This document shows, piece after piece, positions 1-64,000 of a DNA stretch of 64,000 bases (position 1 is its first letter; every line of letters starts with the position of its first letter). The notes under the pieces were generated by a model that saw only the letters and a list, made by a program, of their open reading frames with translations, ran no database searches and was not told where the DNA came from. Made by a program: the position numbers and the translations under genes. The stretch covers positions 13,511 through 77,510 of the forward strand of contig JABUEW010000002.1 in NCBI GenBank assembly GCA_013314855.1. Direction: 5' to 3'. Source of the stretch: Bacillota bacterium (lineage in GTDB: Bacteria > Bacillota > Clostridia > Acetivibrionales > DUMC01).

Positions 1-81
1 AAAGGAAAGAGCTTGTTTAATTGGGATGAGGAAGAATTAGAAACAGAAATTCAAACTATAGAAAAGCTTTTGAAGGAGTAA
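1..81 (+). CDS. C-terminal end of a UPF0175-like antitoxin, truncated by the window edge
   Basis: Open frame running off the 5' edge ends ...NWDEEELETEIQTIEKLLKE*, 4 nt before the PIN-like gene. This acidic tail resembles partners of DUF3368 proteins. Confidence 0.4.
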   Translation, partial: KGKSLFNWDEEELETEIQTIEKLLKE

Positions 82-85
82 GACA

Positions 86-568
86 ATGAAGGCAATTATT
101 AATTCGTCTCCTTTGATAGCACTGGGCGGTATTAAAAAGCTTGAGCTTTTACCGAAAATATTTTCTGAAATAGTTATTCCTCAAGAAGTATATAATGAGA
201 CGGTTGTTAATGGAAAAGATGATACAATATTTAAAGCTATAGATGGTAATGCAGGATTTAAGATTGTATCTGCAAATAACCTTATTCTTATTGAGTTTTT
301 GAATGATTATTTAGATAAAGGTGAAGCCGAGGTTATAGCTTTAGCGAAAGAACTTGGTATTAATAATGTAATTATTGATGAAGCAAAGGGTAGAAAAATA
401 GCAAAACGACATAGTCTTGATGTGATAGGAAGTCTTGGCATTCTGGTAATAGCAAAACATAAAGAGCTCATAAATAATGTTGGAGAACAAATTAAATTAA
501 TGATTCAAAACGGAATTAGAATTAGTGATGATGTAAAGCTAAAGATATTGGAGATGAGCGGTGAGTAA
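86..568 (+). CDS. DUF3368 / PIN-like nucleic-acid-binding protein (putative toxin)
   Basis: N-terminus INSSPLIALGGIKKLELLPKIFSEIVIPQEVYNE plus LDKGEAEVIALAKE...IIDE..GRKIA...L.V.GSLGIL follow the DUF3368 pattern. Tightly coupled to the upstream small ORF. Confidence 0.7.
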   Translation: MKAIINSSPLIALGGIKKLELLPKIFSEIVIPQEVYNETVVNGKDDTIFKAIDGNAGFKIVSANNLILIEFLNDYLDKGEAEVIALAKELGINNVIIDEAKGRKIAKRHSLDVIGSLGILVIAKHKELINNVGEQIKLMIQNGIRISDDVKLKILEMSGE

Positions 569-682
569 TGCTATTATAATTAATTACTCGTATTTATAAT
601 TTAAATTATTATTTAGTAACGTGCATATCTATACAATAATAGCATTTCTTCCGTAAAGGTCTTAAGGAGCCTGTAAATTCAC

Positions 683-3600
683 TTATGCCTTCTCAATTCT
701 TATTCTGCTGCCCAACCCATCGGCTGTAGGAGGCTCTACAATTAACCTCCTGTAGATGCGTTGCTTCATTTCGGGTACATGGCTTATCACCCCAATCACC
801 CTCTCTGTTGTGCTCAAGCGTTCAAGGGCGTCTATAACCATATCAAGGAGCTCCCTATCTAAAGTACCGAAGCCTTCATCAAGGAAAAAGAATTCCAGGG
901 GGCTTTGTCCCTTTAATTGTATTTGTTTTGATAGCGCAAGAGCAAGGCATAGGGAAGTAATAAAGGTTTCACCCCCCGATAATGAGTTAACCATCCTGTG
1001 TACCCCGCCATTTATATTATCCCTTATTACGAAACCTATATCCGGCTCTAATTCCAATGCATACCTGTACCTGGTCAATGTGCCCAATGTTTCCGAAGCT
1101 TCACGGGCAATATATCTTAATCTTTCTTCTGCTACAAAGTCAATAAAGTTATTTCCCCTTAACAGGCTTTTTATTTGTTCCAGCATATCCGCTTTCCGGG
1201 ATAATTCATTATTTTTATTGTTTAAAACCATCCACTCTTCATGCTTTTCCCGGGTCCTGTCAAAATTGCTCTTTGCTACTTCATACTGTGAGGATGCCTT
1301 ATCTTTTGTTTCAAGCTTTTCCCTGTATAATGCTTCTATTTTATGCCATTCTTCTTCTGTGATACTCCGTCCTCCTAATTTATGTAAAAGTATGTTTTTC
1401 TGTGCTGCAAGGTTTCTTTCAATCTTTTCATATTCATCAATTTCATCTTTCAGAGTCTTTTGAGCTTCTTTGCTCAACATGGATTTTTCCACATCCTGGA
1501 TGCTGTTGAAGCCTTTTTCTTTCAAAGCATTCTCAAATCTTTGAGATTCCCGCTGTAAATTCTCTTCGAATATTTTCACCTGGTTTTCCAGGGTGTTTTT
1601 TTGCATCTTCCGGTTGTTATATTGTTCTTCCAGGCTCTTTACCAGTTCAGACAGCATCTTTTCTTTTTTCCCCATGTCCAGTATTTTATTTTCAATAATC
1701 TTAATGTTTTCCTCTATTTCACTTATACCTATACCGGCATTGGACAATACATTAATACTACTTTCACCTAAAAGTTCCCTTACTTTGGATTCTTTTTCTT
1801 CCTTTATTTCTCTTGTATTTTTATAATTTGTATCCAGTTCGGCAAATTGGCTGCTCATCTGCCTTCTTTCTTCCTGCAGTTTGTCAAGCCTTTCTCTTGT
1901 TGTCTTTTGAAGTTCCTGCAGTTTTTTTATCTCTTTCTGCAGTCTATCAATTTCTCTTTCATTGCCAGAAATCCGTTCAAGTTCAAAAGAAGCACCTTTA
2001 ACATTATATTTATCCAAAAACTCTTTATATAATTTTTCTTTCTCGTTGAATATTTGTAAGGATTCCTCTGTTTCTCTTTTTGTTTGTTCCAGTGTTTCCC
2101 TATTCACCTGTAATTGAGATTTAATACTGCTTTCACTAACTTTAAAACCGTTTAATATGTCTTTTCCCTTTTTTATGTTATCATTTATGGCATTAAGCCT
2201 TTTTTCCCATTTATCAATTTCCCTTTTCTTATCCTCAGCCTGCATGTTTATCTTTTCAATTTCTTCTTCCATTGCTTCCACACTTAATGTGCGTATTTTA
2301 TCAGGCAGATTATCTATTAGCCTGTCCAACTCACCCCTTTTTGCCAGAATATCCTGCTTTAATTGCGTAATTTGCATTTCTGTATTACTTATCTGTCCGC
2401 TTATCTCAATGTGTCTTTTCTCTGCCTCCATAAAAGCAGCTTCAGCTTTTGAAAACAAATCTTCAGCCTCCCTTAGCATATCTTCCAGAATAAGCGTATT
2501 CTCCAGTTTAAGATTCCCTTTCTCATCTTTTACAGCATATTCTGATCCTGCATGTTCTGCATATTCTGATTGAAATGCCGGACTGGGATGATGTGTGGAC
2601 CCGCATACCGGGCAAGGCTCTCCTTCCCTTAAGCTTTTTGACAAAATATATGCGGTATCCTGTTCTATTCTCTTTCTGATGTTTTTTACTTCCTCATCCC
2701 TCTTTTCCATTTCAATTTTAATGGTATCTTTATAAGCCTGTGTCTTTTTCAGGTTTTCTTTGTATTTGCCAAGTGCCTCCATTTTTTCCTGGAGCCTTGA
2801 TTCCATGGTGTTTATATCTGCCGTTTTAGATTTGAGAGTATTTAAAGCAGATTTAAGTTTAAGATACTGCTCAATTATTTGGGTTAACTCCTCCCTTTCT
2901 CCAGGCTTAGCCTTTTCGTGCTCGGCAAGCTTGGCATCCAATAGTTTTAAATTCTCTTCCGCATTATTAGTATTTTTTATGATTTCAGCAAGTTCAGTTT
3001 CCAGCCTGCTTACTTTAGAAGCAAGATTATATTCCTTTTTTCTAAGAACCTCAATATTCTTTCCAGCAGCATTAAGCTCATTTTCAAGATTTACAGCCTT
3101 TTGCACTTCATTTTTATACTCCGGATCAACTTTTAAATTTTCAATTGTTAATTGGTACTTGCCGATATCTTCTTCCATAGCTGTGATTTTTATTTTTATG
3201 TTCCCTGCTTCCTTTTCTTTCAAAACAGCACTTCTTTTAACTTCCTCAATGCTGTTATGTAATATATTTATTCTATGTTCAAGCTGCTCAATTTCTTTCT
3301 TTATCTCCAGTGCATTTATAAGTTTTGTTTTATTTTCAAGCAGTCTTGGGGTCTCAATTTCCAGATTTTTGCGCTGCTTTTCCAGTTGCATTTTAGCGTC
3401 CGAAAGTTCTTTCTCTAAGTCCGGCAACCCGCTTATAACCTGGTCCAACTGTTTTTGAGTTTCCTCAAACCTTGTAACGGCATCTTTGTAACTGTTTATC
3501 ATGTCTATTAATCCTTCAGCTTTAATTGACCTATCCAATAAATCCTTTTTTCTATTGACAGTTTCCAAATTGGATAAATGGGCTTTTTCCTTTTTCTCAA

Positions 3601-4387
3601 CAAATTCCAGTTCACCAACAAGCTGCCAGACTTCTTTTGCTTCTTCAAACTTTTTTTCCAGATTCTTTAACTCATTCGCCGCCCTTTCCCTGGCCGCTTC
3701 AGCCTCTTTGAACTCCTCTTCAGCCTTGAATAGTGCTTCTTCAGAAGCGTCACCCAATGCAGATAAAGCTCCTTCCAGGTTTGATAGTTTTATTTTTGTT
3801 GCCGATATCTTTTCAGAAAGTTTCAGGTTAAGTTCCTTCCCGTATTCTTCCAGGTAAAAGATGCGCTCCAGCATATCTCTTTTCCTGGCTTTCTCCATCA
3901 GCAGAAATTCTTGAAACTTATTTTGCGGAAGCACCACAGCCCGGGTAAAATCATCATGCTTTAAACCCAGAAGTTCTTCAATTTTGCTGTTTACATCACC
4001 CAGTCTGTCAGCAATAGGTACTTCAACACTATCACATTCTTCTACAAGTCTCGCCAGTTTTGCCTCACAGGAGTTTTCAGAGCCTTTCTTCCTGTTATAT
4101 ACCCTTTCCACTCTATATGTTTTCCTCTCATTATCTTTCAGCAAATCAAACCTGAAGGTTACTTTAACTCTGTTGCAATCCGTGTTTATAATTCCCTGGG
4201 TTCCCATGTTTGCCCTGTGTACTTTGCCATAAAGAGCCAGGGTAATTGCATCAAGCACTGTTGATTTCCCACTTCCCGTCGGACCAAAAATACCAAAAAG
4301 CCCCGTTTCACTCAATTCATCAAAGTCAATTTTCTGCAATTGCTTAAAACTTTGCAAACCTTCTATTTCAAGATATCTGGGTCTCAT
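683..4387 (-). CDS. sbcC: SbcC/Rad50-type DNA repair ATPase
   Basis: Walker A FGPTGSGKST. Very long coiled-coil region with a central CPVCGSTHHP zinc hook. C-terminal LSGGE signature and FFLDEGFG Walker B. Start moved to MRPRYLEIEGLQSF (ATG at 4387), overlapping the sbcD end. Confidence 0.9.
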   Translation of the reverse strand: MRPRYLEIEGLQSFKQLQKIDFDELSETGLFGIFGPTGSGKSTVLDAITLALYGKVHRANMGTQGIINTDCNRVKVTFRFDLLKDNERKTYRVERVYNRKKGSENSCEAKLARLVEECDSVEVPIADRLGDVNSKIEELLGLKHDDFTRAVVLPQNKFQEFLLMEKARKRDMLERIFYLEEYGKELNLKLSEKISATKIKLSNLEGALSALGDASEEALFKAEEEFKEAEAARERAANELKNLEKKFEEAKEVWQLVGELEFVEKKEKAHLSNLETVNRKKDLLDRSIKAEGLIDMINSYKDAVTRFEETQKQLDQVISGLPDLEKELSDAKMQLEKQRKNLEIETPRLLENKTKLINALEIKKEIEQLEHRINILHNSIEEVKRSAVLKEKEAGNIKIKITAMEEDIGKYQLTIENLKVDPEYKNEVQKAVNLENELNAAGKNIEVLRKKEYNLASKVSRLETELAEIIKNTNNAEENLKLLDAKLAEHEKAKPGEREELTQIIEQYLKLKSALNTLKSKTADINTMESRLQEKMEALGKYKENLKKTQAYKDTIKIEMEKRDEEVKNIRKRIEQDTAYILSKSLREGEPCPVCGSTHHPSPAFQSEYAEHAGSEYAVKDEKGNLKLENTLILEDMLREAEDLFSKAEAAFMEAEKRHIEISGQISNTEMQITQLKQDILAKRGELDRLIDNLPDKIRTLSVEAMEEEIEKINMQAEDKKREIDKWEKRLNAINDNIKKGKDILNGFKVSESSIKSQLQVNRETLEQTKRETEESLQIFNEKEKLYKEFLDKYNVKGASFELERISGNEREIDRLQKEIKKLQELQKTTRERLDKLQEERRQMSSQFAELDTNYKNTREIKEEKESKVRELLGESSINVLSNAGIGISEIEENIKIIENKILDMGKKEKMLSELVKSLEEQYNNRKMQKNTLENQVKIFEENLQRESQRFENALKEKGFNSIQDVEKSMLSKEAQKTLKDEIDEYEKIERNLAAQKNILLHKLGGRSITEEEWHKIEALYREKLETKDKASSQYEVAKSNFDRTREKHEEWMVLNNKNNELSRKADMLEQIKSLLRGNNFIDFVAEERLRYIAREASETLGTLTRYRYALELEPDIGFVIRDNINGGVHRMVNSLSGGETFITSLCLALALSKQIQLKGQSPLEFFFLDEGFGTLDRELLDMVIDALERLSTTERVIGVISHVPEMKQRIYRRLIVEPPTADGLGSRIRIEKA

Positions 4388-5654
4388 ATTCAATCTCCCC
4401 CAATATTTCATCGCTACCCTCATCACTGCTGCCTTCGTTTAATACTTCAAGAAACACAGACATTAATTCCTCGGATATTTCAGTTCCTGTTCTCAATTTG
4501 TAAAATTCTCTGAAGAGCTGGTCAATTTTCCTGCCCTCTCTATTTTCAAAAGCAATCTCCTCAGTTATATCATTTTTTAGTACCGGTCTTATATTTATTA
4601 TCCCGGGATGTAATTGTCTGAGTTTTTTTTGTTCTTCCGCAGTAAATGGCCTATCTGTAATAATCTCAAGGTCTATCCATGCATTTTTGTCTCTTCCTGT
4701 TTCACACCATTCAAATGCCTGCATTATACCATCCCTGGCCTGCCACCTTTTTAAAGGCTTGCCGCAGTCCAGAAAAATCTCTTTTATATCCGCTTCTTTT
4801 CCAGGTTCCGCATCAATTATGTATAACGCCTTGCTGTAATCTGCTTCGGAAAAACTATAAGCTAATGGCGATCCTGAATAACATGCCGGACATGGCGCAT
4901 TTTTGACCCACTGGGGTCTGTGAAGATGTCCGAGAGCAACAAAATGGGCATTTGAAGGCAGTACAGAAGGGTCAACAGTAAACGCTCCTCCCACCTGGAT
5001 GGTCCTTTCGGATTCTGATTCTCTCCCCCCTCGCATGAATAAATGACTCATTGCAAGATTTATTGTATCCTTCCTGAAATTCTCCTTTAATCTTCCAAGC
5101 AGGTTTCCCACTTTATCTGAATAAGCTTTCTGAAGTAATTCTTCATCCGCTTCACGGGTTAGAACTTCCTCAAGACGCGCCTCGGATGGATAAGGCAAAG
5201 TTAATATTACCGCGCTTTCGTTACAATGTGCTATACCCAGTTCCAACCATCCGGGACCTGAATTGACAAGTTTTATATTATCCGTGTTAATTTTATATGT
5301 ACCAGGGTCACTTCCCGGATAACCCAAAAGAATAATTCCGTTTTTATATGCTAAGGGGCTTGCAGCGCATAGCCTTTCCGGATTGTCGTGATTCCCCGCA
5401 ATAACCACCACTGCTCTCCGTCCCCTTGCGTTAAGCTTGTCTACCGCATCGTAAAAAAGCTCTTCCGCTGCAGTTGGCGGATTATAGGTGTCATATACAT
5501 CCCCAGATACAAGCACAAGATCAATTCGTTCTTCTTCCACTATTTTACACAAGCACTCAATAAATTCCCGCTGTTCATCAATACGGTTTATTTGACGGTT
5601 TATTTGCTCTAGGGATTTACCCAGGTGCCAATCCGACGTGTGCAGTATTCTCAT
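4368..5654 (-). CDS. sbcD: SbcD/Mre11-type nuclease
   Basis: MRILHTSDWHLGK, SGDVYD, GNHD and GHLH phosphoesterase motifs. GGAGG 6 nt upstream of the ATG at 5654. The ORF-track start at 5672 is probably an extension. Confidence 0.9.
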   Translation of the reverse strand: MRILHTSDWHLGKSLEQINRQINRIDEQREFIECLCKIVEEERIDLVLVSGDVYDTYNPPTAAEELFYDAVDKLNARGRRAVVVIAGNHDNPERLCAASPLAYKNGIILLGYPGSDPGTYKINTDNIKLVNSGPGWLELGIAHCNESAVILTLPYPSEARLEEVLTREADEELLQKAYSDKVGNLLGRLKENFRKDTINLAMSHLFMRGGRESESERTIQVGGAFTVDPSVLPSNAHFVALGHLHRPQWVKNAPCPACYSGSPLAYSFSEADYSKALYIIDAEPGKEADIKEIFLDCGKPLKRWQARDGIMQAFEWCETGRDKNAWIDLEIITDRPFTAEEQKKLRQLHPGIINIRPVLKNDITEEIAFENREGRKIDQLFREFYKLRTGTEISEELMSVFLEVLNEGSSDEGSDEILGEIEYETQIS

Positions 5655-5841
5655 AAAACCCTCCACTATCAACTACAGTTATATAATTATAATATCACGA
5701 TAAATCCAATAATTACAAGTATGTCTTACATAACTTGGATTATGACCTATCTATATAGAATATGGAATATGGAATATGGAATACAGAATAGAATGGAATA
5801 AATACGAGGTAAATTAGATTGGTAAAGGAAACCAATAAAAC

Positions 5842-5893
5842 AAAAGGCAGGCAAAACGTGAAGATTTAACACCTATTCTGCCTGCCTTTTTTT
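5842..5893 (-). terminator. Hairpin terminator after the 695-aa gene, possibly bidirectional
   Basis: AGGCAGGC (5845-5852) pairs with GCCTGCCT (5880-5887). T-runs flank it on both strands. The large loop lowers confidence. Confidence 0.5.
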
Positions 5894-5950
5894 ATTCTTG
5901 CGGGGCTATACAAGCAGTGACTATACAAGCAATGACTTTATTAACAGTGA

Positions 5951-8038
5951 CTATATAAACAGATAAAGCATTCTGGTCTGAGGAATACTAATGCTCAGCC
6001 TGTTATCTTGAAAGCTGAAATCCACCTGAATACATTCACCTTCTATATCCTCCCCTGTAATCTTTTCAGGCTTTTTATCCATATTTATAACAATGCTACC
6101 TCTTGCAAGCTGATTGCAGTTACCTATAATGAACAGGTCATTTTCATTTTCACTAATCCATCGGCTGCATTTCAACCCCTCGCTCATGTAAAGTATACCC
6201 TCATCATCTGCATATCGTCTATTTATGATAAAGGAATTCAGCTTTCTTCTGAAACAAAGGGCCTTCCTTGCATACTCTCGAAGTTCTGCATTATCATCAA
6301 ATTTATATGTTACTCCAAGCCACATTACCGACCCTAAGAGCAGAGCTCTCTCCATGTCTTTATAAAACCTGTAAACCATTTCTTCGCCATGAAGTCCTGC
6401 TCTTGGGTTGACCATATTTACCTGGACATACTCGGGGAATGTGTATTTAAAAATATTGAAGTACTCATCATAAGGGTCCCCGTTCCAGGTGAGGCTCCCC
6501 CATACATAGCTTCCATATATGTCTCCACAATTCTCAATCATAATAAACGAATCCGGATTCAGTCTTTTTAATTTCTCATTCAATGTTTTGAGTACATATA
6601 GGTATCCTTTATTAAATTCACCAATGTTTCCATGACTGTGCTTTTCATTATAACACGGGTAAGGCTCTGCCGAACCCAGTTGGTCAAGATATATTCCCGT
6701 AGCACCATAACTTTTTACCATCCAGCAAGCTGTATCGATCAGAAGCTTCTGCCATCTTTCATCAGATGGACACATTACGGCAAATTTGACAGGGCTCCCA
6801 TACTGTTCGACAATGAAATCCCCATCTTCTTTTTTTATGGCCATCTCCTGACCAAGTGTGGGAAAAAACTCTGAGTCCATGTCAAATATTCTTGCATTTA
6901 TATAGAAGGTAACAAAACCCCCATTTTTATTTACATAACTGCATCCATTATATAAATCCATGGAAGTCCCCAGGTCCATATCCGGGTAATACTCTGCATA
7001 GTTACAGTCAAATCCCTTTCTGTTCCAGCTGGCTATAAACATATGCCTCAATCCGTATTCCATACCTCTGTCAAACAGATTGGGTATTTTATCGAACCTG
7101 TTCATGACTTTTCCATCTTTCTTAAAATTGTAACATTGATTTAAAGCATACTCATTTTTAAGATATGAGGGATTATTATCAAACATGAGGTATTGTTCAA
7201 TCCATTTTCTGTAAGTTTTTGCACCCCAATGCCAGTCCTCGCAGTTTACTGCAATGATATAAGGGTTTGATCTCCATTTTTCTCCATTCTTAATTCTTAG
7301 GTATTTTCTTATACCAAAACCCATCCATGGGTTTTTCGGTCCACCTGTCTCGACGCGCATCCCAGTTACCGGAAAATCACCGTCATTTGAGCTTATATAA
7401 AAACCGTTATTCTCGTCGTAGTAGTACATCCACATCATTGAGGCAAGACCACAATAGTTTATTTCCCTGTAATAAATGCCGTCCTTAATGTTTGTGTTGG
7501 CCCTCCAAAAATTCAAGTATCTATCCGTAACATACTCTTCAACCGGATTCTTCGTCTTCTCTCCCGCATGATGCGGATAAATAACCACATCATCCTTCCA
7601 GCTTTCGCCCAGATAAATACCGGTTATACGCGGAAATAGGACTTCCACAATATCATATTTTGTATCCCTGTTTTCCAGCTCAATGCTCCATTGGGTAGCA
7701 CAATCGTCTTTTAGTTCAATCAGGATTTTTACAACAATATCAACACTGTTTTCTACACTGTTTTCGGCACTGTTTTCTATACTCGAAAGCCCCTCGTAGT
7801 ATATCTCAGCCCTGTTGGTTCCCACATCCTGCGACATATTCACCACTCCTGCCGCAGAAGGAACAAACACTTCTTTTACCCCCTCCTGTTTTCTTATACA
7901 TGAAAGGGAAAAAATGGGGTATCCTGGGACAGTTTTGATATAATTATCGTTGGTAATTTTGTTTCTAATTTCTACCAGATTATTAATGCAACTATCAAAA
8001 GTCAGGTTCAAAAAATTGTTACCTAAAGTATGTAGCAT
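5951..8038 (-). CDS. Large cytoplasmic protein, glycoside-hydrolase-like, family not recognisable by eye
   Basis: Uninterrupted 695-aa ORF with no signal peptide, last gene of the GntR sugar operon. Segments such as GATGIYLDQLGS and FIASWNRKGFD resemble TIM-barrel glycosidase cores. Contains an in-frame ENSA/ENSV/ENSV repeat. Confidence 0.6.
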   Translation of the reverse strand: MLHTLGNNFLNLTFDSCINNLVEIRNKITNDNYIKTVPGYPIFSLSCIRKQEGVKEVFVPSAAGVVNMSQDVGTNRAEIYYEGLSSIENSAENSVENSVDIVVKILIELKDDCATQWSIELENRDTKYDIVEVLFPRITGIYLGESWKDDVVIYPHHAGEKTKNPVEEYVTDRYLNFWRANTNIKDGIYYREINYCGLASMMWMYYYDENNGFYISSNDGDFPVTGMRVETGGPKNPWMGFGIRKYLRIKNGEKWRSNPYIIAVNCEDWHWGAKTYRKWIEQYLMFDNNPSYLKNEYALNQCYNFKKDGKVMNRFDKIPNLFDRGMEYGLRHMFIASWNRKGFDCNYAEYYPDMDLGTSMDLYNGCSYVNKNGGFVTFYINARIFDMDSEFFPTLGQEMAIKKEDGDFIVEQYGSPVKFAVMCPSDERWQKLLIDTACWMVKSYGATGIYLDQLGSAEPYPCYNEKHSHGNIGEFNKGYLYVLKTLNEKLKRLNPDSFIMIENCGDIYGSYVWGSLTWNGDPYDEYFNIFKYTFPEYVQVNMVNPRAGLHGEEMVYRFYKDMERALLLGSVMWLGVTYKFDDNAELREYARKALCFRRKLNSFIINRRYADDEGILYMSEGLKCSRWISENENDLFIIGNCNQLARGSIVINMDKKPEKITGEDIEGECIQVDFSFQDNRLSISIPQTRMLYLFI
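7744..7779 (-). repeat. In-frame 12-nt x3 tandem repeat inside the 695-aa gene
   Basis: The plus strand reads cactgttttcta / cactgttttcgg / cactgttttcta, encoding ...ENSAENSVENSVD... Confidence 0.8.
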
Positions 8039-8148
8039 AACTGCACCCCTATTCTGCTTTTTCTTTTTGTTACGATTGTTGTTTTAAGTGTTCTATTGTT
8101 TTTTCATTCTACTCTTTATTTCTCTTTTACTCATTATTTTACTTGTTG

Positions 8149-8883
8149 TTATATTTCATAGGTTGAGAATTCCTCTGACACCCAAACATTTTTAAAATAC
8201 TTTTTCGCCTCAGAAAGATATTTCTCTCTTTTTTCTTCATACCAAAAATGTGTAAGTATAAGTTTGTTTACTCCTGATGAAGCTGCAACTCTGCCTGCCG
8301 CTCCCGCCGACATATGATGTGCCAGCCTGGTACCACCTGTTTTTTCGAGTACCGATGATTCACACAGGAAGAGGTCTGCCCCCTTTGCTGCTTCTGTAAT
8401 TTCATCACCAAAACATGTATCTCCTGAATAAACAAATCTCTTCTCGCCTTTTATAATTATGATTGCATAACTTTCAATTAGATGAGGGACTCTGGCAAAA
8501 GATATTTTTAATCCTCCTGCTGTAATTTCGGAATTTTCCATAATAAATTCGTGGTCAAATACATTATCCCTGCATATTTCTTCCGCCAATACCGAAGGGC
8601 GCATGGGAAGACAAAGTCTCATCCTCCTCATATTCTGGTTCATCCCAACTTTCGTCTCTATCGCATATTTCAGAGGGAAAATGTCAGCAATATGATCAAA
8701 ATGCAGGTGCGAAAGAATTATCATATCTATATCCTCTATCCTGCAATATCGCTGAAGCCTGCTTATAGTTCCATTTCCACAATCTATAAGTATCCTTGTG
8801 CTTTCATCCTGTATAAAATATCCGGAACAAGCCCCGTTAACTCCGGGGAAAGTGCCATAGTTGCCAAGTATTGTAAGTTTCAT
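8149..8883 (-). CDS. MBL-fold metallo-hydrolase
   Basis: HLHFDH (HxHxDH) motif and later SGDT / LTHF motifs. GGAG-type RBS upstream. Confidence 0.8.
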   Translation of the reverse strand: MKLTILGNYGTFPGVNGACSGYFIQDESTRILIDCGNGTISRLQRYCRIEDIDMIILSHLHFDHIADIFPLKYAIETKVGMNQNMRRMRLCLPMRPSVLAEEICRDNVFDHEFIMENSEITAGGLKISFARVPHLIESYAIIIIKGEKRFVYSGDTCFGDEITEAAKGADLFLCESSVLEKTGGTRLAHHMSAGAAGRVAASSGVNKLILTHFWYEEKREKYLSEAKKYFKNVWVSEEFSTYEI

Positions 8884-8937
8884 TCAATTCCACTCCCCAA
8901 ATTATTAATATCCCTTCCTATCATCAATATGTCTTTC

Positions 8938-9912
8938 TTACTTTAATAATATTATATCATTATAGCTCACTTCCAGGTTGTTAATAATTAAGTCATTGTA
9001 AATATCTATCCCTGCCTCCTTCATCGCAATCATCAGAGAGCCGACTGAGGGTTTAAATTTTGGGTTCCTGACATTTATATTGTTATTTCCTTTTTTTACA
9101 TACTCAATAAAAGGTTTTATTAAAAAATCTCCAAATTTAGTTACCCCACCTGTAAGTACGGCATCATATTCACCATCATACATGTTTAACCTCTTTGCCA
9201 TCCTTTTTACAAGAGAGGCAAGGTGTTTTGCAGCATCTTTAATTATACCTACTGAAACAGCATCGCCTTCAGCTGCTTCGCTATACACAATCTTACTTAT
9301 TTGTGATATCTTTAATCTGTCAAATTCACTGTTATAAACAAGGTGTCTTATTTCCGGAATTTCGCTTATACCAAAATATTCTTTCAGTTTTTCTGTAAGT
9401 GAAGTTTTTAAACTTCTATCTTCATATTCCCTGATTACGGCTTTTAAAGCAGAAAGGCCCATATAATATCCACTGCCTTCATCTCCAAGAACAGGGCCCC
9501 ATCCTCCCATCTCGGCACTTTCACCTTTCCTGTTTACACCCATTGCAAATGAACCGGTACCACTTAATACAACTATACCAAAAGGCTTTGCCAGCGCACT
9601 GTAAAATGCACTCAATTCATCTCCTGTAACACAAATATTACGTATTTCAGATGCATAATCTTCCTTTAATTCGTTTCCGTACTTTCTCATACCCGGAACA
9701 CAAATAGCCGCATAATCAAAAGTACCTTCGATTTGCCCACTGTATGCTGCTTCTCTAATGGATTGCCTTATTGCCTCCATGGCTACAGATTTATCAACAA
9801 AAAGCGGATTTGATGGGCCTCCGGTTCCTCTTCCTAATATAACACCATTTTCATTACAAATCAGGGTTTCGGTCTTTGTACCTCCCCCATCTACACCTAC
9901 AAACAGCATCAT
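8938..9912 (-). CDS. BadF/BadG/BcrA/BcrD-family sugar kinase (N-acetylglucosamine-kinase-like), copy 1
   Basis: VGVDGGGTKTE phosphate-1 motif, LSGTGS, GGWGPVLGDEGSG and LTGGV motifs. Its start shares one nt with the SIS stop (TAATG). Confidence 0.8.
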   Translation of the reverse strand: MMLFVGVDGGGTKTETLICNENGVILGRGTGGPSNPLFVDKSVAMEAIRQSIREAAYSGQIEGTFDYAAICVPGMRKYGNELKEDYASEIRNICVTGDELSAFYSALAKPFGIVVLSGTGSFAMGVNRKGESAEMGGWGPVLGDEGSGYYMGLSALKAVIREYEDRSLKTSLTEKLKEYFGISEIPEIRHLVYNSEFDRLKISQISKIVYSEAAEGDAVSVGIIKDAAKHLASLVKRMAKRLNMYDGEYDAVLTGGVTKFGDFLIKPFIEYVKKGNNNINVRNPKFKPSVGSLMIAMKEAGIDIYNDLIINNLEVSYNDIILLK

Positions 9913-10652
9913 TAATACAAACCTCTTATCCTTTCTCTGTATTTGCTTATATAATAAGCGTTATGCTCATCGCCTCCCGGTACATTTGCACTCATAAAAA
10001 CCGGTGGCTTTTTCCCTTTTTTCAGAAATTCATTAACAACACTAATAACCAGCTTCTGGGCTATGTAGATTCCCGCTATTGATGAAATTGCTCCAACCTT
10101 TTGCCCATATTCTTGAATCTCTATTGACGCATCATCTCCTTTTATGCAGTTATCAATAACATAATCGGCAATATCCATAAGTTTTTTACCAGATGCATGT
10201 CTTGGCTGCAGCGAACTTGACAGACTTACAGATGTGATGGCTATAACCTTCAGACTATTTTGCTTACAGAGAAGAGCCATCTCCACCGGTACTGAATTTA
10301 TCCCGGAGTTTGATATAATAAGAACGGGCTCTCCTTTCTTAAATCTTACGCTTTCAAAAACTCCAGCTGCATATCCTGAAAGACGCTCAACCTTTGTACT
10401 CTTGAAAGCTCCTTCATGAAGCATAAGTACAGGATCAAGTATGGGGTTTACCGGCACAAGTCCACCTGCTCTGTAGAACATTTCTTCCACAATCATATGG
10501 GAGTGCCCTGTAGAAAAAACATGCAGCAACCCTTCATTTTCTATAGCTTCACTTATTATCCTTCCTGCTTCTCTTATTACCTCGCTTTGTGTTCTTTCTA
10601 TTTCATTCAAAAGATCAATTACAACCACCTTGAACCTGCTTTCATCAATCAT
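9912..10652 (-). CDS. SIS-domain protein (single-SIS, UPF0309-like), copy 1
   Basis: HVFSTGHSHM...YRAGGL and ISNSGIN motifs. Start set at MIDESRF (ATG 10652) because a GGGGGG RBS lies 9 nt upstream and this RBS context is conserved in the decayed paralog at 13017. This gives 246 aa, the same as copy 2. Confidence 0.75.
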   Translation of the reverse strand: MIDESRFKVVVIDLLNEIERTQSEVIREAGRIISEAIENEGLLHVFSTGHSHMIVEEMFYRAGGLVPVNPILDPVLMLHEGAFKSTKVERLSGYAAGVFESVRFKKGEPVLIISNSGINSVPVEMALLCKQNSLKVIAITSVSLSSSLQPRHASGKKLMDIADYVIDNCIKGDDASIEIQEYGQKVGAISSIAGIYIAQKLVISVVNEFLKKGKKPPVFMSANVPGGDEHNAYYISKYRERIRGLY

Positions 10653-10773
10653 TATATTTACCCCCCTCTTAGTATACATTGATGGGTTCTTTTCAAAAAT
10701 ATTCACTTTATGTAATTTTTAATTCTTTTGTAAGGTTGTAACGAAAATTTTTTGCTATTCATAAAACTTTTAT

Positions 10774-10792
10774 TGGTATAAATATAATACCA
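10774..10792. promoter_or_regulatory. Inverted repeat TGGTAT-N7-ATACCA in the 368-nt gap inside the sugar locus; candidate GntR/HutC operator
   Basis: tggtataaatataatacca has perfect 6-nt arms. It lies upstream of the SIS1-kinase1-MBL-695aa sub-operon. TGGTAT also occurs in the two repeated motifs flanking the gntR gene. Confidence 0.35.
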
Positions 10793-11020
10793 CAAATACC
10801 CATATTAACCGCATTTCTACATTTGTAAGTATAACTCCAAGAATTTTATTGTAAATTTTTCATTTATACATATATTATCCCATAATCGTATTCTTCAGGT
10901 ATATATCTATATGGTGTAATTTTGTTTCTACTTAATGGGATACAGAGGCAGGGCAAAAATAACTTCAAACCCTTTACCTGGCACTATACTATCTGGAATT
11001 TGGAGAAAGATATCTACTTT

Positions 11021-11761
11021 CTAGTATCCATATTTCTCATAATTTTGCCAGGACTCGGTGTTAATTTTACCAGCATTTTCTATATGGTTGCTTACATATA
11101 CACTGGGCTTTTTGCCTCTTTCTAACATTCTTTCTACCACTTCCGCCTGTAATGCCCACATTATATAAGCAGCAGCTATACCACTGGATGGACATATAGA
11201 TTTGCCCAGTTCTTCTACTTCTACCAGTGTATCCCCAATATTACTGCAGTTATCGAGGACATAATCGCACACTTCGAATAATTTTTTCCCACTTGGGTGC
11301 TCTGCCTTAAGACTCTTTGAATACTCTATTGAAGTCAGCGCAATTGTATGCACTCCCATCTTCCTGGCTTCTAAGGCCATTTCCACAGGCAGTATGTTCT
11401 TTCCTGAGACAGAACCTATTAATAAAACATCTCCCGCCATAATGTTTGACTTAAAAAGAATAAATTTAGGAAGTCCTTCGATCTCATCCAGATAAACTTT
11501 CTTTTTACCAGTAATGGTTCTCGGCCTGGTCGGGTTGTTAACATCAACTGTTATATATACTGGCCTTACAGCCATCATTCCCCCGCTCCTGCCGATGCCT
11601 TCATGCATCAACATATGTCCCGTGTCAAGAAGGTGCCATACTCCATTATTGCAAAGCGATTCAGCTATAACCTCCGAGCACCTCTTTATAGTTTCAATTT
11701 GTGTCTTCTCTATCTTTTCCAGTACTTTTTTCATGTTTTCAAAGTATAGATTTGCAAGCAT
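11021..11761 (-). CDS. SIS-domain protein, divergent subfamily (copy 2)
   Basis: 246 aa. Same architecture (LLDTGHMLM..., GSVSGKN, HPSGKKL shared with copy 1) but much lower identity to copy 1 than the two kinases show to each other. Confidence 0.7.
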   Translation of the reverse strand: MLANLYFENMKKVLEKIEKTQIETIKRCSEVIAESLCNNGVWHLLDTGHMLMHEGIGRSGGMMAVRPVYITVDVNNPTRPRTITGKKKVYLDEIEGLPKFILFKSNIMAGDVLLIGSVSGKNILPVEMALEARKMGVHTIALTSIEYSKSLKAEHPSGKKLFEVCDYVLDNCSNIGDTLVEVEELGKSICPSSGIAAAYIMWALQAEVVERMLERGKKPSVYVSNHIENAGKINTESWQNYEKYGY

Positions 11762-11771
11762 CTTATCACCC

Positions 11772-12746
11772 TCAACTGTTAATCATATATTTTTTATAAG
11801 AATCATGCAGATTCTTTAAAATACTCTCACTTTCAATATTAATTCCCGATTCAATCATTGCAACCAGCAGTGAACCAACTGCAGGCCTTAACTTTGGAGT
11901 TCCTACATTTAGACAGTCACTGATTTTTTTTACTTCCTCTGTAAAAGGTTTCAAAATCAGTTCACCAAAGTTACTTATGCCACCTGTTAAGACAACATCA
12001 TACTCTTTATCATACATGTTTAACTTTTCTACTATAACTCTAACATATTCGGCAAGGTGTTTTGCTGCATTATTTATAATTTCAATTGCAACGACATCAC
12101 CGTCTCTTGCTGATTCGTGAACAATTTTACTAAGGCTGCTTATGATACTCCTGTTACATTCCTCGGAATAAACTTTTTTTCTTAATTCAGTTACTTCCTT
12201 AATACCAAAAAAGTCTAATACCTTAGGAGTAAGAGTAGTCTTCAAACCTGTCTCTTCATATTCCTTTATCACAGACTTCAAACACAAAATTCCTATGAAA
12301 TACCCGCTTCCCTCATCTCCAAGAATGGGGCCCCAGCCTCCTAATTTATGCTTTTTACCTTCTCTGTTGATTCCTAACGCAAAAGAACCAGTACCACTCA
12401 AGACAATTATCCCATATGGCTTTAAAAGCGCACTATAGAAAGCATTTAAATCATCACCGAAAATACCAACCTTTTTGCAGTATTTCAAATACTCTGATTC
12501 TACTTCACTTTTATATAGCTTTATCCCTGGAATACATACGGCGGCATACTCAATCTTTTTATCTCCGCCAATATCCTGAAAAGCTGAACCAGCCGATTCT
12601 CTTATTGTTTCCATTAACTTACTCTTTTCGGTAAAAAGAGGATTTGACGGTGCACCGACATATCTGCCTATTATATTACCTTCTTCATCACATATGAGGG
12701 TTTCTGTTTTTGTACCCCCACCATCAATACCTAGAAATAAACGCAT
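11772..12746 (-). CDS. BadF/BadG/BcrA/BcrD-family sugar kinase, copy 2
   Basis: 324 aa, the same length as copy 1 and apparently gap-free against it by eye. Motifs GIDGGGTKTE, LSGTGS, GGWGPILGDEGSG and LTGGI. Confidence 0.8.
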   Translation of the reverse strand: MRLFLGIDGGGTKTETLICDEEGNIIGRYVGAPSNPLFTEKSKLMETIRESAGSAFQDIGGDKKIEYAAVCIPGIKLYKSEVESEYLKYCKKVGIFGDDLNAFYSALLKPYGIIVLSGTGSFALGINREGKKHKLGGWGPILGDEGSGYFIGILCLKSVIKEYEETGLKTTLTPKVLDFFGIKEVTELRKKVYSEECNRSIISSLSKIVHESARDGDVVAIEIINNAAKHLAEYVRVIVEKLNMYDKEYDVVLTGGISNFGELILKPFTEEVKKISDCLNVGTPKLRPAVGSLLVAMIESGINIESESILKNLHDSYKKYMINS

Positions 12747-13017
12747 TAGTATAAACTCCTTATTTTCTTCTTATACTTTTCGATCAATTTGGCATTATGT
12801 TCATCTCCATCTAGATAAGACCGCCCGCCCTGTAGAAAAGCTCTTCAGCTATCATATGCGAGTTCCCGGTTGAAAAAACGTGCAAAACACCTTCATTGCT
12901 TAAAGCCTGACTTATTAACGCACCGGCCTTTTCTATATTTTCTCGCTGTGTAGTTTCTATCTCGTTTATCAGGTCTACTACTACATTGTTAAACTTGCCC
13001 TCATCAAATATATTTAA
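12746..13017 (-). pseudogene. Decayed third SIS gene: start codon lost, large internal deletion, frameshift
   Basis: The minus strand reads (no ATG) NIFDEGKFNNVVVDLINEIETTQRENIEKAGALISQALSNEGVLHVFSTGNSHMIAEELFYRAGGLI*. A different frame then reads DGDEHNAKLIEKYKKKIRSLY*, which matches the C-terminus of SIS copy 1 (GGDEHNAYYISKYRERIRGLY*). The TAATG junction with kinase 2 is retained. Confidence 0.8.
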
Positions 13018-13035
13018 CCCCCGGTTGTTATATTT

Positions 13036-13063
13036 ATGAAGAGCCCTTTTCAGAGCTCTTCAT
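13036..13063 (-). terminator. Hairpin after the SBP gene (attenuator or partial terminator)
   Basis: ATGAAGAGC / GCTCTTCAT form a 9-bp stem with a 10-nt loop. The downstream U-tract is weak. Confidence 0.35.
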
Positions 13064-13076
13064 AAAGGTTTATGGA

Positions 13077-14417
13077 CTATTCACCTGCCAGTATTTTATT
13101 TCCCTGTGTTTCAATTGCAGCTGCCACTTCATCTACACTCTTCTGGCCGGCAAACAGGAATTCCATTTCTTCTCTCCACATCTTGTAGAAAGCCGAACCA
13201 TATAACAACGTTCTGAAAGGAACTGCATATTCGAGTGAATCAATCAGGTGCTTATTATCAGGTCTTGCAGCAAGGAAACCGGATGTATCAACCTGCTTGC
13301 TGGCCGGCAAGCCCATTTTCTCATTGAGCACAATCTGCTGTCCTTCCTTGCCAGACAGGAACTCAAGCAATTTCCATGATGTCTTGGGATCCTTTACGCC
13401 CTTAGGCATGCACCATGTATTAACGAAAGCATGTGAAACCTTCTTGCCATCATTACTAACCGGAAGAGGAACTATTGCATATTCAACAGGAGGTGTAGCG
13501 GTATCAAAATCGAATGATGCTGAAAGACCTCCAATTGTCATTGCAACCTTTCCTGCAACTACCGGGGCAGTACCTGATGTTCCAAATTGCTCTGCTTCTG
13601 CAGCGGTAGGCATTACCTTGTATTTGAAAATCAAGTCATGCAGGAACTGCATTGCTGCTTTTGATTCTGGTGTGTTCATCATAACCTTCTTTCCATCTGC
13701 TGAAACATAGTCCCCCCCGAAAAGCAGGAACCAGTCATAAAAAGGATCAGGATACAGTTTGTTATAGTATCCCCACTGTACAGGTTTTCCATTCTCTACC
13801 TTTGTCATCTTTTTGCAAATGTCAAGGAAGTCGTTGACGGTCCAACCTGGCTGCGGTAGCGGTATACCTGCGTCATCAAACATCTTTTTATTGCAGAACA
13901 TAACCATTGTTGTTACGTCTCTTGCAACAGCGTAAAGCTTACCCTCGATTGTCAATGCATTCAGAACAAGAGGATAAAGGCTTGCTTTATATTCATCAGA
14001 GACATATGGAGTGAGGTCCTGAATTGCACCTGCATTTGCATATCTTGGTACCTGGTCCATCGCAAGCATCATTACATCCGGCATGTCTCCTCCGCCAGCA
14101 ATAAGTGTAATAACCTTGTCTGCATATCCTGAACCAATCTGAGTGAATTCGATTTTCATATTCGGATTCAGTTCTTCGAATTTAGCTTTTAGGTTCTGCA
14201 AAGCTGTAGACTTTGTGGCGTCCCACCATGAAAGCACCTTTACCGTTATTTTTTCAGCAGGCTGGCTGGTCGTGGCAGCAGCATTATCAGTTCTTCCTGT
14301 TGCTGCACTGTCATCTGTGTCAACCTTCTTTGACTGTTGTACACATCCAATTAATGTGAACAGCATAAAGCATACGAGCATTAAAGTTACAAGTTTTGTA
14401 AACAACCTTTGTTTCAT
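13077..14417 (-). CDS. CUT1-type sugar ABC transporter substrate-binding lipoprotein
   Basis: Signal peptide with lipobox LIGC followed by a Ser/Thr/Ala-rich linker. Family-1 SBP length and layout. Confidence 0.85.
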   Translation of the reverse strand: MKQRLFTKLVTLMLVCFMLFTLIGCVQQSKKVDTDDSAATGRTDNAAATTSQPAEKITVKVLSWWDATKSTALQNLKAKFEELNPNMKIEFTQIGSGYADKVITLIAGGGDMPDVMMLAMDQVPRYANAGAIQDLTPYVSDEYKASLYPLVLNALTIEGKLYAVARDVTTMVMFCNKKMFDDAGIPLPQPGWTVNDFLDICKKMTKVENGKPVQWGYYNKLYPDPFYDWFLLFGGDYVSADGKKVMMNTPESKAAMQFLHDLIFKYKVMPTAAEAEQFGTSGTAPVVAGKVAMTIGGLSASFDFDTATPPVEYAIVPLPVSNDGKKVSHAFVNTWCMPKGVKDPKTSWKLLEFLSGKEGQQIVLNEKMGLPASKQVDTSGFLAARPDNKHLIDSLEYAVPFRTLLYGSAFYKMWREEMEFLFAGQKSVDEVAAAIETQGNKILAGE

Positions 14418-14609
14418 ACAAATCCCCCTTTTAATTTAATTTTTTTGATTTGTTTTACTGCTTGGGCTTTATACAAATGCTCTACTCAACAAATGTGAAG
14501 ATGCTCTGTTATCGTTTTTGAGTATCGCCTTTTATACAAAGTCCCAGTAAAAGAGTTTTATAATAAACCCCATTAAGGGTTATTATCTGATTTCTTACCT
14601 ATTTAGGCT

Positions 14610-15464
14610 TTATTGTCCTCCCAATCCGGTATTTACAACTGTCCTTATAAAATATTTCTGGAAGACAAGGAATATTATAATTGTCGGAAGTATTGCTATC
14701 GTTGACCCCGCAAGCACTATGCCCCAGTTTGTATTTACAGAGCCCTTGAGATATTGGAGTCCTACCTGTATGGGCATTTTTTCATAGGTGTTCATTACAA
14801 TCATGGGCCACAGAAATTCATTCCACTTTCTGTTAAAGGACAGGATTGCCACCGTAGCCAATGCGGGTTTCGCATTAGGTAATATAATGTTCAAAAATAC
14901 CCTGAAACGTGAACATCCATCAATTATTGCAGCAGCCTCCAAATCCTTCGGTATTGATAGAAAATACTGTCTTAGAAAAAATATGTTAAATATATTACCA
15001 CCGCTCACCAGTGAAGGTACTATCAGGGCTTCATATTTGTCAATCCAGTGAAGTATACGCATGATTATAAAATTTGGGATTAGTGTTACATGTCCGGGAA
15101 TCATCATTGTGCCCAGGAGCATAAGAAAGATTATATTTTTCCCTTTAAAGTTTAGCCTTGCAAATGAATATGCGGCCATTGACGCCAGTATTATCTGCAA
15201 AACAGGCACAAAAGTTGATAAAAATAATGAGTTCAAAACAAATCTTCCAAATGGAAGCAGTTCCACAACTCTTTCATAATTGTAAGTGGTAATCGGATTT
15301 GGTATTAAATTAAAAGGATTGCCGTTATACAGCTGTGCCGTAGTTTTGAAAGAAGCGGTAACTCCCCATATAAACGGATAAATCATAGTAATGGATAAAA
15401 CAGTCATAACAGAATAAAATATTATACTCCCAACCTTTATTTTCAAAAAATTCACCTCCATCAA
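14610..15464 (-). CDS. Carbohydrate ABC transporter permease (MalG-like)
   Basis: Six predicted TM segments. EAA-loop-like LEAAAIIDGCSRFRVFLNIILP. Confidence 0.85.
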   Translation of the reverse strand: MMEVNFLKIKVGSIIFYSVMTVLSITMIYPFIWGVTASFKTTAQLYNGNPFNLIPNPITTYNYERVVELLPFGRFVLNSLFLSTFVPVLQIILASMAAYSFARLNFKGKNIIFLMLLGTMMIPGHVTLIPNFIIMRILHWIDKYEALIVPSLVSGGNIFNIFFLRQYFLSIPKDLEAAAIIDGCSRFRVFLNIILPNAKPALATVAILSFNRKWNEFLWPMIVMNTYEKMPIQVGLQYLKGSVNTNWGIVLAGSTIAILPTIIIFLVFQKYFIRTVVNTGLGGQ

Positions 15465-15493
15465 CAGGTTAATATTCTACATAAGCCATCTCA

Positions 15494-16441
15494 TCACTGC
15501 TGCTCTTTCTTCCTTCTCAGCCTGAACTGAATGAGAGTCAAAACGAACAGTATAGCAAATAATATCCATGCCAGAGCAGAGGCATATCCCATTCTATAAT
15601 ACTGAAAACCGTTATAATAAATATAGTACAGCAGTGTATTCGTAGAACCTGCCGGTCTTCCCTCAGTCATAACAAAAATTGCTTCGAAAATGTTAAACGC
15701 CTCTATTATTAACATAATGGTCACAAAAAACGTTGTATTAGAAAGCATGGGAACCGTAATATATCTGTATTTCTGCCACTTCCTGGCCCCATCAACTTCG
15801 GCCGCCTCATATAGAGTTTCGGGTATTGTTTGTAACCCGGCAAGGAACATTATCATATAATAGCCACACATCTGCCATATTCTCATAATGATAAGAGCAG
15901 GCTTTGCCCAAACCACGCTTTGAAGCCACATGGGTGTATTTGTTATGCCTATTAAGTGGAGCAGAGTATTTATCAGTCCATTGGTCGGGTTTAGAATCCA
16001 GAGCCATATCATCGATACAGCTATTGTAGATGTAATATTTGGTATGTAAAACGAAACCTTAAAGAAGCTGGTAAGTTTATTTACCTTTTGATTTATAGCT
16101 ATTGCTGTTAACATTGACAGTATAAGGACGGAAGGCACCAATCCTATAACAAAATAAACGGTGTTATACATGCACTGCCAGAAGGATTCATCCTTAAATA
16201 CCCTTATGTAATTCTGTATCCCTATAAAGACAGGCGGGGTTAATAGGTCCCATTTTGTAAGGGATATTACCAGAGAATATATTACAGACCCTGCAACAAA
16301 AACCAAAAACCCAATAAGTATTGGAAGAATAAACAGCCATCCAGTTATAGTCTCCTGTTTTTTTAGACTGATATGTATTTTGCCTGAAAGCCTTGGCGTA
16401 GTTGTAGTTACCCTACTATTTTCTCGGTTCAGCAGGCTCAT
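15494..16441 (-). CDS. Carbohydrate ABC transporter permease (MalF-like)
   Basis: EAA loop YEAAEVDGARKWQKYRYITVPML. Multiple TM segments. Confidence 0.85.
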   Translation of the reverse strand: MSLLNRENSRVTTTTPRLSGKIHISLKKQETITGWLFILPILIGFLVFVAGSVIYSLVISLTKWDLLTPPVFIGIQNYIRVFKDESFWQCMYNTVYFVIGLVPSVLILSMLTAIAINQKVNKLTSFFKVSFYIPNITSTIAVSMIWLWILNPTNGLINTLLHLIGITNTPMWLQSVVWAKPALIIMRIWQMCGYYMIMFLAGLQTIPETLYEAAEVDGARKWQKYRYITVPMLSNTTFFVTIMLIIEAFNIFEAIFVMTEGRPAGSTNTLLYYIYYNGFQYYRMGYASALAWILFAILFVLTLIQFRLRRKKEQQ

Positions 16442-16574
16442 AAAATTATCTGCCCCTCCTCAATTTTAGTTATAGGTTTTATTTACAGCCTTCACCTGAT
16501 AAGATCAATTTACTTTTTCATTAATAATTATATACTTAAAACTACCTTAAGCATATGGAAACTTTATACAGTTT

Positions 16575-16608
16575 ATTATGTTGTCATGGTATTATGTTAT
16601 TATAACAA
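16575..16608. promoter_or_regulatory. Candidate GntR operator/promoter motif, copy A (upstream of the transporter operon)
   Basis: attatgttgtcatggtattatgttattataacaa contains the palindrome TGTTATTATAACA (GT-N-AC type). On the minus strand it contains TGTTATAAT (extended -10). A near-identical 34-nt motif occurs at 17461-17494. Confidence 0.5.
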
Positions 16609-16688
16609 CTTTGTGTAAAAATTTTCTCTTTAAATACAATTGCTGGTTTCCATATGACAACGATAATTAACTCCTTTTTTTCATCCTC

Positions 16689-17423
16689 TCATCTATATAA
16701 GTCAACATAAAACTTATATTTATCTCCTCTGTAAACTGATTTTACATACTCAAGTGGTGTGTCATTAGATGTATATGTCACCCTTTCAATAATAAGAGCT
16801 TGTGTACCGGTCCTTACATTAAGAAGCTTTGCTGTTCTTTTATCAATAAACCCTGCCTCAATACTCTGCCTTCCTTTTTTGATAGAGATATTGTATTTTT
16901 CCTGTAAGATTTTATAAAGCGAGCCGGTTAAATCATTCTGCTCAATGTCGGGGCAAAGGAAAAAAGGTATAAATACATTTTCCAGAGAAAGAGCCTGCTT
17001 ATTAGCATATCGAACTCTCTCAATCGAATACACCTTGACGGAAAGATCAATATTAAGCTTTTCTGCAACATCGGACGACGGGTTGCATATTACCAGCGAC
17101 AGTAGTTTGGTACTCGGCTCCAATCCCTTACTTCTCATCTCCTCAGAAAAACCTTGAAGAGAATTCAGCTGCATATTCATTTTATTCATTTTTACATAAG
17201 AGCCTTTACCTTGCTTTTTAACTATATATCCTTTATTTGTTAACCCCTCCAATGCCTGTCTTGCAGTTATCCTGCTTACATTGAAAAAATTACAGATTTC
17301 CTGTTCTGTCGGAAGCTTGTCGCCTTCTTTTAACTCACCGCTATCAATCTTTTCTGCAAAATACTGTATTATTTGCAGATATCTAGGTGTAAGTTCGCTA
17401 ATATTTATACCGATTTTATTCAC
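16689..17423 (-). CDS. GntR-family regulator, HutC/NagR-like (wHTH + UTRA)
   Basis: N-terminal LPTEQEICNFFNVSRITARQALEGLTNKGYIVKKQGKGSYV wHTH. C-terminal effector domain of UTRA length. Confidence 0.8.
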   Translation of the reverse strand: MNKIGINISELTPRYLQIIQYFAEKIDSGELKEGDKLPTEQEICNFFNVSRITARQALEGLTNKGYIVKKQGKGSYVKMNKMNMQLNSLQGFSEEMRSKGLEPSTKLLSLVICNPSSDVAEKLNIDLSVKVYSIERVRYANKQALSLENVFIPFFLCPDIEQNDLTGSLYKILQEKYNISIKKGRQSIEAGFIDKRTAKLLNVRTGTQALIIERVTYTSNDTPLEYVKSVYRGDKYKFYVDLYR

Positions 17424-17460
17424 CCTCCATTGCTCTAAGATAGTTGCGTAAGAAAAAGTA

Positions 17461-17494
17461 ATTATGTTATTATGGTATTATGTTGTCATAACAA
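17461..17494. promoter_or_regulatory. Candidate GntR operator motif, copy B (upstream of gntR; autoregulation)
   Basis: attatgttattatggtattatgttgtcataacaa equals copy A with its two sub-sites swapped. Confidence 0.5.
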
Positions 17495-17650
17495 GTTGTC
17501 TTAAACTATACCTTATTTAAATGATAACACATCCGCATTCCGAAGTCAATAATTTTGTGTTAAATTTGTGTTAAAATTTTTGGCAAGCCTTCATTCCATT
17601 CTTTGGCAGGAGTGTTGTAAATCATTTTATTGCTCATAAGAATTCCCCTT

Positions 17651-20600
17651 TCAGCACTCTATTATTTCGCCGTTCCAAAATAAATAAATATACTTCTCCT
17701 TAACCTTTTTCTGCAGCAGTTTCTCCAGAACCATTGTGTAATACTGAATTTGCATTTTATATTGATCCTTTATCCGAATGATTGCATTTTGTCCGGCTCC
17801 GGATTGTATATAATCAGTCTTATAGTCTAACAACACCAGCCCATCGTTCTCTTCAAAAAAGCAGTCAACAACTCCCTGAAGAAGGACAGTTTCATCATCA
17901 TAAAAACTACCTTTCAGGTGAGTAAACAATTCGCTGCTGCTTATTTGAATGTTGAATGGTACTTCTCTATATATCTTCACGGAATCCAGCATTCTTTTGC
18001 CAAGGGTCGAATTAAAAAATCTGTAAATTTTTCGAATATCTATAGCCTTTGCCTGTTGTTCCGTTAATAATTCCTTTTCAACCATTCCATCAACCTGGCT
18101 TTTAATTTGTTCAATATCTTTCACCATTGTCAAATCAAGATGCTGCATTACAAAATGCATTGCTGTCCCAACCTGGGCTGCATTAAGCCCTCTGCTTTCT
18201 TCCAAGAAAGCAGGCTTTTTTATTAGCGTGGGAGTATATACTGAAAATGCCGGATACTCCTCTGAAGATTCAAAAGCAAATCTCCTTTTCAGCTCAGTAA
18301 CAGATACCTTAATCGGAATACGAGATGCGTCACTGTACTTATACTCCCAGTCCAGCCTTCTCTTTATCTCATCGTAATACATGCTTTGCCCTTTATCAAT
18401 TGTTGTTGTGCCAGCCTTTATTTTCTCAATACTTTCAAGAAATTCATTATTGGTTTGTTTTTCTTGTTCGTCACCTTTAATGATATCTCCTTTATGCCAC
18501 AACCTGATATCCCACAAAGAACCATTCATGTTTAACTCAGCATCGTCTTTATTTAAGACAAGAGAGACATGAGAACCGTCCCCTTTGTCTGTGTCTGTGC
18601 CTGCGTCTGTGTTTACGATATGAAAACCATTACCTTTGCATTGCCCCTTGTCTATCATAAGGGCAGGACAAATCCAATCAAGGTAATGTTTCCCTTTTAA
18701 AATAATGTATGCGGGAATTTTTTTACCATCAGTGGAAGCATATTCTCTCCAGCGTAAAATGCTTTTATTTAAATCCTTTACTGCCCCTGTTAATATTAGT
18801 TTTTCTCTTGCCCTGGTAAAACCTACATACAAAATCCTCATTTCTTCCGATAGGCTCTCTGCTTTGATTTGATACCGCAATGCCTGTTTTGCAAGTGTTG
18901 GATATGCTATCCTTTTTTCCACATCTACATAGTCAGGCCCAAAACCAAGTTCCTGGTGCAAAATTATGCTTTTATTCATATCCTGGAAGTTAAAACCCTT
19001 CCCGCAACCTGAGAGTATTACAACCGGAAATTCCAGCCCTTTACTTTTATGTATACTCATAATCCTTACCACGTTTTCATTTTCACCCAGGATTTTTGCA
19101 CTTCCCATGTCTCCCCTGCCGCTTCTAAGTTTATTTATAAAATTTATGAAATTGAAAAGCCCCTTATAACTGGTTTCTTCAAACTTCCTGGCCTGCTCAA
19201 AAAGCATTCTCAGGTTGGCTTGACGTTGTTCTCCTCCCGGCATAGCACCTGCGTAGCTGTAGAATCCTGTTTCTGTGTACAGGTACCATATAAGCTCATC
19301 AGTGGACATGTATAGTGCCTTATCCCTCCACTTTTCAAGTGTTTTAAGGAATTGGGCTGTTTTTTCTACAAGTTTTTTATTAAAGTGGATTTCTGCTTCC
19401 TTTTCTTTTTCTTTTTTTATACCTTTCTCCTCTTTCTGCTCAGCGTCATCGTCATCAACCCTTGCAATTTTCTTCAAAGCTTCATATAGAGGCGCTTCTT
19501 TATCCGCAAGCCTTATATCTGCCAGTTCATCGGGAGTGAACAGCACAATAGGTGAACGGAGCACTGCAAGCAAAGGTATATCTTGTAAAGGATTATCGAT
19601 GATTTGCAGTAATGATAGCATAATCTGCACTTCCACAGTTTTAAAAAACCCTGTACCGGTATCTGCATAAACAGGTATACCTTGAGCAGCAAGTTCTTCT
19701 ACAAAAACGTCCGCCCAGTTTCTGGTTGAACGGAGTAATATTACTATATCCCTGTATTCAATAGGCCTGTATTTCTTTTTTTGTTTATCATATACTTTGA
19801 AGATATCACCTGTGTTTTCACTTTCATTACAATGTTTTTTTTCACCAACCAATTCCTTTATTCTTTTGGCCACTATTCTTGCTTCGCATTGGATAATGTC
19901 AAGGGATTCATCTTCCTCGTCCCCTTTATATTCCACGCCATTTTCTCCTCCATCTTCTTCTCCATATTTTATCTCCTCTCCGGTATCTACTTCTTTCCTA
20001 CCTTCTCCTTCTCCTGCTTCCCGTCTCGCTTCTGCTTCAATTATATGCAATTCTGTAGGCCCTCCTACAATAACTTTACCCATGGTTTCCTCAAATTGTT
20101 TCTCCTCTTCGGGGTCTTCATACACCGCGCCCGGGTTTAAAGCCTCTTCCTCATTATAATCCAGTTCTCCTACATATTCGGACATTATCCGGCTAAAAAT
20201 GAAATTTACACTATCAATAACTTCCTTACGGCTTCTGAAATTCTTGTAAAGCTGAATTTTTCTGTATTTTTCTCTCTTTTCTCGTGAATAAGTATTATAT
20301 TTCTCCAGGAAAAGCTCTGGCCTTGCCTGCCTGAACCTATATATACTCTGTTTTACATCCCCTACCATAAATATGTTGGGGGTGCCCAGATCCTTTCTCG
20401 ACACCACATTAAGAATAATTTCCTGGACCAGGTTGCTGTCCTGGTATTCATCCACAAGAATTTCTTCAAACCTCTCTTTATATTCCATTGCAACACTGGA
20501 AGGTGAAAATCCCCCATTCTCCTTCCTTTCAGTAAGTATATCCAGGCAAAAGTGTTCTAAGTCGTTAAAGTCGAGAACGGACCTTTCTCTTTTCTTTTCT

Positions 20601-21664
20601 GTGTACTTCCTATCAAATTCTATTACCAGCTCTGAGAGGTATTTTAGCAAAGGATAAAGGCGGTTTAACTCTTCTATAACCTCATTCGAAGAAGCTGCAA
20701 ATATGTTGCTCTTAAGCTTACTGATCCTATCCTTTACCTCATTCCTGACGGATTTCACATGTTCCTGCGCACTTTTATCTACATCTTTTTTACAGTTCGG
20801 AAGCCTCTTAAACTCAAAAGAGGAAAAGGCATTATAGATGCTGTCCCAGGTGGTATCTCTACATAATTTTACCAACGAATCAATACCTGTAATTTCTTCC
20901 CGGAAATTGGGAAGGTATGGATCCAAACCTTCTGAAGTCTCAATTATTGAAAGTGCCTTTTCCATCATTGCCTTTAGGCTTTCAAGTTCAATGGCAGCAT
21001 TTTTTAAAAGCAGTTCTCCCCACCTGGTTTTTGCAAAATCTTCCCCAGGGCTCAGATTGAAATACTCTGTTTTTCCCTTAAGCCAGTCTTCCGGCCAAGG
21101 AAAGCTGTGAATAAATTCATATAAGGAAAAGACCAGATCTTTTAAGGACTGGTCATCCCTGTTACCTCCATAGCATTCAAGGAGTTCAAAGAATTCTTCT
21201 TTTAGTTTTTCTTGTTCATATATCTCTTCAAAGAGGTCGTCTAAAGTTTCCATTTTTATTAATAAGGCTTCGGTCTCGTCGGCAATCCTGAATCCGGGGT
21301 TTAAGCCTATATAGTGAAAGTTGTTTTTGATAACCTCAAGGCAAAAAGAGTGTATTGTTGTTATATTAGCTTTATTTAAAAGGGCTAACTGTCTTTGAAG
21401 CAGTTTTGACCCGGGGTTTTCGTCAAGGGCTTTTGAAATTGCGTCGGCTATCCGTTCTCTCATTTCGGTAGCGGCAGCATTGGTAAAGGTTACAATAAGG
21501 AGCCTGTCTATATCTACAGGATTCTCTTCACATGTTATCTTCCTGATTATTCTTTCAACTAAAACCGCAGTTTTTCCGGCACCAGCTGCTGCCGCTACCA
21601 AAAGGTTGCAATCCTTCTCAGTTATCGCCTCCAGTTGTTCGTCGCTCCACTTGGTTTCTTCCAT
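17651..21664 (-). CDS. addA: ATP-dependent helicase/nuclease AddA
   Basis: UvrD-type motifs AAAGAGKT, VDEYQDSN and C-terminal RecB-nuclease LLDYKTD. Translationally coupled to addB. Confidence 0.9.
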   Translation of the reverse strand: MEETKWSDEQLEAITEKDCNLLVAAAAGAGKTAVLVERIIRKITCEENPVDIDRLLIVTFTNAAATEMRERIADAISKALDENPGSKLLQRQLALLNKANITTIHSFCLEVIKNNFHYIGLNPGFRIADETEALLIKMETLDDLFEEIYEQEKLKEEFFELLECYGGNRDDQSLKDLVFSLYEFIHSFPWPEDWLKGKTEYFNLSPGEDFAKTRWGELLLKNAAIELESLKAMMEKALSIIETSEGLDPYLPNFREEITGIDSLVKLCRDTTWDSIYNAFSSFEFKRLPNCKKDVDKSAQEHVKSVRNEVKDRISKLKSNIFAASSNEVIEELNRLYPLLKYLSELVIEFDRKYTEKKRERSVLDFNDLEHFCLDILTERKENGGFSPSSVAMEYKERFEEILVDEYQDSNLVQEIILNVVSRKDLGTPNIFMVGDVKQSIYRFRQARPELFLEKYNTYSREKREKYRKIQLYKNFRSRKEVIDSVNFIFSRIMSEYVGELDYNEEEALNPGAVYEDPEEEKQFEETMGKVIVGGPTELHIIEAEARREAGEGEGRKEVDTGEEIKYGEEDGGENGVEYKGDEEDESLDIIQCEARIVAKRIKELVGEKKHCNESENTGDIFKVYDKQKKKYRPIEYRDIVILLRSTRNWADVFVEELAAQGIPVYADTGTGFFKTVEVQIMLSLLQIIDNPLQDIPLLAVLRSPIVLFTPDELADIRLADKEAPLYEALKKIARVDDDDAEQKEEKGIKKEKEKEAEIHFNKKLVEKTAQFLKTLEKWRDKALYMSTDELIWYLYTETGFYSYAGAMPGGEQRQANLRMLFEQARKFEETSYKGLFNFINFINKLRSGRGDMGSAKILGENENVVRIMSIHKSKGLEFPVVILSGCGKGFNFQDMNKSIILHQELGFGPDYVDVEKRIAYPTLAKQALRYQIKAESLSEEMRILYVGFTRAREKLILTGAVKDLNKSILRWREYASTDGKKIPAYIILKGKHYLDWICPALMIDKGQCKGNGFHIVNTDAGTDTDKGDGSHVSLVLNKDDAELNMNGSLWDIRLWHKGDIIKGDEQEKQTNNEFLESIEKIKAGTTTIDKGQSMYYDEIKRRLDWEYKYSDASRIPIKVSVTELKRRFAFESSEEYPAFSVYTPTLIKKPAFLEESRGLNAAQVGTAMHFVMQHLDLTMVKDIEQIKSQVDGMVEKELLTEQQAKAIDIRKIYRFFNSTLGKRMLDSVKIYREVPFNIQISSSELFTHLKGSFYDDETVLLQGVVDCFFEENDGLVLLDYKTDYIQSGAGQNAIIRIKDQYKMQIQYYTMVLEKLLQKKVKEKYIYLFWNGEIIEC

Positions 21665-24600
21665 TAACTATTACTCCTTTCTTCCCCACAGCACAGTTCC
21701 ATTAACTTCCAGATTTCCTCATCACTGTTGTCTGTTAAAATCCGGTACCTGTTATCTCTTAAAACAGGGTCAAATTGACATATGGAAGTATAGTTACAAT
21801 ATTGGCATGAAGTAATCTTTTTATTCTTGTAGGGCTTAATTGAAATATCGCCTTTCAACATTTCCATTCCTAAGTTTTCAAGGAGCTTTCTTACATATTT
21901 ACATAATGTATTAAATTGCTCAATAGTCGCTGCAGAAGAAGCCTTCCCTAAAACATCCCCCTTATTTATTCTTGCAGGTATTATCAGAGAATCTCCATCT
22001 ATTGTTTTATCCATCTCTTTTATTACTTTGACATCTGCAAGGAGAAGCCCTCTCATTTTAAGCTCCTTCATAATGGCTTTTTCAATGTCCTTTTCCGTTA
22101 GTTCTTTTTTATTCCTTATTATAGGGTCGTCAATTTTAAAGTAAAGAATACCACCTGGCATTATCGGGAGTTTTAGTTTTTCGCCCATTGTTTTCCTTAT
22201 TGTTTCCCCTTCTCCCCATAGGGCATAGAGGTAGGCAATTAATTGTATCTGCACTCCATAATATACATTAGAAAGACTAAATTCCTCACTTCCGGACTTA
22301 TAGTCTATAATCCTTATATAAGTTTTATCTCCCGTCTCCAATGCATCTACCCTGTCGACCCGTCCCGTAAGTTTGATAACTTCCCCTGTAGGAAGTTCTA
22401 TATTTATAGGGGGCAAGCCATCCTTGCTACCAAAGTCTATTTCATAACCAACAGGTTCAAAACTGCTCCTTTTTATATGCTCAACTATCAACCAAATAGC
22501 CCTGAAAAGCACCCTATCAAGTCTTTTTACAATAATTTTATACCGTTTTGTCCCATTTTTAATTGGCCCGCCCTGCATGTTTTCCAGTAACCTATCCGAT
22601 ATTTCGGCAACCTTTTTGGCACACCAATCTCTGTCAATATCCCGCCATGATATGCCATTTTCGGCCACATATCTTGAAAACTCTTCAAGTACTCCATGGA
22701 GAAATGTCCCTATATCGGGATGAGTAAGGTTAAATATTCTTCTTTCTTTTGCTTTCAACCCATATTGTATGTAATATGCAAAAGGACAGGATGCATATTT
22801 TTCAAATCTGGATACACTGGAATACACCGGATTTCCATATAATTTACGCACTTTTTCTTTTTCAATTGGAGCCACCAGGTTGGTATAAGTCAAGGCTAAC
22901 TGTGCGGCCGTGCACTTATCCCGCCATTCTCTGCGGCTTACATACCAGAGGTAGACATCCTGCCACAGGGACTTTATATCATGGCCTTCCATGGCTTTTC
23001 TCATTGCAGAAAGCAGTTCATTATATGTTGGCGATCTACCTGAAATAAGCTCCAATTCCTCTTTGTCTTCACCAGAATATACAATATTGCCGGTTTCTAA
23101 TATATTGGGGAATAGTTTCCTTATTCTTGAAATCGTTATTGAGGGTCTAAGGGTCCTTCCTTCATGATCTGCTATGGGTACGCTCAGTCTCAAGTATTTC
23201 CTCGCAGTGGTTAATACAGAATATACCATATACTGGTCCTCGAAAGCTTTAGTGCGTGTATCGCTCGCAAGCTCCAGGCCAAGGGACTGTAGTACGCCCC
23301 TGTCTTTATCGGATAAAATTTTCTCCCCGGTATCTGGTACCGGAAATACCCCATCGTTTACTCCAAGTATGTAAAGGGCTTCCACTTCATGGGTCTTTGA
23401 GCGTTCAATGTTTCCAACCAGTACCTGGTCCAGGGCAGGAGGGATAAGCCCTGTTTTATGCTCACCAAACCCTATTTTTAAAATATTTAGAAACCTTTCC
23501 AGGCCCATCCTTTCACTTCCCATCAATTCTACAGCCTGGTCCAGTATTTCCATTGTAATATTCCATATCTGTCCGTATTCACCTGCAAGGTTTAGCTCTC
23601 CCTCTTCCTTAAATTTATCTATATACATATCCATTCGCTTGGGTACTTCTAAAACACATAGCAAGTCGAACAAGGCCTCACATATTTCCCTGGCCGTTTT
23701 TCTCCCTGCAGCGCGGCTGTGAAATTCCATCAAGGGGGTAATTATCTGTCTTCGGATATCATTTATCTTCATTAATAAATCCTGGTATTCCTGCTTCTTT
23801 TCATCATCCCATACCATTTCGGGTATGTATTCCCAATATTCCTCTTTTGCCCATTTATTTCCTCTTATTCCGCAGGCCAGGACATAATTTTCAATTAAAT
23901 CAATATCTTCCCTGGGTATACCGGTAAGGCCGGTTTTCAAATATCTGAAAACCGCTTCGTAAGACCAGTTGTAGATAAATATCTCAAATACGGATATTAT
24001 TAGCTGCACAAGGGGATGTTTAGTTACTTCCCTTTTTTTATCAATAAAGCAGGGTATATCATATTCTGCAAGTATGACCCTTATAAGCTTTTCATATACA
24101 TCCAGGTCACCGCATACAACTGTAATATCCCTATATCTTAAACCCCTGTCCCTGCAAAGCCTTATAATATCCCTTGCCGTACATTCAATTTCAGTATATA
24201 TATTGGATGCTGTAAAAATGGTTATATCTTTTGTTTTATCAAAGTTTCCATCTCCTGTATATCGCTTGTAAGGAAACGAGAAAAAGTATCTTTCCAGGTG
24301 CTCTAATTCAGGGCTATCTTTAAACCTGTAGAGACGCCTCCCATCCTTATTATTTAAATTATGCTCCTCCACTATTACAGGAGGTTCAACAGGTATATTT
24401 GACTCCTTTGCTATTTGCATCAATTTTTTAACTACATTTTTTACAGGGGAAAAAACATCCGTATAGTCAATATATCCATATCCATATCCATAACTATAAG
24501 CTGCCTGTGCGGCATCATCTATCAGGCAGTCGGTACAAAGGCTTACATTAACCCTATAGGCTTTATCCATAAGTTTTGCAATAACTTTATATTCTTGGGA

Positions 24601-25236
24601 TGTAAACCCTGAAAATTCGTCAATCCATATTTCTGCCCCATTAAACATTGCAGTTTTATCAAGTTTTTCACATAGAATTGTAAGGTCGTCGTCAGCATCC
24701 CGGTACTTTTCATGTATAGTGTTTTCATATTCCCGGTATATCAAAGCAAGTTCTTTTAATTTCTCTTTCAATAAAGAATTATTTGCATGGTTTGTTTCCA
24801 TATTTTTATATCCTTTTTCCAGGTCTTCAGGCATAACATTATATCTTTTAAACTCCGCAATCATATCTGAAATTGCGTTTACAAACCCTTGCTGCCCGAC
24901 AGATTTTGAAAATATCCTAAGATCATCTTTCATGTTTTCAAGTATTTTATGTATAACCATGCATTTACCTGCAGAATTTATACGGGTATAAGTAAGGCCT
25001 CCCACCTCGTTAAATACCCTGTAAGCCATACGTTTAAAACTTAAAACTTCCGCTTTGATAATTCCACCGGTCCCTATTGTTTTCACCAGGTTTCTTTCGG
25101 CCTGCAAGGAAAACTGTTCCGGTACCAGCAATATAAGGGAGTTGGTTTTACCACTGTCTATCCTTGATTTTATTTCATTCAGGCAATAATAGCTCTTGCC
25201 GCTGCCGGCCCTTCCGTATATAAACCGCAAGCTCAT
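21664..25236 (-). CDS. addB: ATP-dependent helicase/nuclease AddB
   Basis: GRAGSGKS Walker A at the true N-terminus MSLRFIYGRAGSGKSYYC (GGAGGG RBS upstream of the ATG at 25236). C-terminal Fe-S cysteines CPFAYY ... CQYCNYTSIC. Confidence 0.9.
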   Translation of the reverse strand: MSLRFIYGRAGSGKSYYCLNEIKSRIDSGKTNSLILLVPEQFSLQAERNLVKTIGTGGIIKAEVLSFKRMAYRVFNEVGGLTYTRINSAGKCMVIHKILENMKDDLRIFSKSVGQQGFVNAISDMIAEFKRYNVMPEDLEKGYKNMETNHANNSLLKEKLKELALIYREYENTIHEKYRDADDDLTILCEKLDKTAMFNGAEIWIDEFSGFTSQEYKVIAKLMDKAYRVNVSLCTDCLIDDAAQAAYSYGYGYGYIDYTDVFSPVKNVVKKLMQIAKESNIPVEPPVIVEEHNLNNKDGRRLYRFKDSPELEHLERYFFSFPYKRYTGDGNFDKTKDITIFTASNIYTEIECTARDIIRLCRDRGLRYRDITVVCGDLDVYEKLIRVILAEYDIPCFIDKKREVTKHPLVQLIISVFEIFIYNWSYEAVFRYLKTGLTGIPREDIDLIENYVLACGIRGNKWAKEEYWEYIPEMVWDDEKKQEYQDLLMKINDIRRQIITPLMEFHSRAAGRKTAREICEALFDLLCVLEVPKRMDMYIDKFKEEGELNLAGEYGQIWNITMEILDQAVELMGSERMGLERFLNILKIGFGEHKTGLIPPALDQVLVGNIERSKTHEVEALYILGVNDGVFPVPDTGEKILSDKDRGVLQSLGLELASDTRTKAFEDQYMVYSVLTTARKYLRLSVPIADHEGRTLRPSITISRIRKLFPNILETGNIVYSGEDKEELELISGRSPTYNELLSAMRKAMEGHDIKSLWQDVYLWYVSRREWRDKCTAAQLALTYTNLVAPIEKEKVRKLYGNPVYSSVSRFEKYASCPFAYYIQYGLKAKERRIFNLTHPDIGTFLHGVLEEFSRYVAENGISWRDIDRDWCAKKVAEISDRLLENMQGGPIKNGTKRYKIIVKRLDRVLFRAIWLIVEHIKRSSFEPVGYEIDFGSKDGLPPINIELPTGEVIKLTGRVDRVDALETGDKTYIRIIDYKSGSEEFSLSNVYYGVQIQLIAYLYALWGEGETIRKTMGEKLKLPIMPGGILYFKIDDPIIRNKKELTEKDIEKAIMKELKMRGLLLADVKVIKEMDKTIDGDSLIIPARINKGDVLGKASSAATIEQFNTLCKYVRKLLENLGMEMLKGDISIKPYKNKKITSCQYCNYTSICQFDPVLRDNRYRILTDNSDEEIWKLMELCCGEERSNS

Positions 25237-25394
25237 TTGCAGTCCCTCCAAAATACAAAATACCATCATTGGTGCTGCAATACTTATTATTATTATAACA
25301 TTAAAACAAAGTGCATCAAGTAACAATTCTTTTTTATTTGTCGAATTGTGCCGAATTATTATACTTGAAATTATAATAATTTCTGTTATAATAA

Positions 25395-26096
25395 GATGAA
25401 CCAAACTTTCTGCTCCATCGAGAAGTGTCGGAGGTGGGAAGCTACTTTTCAATTATCAAAACAATCGCCGCTGGAAATCAAAAGCTTTCTAAAATAGCGG
25501 CAACCTTAGAACTTAAGCAAACAGATCTTACAAAATATCTTAATACACTCATAAACCTTGATATATTGGAAAGGGTAGTTCCGGTAACAGAGAGCAACCC
25601 GGAAAAAAGCAAGCGAGGGCTTTATAAAATCAAAGATAACTTTTTGTTATTCTGGTTTAAGTTTATCTTTCCAAACTTGAGCTTCATCGAGTCAGGCAAT
25701 GAGGAATTAGCAATGAAAATAATCCGCAAAAACTTGGTAGACGGGCATATAAGCTTCGTATACGAGGATGTATGCATCGAGGAAATGTGGAGGCTCAATG
25801 CCGAGGATATATGGTATTTCCACTTTGATAAGGTGGGACGCTGGTGGAATGGCAGGACCGAAATCGATATCGTGGCACTTGACAGTACAGGTACCAACAT
25901 TATCTTTGGTGAGTGCAAATATTTAGAAAATAAAGTAGGTATCAATGTACTAACTGCCCTTGAAGAAAAGGCAAAAGCGGTTGAATGGAAGAGAGATAGG
26001 CGAAAAGACCATTTCGTCCTGTTTTCCATCAATGGATTTACAGATGATTTGATAAAGCTTGCTGAAACAAGAGAAGACCTGCTGCTCTGCCGGTAA
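25395..26096 (+). pseudogene. 5'-truncated DUF234/archaeal-type ATPase gene; only the wHTH + DUF234 C-terminal half remains
   Basis: The frame opens right after a stop with DEPNFLLHREVSEVGSYFSIIKTIAAGNQKLSKIA...PEKSKRGLYKIKDNFLLFWFKF...IDIVALD...GECKY. The AAA/Walker N-terminal half is absent and addB lies immediately upstream. Confidence 0.65.
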
Positions 26097-26180
26097 GTAA
26101 TCAATGTCGGCGGTATCCTCCCCTTGATAAGGCATAGGCTGCGAAAAGAGTTACAAAAAGGTTTAACTTAGCTACTAAAC

Positions 26181-26634
26181 TCAATATTTTACCATTACCG
26201 GCTGCCTTATTTTTGCCGATTCAATAACGGCACATAATGCAAGGGAGGTATTTGCGGCATCTTCAAGAGTTACATAAAACTCCTTCCCGTCAATCAGCCT
26301 GTCTATAAAATGCCTTATGCTTTCAAAAGCAAATCCTTTTGGTTTACCATGGACAAAATTACTTACCAGTATGTCAGGAGTATCTGCCTTCGATTCGGTA
26401 AACTTCTGAATTAGGTTGTGATTGCTGGCATCAATGCTTATCATACCCTTTTGTTCCCAGGATATTGAACTTAATATCATTTATATTGGTATTACCATTC
26501 GGGGTAATCCAGCCATTTTCCATTTGTGCGATACCACCGTGTTTGAACTCGATAGTAGTAAGATAAACATCAATAGTATCTACTCCAAGGCCTTTTAATA
26601 CGCCCTCCCTTGATACTGAATACACTCTTTCCAC
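26181..26634 (-). pseudogene. Gfo/Idh/MocA oxidoreductase remnant: C-terminal domain only, frameshifted
   Basis: Two overlapping ORFs (26431-26634 and 26181-26480) together read as a Gfo/Idh/MocA C-terminal dimerisation domain. The Rossmann N-terminal part is missing. Confidence 0.6.
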
Positions 26635-26801
26635 TTCATCATTGAATTCACCCTGATCTTATTCACATTTATTCAATAATATGCTATATTATAAAAGTAA
26701 TTATATATGTTTTAAATCATGGACCGTATTAGTTTAATTTTTTATCTAGAGTCGTTATAAGATTGCTTGCATCTTTTTAAGATGTCCGGGGTGGTGTGTT
26801 T

Positions 26802-27290
26802 ATGCGAAAATTTTTATATTATATAGAAGTTATTATAATTCTTACGATATTTTGGATAATCATTAATGAAAAAATTACTCCCATACAAATTATTGTCGGT
26901 ATTTTTTTAGGTTTTCTTGCAGTCATTTTTACTGAGAAATACTTATTGCTGGGGGATTATAAACATACTTATATTATTAGTCCGAAGATTCTTATAAAGT
27001 ATCTTATTTATCTATTCATTGAAATTTATATGTCAGGTTTTACGGCTATTTACAGGATACTCAGCCATAAAGTTAATGTAGGGGTTATTGAATATGAAAG
27101 CAATCTTGACAACGACTTTTTAGTGTGCATACTTGCTAATTCAATCACCTTAACTCCAGGGACAGTAACTATTGATAAAAAGGGCAAAAAATTAAAAATA
27201 TTATGTTTGAGCTGTCCGGAAGATGGCAAAAACTCATTACAGGCAAGTGTAAGGGCTAAATTTGAGAATATATTGAAGGGAGGTAATTAA
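26802..27290 (+). CDS. mrpE: Na+/H+ antiporter subunit E (MrpE/MnhE; MbhA-like)
   Basis: Conserved ANSITLTPGTVTID motif. First gene of a tightly packed seven-gene cluster. Confidence 0.8.
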   Translation: MRKFLYYIEVIIILTIFWIIINEKITPIQIIVGIFLGFLAVIFTEKYLLLGDYKHTYIISPKILIKYLIYLFIEIYMSGFTAIYRILSHKVNVGVIEYESNLDNDFLVCILANSITLTPGTVTIDKKGKKLKILCLSCPEDGKNSLQASVRAKFENILKGGN

Positions 27291-27550
27291 TGGGTTTTAA
27301 TCAGATTGTTCTTCTAATAATAGCAATTCTTGGGTTGGCAGCGCTTGTGAGGACAATTTTAGGGCCGACTATATGGGATAGAATTCTGGGTTTAAATCTT
27401 CTATCTTCAAAGGTTATAATGTCCATTGTAGTATTTGCCTTTTCACTTAATAAATCGTATTTATTAGATATTGCAATTATATATGCGCTATTTGGCTTTA
27501 TTAGCATTGTAATGATCGCAAGATTCATTGAAAAAAGAGGTGACTTATGA
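27290..27550 (+). CDS. mrpF: Antiporter subunit F (MrpF/MnhF; MbhB-like)
   Basis: 86 aa with 3 TM segments and the RTILGPTIWDRILG motif. Its start overlaps the mrpE stop. Confidence 0.8.
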   Translation: MGFNQIVLLIIAILGLAALVRTILGPTIWDRILGLNLLSSKVIMSIVVFAFSLNKSYLLDIAIIYALFGFISIVMIARFIEKRGDL

Positions 27551-27840
27551 GGGAACAAATTGGAAATATTCTGATTGTCACAGCATTAATATTTATATTT
27601 TTTGGAGTATATGGCATTTTCAAGTTTAAAGATTTCTATCCTCGGATTTTAATATCATCCAAGGTAGATACTGTAGGATTAATTACATTAATGCTTGGAA
27701 TTATTGTTAAATCGGGTATTAACTTTTTCAGTCTTAAAGTACTTATAATACTATTGCTGGTTATTATTACGAATCCCCTTTCAACACATTCAATAGCAAG
27801 ATCCGCATATATAAGCGGTTATAAAGTTAAAAAGGAGTAG
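27547..27840 (+). CDS. mrpG: Antiporter subunit G (MrpG/MnhG; MbhC-like)
   Basis: 97 aa with NPLSTHSIARSAY near the C-terminus. 4-nt overlap with mrpF. Confidence 0.8.
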   Translation: MREQIGNILIVTALIFIFFGVYGIFKFKDFYPRILISSKVDTVGLITLMLGIIVKSGINFFSLKVLIILLLVIITNPLSTHSIARSAYISGYKVKKE

Positions 27841-27851
27841 TTAAGGAGTTT

Positions 27852-28409
27852 ATGATTATAAAGATTTTTCTTGGAGTAATGACTGTATTTGCATTATTAG
27901 CAGTCCAGACTCATCAATTGAGAAGGGCAGTAATCTATCTGGGGGTTTTCTCCTTGATAAACTCCTTTGCATATGTGTTCTACGGTGCGCCTGATGTTTC
28001 TTTAGCTGAAGCAATAATAGGAAGCACATTAGTAACGGTTCTATATTTAATTGCCCTTAAAAAATATAAGCCCCTACCAACACGTTATACTATAACAACA
28101 CATTATACTTATAGACAAAACACGTTCAGTATAATCAAGGTGTTTGGCAAAAGCCGCAAATTGGTATTAGCCGGCTTCTGTGCTGTTATTGCATTTTTAA
28201 CTCTAAGTACTTATATTAATACTATTGAACTAACAGGGACACCCGCATGGGACTATTATGTGAAATTTTTCAAGCAGGATACAGGTGCAAATAATGCGGT
28301 AACGGCAATTTATTTAAATTATCGGGTTTTTGATACCTTATTTGAAGCGCTATTACTTCTGATTAGCGTAATTGCAGTAATTTATTTTTCATGGAGGAGC
28401 GAGGGATAG
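27852..28409 (+). CDS. DUF4040 (MbhD-like) fused to an MbhE/MnhB-N-like segment
   Basis: GAPDVSLAEAIIGSTL (DUF4040) at the N-terminus. C-terminal GANNAVTAIYLNYRVFDTLFEALLL matches the MrpA-C/MnhB-type motif. Confidence 0.7.
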   Translation: MIIKIFLGVMTVFALLAVQTHQLRRAVIYLGVFSLINSFAYVFYGAPDVSLAEAIIGSTLVTVLYLIALKKYKPLPTRYTITTHYTYRQNTFSIIKVFGKSRKLVLAGFCAVIAFLTLSTYINTIELTGTPAWDYYVKFFKQDTGANNAVTAIYLNYRVFDTLFEALLLLISVIAVIYFSWRSEG

Positions 28410-28415
28410 AAAGCT

Positions 28416-28823
28416 GTGATTAACAGGAAAACAATGAACAGTAATAATTCCGAAGTTGTATCTAAAATAACAGGCTCACTTTATCCATTTATAATCATGT
28501 ATGGTTTCTACATAATTATAAACGGTCATATTACTCCAGGAGGAGGTTTTCAGGGAGGTACCGTCCTTGCTGCGGTATTTATAAGCCGCTATCTTGCCTT
28601 CCCTGTTTTCGATATCCGTATTAGTACCTTGCAAACCCTTGAAAAGATCTTTTTTATATGTATTCTTTCAATACCTGTATTATTTATTTTTCATGAGTGG
28701 AGCTTTAAGAATGACCTATTTAATTCAATTTATCTTGTACTTATGAATACTTTAATTGGGTTCAAAGTCTGCTGTGGTATATCAATAATATTTTTTAGAT
28801 TTATGTTTTATGAAGGAAAGTAA
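28416..28823 (+). CDS. mrpB: Antiporter subunit B (MrpB/MnhB; MbhF-like)
   Basis: NGHITPGGGFQGGTVLAA motif. Confidence 0.8.
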   Translation: MINRKTMNSNNSEVVSKITGSLYPFIIMYGFYIIINGHITPGGGFQGGTVLAAVFISRYLAFPVFDIRISTLQTLEKIFFICILSIPVLFIFHEWSFKNDLFNSIYLVLMNTLIGFKVCCGISIIFFRFMFYEGK

Positions 28824-28873
28824 ACCGAAAGTTTATTCAGGAGGTTTCGAAAAAAGAAGGAGCGGTGGTTTTA

Positions 28874-29215
28874 ATGTTGTTAACCGGTGAAATTGTAAGT
28901 ATTCTGGTATTTTTTATCGGCCTATATGGGTTAATTGCTAAAAGGAATATTATAAAATCCATAATTTCTATTGGAATTATGGACACCGCAGTAATACTGT
29001 ATTTTATTTCATGCAGTTTTAAGGAAGGGCGTCTCCCCCCAATTGGTGATATTTTGCCACAAGAAATGGTCGACCCTCTTCCCCAGGCTCTCATGATAAC
29101 GGCTATTGTAATAGGAGTAGGAGTTACAGCTATAGCTTTAACCATGTATATTCACTTGTACCGCAAGTATGGTACGGATAATTGGAAAAAAGTTATGAAG
29201 AAAAGGATGAAATAA
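28874..29215 (+). CDS. mrpC: Antiporter subunit C (MrpC/MnhC, NuoK-like; MbhG-like)
   Basis: IGLYGLIAKRNIIKSIISIGIMD and DPLPQALMITAIVIG motifs. The start could be GTG 28865 or ATG 28874. Confidence 0.8.
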   Translation: MLLTGEIVSILVFFIGLYGLIAKRNIIKSIISIGIMDTAVILYFISCSFKEGRLPPIGDILPQEMVDPLPQALMITAIVIGVGVTAIALTMYIHLYRKYGTDNWKKVMKKRMK

Positions 29216-30829
29216 ATGATACCTTTATATATACTTATACTTTCCCCCATATTCTTTGGAGGATTAAGTTTTATAACATTAGACAAATATTCAAGACATG
29301 TCGCTATAGTCTTCCAGTGCCTGCTTATCTTTGTATCGTTAAACAACTTTATACATCTGAAGAACTCTGTCAGCTATACATATATGGAGAAGTTGGGAGG
29401 GTGGAGTAATACTATTGGAATCTCCTTGAAACTAGATTTAATATCAGCTGTATTGGTGATTTTGACTACAGTTTTGTTTATGGCAATGCTTGTTTTTAAC
29501 CTCAAAAGCGCTTATGTTAATAAGCTGTTTTTATTCCTGTTCCTTGTTCTTGAAGGCTTAATAATAGGTATATTTGTCTCCCATGACTTTTTCAATGTTT
29601 TTGTTTTATATGAAGTATCAACTGTTATTGTAAGTATATTGATCATGTTTAAGAAGGATAAGCAGTCAATATACGATGGAATGCTGTATTTGCTTATAAA
29701 TATAGTTGCAATGGTTTTTTTCCTGTTTGGAACCGGTATTCTTTACAGGATATTTGGTGTTCTTGATTTTGCAGTTATACATGATAGAATGCTGCTTTTA
29801 AAAAATCCGCGCAGTTTGATTTTGCCTTACACATTTATTATTACTGCTGTAAGTCTTAAAACCGCTCTTATGCCTCTTTTCAGCTGGCTTCCCAAAGCTC
29901 ATGGTACACCCAGTGCACCTTCTATCATATCTGCAATACTATCAGGATTGTATGTTAAAAATGGTGTCTACCTGTTTTTGAGAGTTCAGAAAGTTTTTGA
30001 ACCTCACATTGATACAACGGATATCTTTCTTTTGATGGGCTTTTTAACGGCAATTGCCGGTTTTATACTTGCAATTTCCCAAAAAGATATAAAACTTATT
30101 TTAGCTTATCATACCGTTTCCCAGATTGGTCTTATCATGATGGGACTTAATATGGACAACGAACAGGCCTTTTGGGGAGCTGTTTACCATATAATTAACC
30201 ATGCTTTTTTTAAGTCTGTACTTTTCCTTACAGCAGGTATAATGATAGAGGAATACGGCACAAGAAATATATATGAAATACGAGGGACATTGAAACGTAT
30301 GCCTTCTGTTTCTATTGCAACAATTTTTGCTATTCTCGGTATTACCGGTGCTCCATTTTTTAACGGAAGCATGTCCAAGTACTGGATTGCATATGGAGCA
30401 AAAGACTCCCTTCTGGAAGTAGGTCTTATTATTGTAAATCTTGGTACAATAATATCCTTTGTAAAATACTCCACGGTATTCTTTGCACGGTCGGATACAC
30501 CCCCGGCAGTTACCCCGAATGTGCCTTTGTTACGTAAGATTACAGTCATGGGTATGGGAATTATATGTCTTGCCGGTGGTGTTTTTGCCAAACAGCTTAT
30601 AGGCTTTTTCTTCAATCAGCATTTGCCGGTAGAGCCAATTTCTTATATGGGGAAAGCCGGAATATTTATAATAAGCCTTTTCATAGGAAGTCTTATCTAT
30701 TTTAGGATTATCAAGAATCTTAAGCTGTTTTACAAATCAAAATCCGTAGAACTATCTTTTAATGATATATGTCTAACTATTTTCCTATTTTTTTCGTTTA
30801 TGCTTATATATTTGAAGATAAAATACTAG
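29216..30829 (+). CDS. mrpD: Antiporter-like subunit D (MrpD/MnhD, NuoM/N-like; MbhH-like)
   Basis: 537 aa and polytopic, with a proton-pumping-subunit core (WLPKAHGTPSAPSIISAILSG..., HIINHAFFKS). Confidence 0.85.
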   Translation: MIPLYILILSPIFFGGLSFITLDKYSRHVAIVFQCLLIFVSLNNFIHLKNSVSYTYMEKLGGWSNTIGISLKLDLISAVLVILTTVLFMAMLVFNLKSAYVNKLFLFLFLVLEGLIIGIFVSHDFFNVFVLYEVSTVIVSILIMFKKDKQSIYDGMLYLLINIVAMVFFLFGTGILYRIFGVLDFAVIHDRMLLLKNPRSLILPYTFIITAVSLKTALMPLFSWLPKAHGTPSAPSIISAILSGLYVKNGVYLFLRVQKVFEPHIDTTDIFLLMGFLTAIAGFILAISQKDIKLILAYHTVSQIGLIMMGLNMDNEQAFWGAVYHIINHAFFKSVLFLTAGIMIEEYGTRNIYEIRGTLKRMPSVSIATIFAILGITGAPFFNGSMSKYWIAYGAKDSLLEVGLIIVNLGTIISFVKYSTVFFARSDTPPAVTPNVPLLRKITVMGMGIICLAGGVFAKQLIGFFFNQHLPVEPISYMGKAGIFIISLFIGSLIYFRIIKNLKLFYKSKSVELSFNDICLTIFLFFSFMLIYLKIKY

Positions 30830-30972
30830 CGTTACATCGAATTTTTGTTCAAATTGTTTCCGGGTTTATTTGCCCCCGAAGTGAATTACACGTTCTATAA
30901 GCCTATAGCATCATTTCCGGAATATAATTCGTCATGGGAGGAAAATGTGCCCATAGTCTTTTATAGACTTCC

Positions 30973-32244
30973 TTATAAAAATTTGCTGTTTCCCCTAAAT
31001 CGTTTGACCAGATTCTTCAATATGCTGTAATTCTCGTAATAGTCAATATTATATGTAACTTCGTTTTCTCTTGGTATAATGAGAACTCCAAGGTCATTTA
31101 TACCTTCAGGGTAACATTTGTATTCATATTTCTTTTCTTTTCCGTCAGTACCAATAACCTCAACCCAAATAAAAGTGGGAAAACTCCCTAGCGCCTCTGC
31201 CATCCCCTCTTCTGTCTGCACATCCTTCCCATTTATACTCATTATAATATCCCCTCTTTTCATTCCCATCTTAAAGGCATGGCTTTCAGGTGGTACATCC
31301 AGTACTCTTACACCTCTGCGCACAGGTACAAACATAGGTATACCATGCCGTTCCCTGTAACGGCTATATAATACTATAGCTTCATGAGCTGCTATGGCAA
31401 AAACAGTCCCGATAACACTAAAAATATAAACATACCTGGCCGTTATTGCCAGTAAAAAAAGTAATACGCTATACAATAGAAACTGTATTCCCATTTCATG
31501 GCTTTTCTTCTCAGGCTGCCTTGTTATTGCCATGTCGGTATAACATAAAACTGAAATGGCACAATCTAGGCCAAATGCTATTGTCCCTGCTTCCACTGTT
31601 ACAGGATTAAAGAGAGTCCACCAGTCCACAGTAATACTTTCTGTTATAATATTTGTGTACTCTTGGGCAAGAAATGTAAGAAAAATAAGCGGCACCGGCC
31701 AAAACCTCCTGGTTAAAAAAGCTCCGGCAATTCCATGTTCGCTCCTTATATATATAGGAATGCAGTCCTTTCCTGCACCGGCATATACCATTATACCTTC
31801 AAAAAAGTGTACTATAGCCACCATGGCCAGTATTGAAGCAACGCTAATTCCGGGAATTTTAAAAACAAGACTTATAAATGCCAGTATTCCTCCCGCATAA
31901 GACAGACAAATATATCTAATATTAAATAGAATCAGGAAAGCCATAATAATGAGTAAATATTCAAAAACCTTTGTGTCCAAAGTAACGCCTACGGATACTA
32001 TTAAAAAACCGGAAACAAATCCGGCAACTACCCCAAAAAATATAGTTTCCTGGAATATTTCCCAAAGCTCTTTTTGAGTTTTTCCGTCATTACCGATATT
32101 AAATCCCCTATGCCTTATATACTGTGTTTTAACAAGCAGTACAATAATTATATAAACGGGAATAAGCTTATAGTTTAAAATAAACGCCGCCAGCAATTCC
32201 CGGGCAACAGCAGAAAGTATTTTTAATACAGGCAAATCATTCAT
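30973..32244 (-). CDS. Polytopic membrane protein with a C-terminal PDZ domain
   Basis: About 300 aa of TM segments, then GVRVLDVPPESHAFKMGMKRGDIIMSINGKDV (PDZ). No HExxH motif, so not called an M50 protease. Confidence 0.7.
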   Translation of the reverse strand: MNDLPVLKILSAVARELLAAFILNYKLIPVYIIIVLLVKTQYIRHRGFNIGNDGKTQKELWEIFQETIFFGVVAGFVSGFLIVSVGVTLDTKVFEYLLIIMAFLILFNIRYICLSYAGGILAFISLVFKIPGISVASILAMVAIVHFFEGIMVYAGAGKDCIPIYIRSEHGIAGAFLTRRFWPVPLIFLTFLAQEYTNIITESITVDWWTLFNPVTVEAGTIAFGLDCAISVLCYTDMAITRQPEKKSHEMGIQFLLYSVLLFLLAITARYVYIFSVIGTVFAIAAHEAIVLYSRYRERHGIPMFVPVRRGVRVLDVPPESHAFKMGMKRGDIIMSINGKDVQTEEGMAEALGSFPTFIWVEVIGTDGKEKKYEYKCYPEGINDLGVLIIPRENEVTYNIDYYENYSILKNLVKRFRGNSKFL

Positions 32245-32464
32245 CTCCTGTTATATTCAAATTAAGTGCATATCAAACTCATACATTGTTTTATTCTTTT
32301 TTTATAGTATAATTATAGCATATATTATCCAATAAAATATTAAAATTCGATAAAAGGGGTGCATTTTTTAAAAGTGAAGAAATATATTCGCTGATGACAT
32401 AAAATCATCTCTGGGATATAATACATATGTATATGTAATATATGCATAAAAGGAGAGATTTTTT

Positions 32465-34276
32465 TTGCCAGGATCTATCACGGATTTTATTAAAGAAAGT
32501 CCATATGTGCTTGCCGATGGGGCAATGGGAACCTATTTTGCGAAGTTGAGCGGAATAAGTGTAGATAGATGTGAGTTTTCCAATATTGAGGCACCGGGTA
32601 TAATAAAACGGATACACCAAGAATATATTGCAGCAGGAGCCCAGATTATAAAGACAAATACTTTTGCCGCAAATACAATTTCCCTTAAAACAGATTTAAG
32701 TACTATCAAAGATATAGTTAGTAAAGGATTTGAAATAGCAAGCAGAGCTGCTGAAGGGAAAAAGGTATATGTGCTTGGCGATATTGGGCCCATTCCGGAA
32801 GTAGAAGGGCATGATACTTTTTCAGAATACAAGGTTATTGTTGATACATTTATTGATTTAGGAGTCGAAGGTTTTATCTTCGAAACATTTAGCTCCTTTG
32901 ACAAGCTTCTTGACATCTGTAAATATATTAAACTTAAGGATGGCAAAGCTTTTATCCTTACCCAATTCGCAGTAACTCCAGAAGGTTTTACCAGAAAGGG
33001 AATTTCAGGTAAAAGAATCATAGACGCTGTCGCCAACTCTGGCGTAATAGATGCTTATGGATTTAATTGCTTATCAGGACCCATGCACCTGTTAAAATAT
33101 GTAAAAGGTTTTAATATAGCTGCTAAAATTAATACACATGAAAATAATAATTTAATATTGTCTGTAATGCCCAATGCAGGGTATCCTACTATCGAAAATG
33201 AGCGCACCCTTTATATGGATAATCCGGAGTATTTTGCAAATATTATGTCGGAGATAAGGAACCTGGGTGTAAAAATACTTGGAGGCTGTTGCGGCACCAC
33301 ACCCCGGCACATAAAAGAAATGGCGAAAATTCTAGGAGACAATAGAAAGATATACTCTTTTATAGAAACAGGAAAAAGGCCAAAAACCTACCCTGTTTTT
33401 GTCAAAAATAAATTTATGGAAAAGCTTGTCAGCGGTGAAATGGTATTAGCAGTAGAACTTGATCCACCTGCCGATGCACATATTGAAAATATGATTGAAG
33501 GAGCAAAAGCTATCAGGGAATGTGGGGCGGATATAATAACAATTGCCGATTGTCCCCTTGGAAGGGCAAGGGTTGACAGCTCTATCCTCGCTGCAAAAAT
33601 TAAAAGGGAAGCAAACATTGATACCCTCCCCCATATAGCCTGCAGAGACAGAAATTTGAATGCAATAAAGGCATTATTATTAGGTTTGCACATTGAAGGC
33701 ATACGAAATGTACTTGCAGTTACAGGAGACCCAATACCTGAAGCTGAAAGGAATCAAATAAAAGGGGTGTTTAATTTTAACTCGTATATGCTTATTGAAT
33801 TCATAAAAGAGTTAAATCATAATGAGTTTACCGGAGACGGTCTTTTTATCGGCGGGGCGCTTAATGTAAACTCCACAAACTTTGATGTGGAGCTTAAAAG
33901 GGCAAAAACCAAAATACAAAAGGGTGCCGGATACTTTTTAACTCAACCGGTTTTCAGTGATAAGGGAATAAATGCTTTAAAAGAAGCGAAAAATACCCTT
34001 GATGCAAAAATTCTGGGTGGTATACTTCCAATAGTAAGTTACCGCAATGCCAACTTTTTGAATAATGAGATTCCGGGAATAATGGTACCTGAAAGTATTA
34101 TAAAGCAATTTGAAGGAAAAGGCCGGGAAGAAGCGGAAGTAACAGGCATTAGCTTTGCTGTTGAAATGTGTAGTAGAATTATACCTTATGTGGATGGAAT
34201 TTATCTTATAACACCTTTTAACAGGTGGCAGATGATATGTAAAATCATTAAAGAGATTAAATCCCGTCTTACTTGA
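32465..34276 (+). CDS. yitJ: Bifunctional homocysteine S-methyltransferase / 5,10-methylenetetrahydrofolate reductase (YitJ-type)
   Basis: N-terminal HMT domain with Zn-site GGCCGTTPRHI. C-terminal MetF-like domain (LAVTGDP..., YFLTQPVF). TTG start 8 nt after AAGGAGAG. Confidence 0.8.
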   Translation: MPGSITDFIKESPYVLADGAMGTYFAKLSGISVDRCEFSNIEAPGIIKRIHQEYIAAGAQIIKTNTFAANTISLKTDLSTIKDIVSKGFEIASRAAEGKKVYVLGDIGPIPEVEGHDTFSEYKVIVDTFIDLGVEGFIFETFSSFDKLLDICKYIKLKDGKAFILTQFAVTPEGFTRKGISGKRIIDAVANSGVIDAYGFNCLSGPMHLLKYVKGFNIAAKINTHENNNLILSVMPNAGYPTIENERTLYMDNPEYFANIMSEIRNLGVKILGGCCGTTPRHIKEMAKILGDNRKIYSFIETGKRPKTYPVFVKNKFMEKLVSGEMVLAVELDPPADAHIENMIEGAKAIRECGADIITIADCPLGRARVDSSILAAKIKREANIDTLPHIACRDRNLNAIKALLLGLHIEGIRNVLAVTGDPIPEAERNQIKGVFNFNSYMLIEFIKELNHNEFTGDGLFIGGALNVNSTNFDVELKRAKTKIQKGAGYFLTQPVFSDKGINALKEAKNTLDAKILGGILPIVSYRNANFLNNEIPGIMVPESIIKQFEGKGREEAEVTGISFAVEMCSRIIPYVDGIYLITPFNRWQMICKIIKEIKSRLT

Positions 34277-34301
34277 ATTGGCCTTTGAAATATAGACGTT
34301 A

Positions 34302-35135
34302 TTATATTATCTCAACAATTTTTTTAATAAGCTTTACAAGCTTGCTGGCAACAGTGTTTGCCGTATCTACCACATCCCTGTGATTTAGAGGTTTGCCAAG
34401 CACTCCTGCAGCCATATTTGTTATACAGGAAATACCCAATACATTAATTCCTCCATGGTTTGCGACAATAACTTCAGGTACTGTAGACATACCTACGGCA
34501 TCTGCTCCTATTATTCTTAAATACCTTATTTCAGCCGGTGTTTCATAGCTGGGTCCTGTTAGAGCGGCATAAATTCCTTTTCGTAATTCTATAGAAAGGC
34601 TTCTAGCAGCTTCTTCAGCTTTTCTTCCAAGTTCCCTGTCGTAAGCCTCGGACATGTCCGGGAACCTTGGGCCGAAGCTCTCAATGTTTTCCCCTATTAG
34701 GGGATTCACACCCATAAGGTTTATATGGTCTTCTATAAGCATTAGGTCCCCCGGTTTAAATTCTATATTAATCCCCCCTGCAGAATTAGTTACAATAAGC
34801 TTTGATATTCCAAGCTTTTGCATAACCCTTACAGGATAAGTAACTTGATATATACTGTAGCCTTCATAGTAGTGAAATCTCCCCTGCATGCAGATAACAG
34901 GTTTCCCTGATAGTTCACCCAAGACAAGCTGCCCTTTGTGGCCTTCTACCGTAGATACGGGGAAGTGAGGAATATTTATATAAGGTATAACTACCATATC
35001 CTCTATTGCTTCTGCCAGCACTCCGAGCCCAGAACCCAAGATAAGCCCAATTTCCGGACCGGTTTCAGAGCTTATTCCTGCCTGTTCTTTTATATACTTG
35101 ATGGTATCATTTATCTTCCGGTTTAATAGTATCAT
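34302..35135 (-). CDS. punA: Purine nucleoside phosphorylase (PunA/PNP family)
   Basis: GLILGSGLG, STVEGHKGQLVLG, QGRFHYYEGY and VGMSTVPEV motifs. Confidence 0.85.
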   Translation of the reverse strand: MILLNRKINDTIKYIKEQAGISSETGPEIGLILGSGLGVLAEAIEDMVVIPYINIPHFPVSTVEGHKGQLVLGELSGKPVICMQGRFHYYEGYSIYQVTYPVRVMQKLGISKLIVTNSAGGINIEFKPGDLMLIEDHINLMGVNPLIGENIESFGPRFPDMSEAYDRELGRKAEEAARSLSIELRKGIYAALTGPSYETPAEIRYLRIIGADAVGMSTVPEVIVANHGGINVLGISCITNMAAGVLGKPLNHRDVVDTANTVASKLVKLIKKIVEII

Positions 35136-35446
35136 CAGTCACTGCTCCCTCCTTTCTTTCTTCATACTACCACCCAAGAATCCTACGGTTTAGTCGTTTG
35201 GAGTGTCAATCTGTTGCATAATTATCAAAATAGCCTTGGATCAATACTATTGGAGTGCCTTATTCTGTCCACTTTTTACATTTCAGAATAAGTATACACT
35301 AATATAATCCACCAGTCAAAAGTTTTTTATATAAAAATGTTTAAAAGTATGATATGGTGGCATATATAAGTCATATACGTAATTACTGGTTAATTCTATT
35401 ATATTTATTTTAATAAATAATATCATTTTACAGGAGGTTGTTTTTA

Positions 35447-36040
35447 ATGAAATCACTAAAAGGCACAAAAACTGCCGAGAATCTTTTAAAAGCTTTTGCC
35501 GGCGAATCCCAGGCCAGGAACCGTTATACATTTTATGCATCGGTTGCCGACAAGGAGGGATATAAGCAGATTAAGAATATTTTCATTGAAACTGCCGATA
35601 ATGAAAAGGAACATGCTAAAAGATTTTATAAGTTCCTGTTGGAAGGCTTAAAGGAAGAGTTGCCTGCAACAGTTGAAATTAATGCAGCTTATCCCGTTGC
35701 TCAGGGCACAACGCTGGACAACCTTAAAGCAGCAGCCAGCGGTGAGAATGAAGAATGGTCGGAACTTTATCCTGCTTTCGCAAAAGTTGCTGAAGAAGAG
35801 GGATTCCCGGAAATAGCAAATGTATTTAGAATGATTGCTTCTGTAGAAAAAAGGCACGAAACCAGGTATCAGAAGCTGGCAGACAATATTGTTAATAACA
35901 AGGTGTTTAATAAAGACAATAAAATTCTCTGGAAATGCGGCAACTGCGGTTATGTACATGAAGGCACAAGCGCACCCGAAATTTGTCCTGCCTGCGCGCA
36001 TCCACAGGCTTTCTTTGAAGTGTTTGTTGAAGCATATTAG
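35447..36040 (+). CDS. rbr: Rubrerythrin
   Basis: [24 protein letters not shown] ferritin-like di-iron domain plus a C-terminal rubredoxin CGNCG...CPAC. GGAGG 9 nt upstream of the ATG at 35447. Confidence 0.9.
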
Positions 36041-36097
36041 CAGTAAATCGGATTCACATGTAAATTTCCCCTATGGCCTTTAAGTCATTCCATTTCG

Positions 36098-36148
36098 GAA
36101 ACCAGGGGGTATTTCTGTTTAATTTTAAACTCCTGGTTTCTTTTATTA
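36098..36148 (+). terminator. Rho-independent terminator after rbr
   Basis: GAAACCAGG / CCTGGTTTC stem followed by TTTTATTATTT. The loop is long. Confidence 0.5.
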
Positions 36149-36318
36149 TTTCTGCCAAGCCAGCTGGTTCTCGTTCTTTTCTTAGTTTATAAACTTCAAT
36201 ATGATCTGCTTATAAAACTGCACATGCTATGCTGCACATTACGAATCTAACTCCTCAGAGCTGGGTTATGAATTTGGTAATTGAGAGGAATAAATTTACG
36301 TGCGTCATCCAGTCCCAA

Positions 36319-37527
36319 TTATTTCTTATACAGGATTTTACCGCCAACTATAGTCATTTCAACGTTTATATTTTCATCAAATATTACAATATCAGCATCT
36401 TTTCCAGGTACTATACTGCCCTTATTATTGCTTACACCAATAATTGACGCTGGAGTTAGAGTCATCATCTTGACCGCATCTATAAGGGAAACACCTGCTA
36501 AATTAACCATATTCCGCACCAGTCGGTCAGCAGTCGCCACACTGCCTGCAAAGGCTGTCCTATCGGGAAGCTTTGCAACCCCATCTTCAACAATAACCCG
36601 CATGCCGTTTTCCAAACTTCCGATAATGCTTTCACCTTCAGGTAGTCCGGCAGCGCGCATAGAATCCGTTACTAAAGCAATACGGTCTGCACCTTTAATT
36701 TTATATATGAGTTTTAAAAGGCTTGCAGGCAGGTGAGAACCATCAGCAATTATTTCGACAGTCATCTCATCAATCAAATAAGCTGCCTCTACAACCCCGG
36801 CATACCTGTATGCATTTATTCTCCTTACCATGGATGTAGCTGAGTACAAATGGGTAATATGGGTAAACCCATTTTCAAAAGCCTCCAATACTTGTTCATA
36901 AATAGCATCAGTGTGAGCTATTGAAGCAAGAATACCCCTTTTCTTTAAATACCTGCCGAACTTCAGAGCACCTTCCAATTCGGGGGCTGCACTCCACCTG
37001 ATTATATCATCGGTCCAGCTTAATATCTCCTTATATTCTTCAGGTTTCGGATTCCTTATAAATCTTGGATCCTGTGCACCTTTCTGGGCCATGGAAAAAT
37101 AAGGACCCTCCAGGTGCAAGCCCAAAAACTGTGAGCCTCTTTTGTTTTCCAGTTTAGCCTTTCTATAAACCTCAAAAGTTTTCTTTAATTCTTCATTTGT
37201 GCTTGTAGTGGTAGTAGGTACCATGGCAGTTGTGCCATGCTGTACATGCTTTTCTGCAGCTCCAAGATATGCTTCAACCGTACCATCGAGGAAATCGTGT
37301 CCTCCTCCCCCATGTGTATGAATATCTATAAACCCGGGTGCTACATACTTGCCTTCTGCATCCACTATTTCGCAACAGCCATTGTTTGTTTTACAATAAC
37401 TATCGTTTACTTCACTCTCTTCTTCTCCTACCTTAATTATTTCCCCTTCTTCTATTAATACACAACTGTTCTTAATAATCCTAAAAGGTGTTATCACATT
37501 TGCATTAACAATCATCATTTTTCCCAT
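36319..37527 (-). CDS. nagA: N-acetylglucosamine-6-phosphate deacetylase
   Basis: PGFIDIHTHGGGGHDF, LHLEGPY and IAHTDA motifs. Confidence 0.85.
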   Translation of the reverse strand: MGKMMIVNANVITPFRIIKNSCVLIEEGEIIKVGEEESEVNDSYCKTNNGCCEIVDAEGKYVAPGFIDIHTHGGGGHDFLDGTVEAYLGAAEKHVQHGTTAMVPTTTTSTNEELKKTFEVYRKAKLENKRGSQFLGLHLEGPYFSMAQKGAQDPRFIRNPKPEEYKEILSWTDDIIRWSAAPELEGALKFGRYLKKRGILASIAHTDAIYEQVLEAFENGFTHITHLYSATSMVRRINAYRYAGVVEAAYLIDEMTVEIIADGSHLPASLLKLIYKIKGADRIALVTDSMRAAGLPEGESIIGSLENGMRVIVEDGVAKLPDRTAFAGSVATADRLVRNMVNLAGVSLIDAVKMMTLTPASIIGVSNNKGSIVPGKDADIVIFDENINVEMTIVGGKILYKK

Positions 37528-37657
37528 ACAGCCACACTCTCACTTTCTAAACATGTAGTTTTTTATATGCATACAAGTATATCTGCATTTGCTTGACTCT
37601 GTCACAGCAAAGCCACGGGATTCTTGAGAAGTTTGGCGATGTTTTGCCAAGGTATTT

Positions 37658-37978
37658 CTACTTGGGCCAGTTTGCAAAATACAGATACTCCAGGTTTTCT
37701 TCCGAAATACACGTCATATTATGTCTCTTGTTCCTTGGTACATAAGCAACCATACCAGGACCCACTTCCTGTTTCTCATCTCCAACCATAAGTATTGCCC
37801 GTCCTTTAAGTATAACATATATTTCTTCTTCATCATCATGTATATCAATTTTTGTGGAATTCCCGCTCTCTACCTGTACATATCCCAATGCAATAGTTTC
37901 TGTTTCCTCTCTTTTTACTAAAAGCCTGTTTATTGCTCCTGCTATTTCGCCTTCTTCCCATATTTTTCTTACCAACAT
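37658..37978 (-). CDS. Cupin-domain protein
   Basis: 106 aa with cupin_2-like IHDDEEEIYVILKG...GDE...GPG..AYVP...H. Sits between nagB and nagA. Confidence 0.65.
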   Translation of the reverse strand: MLVRKIWEEGEIAGAINRLLVKREETETIALGYVQVESGNSTKIDIHDDEEEIYVILKGRAILMVGDEKQEVGPGMVAYVPRNKRHNMTCISEENLEYLYFANWPK

Positions 37979-38079
37979 GTTAATATCCTCCTTTCAATGA
38001 ACCATAATTTGTTCCATTACAACTATTGATAAAAATACCAATATCTATTTTCTTAATAACCTCTTTTATAATACATTTT

Positions 38080-38850
38080 TTATAATACATTTCTTCCGCT
38101 GTCCTTATCAATATAAAGTATTGCATTATCATGCTTCCTCAAAATAGATGCAGGGCATTCTTCACTAATTCTGCCCTTAATTGTATTGGTAACGGCTTCT
38201 GTTTTCGTGTTTCCCGGAACCATACAAAAAATATATTTTCCTGCCATAAGAGCCGGTATTGTGAGTGTTATCGCATACTTGGGCACATCGTCCAGTGTTT
38301 TGAAACATCCGTCATTTACCTGTTGTTGCCTGCATTTTTCCTCCAATTCTACAACCTTTACAAGTTTCTTATCGTTAAAATCCGCAACAGGAGGATCGTT
38401 AAAAGCGATATGTCCATTCTCTCCTATACCCATACATACAATATCAGTAGGGTATTGCTTTAATAGAGTGGAATACCTTTCACATTCCTTTTCCGTGTCT
38501 TCGGCACTTAAATCAATATAGTTTACCGATTTGAAGCTTACTTTGCCGAATATCCTCTCTTTAAGAAAATTTCCAAAAGCCTGTGGTGCATCTTTAGATA
38601 TTCCTACATATTCATCCATATGGAAAGCATTAATCCTGCTCCAGTCAATATCCTTTTCTTTTACCAGCGAAGCTAAAAATTCGTTCTGAGAAGGAGCAGC
38701 AGCAAAAATAATATTAATCTCCTGCTTTTCCTGAAGAAGCTCCCTGATTTTAACGGCTGCTTCTTTTGCAGCTTCTTCTCCCAGGGCCTGTCTTGAGTCA
38801 AATACCTTAACAATTAAACTGTCAACTTTCATTTCTTTAATTTTACTCAT
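38080..38850 (-). CDS. nagB: Glucosamine-6-phosphate deaminase (NagB/6-PGL family)
   Basis: IIFAAAPSQNEFL, HMDEYVG and MGIGENGHIAFNDP motifs. Confidence 0.85.
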   Translation of the reverse strand: MSKIKEMKVDSLIVKVFDSRQALGEEAAKEAAVKIRELLQEKQEINIIFAAAPSQNEFLASLVKEKDIDWSRINAFHMDEYVGISKDAPQAFGNFLKERIFGKVSFKSVNYIDLSAEDTEKECERYSTLLKQYPTDIVCMGIGENGHIAFNDPPVADFNDKKLVKVVELEEKCRQQQVNDGCFKTLDDVPKYAITLTIPALMAGKYIFCMVPGNTKTEAVTNTIKGRISEECPASILRKHDNAILYIDKDSGRNVL

Positions 38851-38994
38851 TTAATATAACCTCCTATATTTCAGTGTTTTGCTTATCATTAATACAATTT
38901 TTTGTAATTTATATGCTTTATAACTATCGACATTAATAAACGTTTCTTCTGCCCATTGTCACTGCTCCAAATCATATGTGAATAAGTATTTAGT

Positions 38995-39008
38995 AGTAAT
39001 CGTTTACT
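38995..39008. promoter_or_regulatory. cre-like / LacI-type palindrome upstream of nagB
   Basis: AGTAATCGTTTACT is a near-perfect palindrome. Extended by one base, the minus-strand 15-mer (38994-39008) differs from the WTGNAANCGNWNNCW cre pattern at one position. About 145 nt upstream of the nagB start. Confidence 0.3.
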
Positions 39009-39133
39009 ATATTAAGTTTACATCAAAATTACTGAAATGGCAAGTAATATAAAATAATAAATCCTTTTGAACCGGAAGACTAACTGCCTCCTATGCATTC
39101 AAACGGATTTTATAAAAAATCTTCTTGAATATC

Positions 39134-39162
39134 TTGAATATATAATATAGATATGATATAAT
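39134..39162 (+). promoter_or_regulatory. Sigma-A type promoter for the small zinc-ribbon gene
   Basis: TTGAAT (39134-39139), 17-nt spacer, TATAAT (39157-39162), preceded by TG (extended -10 TGATATAAT). Confidence 0.55.
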
Positions 39163-39202
39163 TCCTTTATTAGTATAGATTTAATTAACCTATAGACCTT
39201 AT

Positions 39203-39262
39203 CCTCCTTAATTAATTTGGAGATAATAGTCAAGTTAATTAAATCTCCAATTATTAAGGAGG
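39203..39262 (+). promoter_or_regulatory. 5'-UTR hairpin sequestering the Shine-Dalgarno sequence
   Basis: CCTCCTTAATTAATTTGGAGAT (39203-39224) pairs with ATCTCCAATTATTAAGGAGG (39243-39262): 20 bp with two single-nt bulges and an 18-nt loop. The 3' arm is the AAGGAGG SD, 7 nt before the ATG at 39270. Confidence 0.65.
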
Positions 39263-39269
39263 TGTTTGT

Positions 39270-39461
39270 ATGGCAGATAAGACTCTTATTTGCAAGGATT
39301 GCAATAGTGAATTTGTTTTTACCGAAGGAGAACAGGCCTTTTACAAAGAAAAGGGCTTTCAGAACGAACCGCAAAGGTGTCCTGAGTGTAGAAGAGCAAG
39401 AAAACAGCAAAGAAGAAATAATGCTGGCTTCGGTTCTCGTAGATTTGGTGAAAACAGGTAA
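39270..39461 (+). CDS. Small zinc-ribbon protein (zf-trcl-like, CxxC...CxxC) with a basic tail
   Basis: MADKTLICKDCNSEFVFTEGEQAFYKEKGFQNEPQRCPECRRARKQQRR... The gene has its own promoter, SD and terminator. Confidence 0.75.
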   Translation: MADKTLICKDCNSEFVFTEGEQAFYKEKGFQNEPQRCPECRRARKQQRRNNAGFGSRRFGENR

Positions 39462-39484
39462 AATTAATTGCCACATTATTAAAT

Positions 39485-39518
39485 AAAGGAGAGTGTATAC
39501 TCTCCTTTATTTAGTTTT
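39485..39518 (+). terminator. Rho-independent terminator
   Basis: AAAGGAGAGT-GTAT-ACTCTCCTTT forms a perfect 10-bp stem, followed by ATTTAGTTTT. Confidence 0.8.
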
Positions 39519-39655
39519 GGAATACTTCAATCAATTATTGGATCGGGAATACATACGGGAATACATAAAAATTACATGTTCACATTTCTTAATATATATT
39601 ATATTATTAAATATATTAAATATATATTTATATATATTTAATATTTATATAATAC

Positions 39656-39702
39656 TAATATTGCAATGTTTAATATTGGTTTAATATTGTAATGTTTAAT
39701 AC
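39656..39702 (+). repeat. Direct repeat TAATATTG(C/T)AATGTTTAATA x2 just upstream of the acyl-CoA ligase RBS
   Basis: The copies start at 39656 and 39682 (26-nt period) and end 3 nt before GGGAGG. Candidate operator. Confidence 0.4.
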
Positions 39703-39719
39703 TCGGGAGGTGAATAATT

Positions 39720-41441
39720 ATGAAAAATATTCCTCTTTACGACGTGAGACCCATTAGAAACTTGAAGGATATGATTAATTCAAGTGTAGATATTTTTGGA
39801 GAAAAAACCGCATTTTTAGTAAAGAATAAGTCCGGCAACGACAATAATTACAGTCCTATAACCTATAAACAGTTTAAGTATGACTTGGATGCAATAGGGA
39901 CTGCACTTTTAAATTTAGGTTTAAAAAATAAAAGAATCGCCTTAATCGGTGAAAACAGGTATGAATGGGCAATATCGTATCTAGCAGTTGTGAATGGGAC
40001 AGGAGTTGTTGTCCCTCTGGATAAAGACCTTCCGCAGAACGAAATTGAGAATCTCCTCAGAAGGTCCGAAGCAAATGCAATCATTTTCTCAGGCAGTATT
40101 TATCCTCAAATAAAGGAAATAATCAGAAATAACAACTCTGTAGAATATTACATAAACATGGACGGCATAGAAGATGATGACAGTATTCTTGCATTCAACA
40201 AGTTGCTTGAAAAAGGGAAAGAACTTCTGGATAAAGGAGATAAAAGTTTTATTGATGCAGAAATTGATGAAAAAGTCATGAATATTCTATTATTTACTTC
40301 CGCAACAACCGATAAATCCAAAGCGGTAATGCTGTCTCACGAAAATATATGCACCAATCTTATGGCCATGAGTTCAATGACATATATTGATCCTACGGAT
40401 ATTTTCCTATCAGTACTACCTATACATCATACATACGAGTGTACCTGCGGATTTCTATGCCCCCTCTACAGAGGAGCCGCAATTGCTTACTGCGAGGGCT
40501 TAAGGCATATACTAAAGAATCTCCAGGAATCAAAAGCTACAGTAATGCTCGCAGTCCCATTAATTTTTGAAGCCATATATAAAAGAATATGGGAACAAGC
40601 TGCAAAAAGCGGATCAGCCAATAAACTTAAAACAGGAATAAAAATAAGTAATTTTTTGCGTAAGTTAGGTATAGATATTACAAAAAGGTTATTTGCACCC
40701 ATATATAATAATTTTGGTGGTAATATAAGGCTGTTTATAAGTGGGGCTGCTCCTATTGATCCCTATGTTTCAAAAGGCTTCAGGGACTTTGGTTTAACAT
40801 TTATACAAGGGTATGGACTTACCGAGTGCAGCCCGATAGTTACACTAAATAGAGATGTGTACTTCAAAGATGACGCAGCCGGCCTTCCCCTTCCCGGATT
40901 AGAAGTAAAAATTGATAATCCTAATGAAGAAGGAGTGGGTGAAATCATAGTTAAAGGAAAAAATGTTATGTTGGGTTATTATCAGGATGAAGAAGCAACA
41001 TCAAAAGCTTTGAAAGACGGGTGGTTTTATACCGGCGATCTGGGATATATTGATACAGACGGATTTATACATATTACAGGAAGGAAGAAGCATGTTATAG
41101 TTACAAAAAACGGTAAAAATATTTACCCGGAAGAAATTGAAATCCTTTTGAATAGAAGCCCATATATTAAAGAATCTTTAGTTTACGGAAAAAATGATGA
41201 AGTTTACGGTGATGTCGTAGTTTCAGCGGTAATAGTCCCCGACATGGACAAAATACAGGAAGATTTTAAAGACCAGGCCCTCTCCGACGAAGAAATTTAT
41301 AATTTAATAAAAAAAGAAGTTAAAGAAGTAAATAAAAAACTTGTAATGTATAAATATATTAGAGACTTTAGTTTGCGTGAAAATGAATTTGCAAAGACTA
41401 CAACGAAGAAAATAAAGCGCTATATGGAAAAAATGAATTAA
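39720..41441 (+). CDS. AMP-binding long-chain-fatty-acid--CoA ligase family enzyme
   Basis: LLFTSATTDKSKAVMLSHENI (AMP-binding motif I variant), GYGLTEC, YTGDLGYID and GRKKHVIVTKNGKNIYPEEIE. Confidence 0.8.
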   Translation: MKNIPLYDVRPIRNLKDMINSSVDIFGEKTAFLVKNKSGNDNNYSPITYKQFKYDLDAIGTALLNLGLKNKRIALIGENRYEWAISYLAVVNGTGVVVPLDKDLPQNEIENLLRRSEANAIIFSGSIYPQIKEIIRNNNSVEYYINMDGIEDDDSILAFNKLLEKGKELLDKGDKSFIDAEIDEKVMNILLFTSATTDKSKAVMLSHENICTNLMAMSSMTYIDPTDIFLSVLPIHHTYECTCGFLCPLYRGAAIAYCEGLRHILKNLQESKATVMLAVPLIFEAIYKRIWEQAAKSGSANKLKTGIKISNFLRKLGIDITKRLFAPIYNNFGGNIRLFISGAAPIDPYVSKGFRDFGLTFIQGYGLTECSPIVTLNRDVYFKDDAAGLPLPGLEVKIDNPNEEGVGEIIVKGKNVMLGYYQDEEATSKALKDGWFYTGDLGYIDTDGFIHITGRKKHVIVTKNGKNIYPEEIEILLNRSPYIKESLVYGKNDEVYGDVVVSAVIVPDMDKIQEDFKDQALSDEEIYNLIKKEVKEVNKKLVMYKYIRDFSLRENEFAKTTTKKIKRYMEKMN

Positions 41442-41497
41442 CACAACAAGTTGAGTTAACATAATTAGTTAAGTTAAGTTAAGTTTTTTGTTACAAC

Positions 41498-41514
41498 ATA
41501 CCCATATGGGGTAT
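41498..41514. promoter_or_regulatory. Palindrome ATACCCATATGGGGTAT abutting an extended -10 (TGTATAAT, 41517-41524)
   Basis: Perfect 10-nt core CCCATATGGG. The position is typical of a repressor operator for the glutaredoxin-like/S41 genes. Confidence 0.4.
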
Positions 41515-41551
41515 ATTGTATAATAACCGAAATTTTTTAGGAGGTAATTAT

Positions 41552-41782
41552 ATGAAAGTTAAAGTATATTCAACACCCACATGCCCCTGGTGTACAGTGG
41601 CCAAAAAATATCTTGCTTCAAAAAACGTAGTTTTTGAAGATTTAGACGTATCGGCAGATAGGAATGCTGCCATAGAAATGGTCCAAAAATCCGGTCAAAG
41701 AGGGGTACCGGTAATTGATATTGACGGCAATATAGTAGTGGGCTTTAACCAGGATGCTATTGATAAATTATTAAAGTTGTAG
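41552..41782 (+). CDS. Glutaredoxin-like protein (YruB/NrdH-like)
   Basis: MKVKVYSTPTCPWCTVAKKYL (CPWC redox motif) and GVPVIDIDG. AGGAGG 7 nt upstream of the ATG at 41552. Confidence 0.8.
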   Translation: MKVKVYSTPTCPWCTVAKKYLASKNVVFEDLDVSADRNAAIEMVQKSGQRGVPVIDIDGNIVVGFNQDAIDKLLKL

Positions 41783-41805
41783 CAGGTTTTAGGAGAGAGG
41801 TTATA

Positions 41806-42735
41806 TTGAAGAAAAAAATATTAACTACCGAAGATAAATTAAAGAAATATAAAAAAAGGTTTTTTATTTTACTGGTAATTTTTATTTTATTTATTGGTTT
41901 CATAAGTATTTATATATACTTAAACTATGATTACCTGGTTTTTAAACACTTTATTACACAGCATTATATATATACCGATACCCTGGATAAATTATATAAT
42001 GATGAGTTGAAAAGAGATGTAAGAGGTCGGTATTTTAATTATTTTGATGATGTAGTGATATCTGTCGTTACAAAAAGAATACAAGAAATAGGCAATGACC
42101 GTTATACATACCTTTATACCCCTGAACACTATAAAAAATATAAAGAAGAAGAAAAAGAAGAAGCCTTACAGTCACAATTAAAGGTTTTGGATAATCACAC
42201 TGTTTATCTTCATATAACCAATTTCTCCATCCATACCAGGAAGTTTATAGAAGACAACATCGAAGAAATAAAAAAATATCCTAACCTTATAATAGATTTA
42301 AGAAGTAATTACGGTGGTGATACCTTTGCAATGTATGCAATGGCCGATTTATTCCTTCCCAAGGGCAGTGTTATAGCCACCGACAGAATGAGACTTTTTT
42401 CAAAAACCGTTAAAGCAAAGAAAGGGAAAATCCTTTCTAACAATAAAATAGTTATACTCCAGGATAAAAATACGGCCAGTGCATCAGAAAACTTTATAGC
42501 AGCATTACATGATAACCTGGATAATGTAATTCTGATAGGCGATAAAACTTTCGGCAAAGGCATAGGACAGTTTACCATGCCCTTAAAAAAAGGTTTTGCT
42601 GTTAAAGCCACCACTATGCTTTGGTATACTCCCAATGGAACAAATATCCAGGGGCAAGGAATAAGCCCGGATATTTACTATACCAACGAAGATATAATAG
42701 ATTTTGCCGTTAAAAAATTTGATCAATGGGATTAA
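41806..42735 (+). CDS. S41-family peptidase (membrane-anchored)
   Basis: N-terminal TM anchor. LIIDLRSNYGGD, TASASE and GDKTFGKG motifs. TTG start after GGAGAGAGG. Confidence 0.7.
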   Translation: MKKKILTTEDKLKKYKKRFFILLVIFILFIGFISIYIYLNYDYLVFKHFITQHYIYTDTLDKLYNDELKRDVRGRYFNYFDDVVISVVTKRIQEIGNDRYTYLYTPEHYKKYKEEEKEEALQSQLKVLDNHTVYLHITNFSIHTRKFIEDNIEEIKKYPNLIIDLRSNYGGDTFAMYAMADLFLPKGSVIATDRMRLFSKTVKAKKGKILSNNKIVILQDKNTASASENFIAALHDNLDNVILIGDKTFGKGIGQFTMPLKKGFAVKATTMLWYTPNGTNIQGQGISPDIYYTNEDIIDFAVKKFDQWD

Positions 42736-44156
42736 CTTTTTTTACCTGAAGGAATTTGCCTCCATCCATGGGGATATAGATTTTTTAACATTTTTCCCGT
42801 TTGCTTTGCCCATCCTACAGTAAACCCGTCAACACACACACCAATAAGCCCTTTTTCTCCTCCAACCAATAACGTTTCACCTTTTAAATATTTAATTATT
42901 TCGGTAGACTCTGACGGGAAATCCGCAACATTTTTGAGGTCTCCCTTCCTTAAGGACATAATCATGGAGTGTGAGGGTTCAAACATATTCTTTAAATTAT
43001 TTGTACCCATTAAACTCTTCGAAAATCTACCCAGATACCATCCAAATTTTACCACTTTTATGCCATTTAAATCAGGCAATGGTACTGAGAGACAATATAA
43101 ATTATTGCCTGTCAGGGTAAAGTGACCTTCAATTTCCATGTTAAGATTATTATGCATAAATTCTTTAAAAATTTCCAGGTATTCTTTTGACAACATTTTC
43201 TTAAGTTCATCATGCTTTTCTTGAATAGATAAATAATTTTCGTTTTGGCCTTTTTTGGCTAATAGGACAACAAAATGCCCTTCTCCCCTAACCTTATGGG
43301 GCCAAAGGCGTATAGCCTTAGCTATCCTTTCGTCTCCACCGGCCCACTCAGGCCTTCCTCTCTCTGCACCCTCAGGCAAAGGCACTTCAAGCAGTTCATA
43401 GTTATCATGCTTTTTTAAGAAACTTGATATCACCTCTTCATTTTCTTCAAGTGAAAAAGTGCAGGTGGAATAAACAAGCCTGCCACCCGGCTTTAGCATC
43501 TTATCGGCAGACTCCAGTATATCCTTTTGAATATCGAAACAATCTTCACACTTATATTTTCCCCAACTTTTTACGGCATTTTCATCTTTACGGAACATTC
43601 CCTCTCCTGAACATGGAGCATCTACAAGTATTTTATCAAAAAATTCCGGAAACTTAACGGCAAGATTGCAGGGCAGTTCATTTGTAACTATCGCATTTCT
43701 TATACCACAAAGCTCAATATTTTTTACCAGGACTTTTACCCGGGCGGGATTTGAATCATTTGCCACCAGTAGCCCTTCCCCCATCATTCCCGCAGCGATT
43801 TGTACAGTCTTTCCCCCAGGTGCGGCACAAAGGTCAAGTATATATTCGCCTGGCTTTGCATCCAATACTTCCGCAGGAAGCATGGCGCTGGGTTCCTGTA
43901 TATAATAGAGACCTGCATGGTAAAAAGGATGTTTTCCCGGATTATCTCCTTCATTATAGTAAAATCCATCTTTGGTCCATGGTACTTTTTCAAGCTTGAA
44001 GGGAGATATTTCTATAAAACGGCTAACACTTGTTTTTAAAGTGTTAACCCTGAGCCCGTAATGCCTGGGCATATCAAAAGATAAAACAAATTCTTCGTAT
44101 TCTTTTTCATTCATAAGAGCTTTCATTTTTTCTAAAAACTCATCCGGTAATTTCAT
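42732..44156 (-). CDS. rsmF: RsmF/RsmB-family rRNA (cytosine-C5) methyltransferase
   Basis: DLCAAPGGKT SAM motif, DAPCSGEGMFRK and STCTFSLEENE catalytic Cys motifs. Its stop codon overlaps the stop of the convergent S41 gene (TTAA at 42732-42735). Confidence 0.8.
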   Translation of the reverse strand: MKLPDEFLEKMKALMNEKEYEEFVLSFDMPRHYGLRVNTLKTSVSRFIEISPFKLEKVPWTKDGFYYNEGDNPGKHPFYHAGLYYIQEPSAMLPAEVLDAKPGEYILDLCAAPGGKTVQIAAGMMGEGLLVANDSNPARVKVLVKNIELCGIRNAIVTNELPCNLAVKFPEFFDKILVDAPCSGEGMFRKDENAVKSWGKYKCEDCFDIQKDILESADKMLKPGGRLVYSTCTFSLEENEEVISSFLKKHDNYELLEVPLPEGAERGRPEWAGGDERIAKAIRLWPHKVRGEGHFVVLLAKKGQNENYLSIQEKHDELKKMLSKEYLEIFKEFMHNNLNMEIEGHFTLTGNNLYCLSVPLPDLNGIKVVKFGWYLGRFSKSLMGTNNLKNMFEPSHSMIMSLRKGDLKNVADFPSESTEIIKYLKGETLLVGGEKGLIGVCVDGFTVGWAKQTGKMLKNLYPHGWRQIPSGKKS

Positions 44157-44566
44157 AGCGGCAGTATGTTGTTCAAAGCTTCCTTTCTTATATTTCTGTA
44201 TGCATAGAAATCGGAATCCAAGGTAATTATATCCCTAATATTTTCAATCTCCGATATCACAATCATTGTCGCATCTGCAAAATCCATAGGCATATCTCTA
44301 TACTTTTCAGATAGTTCAATAATTTTAGAAATATGGTCTTTTGTTATAGGATATATTTTTAAAGCACCGCGTTCAATCCACTTTAAAAAATCTAATTGCA
44401 CATTTACATTGAAATCGAGTAGGTGCAACACTTCAGTTATAACCGGCAAAGAAGTTACTAGCCTTCCCTCTAATGTCTTAAAAAAGCTTTTTACTTTATC
44501 ATGATAACTGTCGTCTTTATCAAAAAGGGCTATTAATGGTCCTGCATCAATGAGGTATTTTTTCAC
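44153..44566 (-). CDS. vapC: PIN-domain toxin (VapC-like)
   Basis: MKKYLIDAGPLIALFDKDD (first acidic residue), later E and D residues (TEVLH, DFADAT, LDSDF). 20-nt overlap with the antitoxin and 4-nt overlap with the rsmF start. Confidence 0.75.
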   Translation of the reverse strand: MKKYLIDAGPLIALFDKDDSYHDKVKSFFKTLEGRLVTSLPVITEVLHLLDFNVNVQLDFLKWIERGALKIYPITKDHISKIIELSEKYRDMPMDFADATMIVISEIENIRDIITLDSDFYAYRNIRKEALNNILPL

Positions 44567-44795
44567 GGATTTTCTCCTTTACTTTTTCTTTGTATTCTTT
44601 TGATAAATTACCTTTACCACTCCCATATTTGCCAAAAAGCTCCTTCCCTAATTCATAGGGGTGCTGTTGTTTTTCTAAATCAGTTAAATAAATTTCCCGT
44701 GCTTCCTTAATAATTTCAGACTTAGACTTATTTTCTCTTTTGGAAGCAAGGTTTAATTTGTTTTCTAATTTTTCTCCCAATCTTATACTTGTCAT
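44547..44795 (-). CDS. vapB: Ribbon-helix-helix (CopG-type) antitoxin (VapB-like)
   Basis: MTSIRLGEKLENKLNLASKRENKSKSEIIKEAREIYL is an RHH fold pattern. GGAG RBS upstream of the ATG at 44795. Confidence 0.7.
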   Translation of the reverse strand: MTSIRLGEKLENKLNLASKRENKSKSEIIKEAREIYLTDLEKQQHPYELGKELFGKYGSGKGNLSKEYKEKVKEKIREKIPH

Positions 44796-44884
44796 AGTAT
44801 CACTCCTGTAATGCAATTTGTATTACAAGTGTATCTTATTTTAAAATCGATGTCAAGGTTACGTAGTATAAATAAAAATTTCTG

Positions 44885-44913
44885 TTGAAATAATCTTCGT
44901 GCCATGCTATAAT
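44885..44913 (+). promoter_or_regulatory. Near-consensus sigma-A promoter of the tRNA gene
   Basis: TTGAAA (44885-44890), 17-nt spacer, TATAAT (44908-44913). The tRNA 5' end is at 44936. Confidence 0.7.
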
Positions 44914-44935
44914 GTTTTTGTGAATAAAATAAAAT

Positions 44936-45011
44936 GGCCCATTGGTCAAGAGGCCTAAGACACCGCCCTCTCACGGCGGAAACAGGGGTTCGAATCCCCT
45001 ATGGGTCACCA
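44936..45011 (+). tRNA. tRNA-Glu, anticodon CUC, CCA encoded
   Basis: Folded by hand: acceptor GGCCCAT/ATGGGTC, anticodon stem CCGCC/GGCGG with loop CTCTCAC, T arm AGGGG-TTCGAAT-CCCCT, discriminator A + CCA. Colinear with classical tRNA-Glu. Confidence 0.85.
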
Positions 45012-45030
45012 TCAGAAGGTCACAATTACA

Positions 45031-45077
45031 ACAGCAAAATAGCCAAGGTTAAATACCTTGGCTATTTTGCTGTTTTC
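45031..45077 (+). terminator. Strong terminator, possibly serving the convergent PfkB gene too
   Basis: ACAGCAAAATAGCCAAGG-TTAAATA-CCTTGGCTATTTTGCTGT forms a perfect 18-bp stem, followed by TTTC. Confidence 0.8.
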
Positions 45078-45125
45078 AGCTAGTAGCTTACTTTATTAAT
45101 CATTGTGTATTCCGGCATATACCCT

Positions 45126-46064
45126 CTATTCATATTTTGCCATAAAAGCCTTTATTTCTTCCATACTCTTTATGCCCGTGGATGCTCCTACTGCCATGAC
45201 GCAGTGTGTACCAACAGCATTGGCAAATTTCCCGCATTCATAAAGGCTCCAACCTTTTGAAATTCCTGTTAAGAAGCCTGCAGCAAAAGAATCCCCCGCC
45301 CCTGTTGTATCAACAGGTTTTATATCGGTATATGTAGGTATCTTGTGTTTTTCCCCACCTGAATCTTTAATAAAACACCCATCTTTACCAAGCTTTACAA
45401 CAGCTGTTTTGACTCCCATGGAAAGGAAAACGTCCGCAATATCTTCAGGTTCCTCTTTACCGCTTAGCTGGACTGCTTCTTCATAACTGGGCATAAACAA
45501 ATCTATATATTCCATGCATGGTTCAAGAACTTTCATCCAACGTCCCTTTGAATCCCATGCAGTGTCCAGTGCTGTATATTTACCCATCTCCTTTGACTTT
45601 TTCAATACCCTGGCGCAAGGTTCCCCATCGAAGTTCGGCATTAACATAGTACCTGCAATAAATACTATCTTTGACTTTTCAATTATATTAAAATCTACAT
45701 CAGTATCAGTAAATTCAGCATTTGCACCAAGACAATGCAAAAAAGACCTTTCACCGCCTGAATCCACCAACACCACTGAAGCTGATGTGCTGGAGTTTGG
45801 GCCAATCACCAGGCCATCTACATTTACTTTTTCTTCCTTGAGAGTATTATAAATAAATTTGCCGAATCCATCATTGCCAATCTTACCGATAACAGCCACA
45901 TTAAGCCCTACTCTGGCCATGGCTATACCTGAATTTACAGCACACCCCCCGGTGTACAAGTCCAGTTGATCTACCAGATTAAGTTTTCCCCTTGCCGGCA
46001 ACTTATCAACCGTCTTCGCTATTGCGTCTGCAACAAGTATTCCAACACATGCTACATCATACAT
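45126..46064 (-). CDS. PfkB-family carbohydrate kinase
   Basis: GGCAVN near the N-terminus and the DTTGAGDSFAAGF signature near the C-terminus. Confidence 0.8.
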   Translation of the reverse strand: MYDVACVGILVADAIAKTVDKLPARGKLNLVDQLDLYTGGCAVNSGIAMARVGLNVAVIGKIGNDGFGKFIYNTLKEEKVNVDGLVIGPNSSTSASVVLVDSGGERSFLHCLGANAEFTDTDVDFNIIEKSKIVFIAGTMLMPNFDGEPCARVLKKSKEMGKYTALDTAWDSKGRWMKVLEPCMEYIDLFMPSYEEAVQLSGKEEPEDIADVFLSMGVKTAVVKLGKDGCFIKDSGGEKHKIPTYTDIKPVDTTGAGDSFAAGFLTGISKGWSLYECGKFANAVGTHCVMAVGASTGIKSMEEIKAFMAKYE

Positions 46065-46217
46065 TTTAAGCGCCCCCTATCCATGTTTTATTACTGCACA
46101 ATACCTGCCAATTGTTTTATTTATATTCTATTTTACCATAAGCATTATTACAATGCATAGGCATTTATAGTTTAATTTTAGTTTACTTATATGGTATTTT
46201 GCATTTTAGCGGCATTT

Positions 46218-47225
46218 TTACGCCATCGTCTCCAGCATTTTCAGTGTCACACTGTACTTCAGCTCTTTACCCTCCACATAACGTATAAATTCTTCTACAA
46301 TATAGCATCCCATCCTTTCAACTTCTCTGCCCATGCTGCCGGCTATGTGAGATGTGAGAATTACATTCTCCATTTTTCGAAGTTCACTGTCAAGTGCTGG
46401 AGGCTCAGGATCAGTCACGTCAAGAACAGCCGTCCTTGTGGGTACTGCTTTCAATGCCTCGATTAAATCCTTCTCTACTACCTGGGCGCCCCGTCCGGTA
46501 TTTATAAATGTGGCGTTCGGCAGCATGTTGCTGAAATGCTCCCTATTGAGCATTCCTACTGTGGCTGGAAGGTTTGCTATGTGGTTTGATATTGTCTGGC
46601 ATTGGGAGAAAATCTCAACCAGAGTGCATTTCCTCACTCCCAGTTTCTCTGCCCTTTCATCGGAAAGAAACGGATCGTATACCAGTACTTCGATGTTAAA
46701 ATGCCTTAAAAGCTCTATGACCTTTGTTCCTATCATACCTGCCCCTAGTATTCCCACTTTGGCAAAATAATTGCCAGTGAACATCTCCGAATACTTCTTT
46801 GCTGAATGAAAATCCTTTTTTGTTTTGAGGGCATTCTGGAAAAAGCCCTTGTTTGCCAATAGGATCTGCGCCAGCGTATACTCGGCAACCGGTACTGCAT
46901 TTGCTACCCATGCGCTTACTATGGTTATACCTTTACTAAGGAACGGGCGGGCAAAGTGTTGGACGCTACCTGCTGCATAGAACACTGCCTTCAGCTCGGG
47001 AAGGTATTGCTCAATTTCTTCTTCCGATAGCACAGGCATACCCCATGTCGAAAATACAACCTCCACGTCCTTGAGGTACTCTTTGTGATCCCCCAGGTTT
47101 TCCTTCGCAACCAACTCAGGGTATATTACTGCATATTTACTTATCTTACTTATACTTTCCCGGGTGTAGACCCTGTCTATCAATTCCCTGTTACGCCCTT
47201 GCGACATGAACACTGCTTTTACCAT
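46218..47225 (-). CDS. D-isomer-specific 2-hydroxyacid dehydrogenase family, NAD-binding
   Basis: GILGAGMIGTKV (GxGxxG), FINTGRG and LTSHIAG catalytic-His region. Confidence 0.75.
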   Translation of the reverse strand: MVKAVFMSQGRNRELIDRVYTRESISKISKYAVIYPELVAKENLGDHKEYLKDVEVVFSTWGMPVLSEEEIEQYLPELKAVFYAAGSVQHFARPFLSKGITIVSAWVANAVPVAEYTLAQILLANKGFFQNALKTKKDFHSAKKYSEMFTGNYFAKVGILGAGMIGTKVIELLRHFNIEVLVYDPFLSDERAEKLGVRKCTLVEIFSQCQTISNHIANLPATVGMLNREHFSNMLPNATFINTGRGAQVVEKDLIEALKAVPTRTAVLDVTDPEPPALDSELRKMENVILTSHIAGSMGREVERMGCYIVEEFIRYVEGKELKYSVTLKMLETMA

Positions 47226-47496
47226 AGGATTCCTCCTATCTCAATAAATTATCCGGTTACACTTTTTCTGATATTGTTAATATAATGATAACATAACAAA
47301 TCAAAGTATGTAAACTTTAGGCTATTAACTTTTATTACCATATTTTATTTTATATAATTTTAAAAGAAGGTTGCCTTCTCTAAATAAGTTGAATAACACT
47401 ATCAAAGTTGTTATAATTTTTATAGGTAAATATTAAATAATTTCGATTATCTGGTAAGCAAACAATGTCATTTTAAGAAAAGGAGATGTGTTGCAA

Positions 47497-47871
47497 ATGG
47501 AAATGAATGTTGGTGCAAAAGTGTGGTTTGTGCCCGATTGTTATTACCCTTCAACAAGCACTGGAAATCTTAAGAGTCATGAAGCTATATGCGTGCTGAA
47601 CCCCGGAAAAAAGGATGCCAATATCGAAATAACCTTATACTTTGAAGACAGGGATTGTATGCGGGGTTTTAAAGCTGTTTGCAAGGCTGAAAGAACAAAT
47701 CATATCAGGATGGATAAGTTAAAGAACGAAAATGGTGAAGGTGTACCCATGGATGTACCTTACGCAATGATGGTAATGAGTGATGTGGAAATAATTGCCC
47801 AGTATAGCAGAATGGATACCTCCCAGGCAGAGATGGCTTTAATGACAACAATGGCTTTCCCGTTCAAGTAA
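47497..47871 (+). CDS. ASRT-family protein (sensory rhodopsin transducer fold, PF07100-like)
   Basis: The pattern SHEAICVLNPGKKDANIEITLYFED...AERTNHIRMDKL...YSRMDTSQAEMALMTTMAF parallels the Anabaena ASRT / Thermotoga TM1070 family (recalled from memory). AGGAG 11 nt upstream. Confidence 0.6.
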   Translation: MEMNVGAKVWFVPDCYYPSTSTGNLKSHEAICVLNPGKKDANIEITLYFEDRDCMRGFKAVCKAERTNHIRMDKLKNENGEGVPMDVPYAMMVMSDVEIIAQYSRMDTSQAEMALMTTMAFPFK

Positions 47872-47892
47872 GAAGGCGAATTAATAGCAACA

Positions 47893-47940
47893 GGGGGACG
47901 CATTAAGCTCAAATAAAAAATGTGCGTCCCTATTTCTTTA
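47893..47940 (+). terminator. Terminator after the ASRT-family gene
   Basis: GGGACGCA (47895-47902) / TGCGTCCC (47923-47930), followed by TATTTCTTT. Confidence 0.45.
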
Positions 47941-48053
47941 AACTTCTCTACTTTTTTTGCAAATGCAATGGTCTTTCTTACTTCGGGACCAAAGGTATCC
48001 GTTCCTTCCTGGATATTCCATGGCCCTACTGAAAATTTAAACTGAGATTTCAT
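47928..48053 (-). pseudogene. N-terminal stub (about 42 codons) of a xylose-isomerase-like TIM-barrel gene
   Basis: MKSQFKFSVGPWNIQEGTDTFGPEVRKTIAFAKKVEKFKEIG resembles XylA/sugar-isomerase N-termini. The frame then runs into the ASRT terminator and gene with no further similarity. Confidence 0.5.
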
Positions 48054-48263
48054 ATATAACCCGTACCTACTATTCCTGCTTTTATCTTCCTCATTCGGAT
48101 TCCCCTTTAAATGAATGCGAGGCTTTAGGTTATAACCTCATGTTTTCATCAGAGTATTGATTGATTAGCCTTTATCGGAATAGCCCACGGCAGGCAGAAG
48201 AAACAGTCTGTACCTTGGGACAATGGTATCGTTTGCCTGGATGCAGAGATATCAATAAAGCTT

Positions 48264-49103
48264 TTATAAAAGCGGCATTTCAGTCATGCGGAGGTTTGTG
48301 CAGCCGTAAGGGATAAGCCGGAGTTCTTCTTCTTCATTGGAAACCCGATCCATTCCAGGGTAGGGGGCAGCACAACCGTTTTTCTTGTCCCAATCTACCT
48401 TTTTACCACGAACATGGGCTACTACCGGGGCTCCCCCGGGAGAAAAGGGACAGTCTCCTATAGGAAGTTCCTCAAACCGGATGCCGGATTCTGGATTATT
48501 TTTATCAAGACACAGGCCATAATTCCACGGTGTAGCAGGATATATTTCGTAATCACAGTGAGGAGGCTCGCGGCCTGGGATATCCCGGTTAATTCTTACC
48601 CAGCGTTCCGCAATGGGAAGCGAGTATACCAGAGGACCCCGGGTTACGGCATAGAGATTATTGGGCCGGCTTACAATACGGGGATGCATTGGGAAGTGAA
48701 GAGTAAAGGAGGTTTCCCCACTCCATACTTGCTCAAGACGGTAATAATCTCCATTCTTCAAGGAAATTGAGCGCCCCCCGATTTTTAGACAGGCACCTTC
48801 AGCCCATCCAGGCACTCTCAGCCATAGTGCAAATCCAGTCTCACGGTCAACCGTTACCTTAAAATCCAGGGATTCGCGGAAAGGGTACCCGGTATCTAGG
48901 GTTATAGAAACCTTTGCATTGTTTACTGAAGTTTTTACTGTACAGGGTGCGTAGATTGGAACAGCCAGTCCGTCCTGGCTTTGCATAAAAATAGACATGG
49001 CAAGCTTTGGCCAGGGTTGGCTGAGGTTTGCCGTGCAGCATCCATAATTTGGTTCAAGCCCGAATATGTTTGATTCTCCTCCGTTGGTGCGGTAAAAGCA
49101 CAT
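48264..49103 (-). pseudogene. C-terminal part of a GH127/DUF1680-type (beta-L-arabinofuranosidase-like) gene
   Basis: The frame opens mid-domain at ...LEPNYGCCTANLSQPWPKL (CC motif of the GH127 Cys/Zn site), followed by beta-sandwich-like C-terminal domains. The N-terminal catalytic part is missing. Confidence 0.55.
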
Positions 49104-49330
49104 TTCTTAAATTTTGCAGCCATTTAATCAGTCCCACCGTTGGTACTATAACCTTCAAAGACAAAAGTATTACCGAATACAGCCCTACGGAATTGAGGAA
49201 AAGGATAGTATATTGTTTCCAAACACCTTATCTTTTTGGTGATACAGTAATAGAAAACATCAACTTCCCTTTTTCTATAAGAAATGTAAAACCTGATACC
49301 GAAAAGATAAATGAACTGTTTTCAATGTTT
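49085..49330 (+). pseudogene. ABC-transporter ATPase fragment starting inside Walker A
   Basis: ...CGKSTFLKFCSHLISPTVGTITFKDKSITEYSPTELRKRIVYCFQTPYLFGDTVIENINFPF... The N-terminus, signature and Walker B are absent. It abuts the GH127 fragment on the opposite strand. Confidence 0.55.
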
Positions 49331-49450
49331 CATAGGTATGTTGTTTTCTGTAAAGTAGAGGATTATTTTATCAAAGTTGTTTACATCCCTTGAACTACTT
49401 ACCTTTACAATATTCTCATCAATCTCTACACTTGAAACACCATCTATTTT
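49330..49450 (-). pseudogene. Possible C-terminal fragment of an ABC-2-type ATPase
   Basis: The minus-strand frame reads KIDGVSSVEIDENIVKVSSSRDVNNFDKIILYFTENNIP, a pattern typical of the C-terminal domain of drug-type ABC ATPases. Confidence 0.35.
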
Positions 49451-49587
49451 GCAGTTTTACCGGTTAATACAAGCAATGTTTTACCAGTCTATATGAATGA
49501 TGATAATGAAATTTTCATTTCCAGGGGCTTTATCTGGGAATTTCCTTATAGCGGAGGCATTGATTTGATAAAATGAGTTGGGAGATC

Positions 49588-49648
49588 CAAAAAATTAAGA
49601 TAAAAGCTTTAATGTCAAATTATATCAATGCCACCACCCATTAAAGCT
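49588..49648 (-). terminator. Terminator after the GH20 gene
   Basis: AGCTTTAATG (49605-49614) / CATTAAAGCT (49639-49648). On the minus strand it is followed by TTTATCTTAATTTTTT. Confidence 0.45.
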
Positions 49649-49673
49649 CCCTTTATATTTCTACATTATATCT

Positions 49674-51575
49674 CTACATGAATGAATAGAAAGTCGTTAT
49701 AGATATCCGGCTGGGAGATGGCATCCTGTTATAAACATTACACTGAACCAAGCCTTCCACCCCATTAAAGTAAAGCCTTTCATGCTCCAGTTCCTCTATC
49801 CGGTCTATCTTACCCTGCAGATAGTCGTTAATTCTCGCTATGGCAGTATCAAGCCTCATAAGCAGTGCACCATACCTGAGATCAAGTATCTCCCATCCAG
49901 ATGGTTTGTTGATCATCATCCATAAACTTCTGTGATATTCTCTTAAGTTCTTCACCCTTTTTATCAGTTCAGGTAGCTCTTTTTGGGCTAACTCCTCAAG
50001 TACCACGTTATTTTTATTTCTGTAGGCATTTGTTATCCTTATCCCCATTTCAGCCTTTAGTTCCAATACTAGACTTACTCTTCTCAAATACTCAAAAACA
50101 AAATTTAAATCCCCATTCCTTCCAGCATACACGCTTAGCTTTTTCGCTAAATCATTGTAATGACTGCTTAAGGGTAACCCCTCAATATTCTTGTCAAATA
50201 GGCCAAGGAGAACATCCTGCCACATAAGGTATTTACTCGTGTTCCTGTTATTAGTGTTGCCATTTTGGGTTCCAGGTACCTCGTCAATGTATTTAACGCT
50301 TATGAAGTCATCATAGTCTGTCCCCGTACAGAATTTGAACCTTTTCTTCAATTTCTCTTCATCCAGCACTTTGGAATACCCATGTTCGGCAAAAAGCTGT
50401 AACCCTACCATGTTGGTATATATATTGCACTCGGTAGTATCATCGCCCCATATTGTTGCAAATACCTCTTTTATTCCCTGCTTCTTGCAAGCGTTGAGTG
50501 CAGCATTTGTGTTAGCATAGGTTATACCATAATTAAGTGTGAAACCTGTCCAGCTCCATAGACCTCCTGCGAATATTGGATCAGACCCAAACTCCCTGTG
50601 CCTCTTTATCCACTCGTTGTAAAAATCCTCATCCGAGTGGTAGTAATCCCAGTAAACAAGCTGAACCCCTTTTGGTACCATGTCAATCACTTCTTTTGGT
50701 ATAACAGAGTTTATGTCATAATAGTCCCCTGTTCTGGATGCTGCTCTGAAATACATGTCGCTCCATATCATCGGCTTCAACCCGTATTTTTCTGTTATCT
50801 TAAGCACATACGTAAGATGTTCGTTCATTATGTCAAATTTATTGCGATAGCCGTTTAACTTGAGGTAGTTTCCCTGTCCAAGTTTCCATGCTTCATCCAT
50901 GCCTATATGGATCCTTTTTGTCCTAAAAGGTTCGCATGCTGCAGCTATCATTTTTTCAATAAACTCGTAAGTCTTTTCATAACCTACCAAGAGTGTATCG
51001 TCATCTTCTTTAATATCGTTGTAACATCCCCACTTTAAAACATCTATCAAATGTGCAAGTGTCTGTATGCACGGTATTACCTCAATTCCGAAAGCATAAG
51101 CATAGTCGTCTATCTCTTTCATCTCTTCATAGCTGTATTTTGATCTCATATATCCAAAATATGGTTGATCCTTTATCTCATAACTGTCTTCAGAGTACAG
51201 CATAAGCATATTCAGGCCCATGGCTGCCATATATCTGATTATCTTTTTTACATTATCAATATTTATTACGGCATTACCCTGTGATACATCGAACATAACA
51301 CCATTCATAGTAAACTGAGGCTCTTCCTGTATCTCAAAAGTATCTGCTTCCTGGAAGGCTTCTATCAACAGTCCAAGAGCTCTGAAAAAATAAATTCTTT
51401 CTTTATACTTAATAACTGCAGACTTTCCCTTTTTTACAACACTTATAAGATTATTCTGAACCTTTTCTACATTAATCTCAAGACCTTCCGGGCATACTTC
51501 AAAACCAAACATGCCGGAAAATATTTCAATCCCTTTATTAAGACCAGAAATATCTCCTTTAAATGAAAGCTTCAT
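49674..51575 (-). CDS. GH20 beta-N-acetylhexosaminidase (cytoplasmic)
   Basis: RIHIGMDEAWKLG (GH20 H-x-G-x-D-E catalytic pair) and a TIM-barrel core. No signal peptide. Confidence 0.75.
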   Translation of the reverse strand: MKLSFKGDISGLNKGIEIFSGMFGFEVCPEGLEINVEKVQNNLISVVKKGKSAVIKYKERIYFFRALGLLIEAFQEADTFEIQEEPQFTMNGVMFDVSQGNAVINIDNVKKIIRYMAAMGLNMLMLYSEDSYEIKDQPYFGYMRSKYSYEEMKEIDDYAYAFGIEVIPCIQTLAHLIDVLKWGCYNDIKEDDDTLLVGYEKTYEFIEKMIAAACEPFRTKRIHIGMDEAWKLGQGNYLKLNGYRNKFDIMNEHLTYVLKITEKYGLKPMIWSDMYFRAASRTGDYYDINSVIPKEVIDMVPKGVQLVYWDYYHSDEDFYNEWIKRHREFGSDPIFAGGLWSWTGFTLNYGITYANTNAALNACKKQGIKEVFATIWGDDTTECNIYTNMVGLQLFAEHGYSKVLDEEKLKKRFKFCTGTDYDDFISVKYIDEVPGTQNGNTNNRNTSKYLMWQDVLLGLFDKNIEGLPLSSHYNDLAKKLSVYAGRNGDLNFVFEYLRRVSLVLELKAEMGIRITNAYRNKNNVVLEELAQKELPELIKRVKNLREYHRSLWMMINKPSGWEILDLRYGALLMRLDTAIARINDYLQGKIDRIEELEHERLYFNGVEGLVQCNVYNRMPSPSRISITTFYSFM

Positions 51576-51660
51576 TATAATCCCCCTAACTATTAATCCT
51601 GTATTAAAATTAATATTAGCATTAAAATAATAACCAAAGTACAGCAGCTGAACAATTGAA

Positions 51661-52020
51661 CTAATATTTCCCGAATTCCCGCCCAGCCTCTACCATTGCA
51701 ATCATATTTTCTTCCGGAGTCATCCTGGGAATCATTTCTCCACTGTTGAATATATATCCACCATTCCTGCCACCAGCTTCAATAATTCTTTTCGCCTCTT
51801 CCTTAACTTTTTCCGGAGTGCCATTCATCAGTACATTAATAGGGTCAATATTCCCTATCAAACATACTTTGTCTCCAACAGCCTGCTTTACGTCAGCTAT
51901 ATCAACGCCTGGTCCCACACTTAATGCACTGATACCTGTTTGAGCTTGGACTTTAATATGTTCAATTTTGTGCTCACTTGCATGGTAAAAGCTGTAGCCT
52001 CTACACCCTTATAAGCCATA
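51661..52020 (-). pseudogene. Uroporphyrinogen-decarboxylase (URO-D/MtaA-like) family remnant
   Basis: The C-terminal third reads ...FYHASEHKIEHIKVQAQTGISALSVGPGVDIADVKQAVGDKVCLIGNIDP...GGYIFNSGEMIP... An intact GGAGG + ATG (52018-52020) lies just upstream but in another frame. Confidence 0.55.
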
Positions 52021-52688
52021 ATAACCCCTCCAAACCTAAATTTAGTACAACCATTATTAAACCAGGTACACCAAAATCCTAAAATTATATGTCATGGCCT
52101 TTCTTGTATGCACAGGTCTACAACTTGGAAACCCTGGGCGGATTATTCATCAAATCCTCAGGCATTATTTGAGCAGTTTTTTTCTCATCACCCGGTTTTC
52201 GCTTTCTTGTATACGGATATAACTCACATTTCTTATATTAGAACTTTAGTTAAAACTTTAGCTTCCATAGAGCTTTTAAGACTACCTGCTTATTTAACCT
52301 TTCTAGTTCGTGCTATAAACCAACGCTTATTAATTACTTAAATTTAATATTTTATTTGTTGCATAAAATAATAAGATAATTATATTATATTTGTTATACT
52401 ATTATCTGTCAATGTGATTTTTTTATAGTTATGGTTGTGCAGCAATTTAGATTAACCCAAACTGCAGATGTGCTTTAGAAAATGCTGCAAATCATCAGCT
52501 TATAGACAATCATAGGCTTGTAGCCAGGTTTTATTGAGGAATTTGAGCTGCCACTCTAATTCTTATTTCATCAAGGTCATCACCTGATGCGTTAACTATT
52601 ATTAACATCCTCTGGTAATTATATAGTCCATGGAAAGGGGAGATATTGCATAAGTAAAACAAAAGTCTTTTAGTTGAATAATTCTTCT

Positions 52689-53564
52689 TTACTCCTTTAC
52701 ACTGCCGCTTAAAATGCCCGCTATAAAATATTTCTGCAAGCATATAAATAGAACGTATATTATAAAGCTGGACACAACTGTTGCAGCCATGAGCTGGTTC
52801 CATATAATCTCTGCTTCATCCCTGAACATTGTAAGAGCTATTTGAACAGTTTTCATGCTGTCAGAGTTGGTCATTATAAGTGGCCATGTATATTCATTCC
52901 ATGTTCCTGTAAATTTTAGTATACCCAGCGATGCCAGGATTGGTTTAGAAAGAGGCAGATATATTCTAACAAACGTCATAAACCTGCTGCACCCATCAAT
53001 CCTGGCCGAATTATCAATATCTTGAGGAAAAGTTATATAAAACTGCCGGCAAAGAAAAACACCGAAAGAGCCGGCAATAAACGGTATTATAAGCCCGGCG
53101 TATGTGTTTATTAATCCCCTTCCGCCTATACCTAATATATTGTTCCCGCCTGCAAGGGGAAATCTTTTCATCATAATAAAAAGCGGGACCATTGTAACCT
53201 GGGGTGGAATCATCATACCTATGAGCAGCAGCACAAATAATAAATGTCTGCCCTTAAATTTGATGCGGGCAAAAACATATCCTGTCATGGAATTGATGAA
53301 AAGGCTTATAATAACTACAATTATAGTAATATATATACTGTTAAAGAAGTATCTGCCCCAAGAACCATTTGTCATTGCTTTAATATAGTTAATGAATTGG
53401 GGTTTTTGGGGAAATAACAACAACTCCGGCGAATATATCTCTTTCATTGTCTGAAGAGATGCCGAAATCATAATAAAAAACGGTATTCCTATGATAATGG
53501 TAAACAGCAATACCACAAGCCAGGTTAACAATTTATATATGGTGTCTTTCATTTCTGTTGTCAA
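52689..53564 (-). CDS. Carbohydrate ABC transporter permease (MalG-like)
   Basis: EAA-like DNSARIDGCSRFMTFVRIYLP. Six TM segments. Confidence 0.85.
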   Translation of the reverse strand: MTTEMKDTIYKLLTWLVVLLFTIIIGIPFFIMISASLQTMKEIYSPELLLFPQKPQFINYIKAMTNGSWGRYFFNSIYITIIVVIISLFINSMTGYVFARIKFKGRHLLFVLLLIGMMIPPQVTMVPLFIMMKRFPLAGGNNILGIGGRGLINTYAGLIIPFIAGSFGVFLCRQFYITFPQDIDNSARIDGCSRFMTFVRIYLPLSKPILASLGILKFTGTWNEYTWPLIMTNSDSMKTVQIALTMFRDEAEIIWNQLMAATVVSSFIIYVLFICLQKYFIAGILSGSVKE

Positions 53565-54448
53565 TCCTCCTGCTCTTTTCCTTCTCCAATGCGCATATTT
53601 AAAAGGGTAATTCCAAAAATAATTACCAAAAGTACTATGGACATTGCCGATGCATACCCCATTTTATACTCGCTAAAAGCGCGCATATATATTTGATGAA
53701 CAATTGTCGTAGTGCTGTTGATTGGCCCCCCGCCAGTCATAATCCGTACCTGTTCAAAGGTTTTAAAGGATTCGATACAAGTTGTAACAAATATAAAAAA
53801 GGAAATTGGTGATACCATGGGTACGGTAATTTTGAATAGCATTGCAAATTGCGAAGCACCGTCAACTTTGCCTGCTTCATATAAGCTTGCAGGAATATTT
53901 GCAAGCCCTGCCAGGTAAATTATCATCACATATCCTATATTTTTCCAGATATTCATAATAATAAGGCATGGTAATGCCAGGTGTTCATCAAATAACCACT
54001 TTAAAGGTTGAAATCCTAAAGCTATAAGTATTTTGTTAAATATTCCCGTTGTAGGTTCGTACATATAAAGCCATACCATGGACACTGCAACCATGGAGGT
54101 CACATAAGGAAATATATAAAGCGCTCTTACCATATAAAATACTTTTGACATCCCGTTAACTGCAACTGCGGCAATAAAGCCAAAAACCATGAGAGGCACT
54201 ACACTAAATGCTGCGTAAATTAAAGTATTCCATATGGAACGGAGAAAGTCCTTATCACTGAATAATTTAATATAGTTATTCAAGCCAACAAAATCCCTTG
54301 TTTTTCCAAGGTCGTAGTTTGTAAAACTATTTATAAAATTAGTAACTATAGGCACCAATACAAAAAGGATAAAAAAGGCAAAAAAGGGTGTTATCATGGC
54401 ATATGCTTCTATATCATCGCTTCTGATTTTGATCTTTTTTTTGGTCAT
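53561..54448 (-). CDS. Carbohydrate ABC transporter permease (MalF-like)
   Basis: YEAGKVDGASQFAMLFKITVPM EAA loop. The start is probably MTKKKIKI (54448) rather than the ORF-track 54517. Confidence 0.8.
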   Translation of the reverse strand: MTKKKIKIRSDDIEAYAMITPFFAFFILFVLVPIVTNFINSFTNYDLGKTRDFVGLNNYIKLFSDKDFLRSIWNTLIYAAFSVVPLMVFGFIAAVAVNGMSKVFYMVRALYIFPYVTSMVAVSMVWLYMYEPTTGIFNKILIALGFQPLKWLFDEHLALPCLIIMNIWKNIGYVMIIYLAGLANIPASLYEAGKVDGASQFAMLFKITVPMVSPISFFIFVTTCIESFKTFEQVRIMTGGGPINSTTTIVHQIYMRAFSEYKMGYASAMSIVLLVIIFGITLLNMRIGEGKEQED

Positions 54449-54546
54449 ATGTGCATACCTGCACTTTAGTCCGGTGTAATTCCATGTTATGCCAAGTTTT
54501 CTTGATACACCCTTCATTGCCCTCTCCTTTTACTGTTTCATTTCTT

Positions 54547-54601
54547 TATATCTTATCATCTCTGCTTATATCTTATCATCTCTTTATGTCTTATCATTTT
54601 T
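54547..54601. repeat. Three tandem copies of an 18-20-nt unit at the SBP/permease junction
   Basis: tatatcttatcatctct (54547), tatatcttatcatctct (54567) and tatgtcttatcattttt (54585). The third copy overlaps the SBP stop codon (54594). Confidence 0.75.
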
Positions 54602-55865
54602 TTATATCTTCCAGTAATTTGTTTTGTGCTTCATTTAAAGCCTCTTCAATTGATACCTTTGAATAAAGCACTTTTTGTACCATTTCATTCCTCAAGGTCT
54701 GGAACCTGGGAGACCAGGTAGTCCTGGGCATGCCTATACCAACCTCAACACATTCGGCCCTTACCGAATTGTATGGATCCAGCTTTGCGAATTCGTCAAC
54801 AAGGGATTTCCTCGTAACAGGTATATTTAGCCTTTTACTGCGTTCAAGCACCTGTTCCTTCGTTAAAGCCATTTCAATGAATTTCCATGCCTCATCTCTA
54901 TTTTTACATCCGGAGCCCATAAAGAGCATGTTACACCCACAGAATGATGCCTTCTTTTTGTTATACGGCGGTACAGCGATAGCCACTTTCTCTTTCAAAT
55001 CGGCATCTTCCAGCATAGGCCGCAAAGCAACGTTATTTATCAGTGTCATGGCAGCATTTCCTTTAATAAAAGGATTTACTTCATTGCTGTTGTACGGGAT
55101 ATTTACTTCGTCAATAAAGCTCTTCAAAAACTCGAAAGCTTCTGCTTTTTCAGGTGTATTAATTATAGGCATGCCATCGTCATCAACATATTTACCGCCG
55201 TTGCCGAAAACAAAAACATCGAATTCAACAAAATTTCCTGCTGCCATTGGAAATGCAAAACCTGCCCGAGTTATCCTGTCACCTTCCTTTACAGTCAGAA
55301 GCCTGGCATAATCTCTTAGCTCATCCCATGTTCTTGGTGGTTTTTCGGGGTCAATGCCGGCTTCTTCAAACATATCCTTGCGATATGCAAAGACAAACGG
55401 TGTGGTAGAATATGCAAGACCATATATTTCGCCCTTATAGGTACCATTGGCAAGTACACTTTCCATTATATCGTCCTTGCCTTCCCATTTTGAATAGTAA
55501 TCCGTAATAGGCTGATAATGACCTGCTTCAACCCTGTTTGCTACAGAAATAATACCATGCCCGATAATATCAGGACCTGCACCTCCTGCAAAAAGTGTGT
55601 TAAGTTTGGTTTCCATGGGTTCACCTATCGCAGCATCATCATATTGGATTTTGATATTTGGGTTCTTTAATTCGAATTCTTTGATAAGAGATTTCCAATA
55701 ATCCGCTTCAGGTGTATCGTTACCTATACGTAAAAAGGTTAATGTTACTATATCTTTATTATAATTATTATCATTTTTGCTTCCACAAGAGGAAAAAAGT
55801 ATTAAATTTGCTAAAACCATCATAATTACTAATGATACTGTTATTATTCTCTTTATTTTCTTCAT
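54594..55865 (-). CDS. CUT1-type sugar ABC transporter substrate-binding lipoprotein
   Basis: Signal peptide with lipobox LFSSCGS. Family-1 SBP size. Confidence 0.85.
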   Translation of the reverse strand: MKKIKRIITVSLVIMMVLANLILFSSCGSKNDNNYNKDIVTLTFLRIGNDTPEADYWKSLIKEFELKNPNIKIQYDDAAIGEPMETKLNTLFAGGAGPDIIGHGIISVANRVEAGHYQPITDYYSKWEGKDDIMESVLANGTYKGEIYGLAYSTTPFVFAYRKDMFEEAGIDPEKPPRTWDELRDYARLLTVKEGDRITRAGFAFPMAAGNFVEFDVFVFGNGGKYVDDDGMPIINTPEKAEAFEFLKSFIDEVNIPYNSNEVNPFIKGNAAMTLINNVALRPMLEDADLKEKVAIAVPPYNKKKASFCGCNMLFMGSGCKNRDEAWKFIEMALTKEQVLERSKRLNIPVTRKSLVDEFAKLDPYNSVRAECVEVGIGMPRTTWSPRFQTLRNEMVQKVLYSKVSIEEALNEAQNKLLEDIKK

Positions 55866-55949
55866 TTTTTGTCCTCCTTCTCTTCTCTAAACGGATTTTC
55901 GGGGATAGTCCGGTAAAAACCATCCTTACTTACTCATCAATTTTGCTTA

Positions 55950-57047
55950 TTACCACACAACAGACGGATGGCCGTGGATGTTAGGCAACCTGTTGGGCCG
56001 TACTAGTGCGCCGCCTTCTTCATAAGAAGTTATTGCAGCAAATGTATATTCCAGTGTTGCCAAAGCATCCCTGCCTGATGCCCTTATAAATTCCTTTGGC
56101 ACCCCGTTCGTAATATCTTCAAGGAATGCATGGAGCCTTGTGGGGAAGGTTGAGTTAAAATCGGTAATTCCCGTATTGAAAACTTCAGGAGCCGGCGCTT
56201 CCTTCTCCCCAGGCTTTGGCGATGCCCAGAAGGTAAGTTTTTCAACACAGTTTTCAATACAAAAAGTGCCTTTTGTACCTGCCATTTCAAAGCTCCACCA
56301 GCCTCCCAGGCCAAACATCGCATCACCGCGCTGGGACAGTAAATATCCTACACTTCCGTTTTCAAAGCGGACATGTATGCTGTTGATAGAAAGCATCAGG
56401 TCATCTGCGCTTTTCCTTACACCGGGTTTATTCATAAATGCCTGTACATGCGTAATATCTCCGCAAAAATAGCGCATAACACTAAAAGGATGGGCAAGAA
56501 ACGCCTTTACATGGGAATACGGGCGCTGCCACCTTGGGCTTCCTACTCCTCCATAAGTTGCCTCCCCGCCGTTAAAGCCCATTTTATGAAGGCAATATAC
56601 CGGCTCACCAACTTTTCCCTCTTTTATATATTGTTTCGCTTTATCTGCCGGCTGGGTGAAATAGTGGTTTAAATTACATCCAAGGTAAACATCCTTTTCT
56701 GCCGCAAAGCGTACCATTTCCCTTGCTTCACTAATATCATTGGATATGGGTTTTTCTACCAGGACATGCTTTCCTGCATCAATAGCTTCCATAACAGGAA
56801 CATAGTGCCAGCTGCCATTTTCATAACCGCTGGTGGTAACATCAATAATATCTAACTCAGGATGGGCTTTCAGCATTTCCTTCAAGCTGTAGTATGCCTT
56901 AACCCCATGCCTTTCAGCAGCAGCATCTGCCTTTTCTTTTATAATATCGCATACTGCCGTAAGCTCTGCGAGAGGGTCTTTGTTATAACACTCAGCATGG
57001 AGATTTCCTATGCCGCCCATTCCTACTATACCTATTTTTAGAGCCAT
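55950..57047 (-). CDS. Gfo/Idh/MocA-family oxidoreductase (365 aa)
   Basis: IGIVGMGGIGNLHA Rossmann motif and VLVEKP motif. Paralogous to 58077-59087. Confidence 0.85.
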   Translation of the reverse strand: MALKIGIVGMGGIGNLHAECYNKDPLAELTAVCDIIKEKADAAAERHGVKAYYSLKEMLKAHPELDIIDVTTSGYENGSWHYVPVMEAIDAGKHVLVEKPISNDISEAREMVRFAAEKDVYLGCNLNHYFTQPADKAKQYIKEGKVGEPVYCLHKMGFNGGEATYGGVGSPRWQRPYSHVKAFLAHPFSVMRYFCGDITHVQAFMNKPGVRKSADDLMLSINSIHVRFENGSVGYLLSQRGDAMFGLGGWWSFEMAGTKGTFCIENCVEKLTFWASPKPGEKEAPAPEVFNTGITDFNSTFPTRLHAFLEDITNGVPKEFIRASGRDALATLEYTFAAITSYEEGGALVRPNRLPNIHGHPSVVW

Positions 57048-57129
57048 ATAAAATTCCCACCTTTCAAAATATAGTTAAAAATATATATATTGACTTCGTA
57101 AATAAATTTTTAATTCTAGGAAATAAATT

Positions 57130-57996
57130 TTAATTTTCTTCATTTTTACGAAATACTGTAGGTGAAACACCCACAACTTGCTTAAATTGCCGTGAAAAAT
57201 TGCTTATATCACCAAATCCTGCACTCCTTGCAATCTCCGCAACAGGCATATTTGTTGTTTTAAGTTTTTCCATGGCCTTTGCAATTCTGTAATTACGCAA
57301 GTATTCAACAGGAGATAAACCCACTGCATTTTTAAATTGACGCGATATATAGTCAGGTGATAATTTGACCATGCTTGCCATTTCTTTCATTAAGAAATCC
57401 CGCTGGTAGTTCTCCTCCATAAACTTTAAAGCGTTATAAATATGAGGCAAGTACACTTTGTTATTTACATTTGTACCGGAATAATGGTTGCTGTATAGTC
57501 TTGAGTACAATACCAAAAAACTTACCAAAAGGCTTTTCATATTAAGTTCCCATCCAATACCGCGGTTAACCTGTTCCCACTTCATTTTTTCAAGGCAAAG
57601 TAAAACTTCACGCCTTTCAGCAAAATCCAAATGAAGTTTTTCCCATTTAGACTGCCGTTCGCCCAGTATCTGGCTCATACCGGGTAGTTTAACGATTTCT
57701 GAAGAAAATCCGTCTAAAGCCTCCATATAAAACAGGCAATTGTATAAATAGGTATGATGGGCGCTTATATATGCATGTACTTCACCGGGCCTTATGGTAA
57801 ATAAATCGCCGGATGTAAGGATGGTTGTTTCATCATTGCATGAATGCATGGAAAAACCTTTGTCAATATAAACTATTTCAAAGAAGGAATGGCTGTGCAA
57901 CCATACCTTGCCATGATGTTCCGTATCCATAATTGCAATAGGAAAGTCTCTATCTTCAAAATCCAGGATGTTTTCTTCTTTTCCCAAAACAGCCAT
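57130..57996 (-). CDS. AraC-family regulator (cupin sensor + 2x HTH)
   Basis: N-terminal cupin-like HSHSFFEIVYI..G. C-terminal LSPDYISRQFK...GVSPTVFR HTH_18 pattern. Embedded between the two oxidoreductase genes. Confidence 0.85.
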   Translation of the reverse strand: MAVLGKEENILDFEDRDFPIAIMDTEHHGKVWLHSHSFFEIVYIDKGFSMHSCNDETTILTSGDLFTIRPGEVHAYISAHHTYLYNCLFYMEALDGFSSEIVKLPGMSQILGERQSKWEKLHLDFAERREVLLCLEKMKWEQVNRGIGWELNMKSLLVSFLVLYSRLYSNHYSGTNVNNKVYLPHIYNALKFMEENYQRDFLMKEMASMVKLSPDYISRQFKNAVGLSPVEYLRNYRIAKAMEKLKTTNMPVAEIARSAGFGDISNFSRQFKQVVGVSPTVFRKNEEN

Positions 57997-58076
57997 TATC
58001 CTTCACTTGCTCCTTTTTCTTCTCTTTTCTCTTTTCTCTTTTTCTTTAACGTTTGTTAATAACTTAATAGTTTCCA

Positions 58077-59087
58077 CTATCTCTTAACAGTTTCTACCTT
58101 AATGGGTAGCCCTGTTTTAATAGATTCTATAGCTGCATGAATTACACGGCTTGCCTCAAGGCCATGTTCACCGGAGCCATCAATATCTTCAGGCCTATCG
58201 CCCCTTGCCACTTGGTTTACAAAGCAGGTAATCCTATCGCGAAATGTATCATAGAAGTCACGGAATCCTCCAAATACAGGATTGGTGTAAACCTGCTTTA
58301 CAAGGCTGTCAGCAGGATAAAGGACAGCCTCCCTCCACATATCCTCAAGTACTGCACGCCCTTTTGTACCTGCAACCTCGCAACGTTCCATCGGGTGTCC
58401 CCGCTTTATGTCATATGAGCTTGTCAAATGGCCAACAGCTCCATTCTTAAATTTAACGTTTATAGAAGCGGTTGACCAGATATCCCTGCCCGGTGCCTTG
58501 GTTGCAAAGCAGTGGACGGTATCAACATCACCGCCAAAATAGCGCATGATATCCACACTATGTGGGTTAAGGGCTTTGAGGTGATAATATTCGGAGTCAA
58601 AAGAGGGATCAAACCTTCCTATCCATAATGCCATATTTATAAACAGCAGGTGCCCCAAATGCCCTTCATCCTGCCACTGTTTTACAATGCGCGCTGCAGG
58701 AGTAAACCGATGGTTTAAGTTGATGGCAAAGCACCTGTTTAACCTTTTTGCCGTATCCACCATTATTTGTGCCTTTTCAAGGTCATTGCAAATAGGCTTT
58801 TCACATAATACGTGGCAACCTGCTTCAAGAGCCTGTATTGTGGGCAGATAATGATCACTTGAATATTCGAATCCTCCTGTAGTGACACTGCAGATATCCG
58901 GTTTTAATTCATTAAGCATTTTTTCCGCATCCGGATACCAGGGAACACCAAACTTTTTGCCGGCAGCTTCCGCCCTCTCCCGGATGATATCACAGACACC
59001 TACGAGTTCAACGTCTTTACACTCTGTATAAACACTTGCGTGGGTGTTTCCTATGTTACCCATTCCGATAACACATACTCTTAGCAT
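58077..59087 (-). CDS. Gfo/Idh/MocA-family oxidoreductase (336 aa)
   Basis: VCVIGMGNIGNTHA Rossmann motif and VLCEKP motif. Confidence 0.85.
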   Translation of the reverse strand: MLRVCVIGMGNIGNTHASVYTECKDVELVGVCDIIRERAEAAGKKFGVPWYPDAEKMLNELKPDICSVTTGGFEYSSDHYLPTIQALEAGCHVLCEKPICNDLEKAQIMVDTAKRLNRCFAINLNHRFTPAARIVKQWQDEGHLGHLLFINMALWIGRFDPSFDSEYYHLKALNPHSVDIMRYFGGDVDTVHCFATKAPGRDIWSTASINVKFKNGAVGHLTSSYDIKRGHPMERCEVAGTKGRAVLEDMWREAVLYPADSLVKQVYTNPVFGGFRDFYDTFRDRITCFVNQVARGDRPEDIDGSGEHGLEASRVIHAAIESIKTGLPIKVETVKR

Positions 59088-59134
59088 TTATAGTCCTTCT
59101 TTCATTTTTATTGACCTTTATTTATATTAACATT

Positions 59135-59177
59135 GATATTCACTCGGATATTCACTCGCAATTATTCATAATTATTC
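59135..59177. repeat. Two adjacent direct-repeat pairs between the sulfatase-like and oxidoreductase genes
   Basis: gatattcactcg x2 (59135-59146 and 59147-59158), then aattattc x2 (59160-59167 and 59170-59177). Confidence 0.75.
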
Positions 59178-59195
59178 CCGCTTCCGTCACAAAAA

Positions 59196-60590
59196 CTAAT
59201 CCTTTTTCTGGGCAAGCATAGCCTGAAGTTTTTTTGCAGCCTCAGGGTCGCCTATGTGAAGAGCATCATATGCCTGCTGTGATGTCTTAAAAGGCCCGCA
59301 CCCTTTTCCATGCCAATCAAGATTGTTATACATGGGATTTTCCCTTCCGGTTTCCTTTTCACGTTTTGCTATATGTTGAAACATACGTTCCTCAAGCATC
59401 TTTACAACTCCAGGTTCTTTTTCAGCAACATTATTATTTTCTTCCGGGTCCTTAATTAAATTATAAAGCTCTACTTCAGGCTTGAAGTGGAAATCCGGCT
59501 CCAAGGCACGGATAAGTTTCCATTCGGGAGTTCTCCAACCATGCTTTCTCATCCATGTACATTCGGTGATATAGAATTCCGGTTCCGGCTCCCTATACTC
59601 ACCCCTTGTTAAAGGCATAAGACTTCTTCCATCGAAACGAATACCGGTATCAATTCCCAGGATCTCCAAAATTGTAGGCATAATATCCTTAAGCTGGCAA
59701 TAATCCGTATACCTCTTCCCTTCAGGAAGTTTTCCCGGGAAACGCAGCACCAAGGGGACAGTCAACGTACAATCATAAAGTCCGTGATGATCAAAGTAAC
59801 AGTCATGGTCATAGAGAGTTTCCCCATGGTCGGATGTAATAACAACCAGGGTTTCGCCTTCAATGCCCAAAGCTTCCAGTTTGGTTAGGATATTCTGTAT
59901 GCAGGCATCCATATAAGCAATTGCACCATCGTACTGGGCAATTATATAATCCTTATCGGTGCATCCCGGTGGGAACCAGGTCAAGAAATAGTCCCTGAAA
60001 GGCTTAAACTGATATACAGGTTCAAGGGATTTATTATTTGGGTCAAACTCATTTCCGCCATAGAATATTCTGTGAAATGGTTCTGGAGGAAGATATGGAG
60101 AATGAGGGTCCATGTGGCGCATAAAAAGGAAGAACGGTTTGTCTTCCTTTGCAAGGCGTTCCAATTCGGGAATAGCTACCTTGTTGAGATTTTCAGCTTT
60201 TGGTGAGCGTCCCTTTTCCCAGGAACCCCAGGCCTCATATTCAATATACTTGCCAAAGCCACGGGATGCAGGATTACCGCCAAATCCAATACATGTGGAA
60301 TTGTACCCGTTTTCATTAAGTACCTCTGCCAGAGTTTTTATTCCATCTGCAATTCCGCCTTTATGTCTTAAAGCTACAATATTTGTTCCGAAGCAATCCA
60401 TACCGGTAAGCATAGAGCCATAACCTGATGTAGTAGGTACACTAGGGCTAAAACAGTGCTCAAACACTATACCTCCCTGGGCATATTTATCTATATGGGG
60501 TGTAGTAAGGTGCTCATAGCCGTAAAGGCTCATATGGTCAGACCTTAGGCTGTCAATTCCGAATAACACTAAATTAGGTTTTTTAGCCAT
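59196..60590 (-). CDS. Alkaline-phosphatase-superfamily 'sulfatase-like' enzyme lacking the C/S-x-P-x-R formylglycine motif
   Basis: Sulfatase-fold motifs PNLVLFGIDSLRSDH, HMDPHSPY and ITSDHGE. At the nucleophile site the sequence is FSPSVPTTSGYGSMLTG instead of C/S-x-P-S-R-xxx-LTG. No signal peptide. Start at MAKKPN (60590) after AAAGGAG. Confidence 0.75.
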   Translation of the reverse strand: MAKKPNLVLFGIDSLRSDHMSLYGYEHLTTPHIDKYAQGGIVFEHCFSPSVPTTSGYGSMLTGMDCFGTNIVALRHKGGIADGIKTLAEVLNENGYNSTCIGFGGNPASRGFGKYIEYEAWGSWEKGRSPKAENLNKVAIPELERLAKEDKPFFLFMRHMDPHSPYLPPEPFHRIFYGGNEFDPNNKSLEPVYQFKPFRDYFLTWFPPGCTDKDYIIAQYDGAIAYMDACIQNILTKLEALGIEGETLVVITSDHGETLYDHDCYFDHHGLYDCTLTVPLVLRFPGKLPEGKRYTDYCQLKDIMPTILEILGIDTGIRFDGRSLMPLTRGEYREPEPEFYITECTWMRKHGWRTPEWKLIRALEPDFHFKPEVELYNLIKDPEENNNVAEKEPGVVKMLEERMFQHIAKREKETGRENPMYNNLDWHGKGCGPFKTSQQAYDALHIGDPEAAKKLQAMLAQKKD

Positions 60591-60609
60591 ACTTATATCT
60601 CCTTTCATT

Positions 60610-61407
60610 TTATCTTGCTCCAAGTATTTTAAGACATGCATTCATATACCCATAACTTTCAGCCGCAATAATGGATGCAGCAATCATGTCCTGTCCAGGG
60701 CCGATAACTTCCAGGCAAACAGGCCCATCATATCCGGCATCCACCATTGCTTTAAAATAACCAAACAGGTTTATATCACCTCTGCCGCATGCTTGCAATG
60801 CAGGTTCACCCGGACTGGGACCCCGGCCTTTACAATCACGGATATGTATATGCTTTACCCTGCTTATTACTTGGGGCAGTGCTTCTTCCGGAAACTCTCC
60901 CGCACGGTAAATGTGACTTGGGTCCATGTCAATACCAAAAGCAGGACTTTTTATATAACCCATAGCTTTAAGCGTTGTAGGAGTATTATATATTGCTGCA
61001 CCTACATGGGCTTTTACGCAAAGAGTAACACCGAATTCTTCAGCTTTTTCAGACATTTTTGCAATGGTGTCAAGGCTTGCTTTAAGACTCTCTTCATCGT
61101 CAGCTTTTCCTCCCGGCCCGATGTTAATAACCGGGATACCTATTTCCTTGGCTGCTTCAAATGCCTTCATAAGCCTGTCTTCGTCAAGGGAGGCTACCTC
61201 GGATGACAACATCATGAGTCCGAATTCTTCCATAACTGCCTTAATATCTTCCTTTTGTGCTTTCCAATTATCAAGGTTTAAATGCTCGCACATACCTTTA
61301 ATAGCAGAAATCTCCAGACCATCATAACCTGCTGCTTTGATCGCTTTTGCCGCCTCTTTAAGAGAATACGCTTTGAAAAGTACAGTATTTACTCCAAGTT
61401 TTATCAT
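60610..61407 (-). CDS. Xylose-isomerase-like TIM-barrel protein (sugar phosphate isomerase/epimerase family)
   Basis: AP_endonuc_2-type pattern: MIKLGVNTVLF, GYDGLEIS, VKHIHIRD and VCLEV. Confidence 0.8.
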   Translation of the reverse strand: MIKLGVNTVLFKAYSLKEAAKAIKAAGYDGLEISAIKGMCEHLNLDNWKAQKEDIKAVMEEFGLMMLSSEVASLDEDRLMKAFEAAKEIGIPVINIGPGGKADDEESLKASLDTIAKMSEKAEEFGVTLCVKAHVGAAIYNTPTTLKAMGYIKSPAFGIDMDPSHIYRAGEFPEEALPQVISRVKHIHIRDCKGRGPSPGEPALQACGRGDINLFGYFKAMVDAGYDGPVCLEVIGPGQDMIAASIIAAESYGYMNACLKILGAR

Positions 61408-61857
61408 CGTTCTCACCCTTTTGGGCATTCACTCCTTTCAAATTAAATTATTTATAATCCTTTCTTTATCCTTCCTTTTTTCCCTGAAACATAATGTCTT
61501 TTATTGAAATCCAACAACTGAGAGTATTTTATTAAAGATATTTAAAGAAAGGACAAAATTCAAATTTTTAATTAATATTATGCATCCATTAATAATGCCA
61601 TCTTAATTATACAGCGAATAAAATTACTCTTCAATTAAATTACTTGATTTGTTCTAATATCGTTACGGAATATGCATAATCCATTATGTTTTTGCAAAAT
61701 AATATTGAGAACTTATTATGGACAAAATACAAAGAAAATAGATAGTGATGTTGTCGAGTCTGACCATCCGGTAGTCCGGGAATCGGCAAATTACATTAAG
61801 TAACAAAGCGTTAAAGCTATAAAGTAATATAGCGTAATTAAATTTAGCTTATATGAA

Positions 61858-61894
61858 CCGGGAGTACAAGGCTAAATAAGCTTTGTACTCCCGG
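61858..61894 (-). terminator. Hairpin after the citrate synthase gene
   Basis: CCGGGAGTACAA / TTGTACTCCCGG form a 12-bp stem. The U-tract is weak. Confidence 0.45.
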
Positions 61895-61905
61895 TAGTTT
61901 AAAAA

Positions 61906-63282
61906 TCATTGTCTCTCATCCAAAGGTATATATTTTTTAGGCGCAGCTACATTCCTGTAAGCAGGCCTTATTATTTTGCTTCCGTCAACCAGCTCTTCTA
62001 TCCTGTGGGCACACCATCCAGCAACCCTGGCAATAGCAAAGATCGGTGCATATAATTCCACAGGAATATCCAGCATTTTATATACAAAGCCGGAATAAAA
62101 GTCTACATTTGCACACATGGGTTTATTTGTATTTTTAGCCTTGTGGAAAACTTTTGGCGATAATTTCTCAACCCTTTCAAAAAGTCTGAATTCTTCTTCA
62201 AAACCTTTTTCCATTGCAAGTTCTTCAGCTTTTTTCTTTAATATTACCGCCCTCGGGTCAGAAAGTGTATATACTGCATGGCCCATACCATAAATTAATC
62301 CTGATTTGTCAAAAGCCTCTTTATTAATAATCTTTTCCAGGTATCTTTCGAGTTCTTCTTCATCTTCCCAGTCTTTTACATTATTCTTAATGTCATCCAT
62401 CATCATCATTACTTTTATGTTTGCTCCACCATGTTTTGGACCCTTAAGAGAACCTAAACCGGCAGCTATGGCAGAATAAGTATCTGTCCCTGTAGAGCTT
62501 ACAACATGGATTGTAAAGGTTGAATTATTGCCTCCTCCATGTTCTGCATGGAGCACAAGGGCAAGGTCAAGAATTTCAGCTTCACTTTGTGTATATTTGC
62601 TATCAGGCCTTATCATATGCAGTATGTTCTCAGCAGTGCTTAAATGACGTTGTGGTTTATGAATATAAAGGCTTTTACCTTTGTAATAATGGGCCAGGGC
62701 TTGATATCCATAAGCTGCAAGAGTAGGAAACTGTGCTATTAACTCTATGCTTTGGCGTACCACATTGGTTATACAGGTATCATCGGGATTTTCGTCATAA
62801 GAATAAGCCGCAAGGACACTTCTTGCCAACTTGTTCATTATATCTTTACTAGGGGCTTTTAAAATCAAGTCTCGAGTGAATCCATTGGGGAGTTCTCTAT
62901 GCTCCGCCAACAACCATTTGAATTCTTCGAGCTCCTCTCTTTTCGGAAGCTCTCCAAACAACAAAAGATAACAGCATTCTTCAAATCCGAATCTTTTTTC
63001 TTTTTGAAAACCCTCTACCATTTCGCTGATATCAATACCTCTATAAATAAGTTTCCCTTCAACAGGTATTTTTTTATTATCCTCCATCACATACGCGTGG
63101 ACATCACCTATCTCAGTTAACCCAACAAGCACGCCTGTACCATCACTGTTTCTTAACCCAATTTTCACATTATGCTTCCCGTATAATTCAGGATCTATTC
63201 GATTGTTTTTTTCTGCCAAAGTAGCCAAATTATTTATGATGTTTTTAATTTTGACTTCATCTGTTAACTTATTATATACCAT
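61906..63282 (-). CDS. Citrate synthase family enzyme
   Basis: GLIYGMGHAVYTLSDPRA signature, HAEHGGGNNSTF and VDFYSG. Confidence 0.85.
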   Translation of the reverse strand: MVYNKLTDEVKIKNIINNLATLAEKNNRIDPELYGKHNVKIGLRNSDGTGVLVGLTEIGDVHAYVMEDNKKIPVEGKLIYRGIDISEMVEGFQKEKRFGFEECCYLLLFGELPKREELEEFKWLLAEHRELPNGFTRDLILKAPSKDIMNKLARSVLAAYSYDENPDDTCITNVVRQSIELIAQFPTLAAYGYQALAHYYKGKSLYIHKPQRHLSTAENILHMIRPDSKYTQSEAEILDLALVLHAEHGGGNNSTFTIHVVSSTGTDTYSAIAAGLGSLKGPKHGGANIKVMMMMDDIKNNVKDWEDEEELERYLEKIINKEAFDKSGLIYGMGHAVYTLSDPRAVILKKKAEELAMEKGFEEEFRLFERVEKLSPKVFHKAKNTNKPMCANVDFYSGFVYKMLDIPVELYAPIFAIARVAGWCAHRIEELVDGSKIIRPAYRNVAAPKKYIPLDERQ

Positions 63283-63297
63283 TAATTACTCCTCCTT

Positions 63298-63996
63298 CTA
63301 TGTTTTTTCATCTTTATTACATTCATACTTTCCTTTTTTCATAAGATTAATTGTTGCATTTTTAACATGCTCTGTCGTAAGCCGTTCTGCCAATTCAGGT
63401 TCTCTTGCTGCTAAGGCCTGAAAAATAGCTTTATGCTCTTCAAAAGTTTTCTGTGATCTTCCCGGAATTTCTAAAGAAGCGCCTCTGGCTCGTTGGGCAT
63501 AATGGTGGAAAGTGCTTAAAATATACATAAGCGGCCTGCTTTTACTGGCTCTGAATAGTATATCATGGAACCTTGAATCCAATTTGAGTAGATTGCTTGT
63601 GTTTCTACCTTTTAAAGTGTAAAACTCTTCAAGTTCCAGTATTTCTTTTAACTCTTCTAATTCCTCCTGCGTAATATTTTCTGCAGCCCATCTGGCAGCA
63701 AGCCCTTCTATCATCATTCGTATTGTATAAATATCTTCAATATCTTTGTTAGATATTCCCTGTACCACTACTCCTTTACCAGGTATAGATTTAACAAGGC
63801 CTTCGAGCTCAAGCTGTTTTAATGCCTCTCGTATTGGAGTTCTGCTTACGCCAAGTTCTTTAGACAGCTTTGTTTCTACTAAATAATCTCCGGGCTGGTA
63901 CTTTCCGTTAATAATGTCGTTCTGAAGCCGCTTGAAAACCCTTGCACCAAGCGGATTCCCAGCATCACTGTCATCATTATATTCAATTTTAAGCAT
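63298..63996 (-). CDS. GntR-family regulator, FadR/FCD subfamily
   Basis: LSKELGVSRTPIREALKQLELEGLV wHTH and an all-helical FCD-like C-terminal domain. 15 nt upstream of citrate synthase on the same strand. Confidence 0.8.
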   Translation of the reverse strand: MLKIEYNDDSDAGNPLGARVFKRLQNDIINGKYQPGDYLVETKLSKELGVSRTPIREALKQLELEGLVKSIPGKGVVVQGISNKDIEDIYTIRMMIEGLAARWAAENITQEELEELKEILELEEFYTLKGRNTSNLLKLDSRFHDILFRASKSRPLMYILSTFHHYAQRARGASLEIPGRSQKTFEEHKAIFQALAAREPELAERLTTEHVKNATINLMKKGKYECNKDEKT

Positions 63997-64000
63997 AATC

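What the first reader, a model, noticed from the sequence alone, without database searches (positions are those of the whole stretch)
59196..60590. Sulfatase-fold enzyme with the formylglycine site replaced (SVPTT / PTTSGY instead of C/S-x-P-x-R)
The protein keeps the metal-binding and fold motifs of type-I sulfatases: GIDSLRSDH near the N-terminus, DPHSPY and ITSDHGE. At the position of the sulfatase signature it reads F-S-P-S-V-P-T-T-S-G-Y-G-S-M-L-T-G.

Aligned from the conserved LTG without gaps, the nucleophile position is Thr and the essential Pro and Arg are Ser and Tyr. Aligned on the Pro, the sequence is S-V-P-T-T, so Arg becomes Thr, with a 2-residue insertion. Either way the C/S-x-P-x-R motif needed for formylglycine generation is absent. 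No anaerobic sulfatase-maturating radical-SAM gene is present in the window, and the protein has no signal peptide.

In this superfamily, Thr/Ser nucleophiles are typical of phospho-transferases and phosphodiesterases (LtaS, EptA, NPP types). A 'sulfatase' annotation would therefore probably be wrong and the chemistry is open.
Basis: seen in the sequence. Interest (0 to 1): 0.6.

Follow-up and report, generated by a model that had tools for sequence, protein, structure and literature searches.

The report
Threonine-type sulfatase-like enzyme in sugar operon
This gene encodes a cytoplasmic protein with a sulfatase fold that cannot make the formylglycine residue real sulfatases need; it carries a threonine and histidines like phospho-transfer enzymes, and it sits in a four-enzyme sugar module that is conserved across many bacterial phyla and has no known function.

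Summary
The ORF at 59196-60590 (minus strand, 464 aa) is a full-length PF00884 protein with a sulfatase C-terminal subdomain. It has no C/S-x-P/A-x-R motif anywhere. Profile and pairwise alignments put Thr53 at the nucleophile position and Tyr57 where the sulfatase Arg sits. The sulfate-binding Lys residues are replaced by Phe103 and by Asp267/His268.

This is a family trait. All 203 family members examined keep Thr53, and 122 of 127 more distant relatives also have Thr. The SulfAtlas paper already warned that Thr-bearing PF00884 proteins are mis-called sulfatases, so the general phenomenon is known.

Three things are new here:
- The catalytic residues match phosphoethanolamine transferase EptA position for position, on a soluble sulfatase scaffold.
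- The family is 66-89% identical across about ten phyla.
- It is almost always flanked by a TIM-barrel gene and Gfo/Idh/MocA oxidoreductase genes.

In 51 of 82 related loci, canonical Cys-type sulfatases, sulfotransferases or PAPS-synthesis genes lie nearby. The window itself has none.

I conclude it is an active, formylglycine-independent Thr-nucleophile ester transferase or hydrolase acting on a sugar intermediate. Whether the group is sulfate or phosphate is unresolved. No paper or solved structure was found for this family.

The parts
59196..60590 (-). Thr-type sulfatase-like gene (464 aa; two-domain S1-sulfatase fold, no FGly motif)
   Evidence: The AF2 model has pLDDT 82 and pTM 0.88. 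Foldseek top hits are all S1 sulfatases/PMH at 18-22% identity.
60599..60605 (-). Shine-Dalgarno AAAGGAG, 8 nt before the ATG at 60590
   Evidence: It supports the 464-aa start rather than the 481-aa ORF start at 60641.
60534..60560 (-). G-I-D-S-L-R-S-D-H. Asp13 is the first metal ligand. Ser14 replaces the Asp/Gln of sulfatases/PMH.
   Evidence: D13 aligns with the metal-binding Glu of EptA. It is Asp in 198 and Glu in 4 of 203 family sequences.
60402..60452 (-). Nucleophile segment F-S-P-S-V-P-T53-T-S-G-Y57-G-S-M-L-T-G (Thr53 codon at 60432-60434)
   Evidence: T53 lies opposite fGly/Ser of 4uph/3ed4 and opposite the nucleophile Thr of EptA. T53 is invariant in 203/203 sequences and Y57 in 202/203. 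The segment sits at the N-terminus of helix 55-62 in the model.
60093..60116 (-). H-M-D161-P-H163-S-P-Y, the conserved His loop (equivalent to G-S-H-G-P in EptA and P-H-x-P in sulfatases)
   Evidence: D161 and H163 are invariant in the family. In the wider Thr clade, H163 is His in 131 of 133 sequences.
59781..59834 (-). S-D254-H255-G-E-T-L-Y-D-H262-D-C264-Y-F-D267-H268-H269-G: metal ligands plus a His-rich loop where sulfatases carry the essential Lys
   Evidence: D254/H255 align with the D/H of S-D-H-G-E in EptA, and H269-G270 with H-G of Y-L-H-G. The Lys of the Cys-type paralogues (D-K-H) aligns with D267/H268. All these residues are invariant in 203 sequences. The loop 261-266 has low pLDDT.
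60610..61428 (-). Xylose-isomerase-like TIM-barrel gene (PF01261), immediately upstream; part of the conserved module
   Evidence: It is adjacent to the Thr enzyme in most of the 82 related loci. Median identity across phyla is 65%.
58077..59087 (-). Gfo/Idh/MocA oxidoreductase 'GFO_A', immediately downstream; part of the conserved module
   Evidence: Median identity is 63%.
57130..57996 (-). AraC-family regulator inside the operon
   Evidence: An AraC gene recurs in many related loci.
55950..57047 (-). Second Gfo/Idh/MocA oxidoreductase 'GFO_B'
   Evidence: Either GFO_B or another GFO paralogue is present in nearly all loci.
52689..55865 (-). CUT1 ABC importer: SBP_bac_1 binding protein (54594-55865) and two permeases (53561-54517, 52689-53564)
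   Evidence: It is syntenic with the closest relative L005 and with L007, L036 and L067.

Best explanation
The gene encodes an active, cytoplasmic, formylglycine-independent metallo-enzyme of the alkaline-phosphatase superfamily. It has the two-domain scaffold of S1 sulfatases. Its catalytic core is that of the Thr-nucleophile transferases (EptA/MCR-1/LtaS, also NPP-like).

Proposed mechanism (inferred):
- A divalent metal is held by Asp13, Thr53, Asp254 and His255. It activates Thr53 and binds a monoanionic ester, either a sulfate monoester or a phosphate (di)ester, of a sugar-derived intermediate.
- Thr53 attacks S or P and forms a covalent Thr-O-ester.
- His163 and His268/His269 stand where sulfatases have His and the essential Lys. 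They either bind a second metal or protonate the leaving group.
- Water or an acceptor hydroxyl then resolves the intermediate.

The enzyme is one step of a conserved cytoplasmic module made of a Gfo/Idh/MocA dehydrogenase, a TIM-barrel isomerase/lyase, the Thr enzyme and a second Gfo/Idh/MocA enzyme. In this window the module is fed by a CUT1 ABC importer and controlled by an AraC regulator.

What is shown: the fold, the absence of the FGly motif, Thr at the nucleophile column, the residue-for-residue match to EptA, invariance of these residues, and the synteny.

What is inferred: covalent catalysis, metal content, and the identity of the substrate.

My split for the group handled is about 45% sulfate ester (from gene context), about 35% phosphate ester (from chemical precedent) and about 20% something else, such as a mutase or a non-hydrolytic role.
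For: Fold and domain:
- PF00884 matches end to end and SGSH_C also matches.
- The AF2 model resembles only S1 sulfatases/PMH.

Catalytic residues:
- T53 lies opposite fGly/Ser and Y57 opposite Arg.
- No C/S-x-P/A-x-R is present, and the signature-2 Lys is Phe103.
- hhalign of the family profile against E. coli EptA gives probability 95.9% and E 5e-9. It pairs D13 with the metal Glu, T53 with the nucleophile Thr, H163 with the His of GSHGP, D254/H255 with D/H of SDHGE, and H269-G with H-G.
- D13, T53, H163, D254, H255, E257, H262, H268 and H269 are invariant or nearly so in 203 family sequences. Most of them are also conserved in 175 distant domains. This argues for a working active site.

Distribution and synteny:
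- Relatives occur in at least 597 species genomes at 66-89% identity, across Clostridia, Bacillales, Planctomycetota, Verrucomicrobiota, Kiritimatiellia, Lentisphaerota, Armatimonadota, Spirochaetia, Chloroflexota and Deinococcota.
- TIM-Thr enzyme-GFO_A synteny is nearly universal. Module proteins are 63-69% identical across phyla.

Sulfur context in the 82 related loci:
- Sulfotransfer_3 in 25 loci, often directly downstream.
- APS kinase or a CysN-APS-kinase fusion in 20.
- CysD in 4 and Sat in 3.
- Cys-type C-x-P-x-R sulfatase in 23.
- At least one of these in 51/82 loci, and in 37/49 loci of 18 kb or more.
Against: - No biochemical data exist for this family. I found no paper and no solved structure closer than about 22% identity.
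- A Ser/Thr nucleophile is a poor solution for sulfate esters. From established enzymology, the sulfo-Ser intermediate of Cys-to-Ser sulfatase mutants is a dead end, and no Thr-based sulfatase is known.
- No kinase, phosphatase or phosphate-transport gene is conserved in the neighbourhood, which weakens the phosphate version.
- The window itself and its closest relative L005 lack every sulfur-related accessory gene.
- The binding protein resembles neutral-sugar binders.
- I could not inspect the model coordinates, so the second-metal site rests on sequence alignment only.
- Some of the PAPS-gene adjacency may be inherited by descent, for example in the three Bacillaceae loci with Sat-transporter-APS kinase. 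It may also simply reflect a neighbouring sulfate-assimilation operon.
Confidence: 0.7

Rival explanations
1. It is a dedicated phosphoesterase or phosphotransferase. It would be a phosphodiesterase, phosphomonoesterase or phosphomutase acting on a phosphorylated sugar or on a nucleotide such as PAP/PAPS/APS. It would use a phospho-Thr intermediate and probably two metals, as in EptA, LtaS, NPP or phosphopentomutase.
For: - The Thr nucleophile and all EptA catalytic positions are matched.
- The wider clade carries an NPP-like T-x-P-S-H-x-S-L-x-T-G motif.
- The cationic sulfate-binding residues of sulfatases are missing: Arg is Tyr57, Lys is Phe103, and Lys is Asp267/His268.
- PF01663 and several EptA/MCR/LtaS NCBIfam models give partial hits around the D-H-G-E segment.
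- Every characterised Ser/Thr member of the superfamily does phosphoryl transfer (established knowledge).
- PAP, PAPS and APS are phosphate esters, so the PAPS-gene context could be read this way.
Against: - No kinase or phosphate-related gene is conserved near the module. ROK and metallophosphoesterase each appear in only 2 of the 134 sampled neighbour ORFs, whereas sulfur-ester genes occur in 51 of 82 loci.
- The enzyme is the most conserved member of a sugar module that also exists without any sulfotransferase or PAPS gene, as in this window. A PAP-phosphatase role therefore does not fit the core.
- Import is by an ABC system, which does not phosphorylate its substrate.
Confidence: 0.35
2. 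It is a formylglycine-independent sulfuryl-transfer enzyme, either a Thr-based sulfatase or a ping-pong sulfotransferase. It would act on a sulfated sugar that is either imported or made in the cell by the neighbouring PAPS-dependent sulfotransferase.
For: - The fold is a sulfatase fold with the sulfatase C-terminal subdomain.
- Canonical C-x-P-x-R sulfatases sit in the same operons in 23 loci. In the Clostridia-type operons closest to this one (L036, L067, L027) they lie between GFO_B and the binding-protein gene.
- Sulfotransfer_3 lies directly downstream in many PVC, Armatimonadota and Chloroflexota loci.
- A bona fide APS kinase is present (TIGR00455, 202 bits against a cut-off of 139). 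Sat, CysD, a CysN-APS-kinase fusion, a DASS-type transporter and a CysQ-like phosphatase also occur.
- A sulfate monoester is monoanionic like the phosphodiester substrates of EptA/NPP (established knowledge).
Against: - There is no precedent for this chemistry. Hydrolysis of an alkyl-sulfate enzyme intermediate by attack on sulfur is chemically very hard, which is the accepted reason for formylglycine.
- All three cationic sulfate-binding residues are lost.
- The window's own operon has no sulfur gene.
- Sulfatases are abundant in PVC genomes, so part of the co-occurrence there could be chance.
Confidence: 0.3
3. It is an ordinary formylglycine-dependent sulfatase that was misaligned, or one that uses a Cys/Ser elsewhere in the sequence.
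For: Database names such as 'sulfatase' and 'arylsulfatase A-like enzyme'. The strong PF00884 hit.
Against: - No [CS]-x-[PA]-x-R occurs anywhere in the protein.
- Four independent alignments put Thr at the nucleophile column.
- Thr is invariant in 203 sequences.
- Thr cannot be oxidised to formylglycine (PMC5066984).
Confidence: 0.02
4. It is a catalytically dead ligand-binding or scaffolding subunit of the module (a pseudo-enzyme).
For: Loss of the canonical sulfatase motif. The protein is tightly coupled to the TIM-barrel gene, with a 19-nt gap.
Against: Every position that is catalytic in EptA-type enzymes is invariant across about ten phyla. That pattern is typical of active enzymes, not of pseudo-enzymes.
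Confidence: 0.05

Closest known systems
S1 formylglycine-dependent sulfatases and phosphonate monoester hydrolases (e.g. 4uph Agrobacterium PMH, 3ed4 E. coli arylsulfatase, 9koq Enterococcus faecium Mn-arylsulfatase)
   Same: - Same Pfam domain over its full length, and the same C-terminal subdomain.
- Same overall fold (TM 0.6-0.7).
- Same first metal ligand (Asp), the same D-H-G metal pair as PMH/EfAS, and the same P-H-x-P histidine.
- Soluble.
   Different: - No C/S-x-P/A-x-R motif. The nucleophile is Thr, and Arg is replaced by Tyr.
- The signature-2 Lys is Phe, and the distal Lys is Asp/His.
- Only 18-22% identity.
- Cytoplasmic, with no maturase needed.
Phosphoethanolamine transferases EptA/MCR-1 and lipoteichoic acid synthase LtaS (Thr-nucleophile members of PF00884)
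   Same: All catalytic positions align (hhalign probability 95.9%): the Thr nucleophile at a helix N-terminus, the acidic first ligand, S-D-H-G-E, the G-S-H-G-P/D-P-H-S-P histidine, and a His-Gly 12-15 residues after D-H.
   Different: - Those enzymes have an N-terminal membrane domain and work outside the cytoplasm on lipid donors.
- They lack the sulfatase C-terminal subdomain.
- This protein is soluble and cytoplasmic, and sits in a sugar operon.
- NCBIfam scores are far below every EptA/MCR/LtaS cut-off.
Nucleotide pyrophosphatase/phosphodiesterases (NPP, PF01663) and cytoplasmic mutases of the superfamily (phosphopentomutase, cofactor-independent phosphoglycerate mutase)
   Same: - Thr/Ser nucleophile.
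- The wider Thr clade has the NPP-like T-x-P-[SN]-H-x-S-[IL]-x-T-G motif (the NPP motif is recalled from memory).
- The order of putative ligands, D ... T ... D-x-H ... D-H ... H, is the order of the two-metal sites in these enzymes (recalled).
- The mutases are cytoplasmic sugar enzymes.
   Different: - Only a 40-residue partial PF01663 match.
- Different domain architecture.
- This family reads T-T-P/S-G-Y, not T-x-P-N-H.
- A two-metal site is not demonstrated.
Oxidative glycoside/sugar-processing modules built from Gfo/Idh/MocA dehydrogenases and xylose-isomerase-like TIM barrels (e.g. DgpA with DgpB/C, levoglucosan and 3-keto-glycoside pathways, inositol IolG/IolE/IolI)
   Same: The neighbours are two Gfo/Idh/MocA oxidoreductases and a PF01261 TIM barrel. 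They show weak similarity to DgpA, IolG, levoglucosan dehydrogenase and IolE.
   Different: - No known module of this type contains an alkaline-phosphatase-superfamily enzyme.
- All similarities are far below the family cut-offs.
- The TIM barrel has no solved relative better than E 7.5e-6.

Membership tests
S1 formylglycine-dependent sulfatase (SulfAtlas S1) | PF00884 alkaline-phosphatase-like catalytic domain plus the C-terminal subdomain | tested here: met
   PF00884 at E 4e-45 over 1-301/301, and SGSH_C at E 1e-16. Foldseek top 50 hits are all S1 sulfatases/PMH.
S1 formylglycine-dependent sulfatase (SulfAtlas S1) | C/S-x-P/A-x-R motif giving the formylglycine nucleophile and the essential Arg | tested here: not met
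   The aligned residues are T53-T-S-G-Y57. The motif occurs nowhere in the protein. Thr is invariant in 203 homologues.
S1 formylglycine-dependent sulfatase (SulfAtlas S1) | Sulfate-binding Lys/His of signature 2 (G-Y-x-S-x3-G-K-x-H) and the distal Lys | tested here: not met
   The signature reads G-Y-N-S-T-C-I-G-F103-G-G. The distal Lys of the Cys-type paralogues and of 4uph aligns with D267/H268.
S1 formylglycine-dependent sulfatase (SulfAtlas S1) | Metal ligands: N-terminal Asp and the D-[NH]-G pair | tested here: met
   D13, D254 and H255 are aligned and invariant.
S1 formylglycine-dependent sulfatase (SulfAtlas S1) | Sulfate-ester hydrolysis and formylglycine in the mature protein | not testable with these tools
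   This needs enzyme assays and mass spectrometry.
Phosphoethanolamine transferase / LtaS type (Thr-nucleophile PF00884) | Thr nucleophile with Glu/Asp, Asp and His metal ligands and two further His | tested here: met
   hhalign against E. coli EptA gives probability 95.9% and E 5e-9, and all six positions pair.
Phosphoethanolamine transferase / LtaS type (Thr-nucleophile PF00884) | N-terminal multi-span membrane domain and an extracytoplasmic catalytic domain | tested here: not met
   The protein starts 5 residues before strand beta-1. It has no hydrophobic N-terminal segment.
Phosphoethanolamine transferase / LtaS type (Thr-nucleophile PF00884) | Score above the NCBIfam family cut-offs | tested here: not met
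   The best EptA-type score is 40 bits against cut-offs of 404-1250. LtaS scores 26 bits against 970.
NPP / type I phosphodiesterase (PF01663) | Full-length PF01663 domain with T-x-P-N-H and a two-zinc site | tested here: inconclusive
   PF01663 scores 34 bits, above its cut-off of 23, but covers only residues 221-260. The motif here is T-T-S-G-Y. The putative second-site ligands D161/H163/H268 are conserved, but the geometry was not inspected.
Uncharacterised Thr-type clade inside PF00884 (this family is one tight subfamily of it) | D-[ST]-L-R-x-D-H; T-x-P-x-x nucleophile segment; D-P-H-x-P-Y; S-D-H-G-E-x-L-x-E-H-x-x-Y-F-D-H-x-G | tested here: met
   Among the 150 best 50%-identity representatives, 133 of the 141 aligned domains have Thr at the nucleophile column, and the other motifs recur in most of them.

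The most novel reading that the evidence does not exclude
The family is the first formylglycine-independent, Thr-nucleophile sulfuryl-transfer enzyme of the alkaline-phosphatase superfamily, either a new kind of sulfatase or a ping-pong sulfotransferase. It would be the signature enzyme of a previously unrecognised cytoplasmic pathway for sulfated sugars, consisting of dehydrogenase, TIM barrel, Thr enzyme and reductase. That pathway is spread by horizontal transfer across about ten phyla. In many genomes it is coupled to dedicated PAPS synthesis and a sulfotransferase.
Probability: 0.3. Interest if true: 0.85.

Novelty: new variant of a known kind. Interest (0 to 1): 0.55.

Why it matters
Thousands of genomes label this protein 'sulfatase' or 'arylsulfatase A-like'. 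That label is unsupported, and it inflates sulfatase counts used to infer degradation of sulfated glycans, especially in Planctomycetota, Verrucomicrobiota and Kiritimatiellia.

The family has three properties that make it worth testing:
- It is unusually conserved, at 66-89% identity across phyla.
- It is locked into a four-gene module.
- In most loci it sits next to sulfation or desulfation genes.

It is therefore a tractable entry point to an unknown and widespread sugar pathway.

If it handles sulfate, it would overturn the rule that hydrolytic sulfatases of this fold need formylglycine. If it handles phosphate, it would be the first soluble sulfatase-scaffold enzyme with an EptA-type active site. 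It would also show how the superfamily switches nucleophile and charge preference on one scaffold.

Tried and rejected
Literature searches:
- Five searches found no paper on this family or module (one search failed on syntax). They covered a Thr nucleophile in sulfatases, formylglycine-independent sulfatases, and sulfatase combined with Gfo/Idh/MocA, TIM barrel, sulfotransferase or APS kinase.
- The 'manganese-dependent arylsulfatase' NCBIfam hit led to EfAS (PMC12421950). That is a normal Cys61 C-x-P-x-R enzyme and is not relevant.

Structure searches:
- PDB sequence and fold searches gave only formylglycine sulfatases/PMH at about 20% identity.
- Model coordinates are not exposed, so I could not measure active-site geometry.

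Neighbouring genes:
- The neighbours have no close characterised or solved relative. The best matches are DgpA and IolG-like enzymes at E 1e-14 to 1e-18, and E 7.5e-6 for the TIM barrel.
- The binding protein resembles generic sugar binders and gives no ligand clue.
- The GH20 gene downstream is not part of the conserved operon.
- A Pfam survey of 134 other neighbour ORFs showed no enriched glycoside hydrolase, kinase or phosphatase.
- RhaM and RhaA looked like a rhamnose lead but occur in only 2 and 1 loci.

Other attempts:
- Fetching an mcr-1 plasmid by accession failed. I used E. coli eptA instead.
- Contexts of more distant Thr-clade members (P0128, P0135) were on contigs too short to be useful.

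Considered and rejected:
- A PAP-phosphatase role, because the gene is the core of a module that also exists without sulfotransferase genes.
- A canonical sulfatase.
- A pseudo-enzyme.
Full report
**1. The observation**

The region holds one minus-strand ORF, 59196..60641. The ATG at 60590 is preceded by AAAGGAG at 60599-60605 with an 8-nt spacer.

Every quoted motif is present at the expected codons. Pfam PF00884 matches from the first to the last profile position (E 4e-45), followed by the sulfatase C-terminal subdomain SGSH_C.

The protein contains no [CS]-x-[PA]-x-R at all. The second sulfatase signature reads G-Y-N-S-T-C-I-G-F, with Phe103 where the sulfate-binding Lys should be.

phmmer alignments to solved enzymes place T53-T-S-G-Y57 opposite fGly-S-P-A-R of 4uph and S-S-P-S-R of 3ed4.

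The first beta-strand starts at residue 6 of a confident AlphaFold model (pLDDT 82, pTM 0.88), so there is no signal peptide.

No radical-SAM or FGE protein turned up among the 23 window ORFs I scanned with Pfam. The 573-aa and 474-aa ORFs and most ORFs of 150-330 aa were not scanned. This point is moot anyway, because there is nothing to mature.

**2. It is a family trait, not an accident**

A word-indexed search returned 5,967 relatives. The best 120 are 71-91% identical.

A scan of one genome per species found at least 597 species with a relative. The best 80 are 66-89% identical. They come from Clostridia, Paenibacillus/Bacillus, Planctomycetota, Verrucomicrobiota, Kiritimatiellia, Lentisphaerota, Armatimonadota, Spirochaetia, Chloroflexota, Trueperaceae and Poribacteria.

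In 203 family sequences the following residues are invariant or nearly so: Thr53, Tyr57, Arg75, His76, Asp161, His163, Asp254, His255, Glu257, His262, Cys264, Asp267, His268, His269 and Lys349.

In the exhaustive search of 1.84 billion cluster representatives, the whole family collapses into a single 50%-identity cluster. Behind it lies a very large, more diverse clade: 9,854 representatives at E below 1e-30, many of them 900-1500 aa with two or three such domains. Across the 150 best representatives, 133 of 141 aligned domains have Thr at the nucleophile column. Outside the main family the count is 122 of 127.

The clade-wide conserved positions are D13, R16, D18, T53, P55, D161, H163, P165, Y166, D254, H255, G256, E257, H262 and H268. 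The positions S14, T54, Y57, R75, H76, H159, C264, H269, K349 and H350 are specific to this family and probably line the substrate pocket.

**3. What the active site looks like**

Foldseek finds only formylglycine sulfatases and phosphonate monoester hydrolases, at 18-22% identity and TM about 0.65. No close relative has been solved.

A profile-profile comparison of the family with E. coli EptA is significant (probability 95.9%, E 5e-9, 268 columns). It pairs every catalytic position:
- Asp13 with the metal-binding Glu.
- Thr53 with the nucleophile Thr of G-T-A-T-A.
- His163 with the His of G-S-H-G-P.
- Asp254/His255 with the D/H of S-D-H-G-E.
- His269-Gly with the H-G of Y-L-H-G.

From memory, in MCR-1/EptA structures these residues are Glu246, Thr285, His395, Asp465, His466 and His478. 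The two extra histidines there bind a second zinc or the phosphate.

Canonical Cys-type paralogues found next to this gene in other genomes read P-V-C-x-P-x-R-Q and D-K-H. The Thr family has D267-H268 at the D-K-H position.

The protein is therefore a sulfatase scaffold carrying the catalytic constellation of the Thr-nucleophile transferases. All three cationic sulfate-binding residues of sulfatases (Arg, Lys, Lys) are replaced by Tyr, Phe and Asp/His.

The loop 261-266 (D-H-D-C-Y-F) is the least confident part of the model core. That is common for metal-binding loops modelled without metal.

**4. Gene context**

In the window the gene is the second of an eight-gene minus-strand operon:
- TIM barrel (60610-61428)
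- Thr enzyme
- Gfo/Idh/MocA oxidoreductase GFO_A (58077-59087)
- AraC regulator (57130-57996)
- Gfo/Idh/MocA oxidoreductase GFO_B (55950-57047)
- CUT1 binding protein (54594-55865)
- Two permeases (52689-54517)

This annotation rests. The closest relative, an anaerobic-digester Clostridiaceae MAG at 89% identity, is syntenic over exactly this stretch and no further.

I searched the six-frame ORFs of 82 non-redundant related loci with the window proteins. TIM barrel-Thr enzyme-GFO_A is nearly universal. A second GFO gene is almost always present, and AraC is common (gene calls). Module proteins are very similar across phyla, with median identities of 65% for TIM, 69% for the Thr enzyme and 63% for GFO_A. 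This points to horizontal spread of a strongly constrained unit.

None of the three partners has a characterised close relative. The best matches are IolG, DgpA, levoglucosan dehydrogenase and IolE-like proteins, all far below family cut-offs.

**5. A recurring link to sulfate esters**

I clustered all neighbouring ORFs, annotated them with Pfam and NCBIfam, and then ran HMM searches over the loci. The results are below.

| Neighbouring gene | Loci (of 82) | Note |
|---|---|---|
| Sulfotransfer_3 | 25 | Often directly after the Thr enzyme; PVC, Armatimonadota, Chloroflexota, Trueperaceae |
| APS kinase, alone or fused to CysN | 20 | TIGR00455 at 202 bits against a cut-off of 139 |
| CysD | 4 | |
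| ATP sulfurylase (Sat) | 3 | In two of these loci a DASS-type transporter lies between Sat and APS kinase |
| CysQ-like phosphatase | 2 | |
| Canonical C-x-P-x-R sulfatase | 23 | In the Clostridia-type operons L036, L067 and L027 it lies between GFO_B and the binding-protein gene |
| Second, more distant Thr-type paralogue (I-P-T-E-V-A-H-T) | 24 | In Paenibacillus its ORF overlaps or directly abuts the APS kinase ORF |

In total, 51 of 82 loci carry a sulfotransferase, a PAPS gene or a Cys-type sulfatase. Among loci of at least 18 kb, the figure is 37 of 49.

No kinase, phosphatase or glycoside hydrolase is comparably enriched.

The window itself and its nearest relative belong to the minority with none of these genes.

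**6. Interpretation**

These points are firm:
- The protein is not a formylglycine sulfatase.
- It has an intact, invariant Thr-centred metal site of the EptA/NPP kind.
- It is cytoplasmic.
- It works together with two NAD-type oxidoreductases and a TIM-barrel enzyme on an imported sugar-like compound.

The mechanism I commit to is covalent catalysis by Thr53 on a metal-bound monoanionic ester. His163 and His268/269 would serve as second-metal ligands or as the general acid. Water or an acceptor hydroxyl would then resolve the intermediate.

The nature of the ester is not settled. Chemical precedent says phosphate: every characterised Ser/Thr member of the superfamily transfers phosphoryl groups, and Ser-for-Cys sulfatase mutants stall as sulfo-enzymes. 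Gene context says sulfate. A sulfate monoester also has the same charge as the phosphodiester substrates of EptA/NPP.

I put the odds at roughly 45% sulfate, 35% phosphate and 20% other. 'Other' covers a mutase-type group migration or a role for sulfate as a leaving group.

One caveat on the PAPS-gene adjacency: part of it could reflect shared descent, as in the three Bacillaceae loci, or a neighbouring sulfate-assimilation operon. The three different arrangements in different phyla, together with the directly adjacent sulfotransferase, argue for a real functional link.

**7. Comparison with what is known**

The general point is published. In the SulfAtlas paper, Barbeyron and colleagues note that 30 of 59 PF00884 seed sequences have Thr instead of Cys/Ser. 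They state that Thr cannot give formylglycine and that such proteins must not be called sulfatases (PMC5066984).

Their example, the T-x-N-x-E group, is the LtaS-like one. I found no paper or structure for the soluble two-domain clade described here, or for the four-gene module.

The protein fails the defining tests of S1 sulfatases: the motif, Arg and Lys. It also fails those of EptA/LtaS: the membrane domain, the location and the family scores. It shares the fold of the former and the catalytic residues of the latter. I therefore file it as a new variant of a known kind, namely an uncharacterised subfamily of Thr-nucleophile alkaline-phosphatase-superfamily enzymes. It is not categorically new.

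**8. Verdict**

Interest is moderate at 0.55. The missing motif alone is known and unsurprising to specialists. The extreme conservation, the fixed four-gene module and the sulfation-gene context together make this a well-defined and experimentally tractable unknown.

The most novel reading still allowed is a Thr-based sulfuryl-transfer enzyme in a new sulfo-sugar pathway. It has perhaps a 30% chance of being true and would be of high interest.

Noticed in passing
window 47488-47871 (+): There is an ASRT-family protein (PF07100, Anabaena sensory rhodopsin transducer; E 4e-46) about 5 kb beyond the end of the operon. ASRT homologues also lie close to the Thr-enzyme module in 7 other loci (Planctomycetota, Bacillaceae, Paenibacillus). 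This suggests a link to the same pathway rather than to rhodopsins.
   Followed up: partly
window 48264-49393: This looks like a gene-decay patch. It holds a 279-aa ORF with only the middle domain of a GH127 beta-L-arabinofuranosidase, including the C-C-T motif region, overlapped by a 121-aa plus-strand fragment that looks like a truncated ABC ATPase. Both are probably pseudogene remnants.
   Followed up: no
window 49674-51575 (-): A GH20C-type N-acetyl-beta-D-glucosaminidase (E 9e-118 to PDB 2epk). It lies next to the operon but is not syntenic in the closest relative. A 1.1-kb stretch with no ORF of 90 aa or more (51576-52688) separates it from the permease gene.
   Followed up: partly
related loci L026, L030, L032, L041, L044, L049, L053, L061, L068, L072, L076, L080 (about +2.5 to +6 kb from the Thr enzyme): In Paenibacillus, three consecutive genes follow GFO_A and overlap or nearly abut one another: APS kinase, a second Thr-type sulfatase-like paralogue (I-P-T-E-V-A-H-T, D-H-C-G), and a canonical C-x-P-x-R sulfatase. 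A PhyH-family dioxygenase and an NHL-repeat protein lie nearby. The role of APS kinase in what otherwise looks like a catabolic operon is unexplained.
   Followed up: partly
representative proteins P0137, P0140, P0142, P0153, P0155, P0169, P0171, P0179, P0190, P0211, P0221, P0260: The wider Thr clade contains many giant proteins (900-1550 aa) with two or three tandem Thr-type sulfatase-like domains. Nothing is known about them.
   Followed up: no
related loci L011 (13206-16529), L010, L039: PVC-type loci place an L-rhamnose-mutarotase-like gene (PF05336), CysD and a CysN-APS-kinase fusion right after the module. L015 carries L-rhamnose isomerase RhaA. This is a possible hint at a 6-deoxyhexose substrate, but the genes are too rare (1-2 loci each) to rely on.
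   Followed up: partly
window 30973-32244 (-): A 423-aa ORF with no Pfam family at E 1e-5 or better.
   Followed up: no
window 5951-8038 and 13077-16441 (-): A second carbohydrate-uptake locus: a DUF6259 protein (695 aa) and another CUT1 ABC system. Its permeases are 34-41% identical to those of the operon studied here.
   Followed up: no
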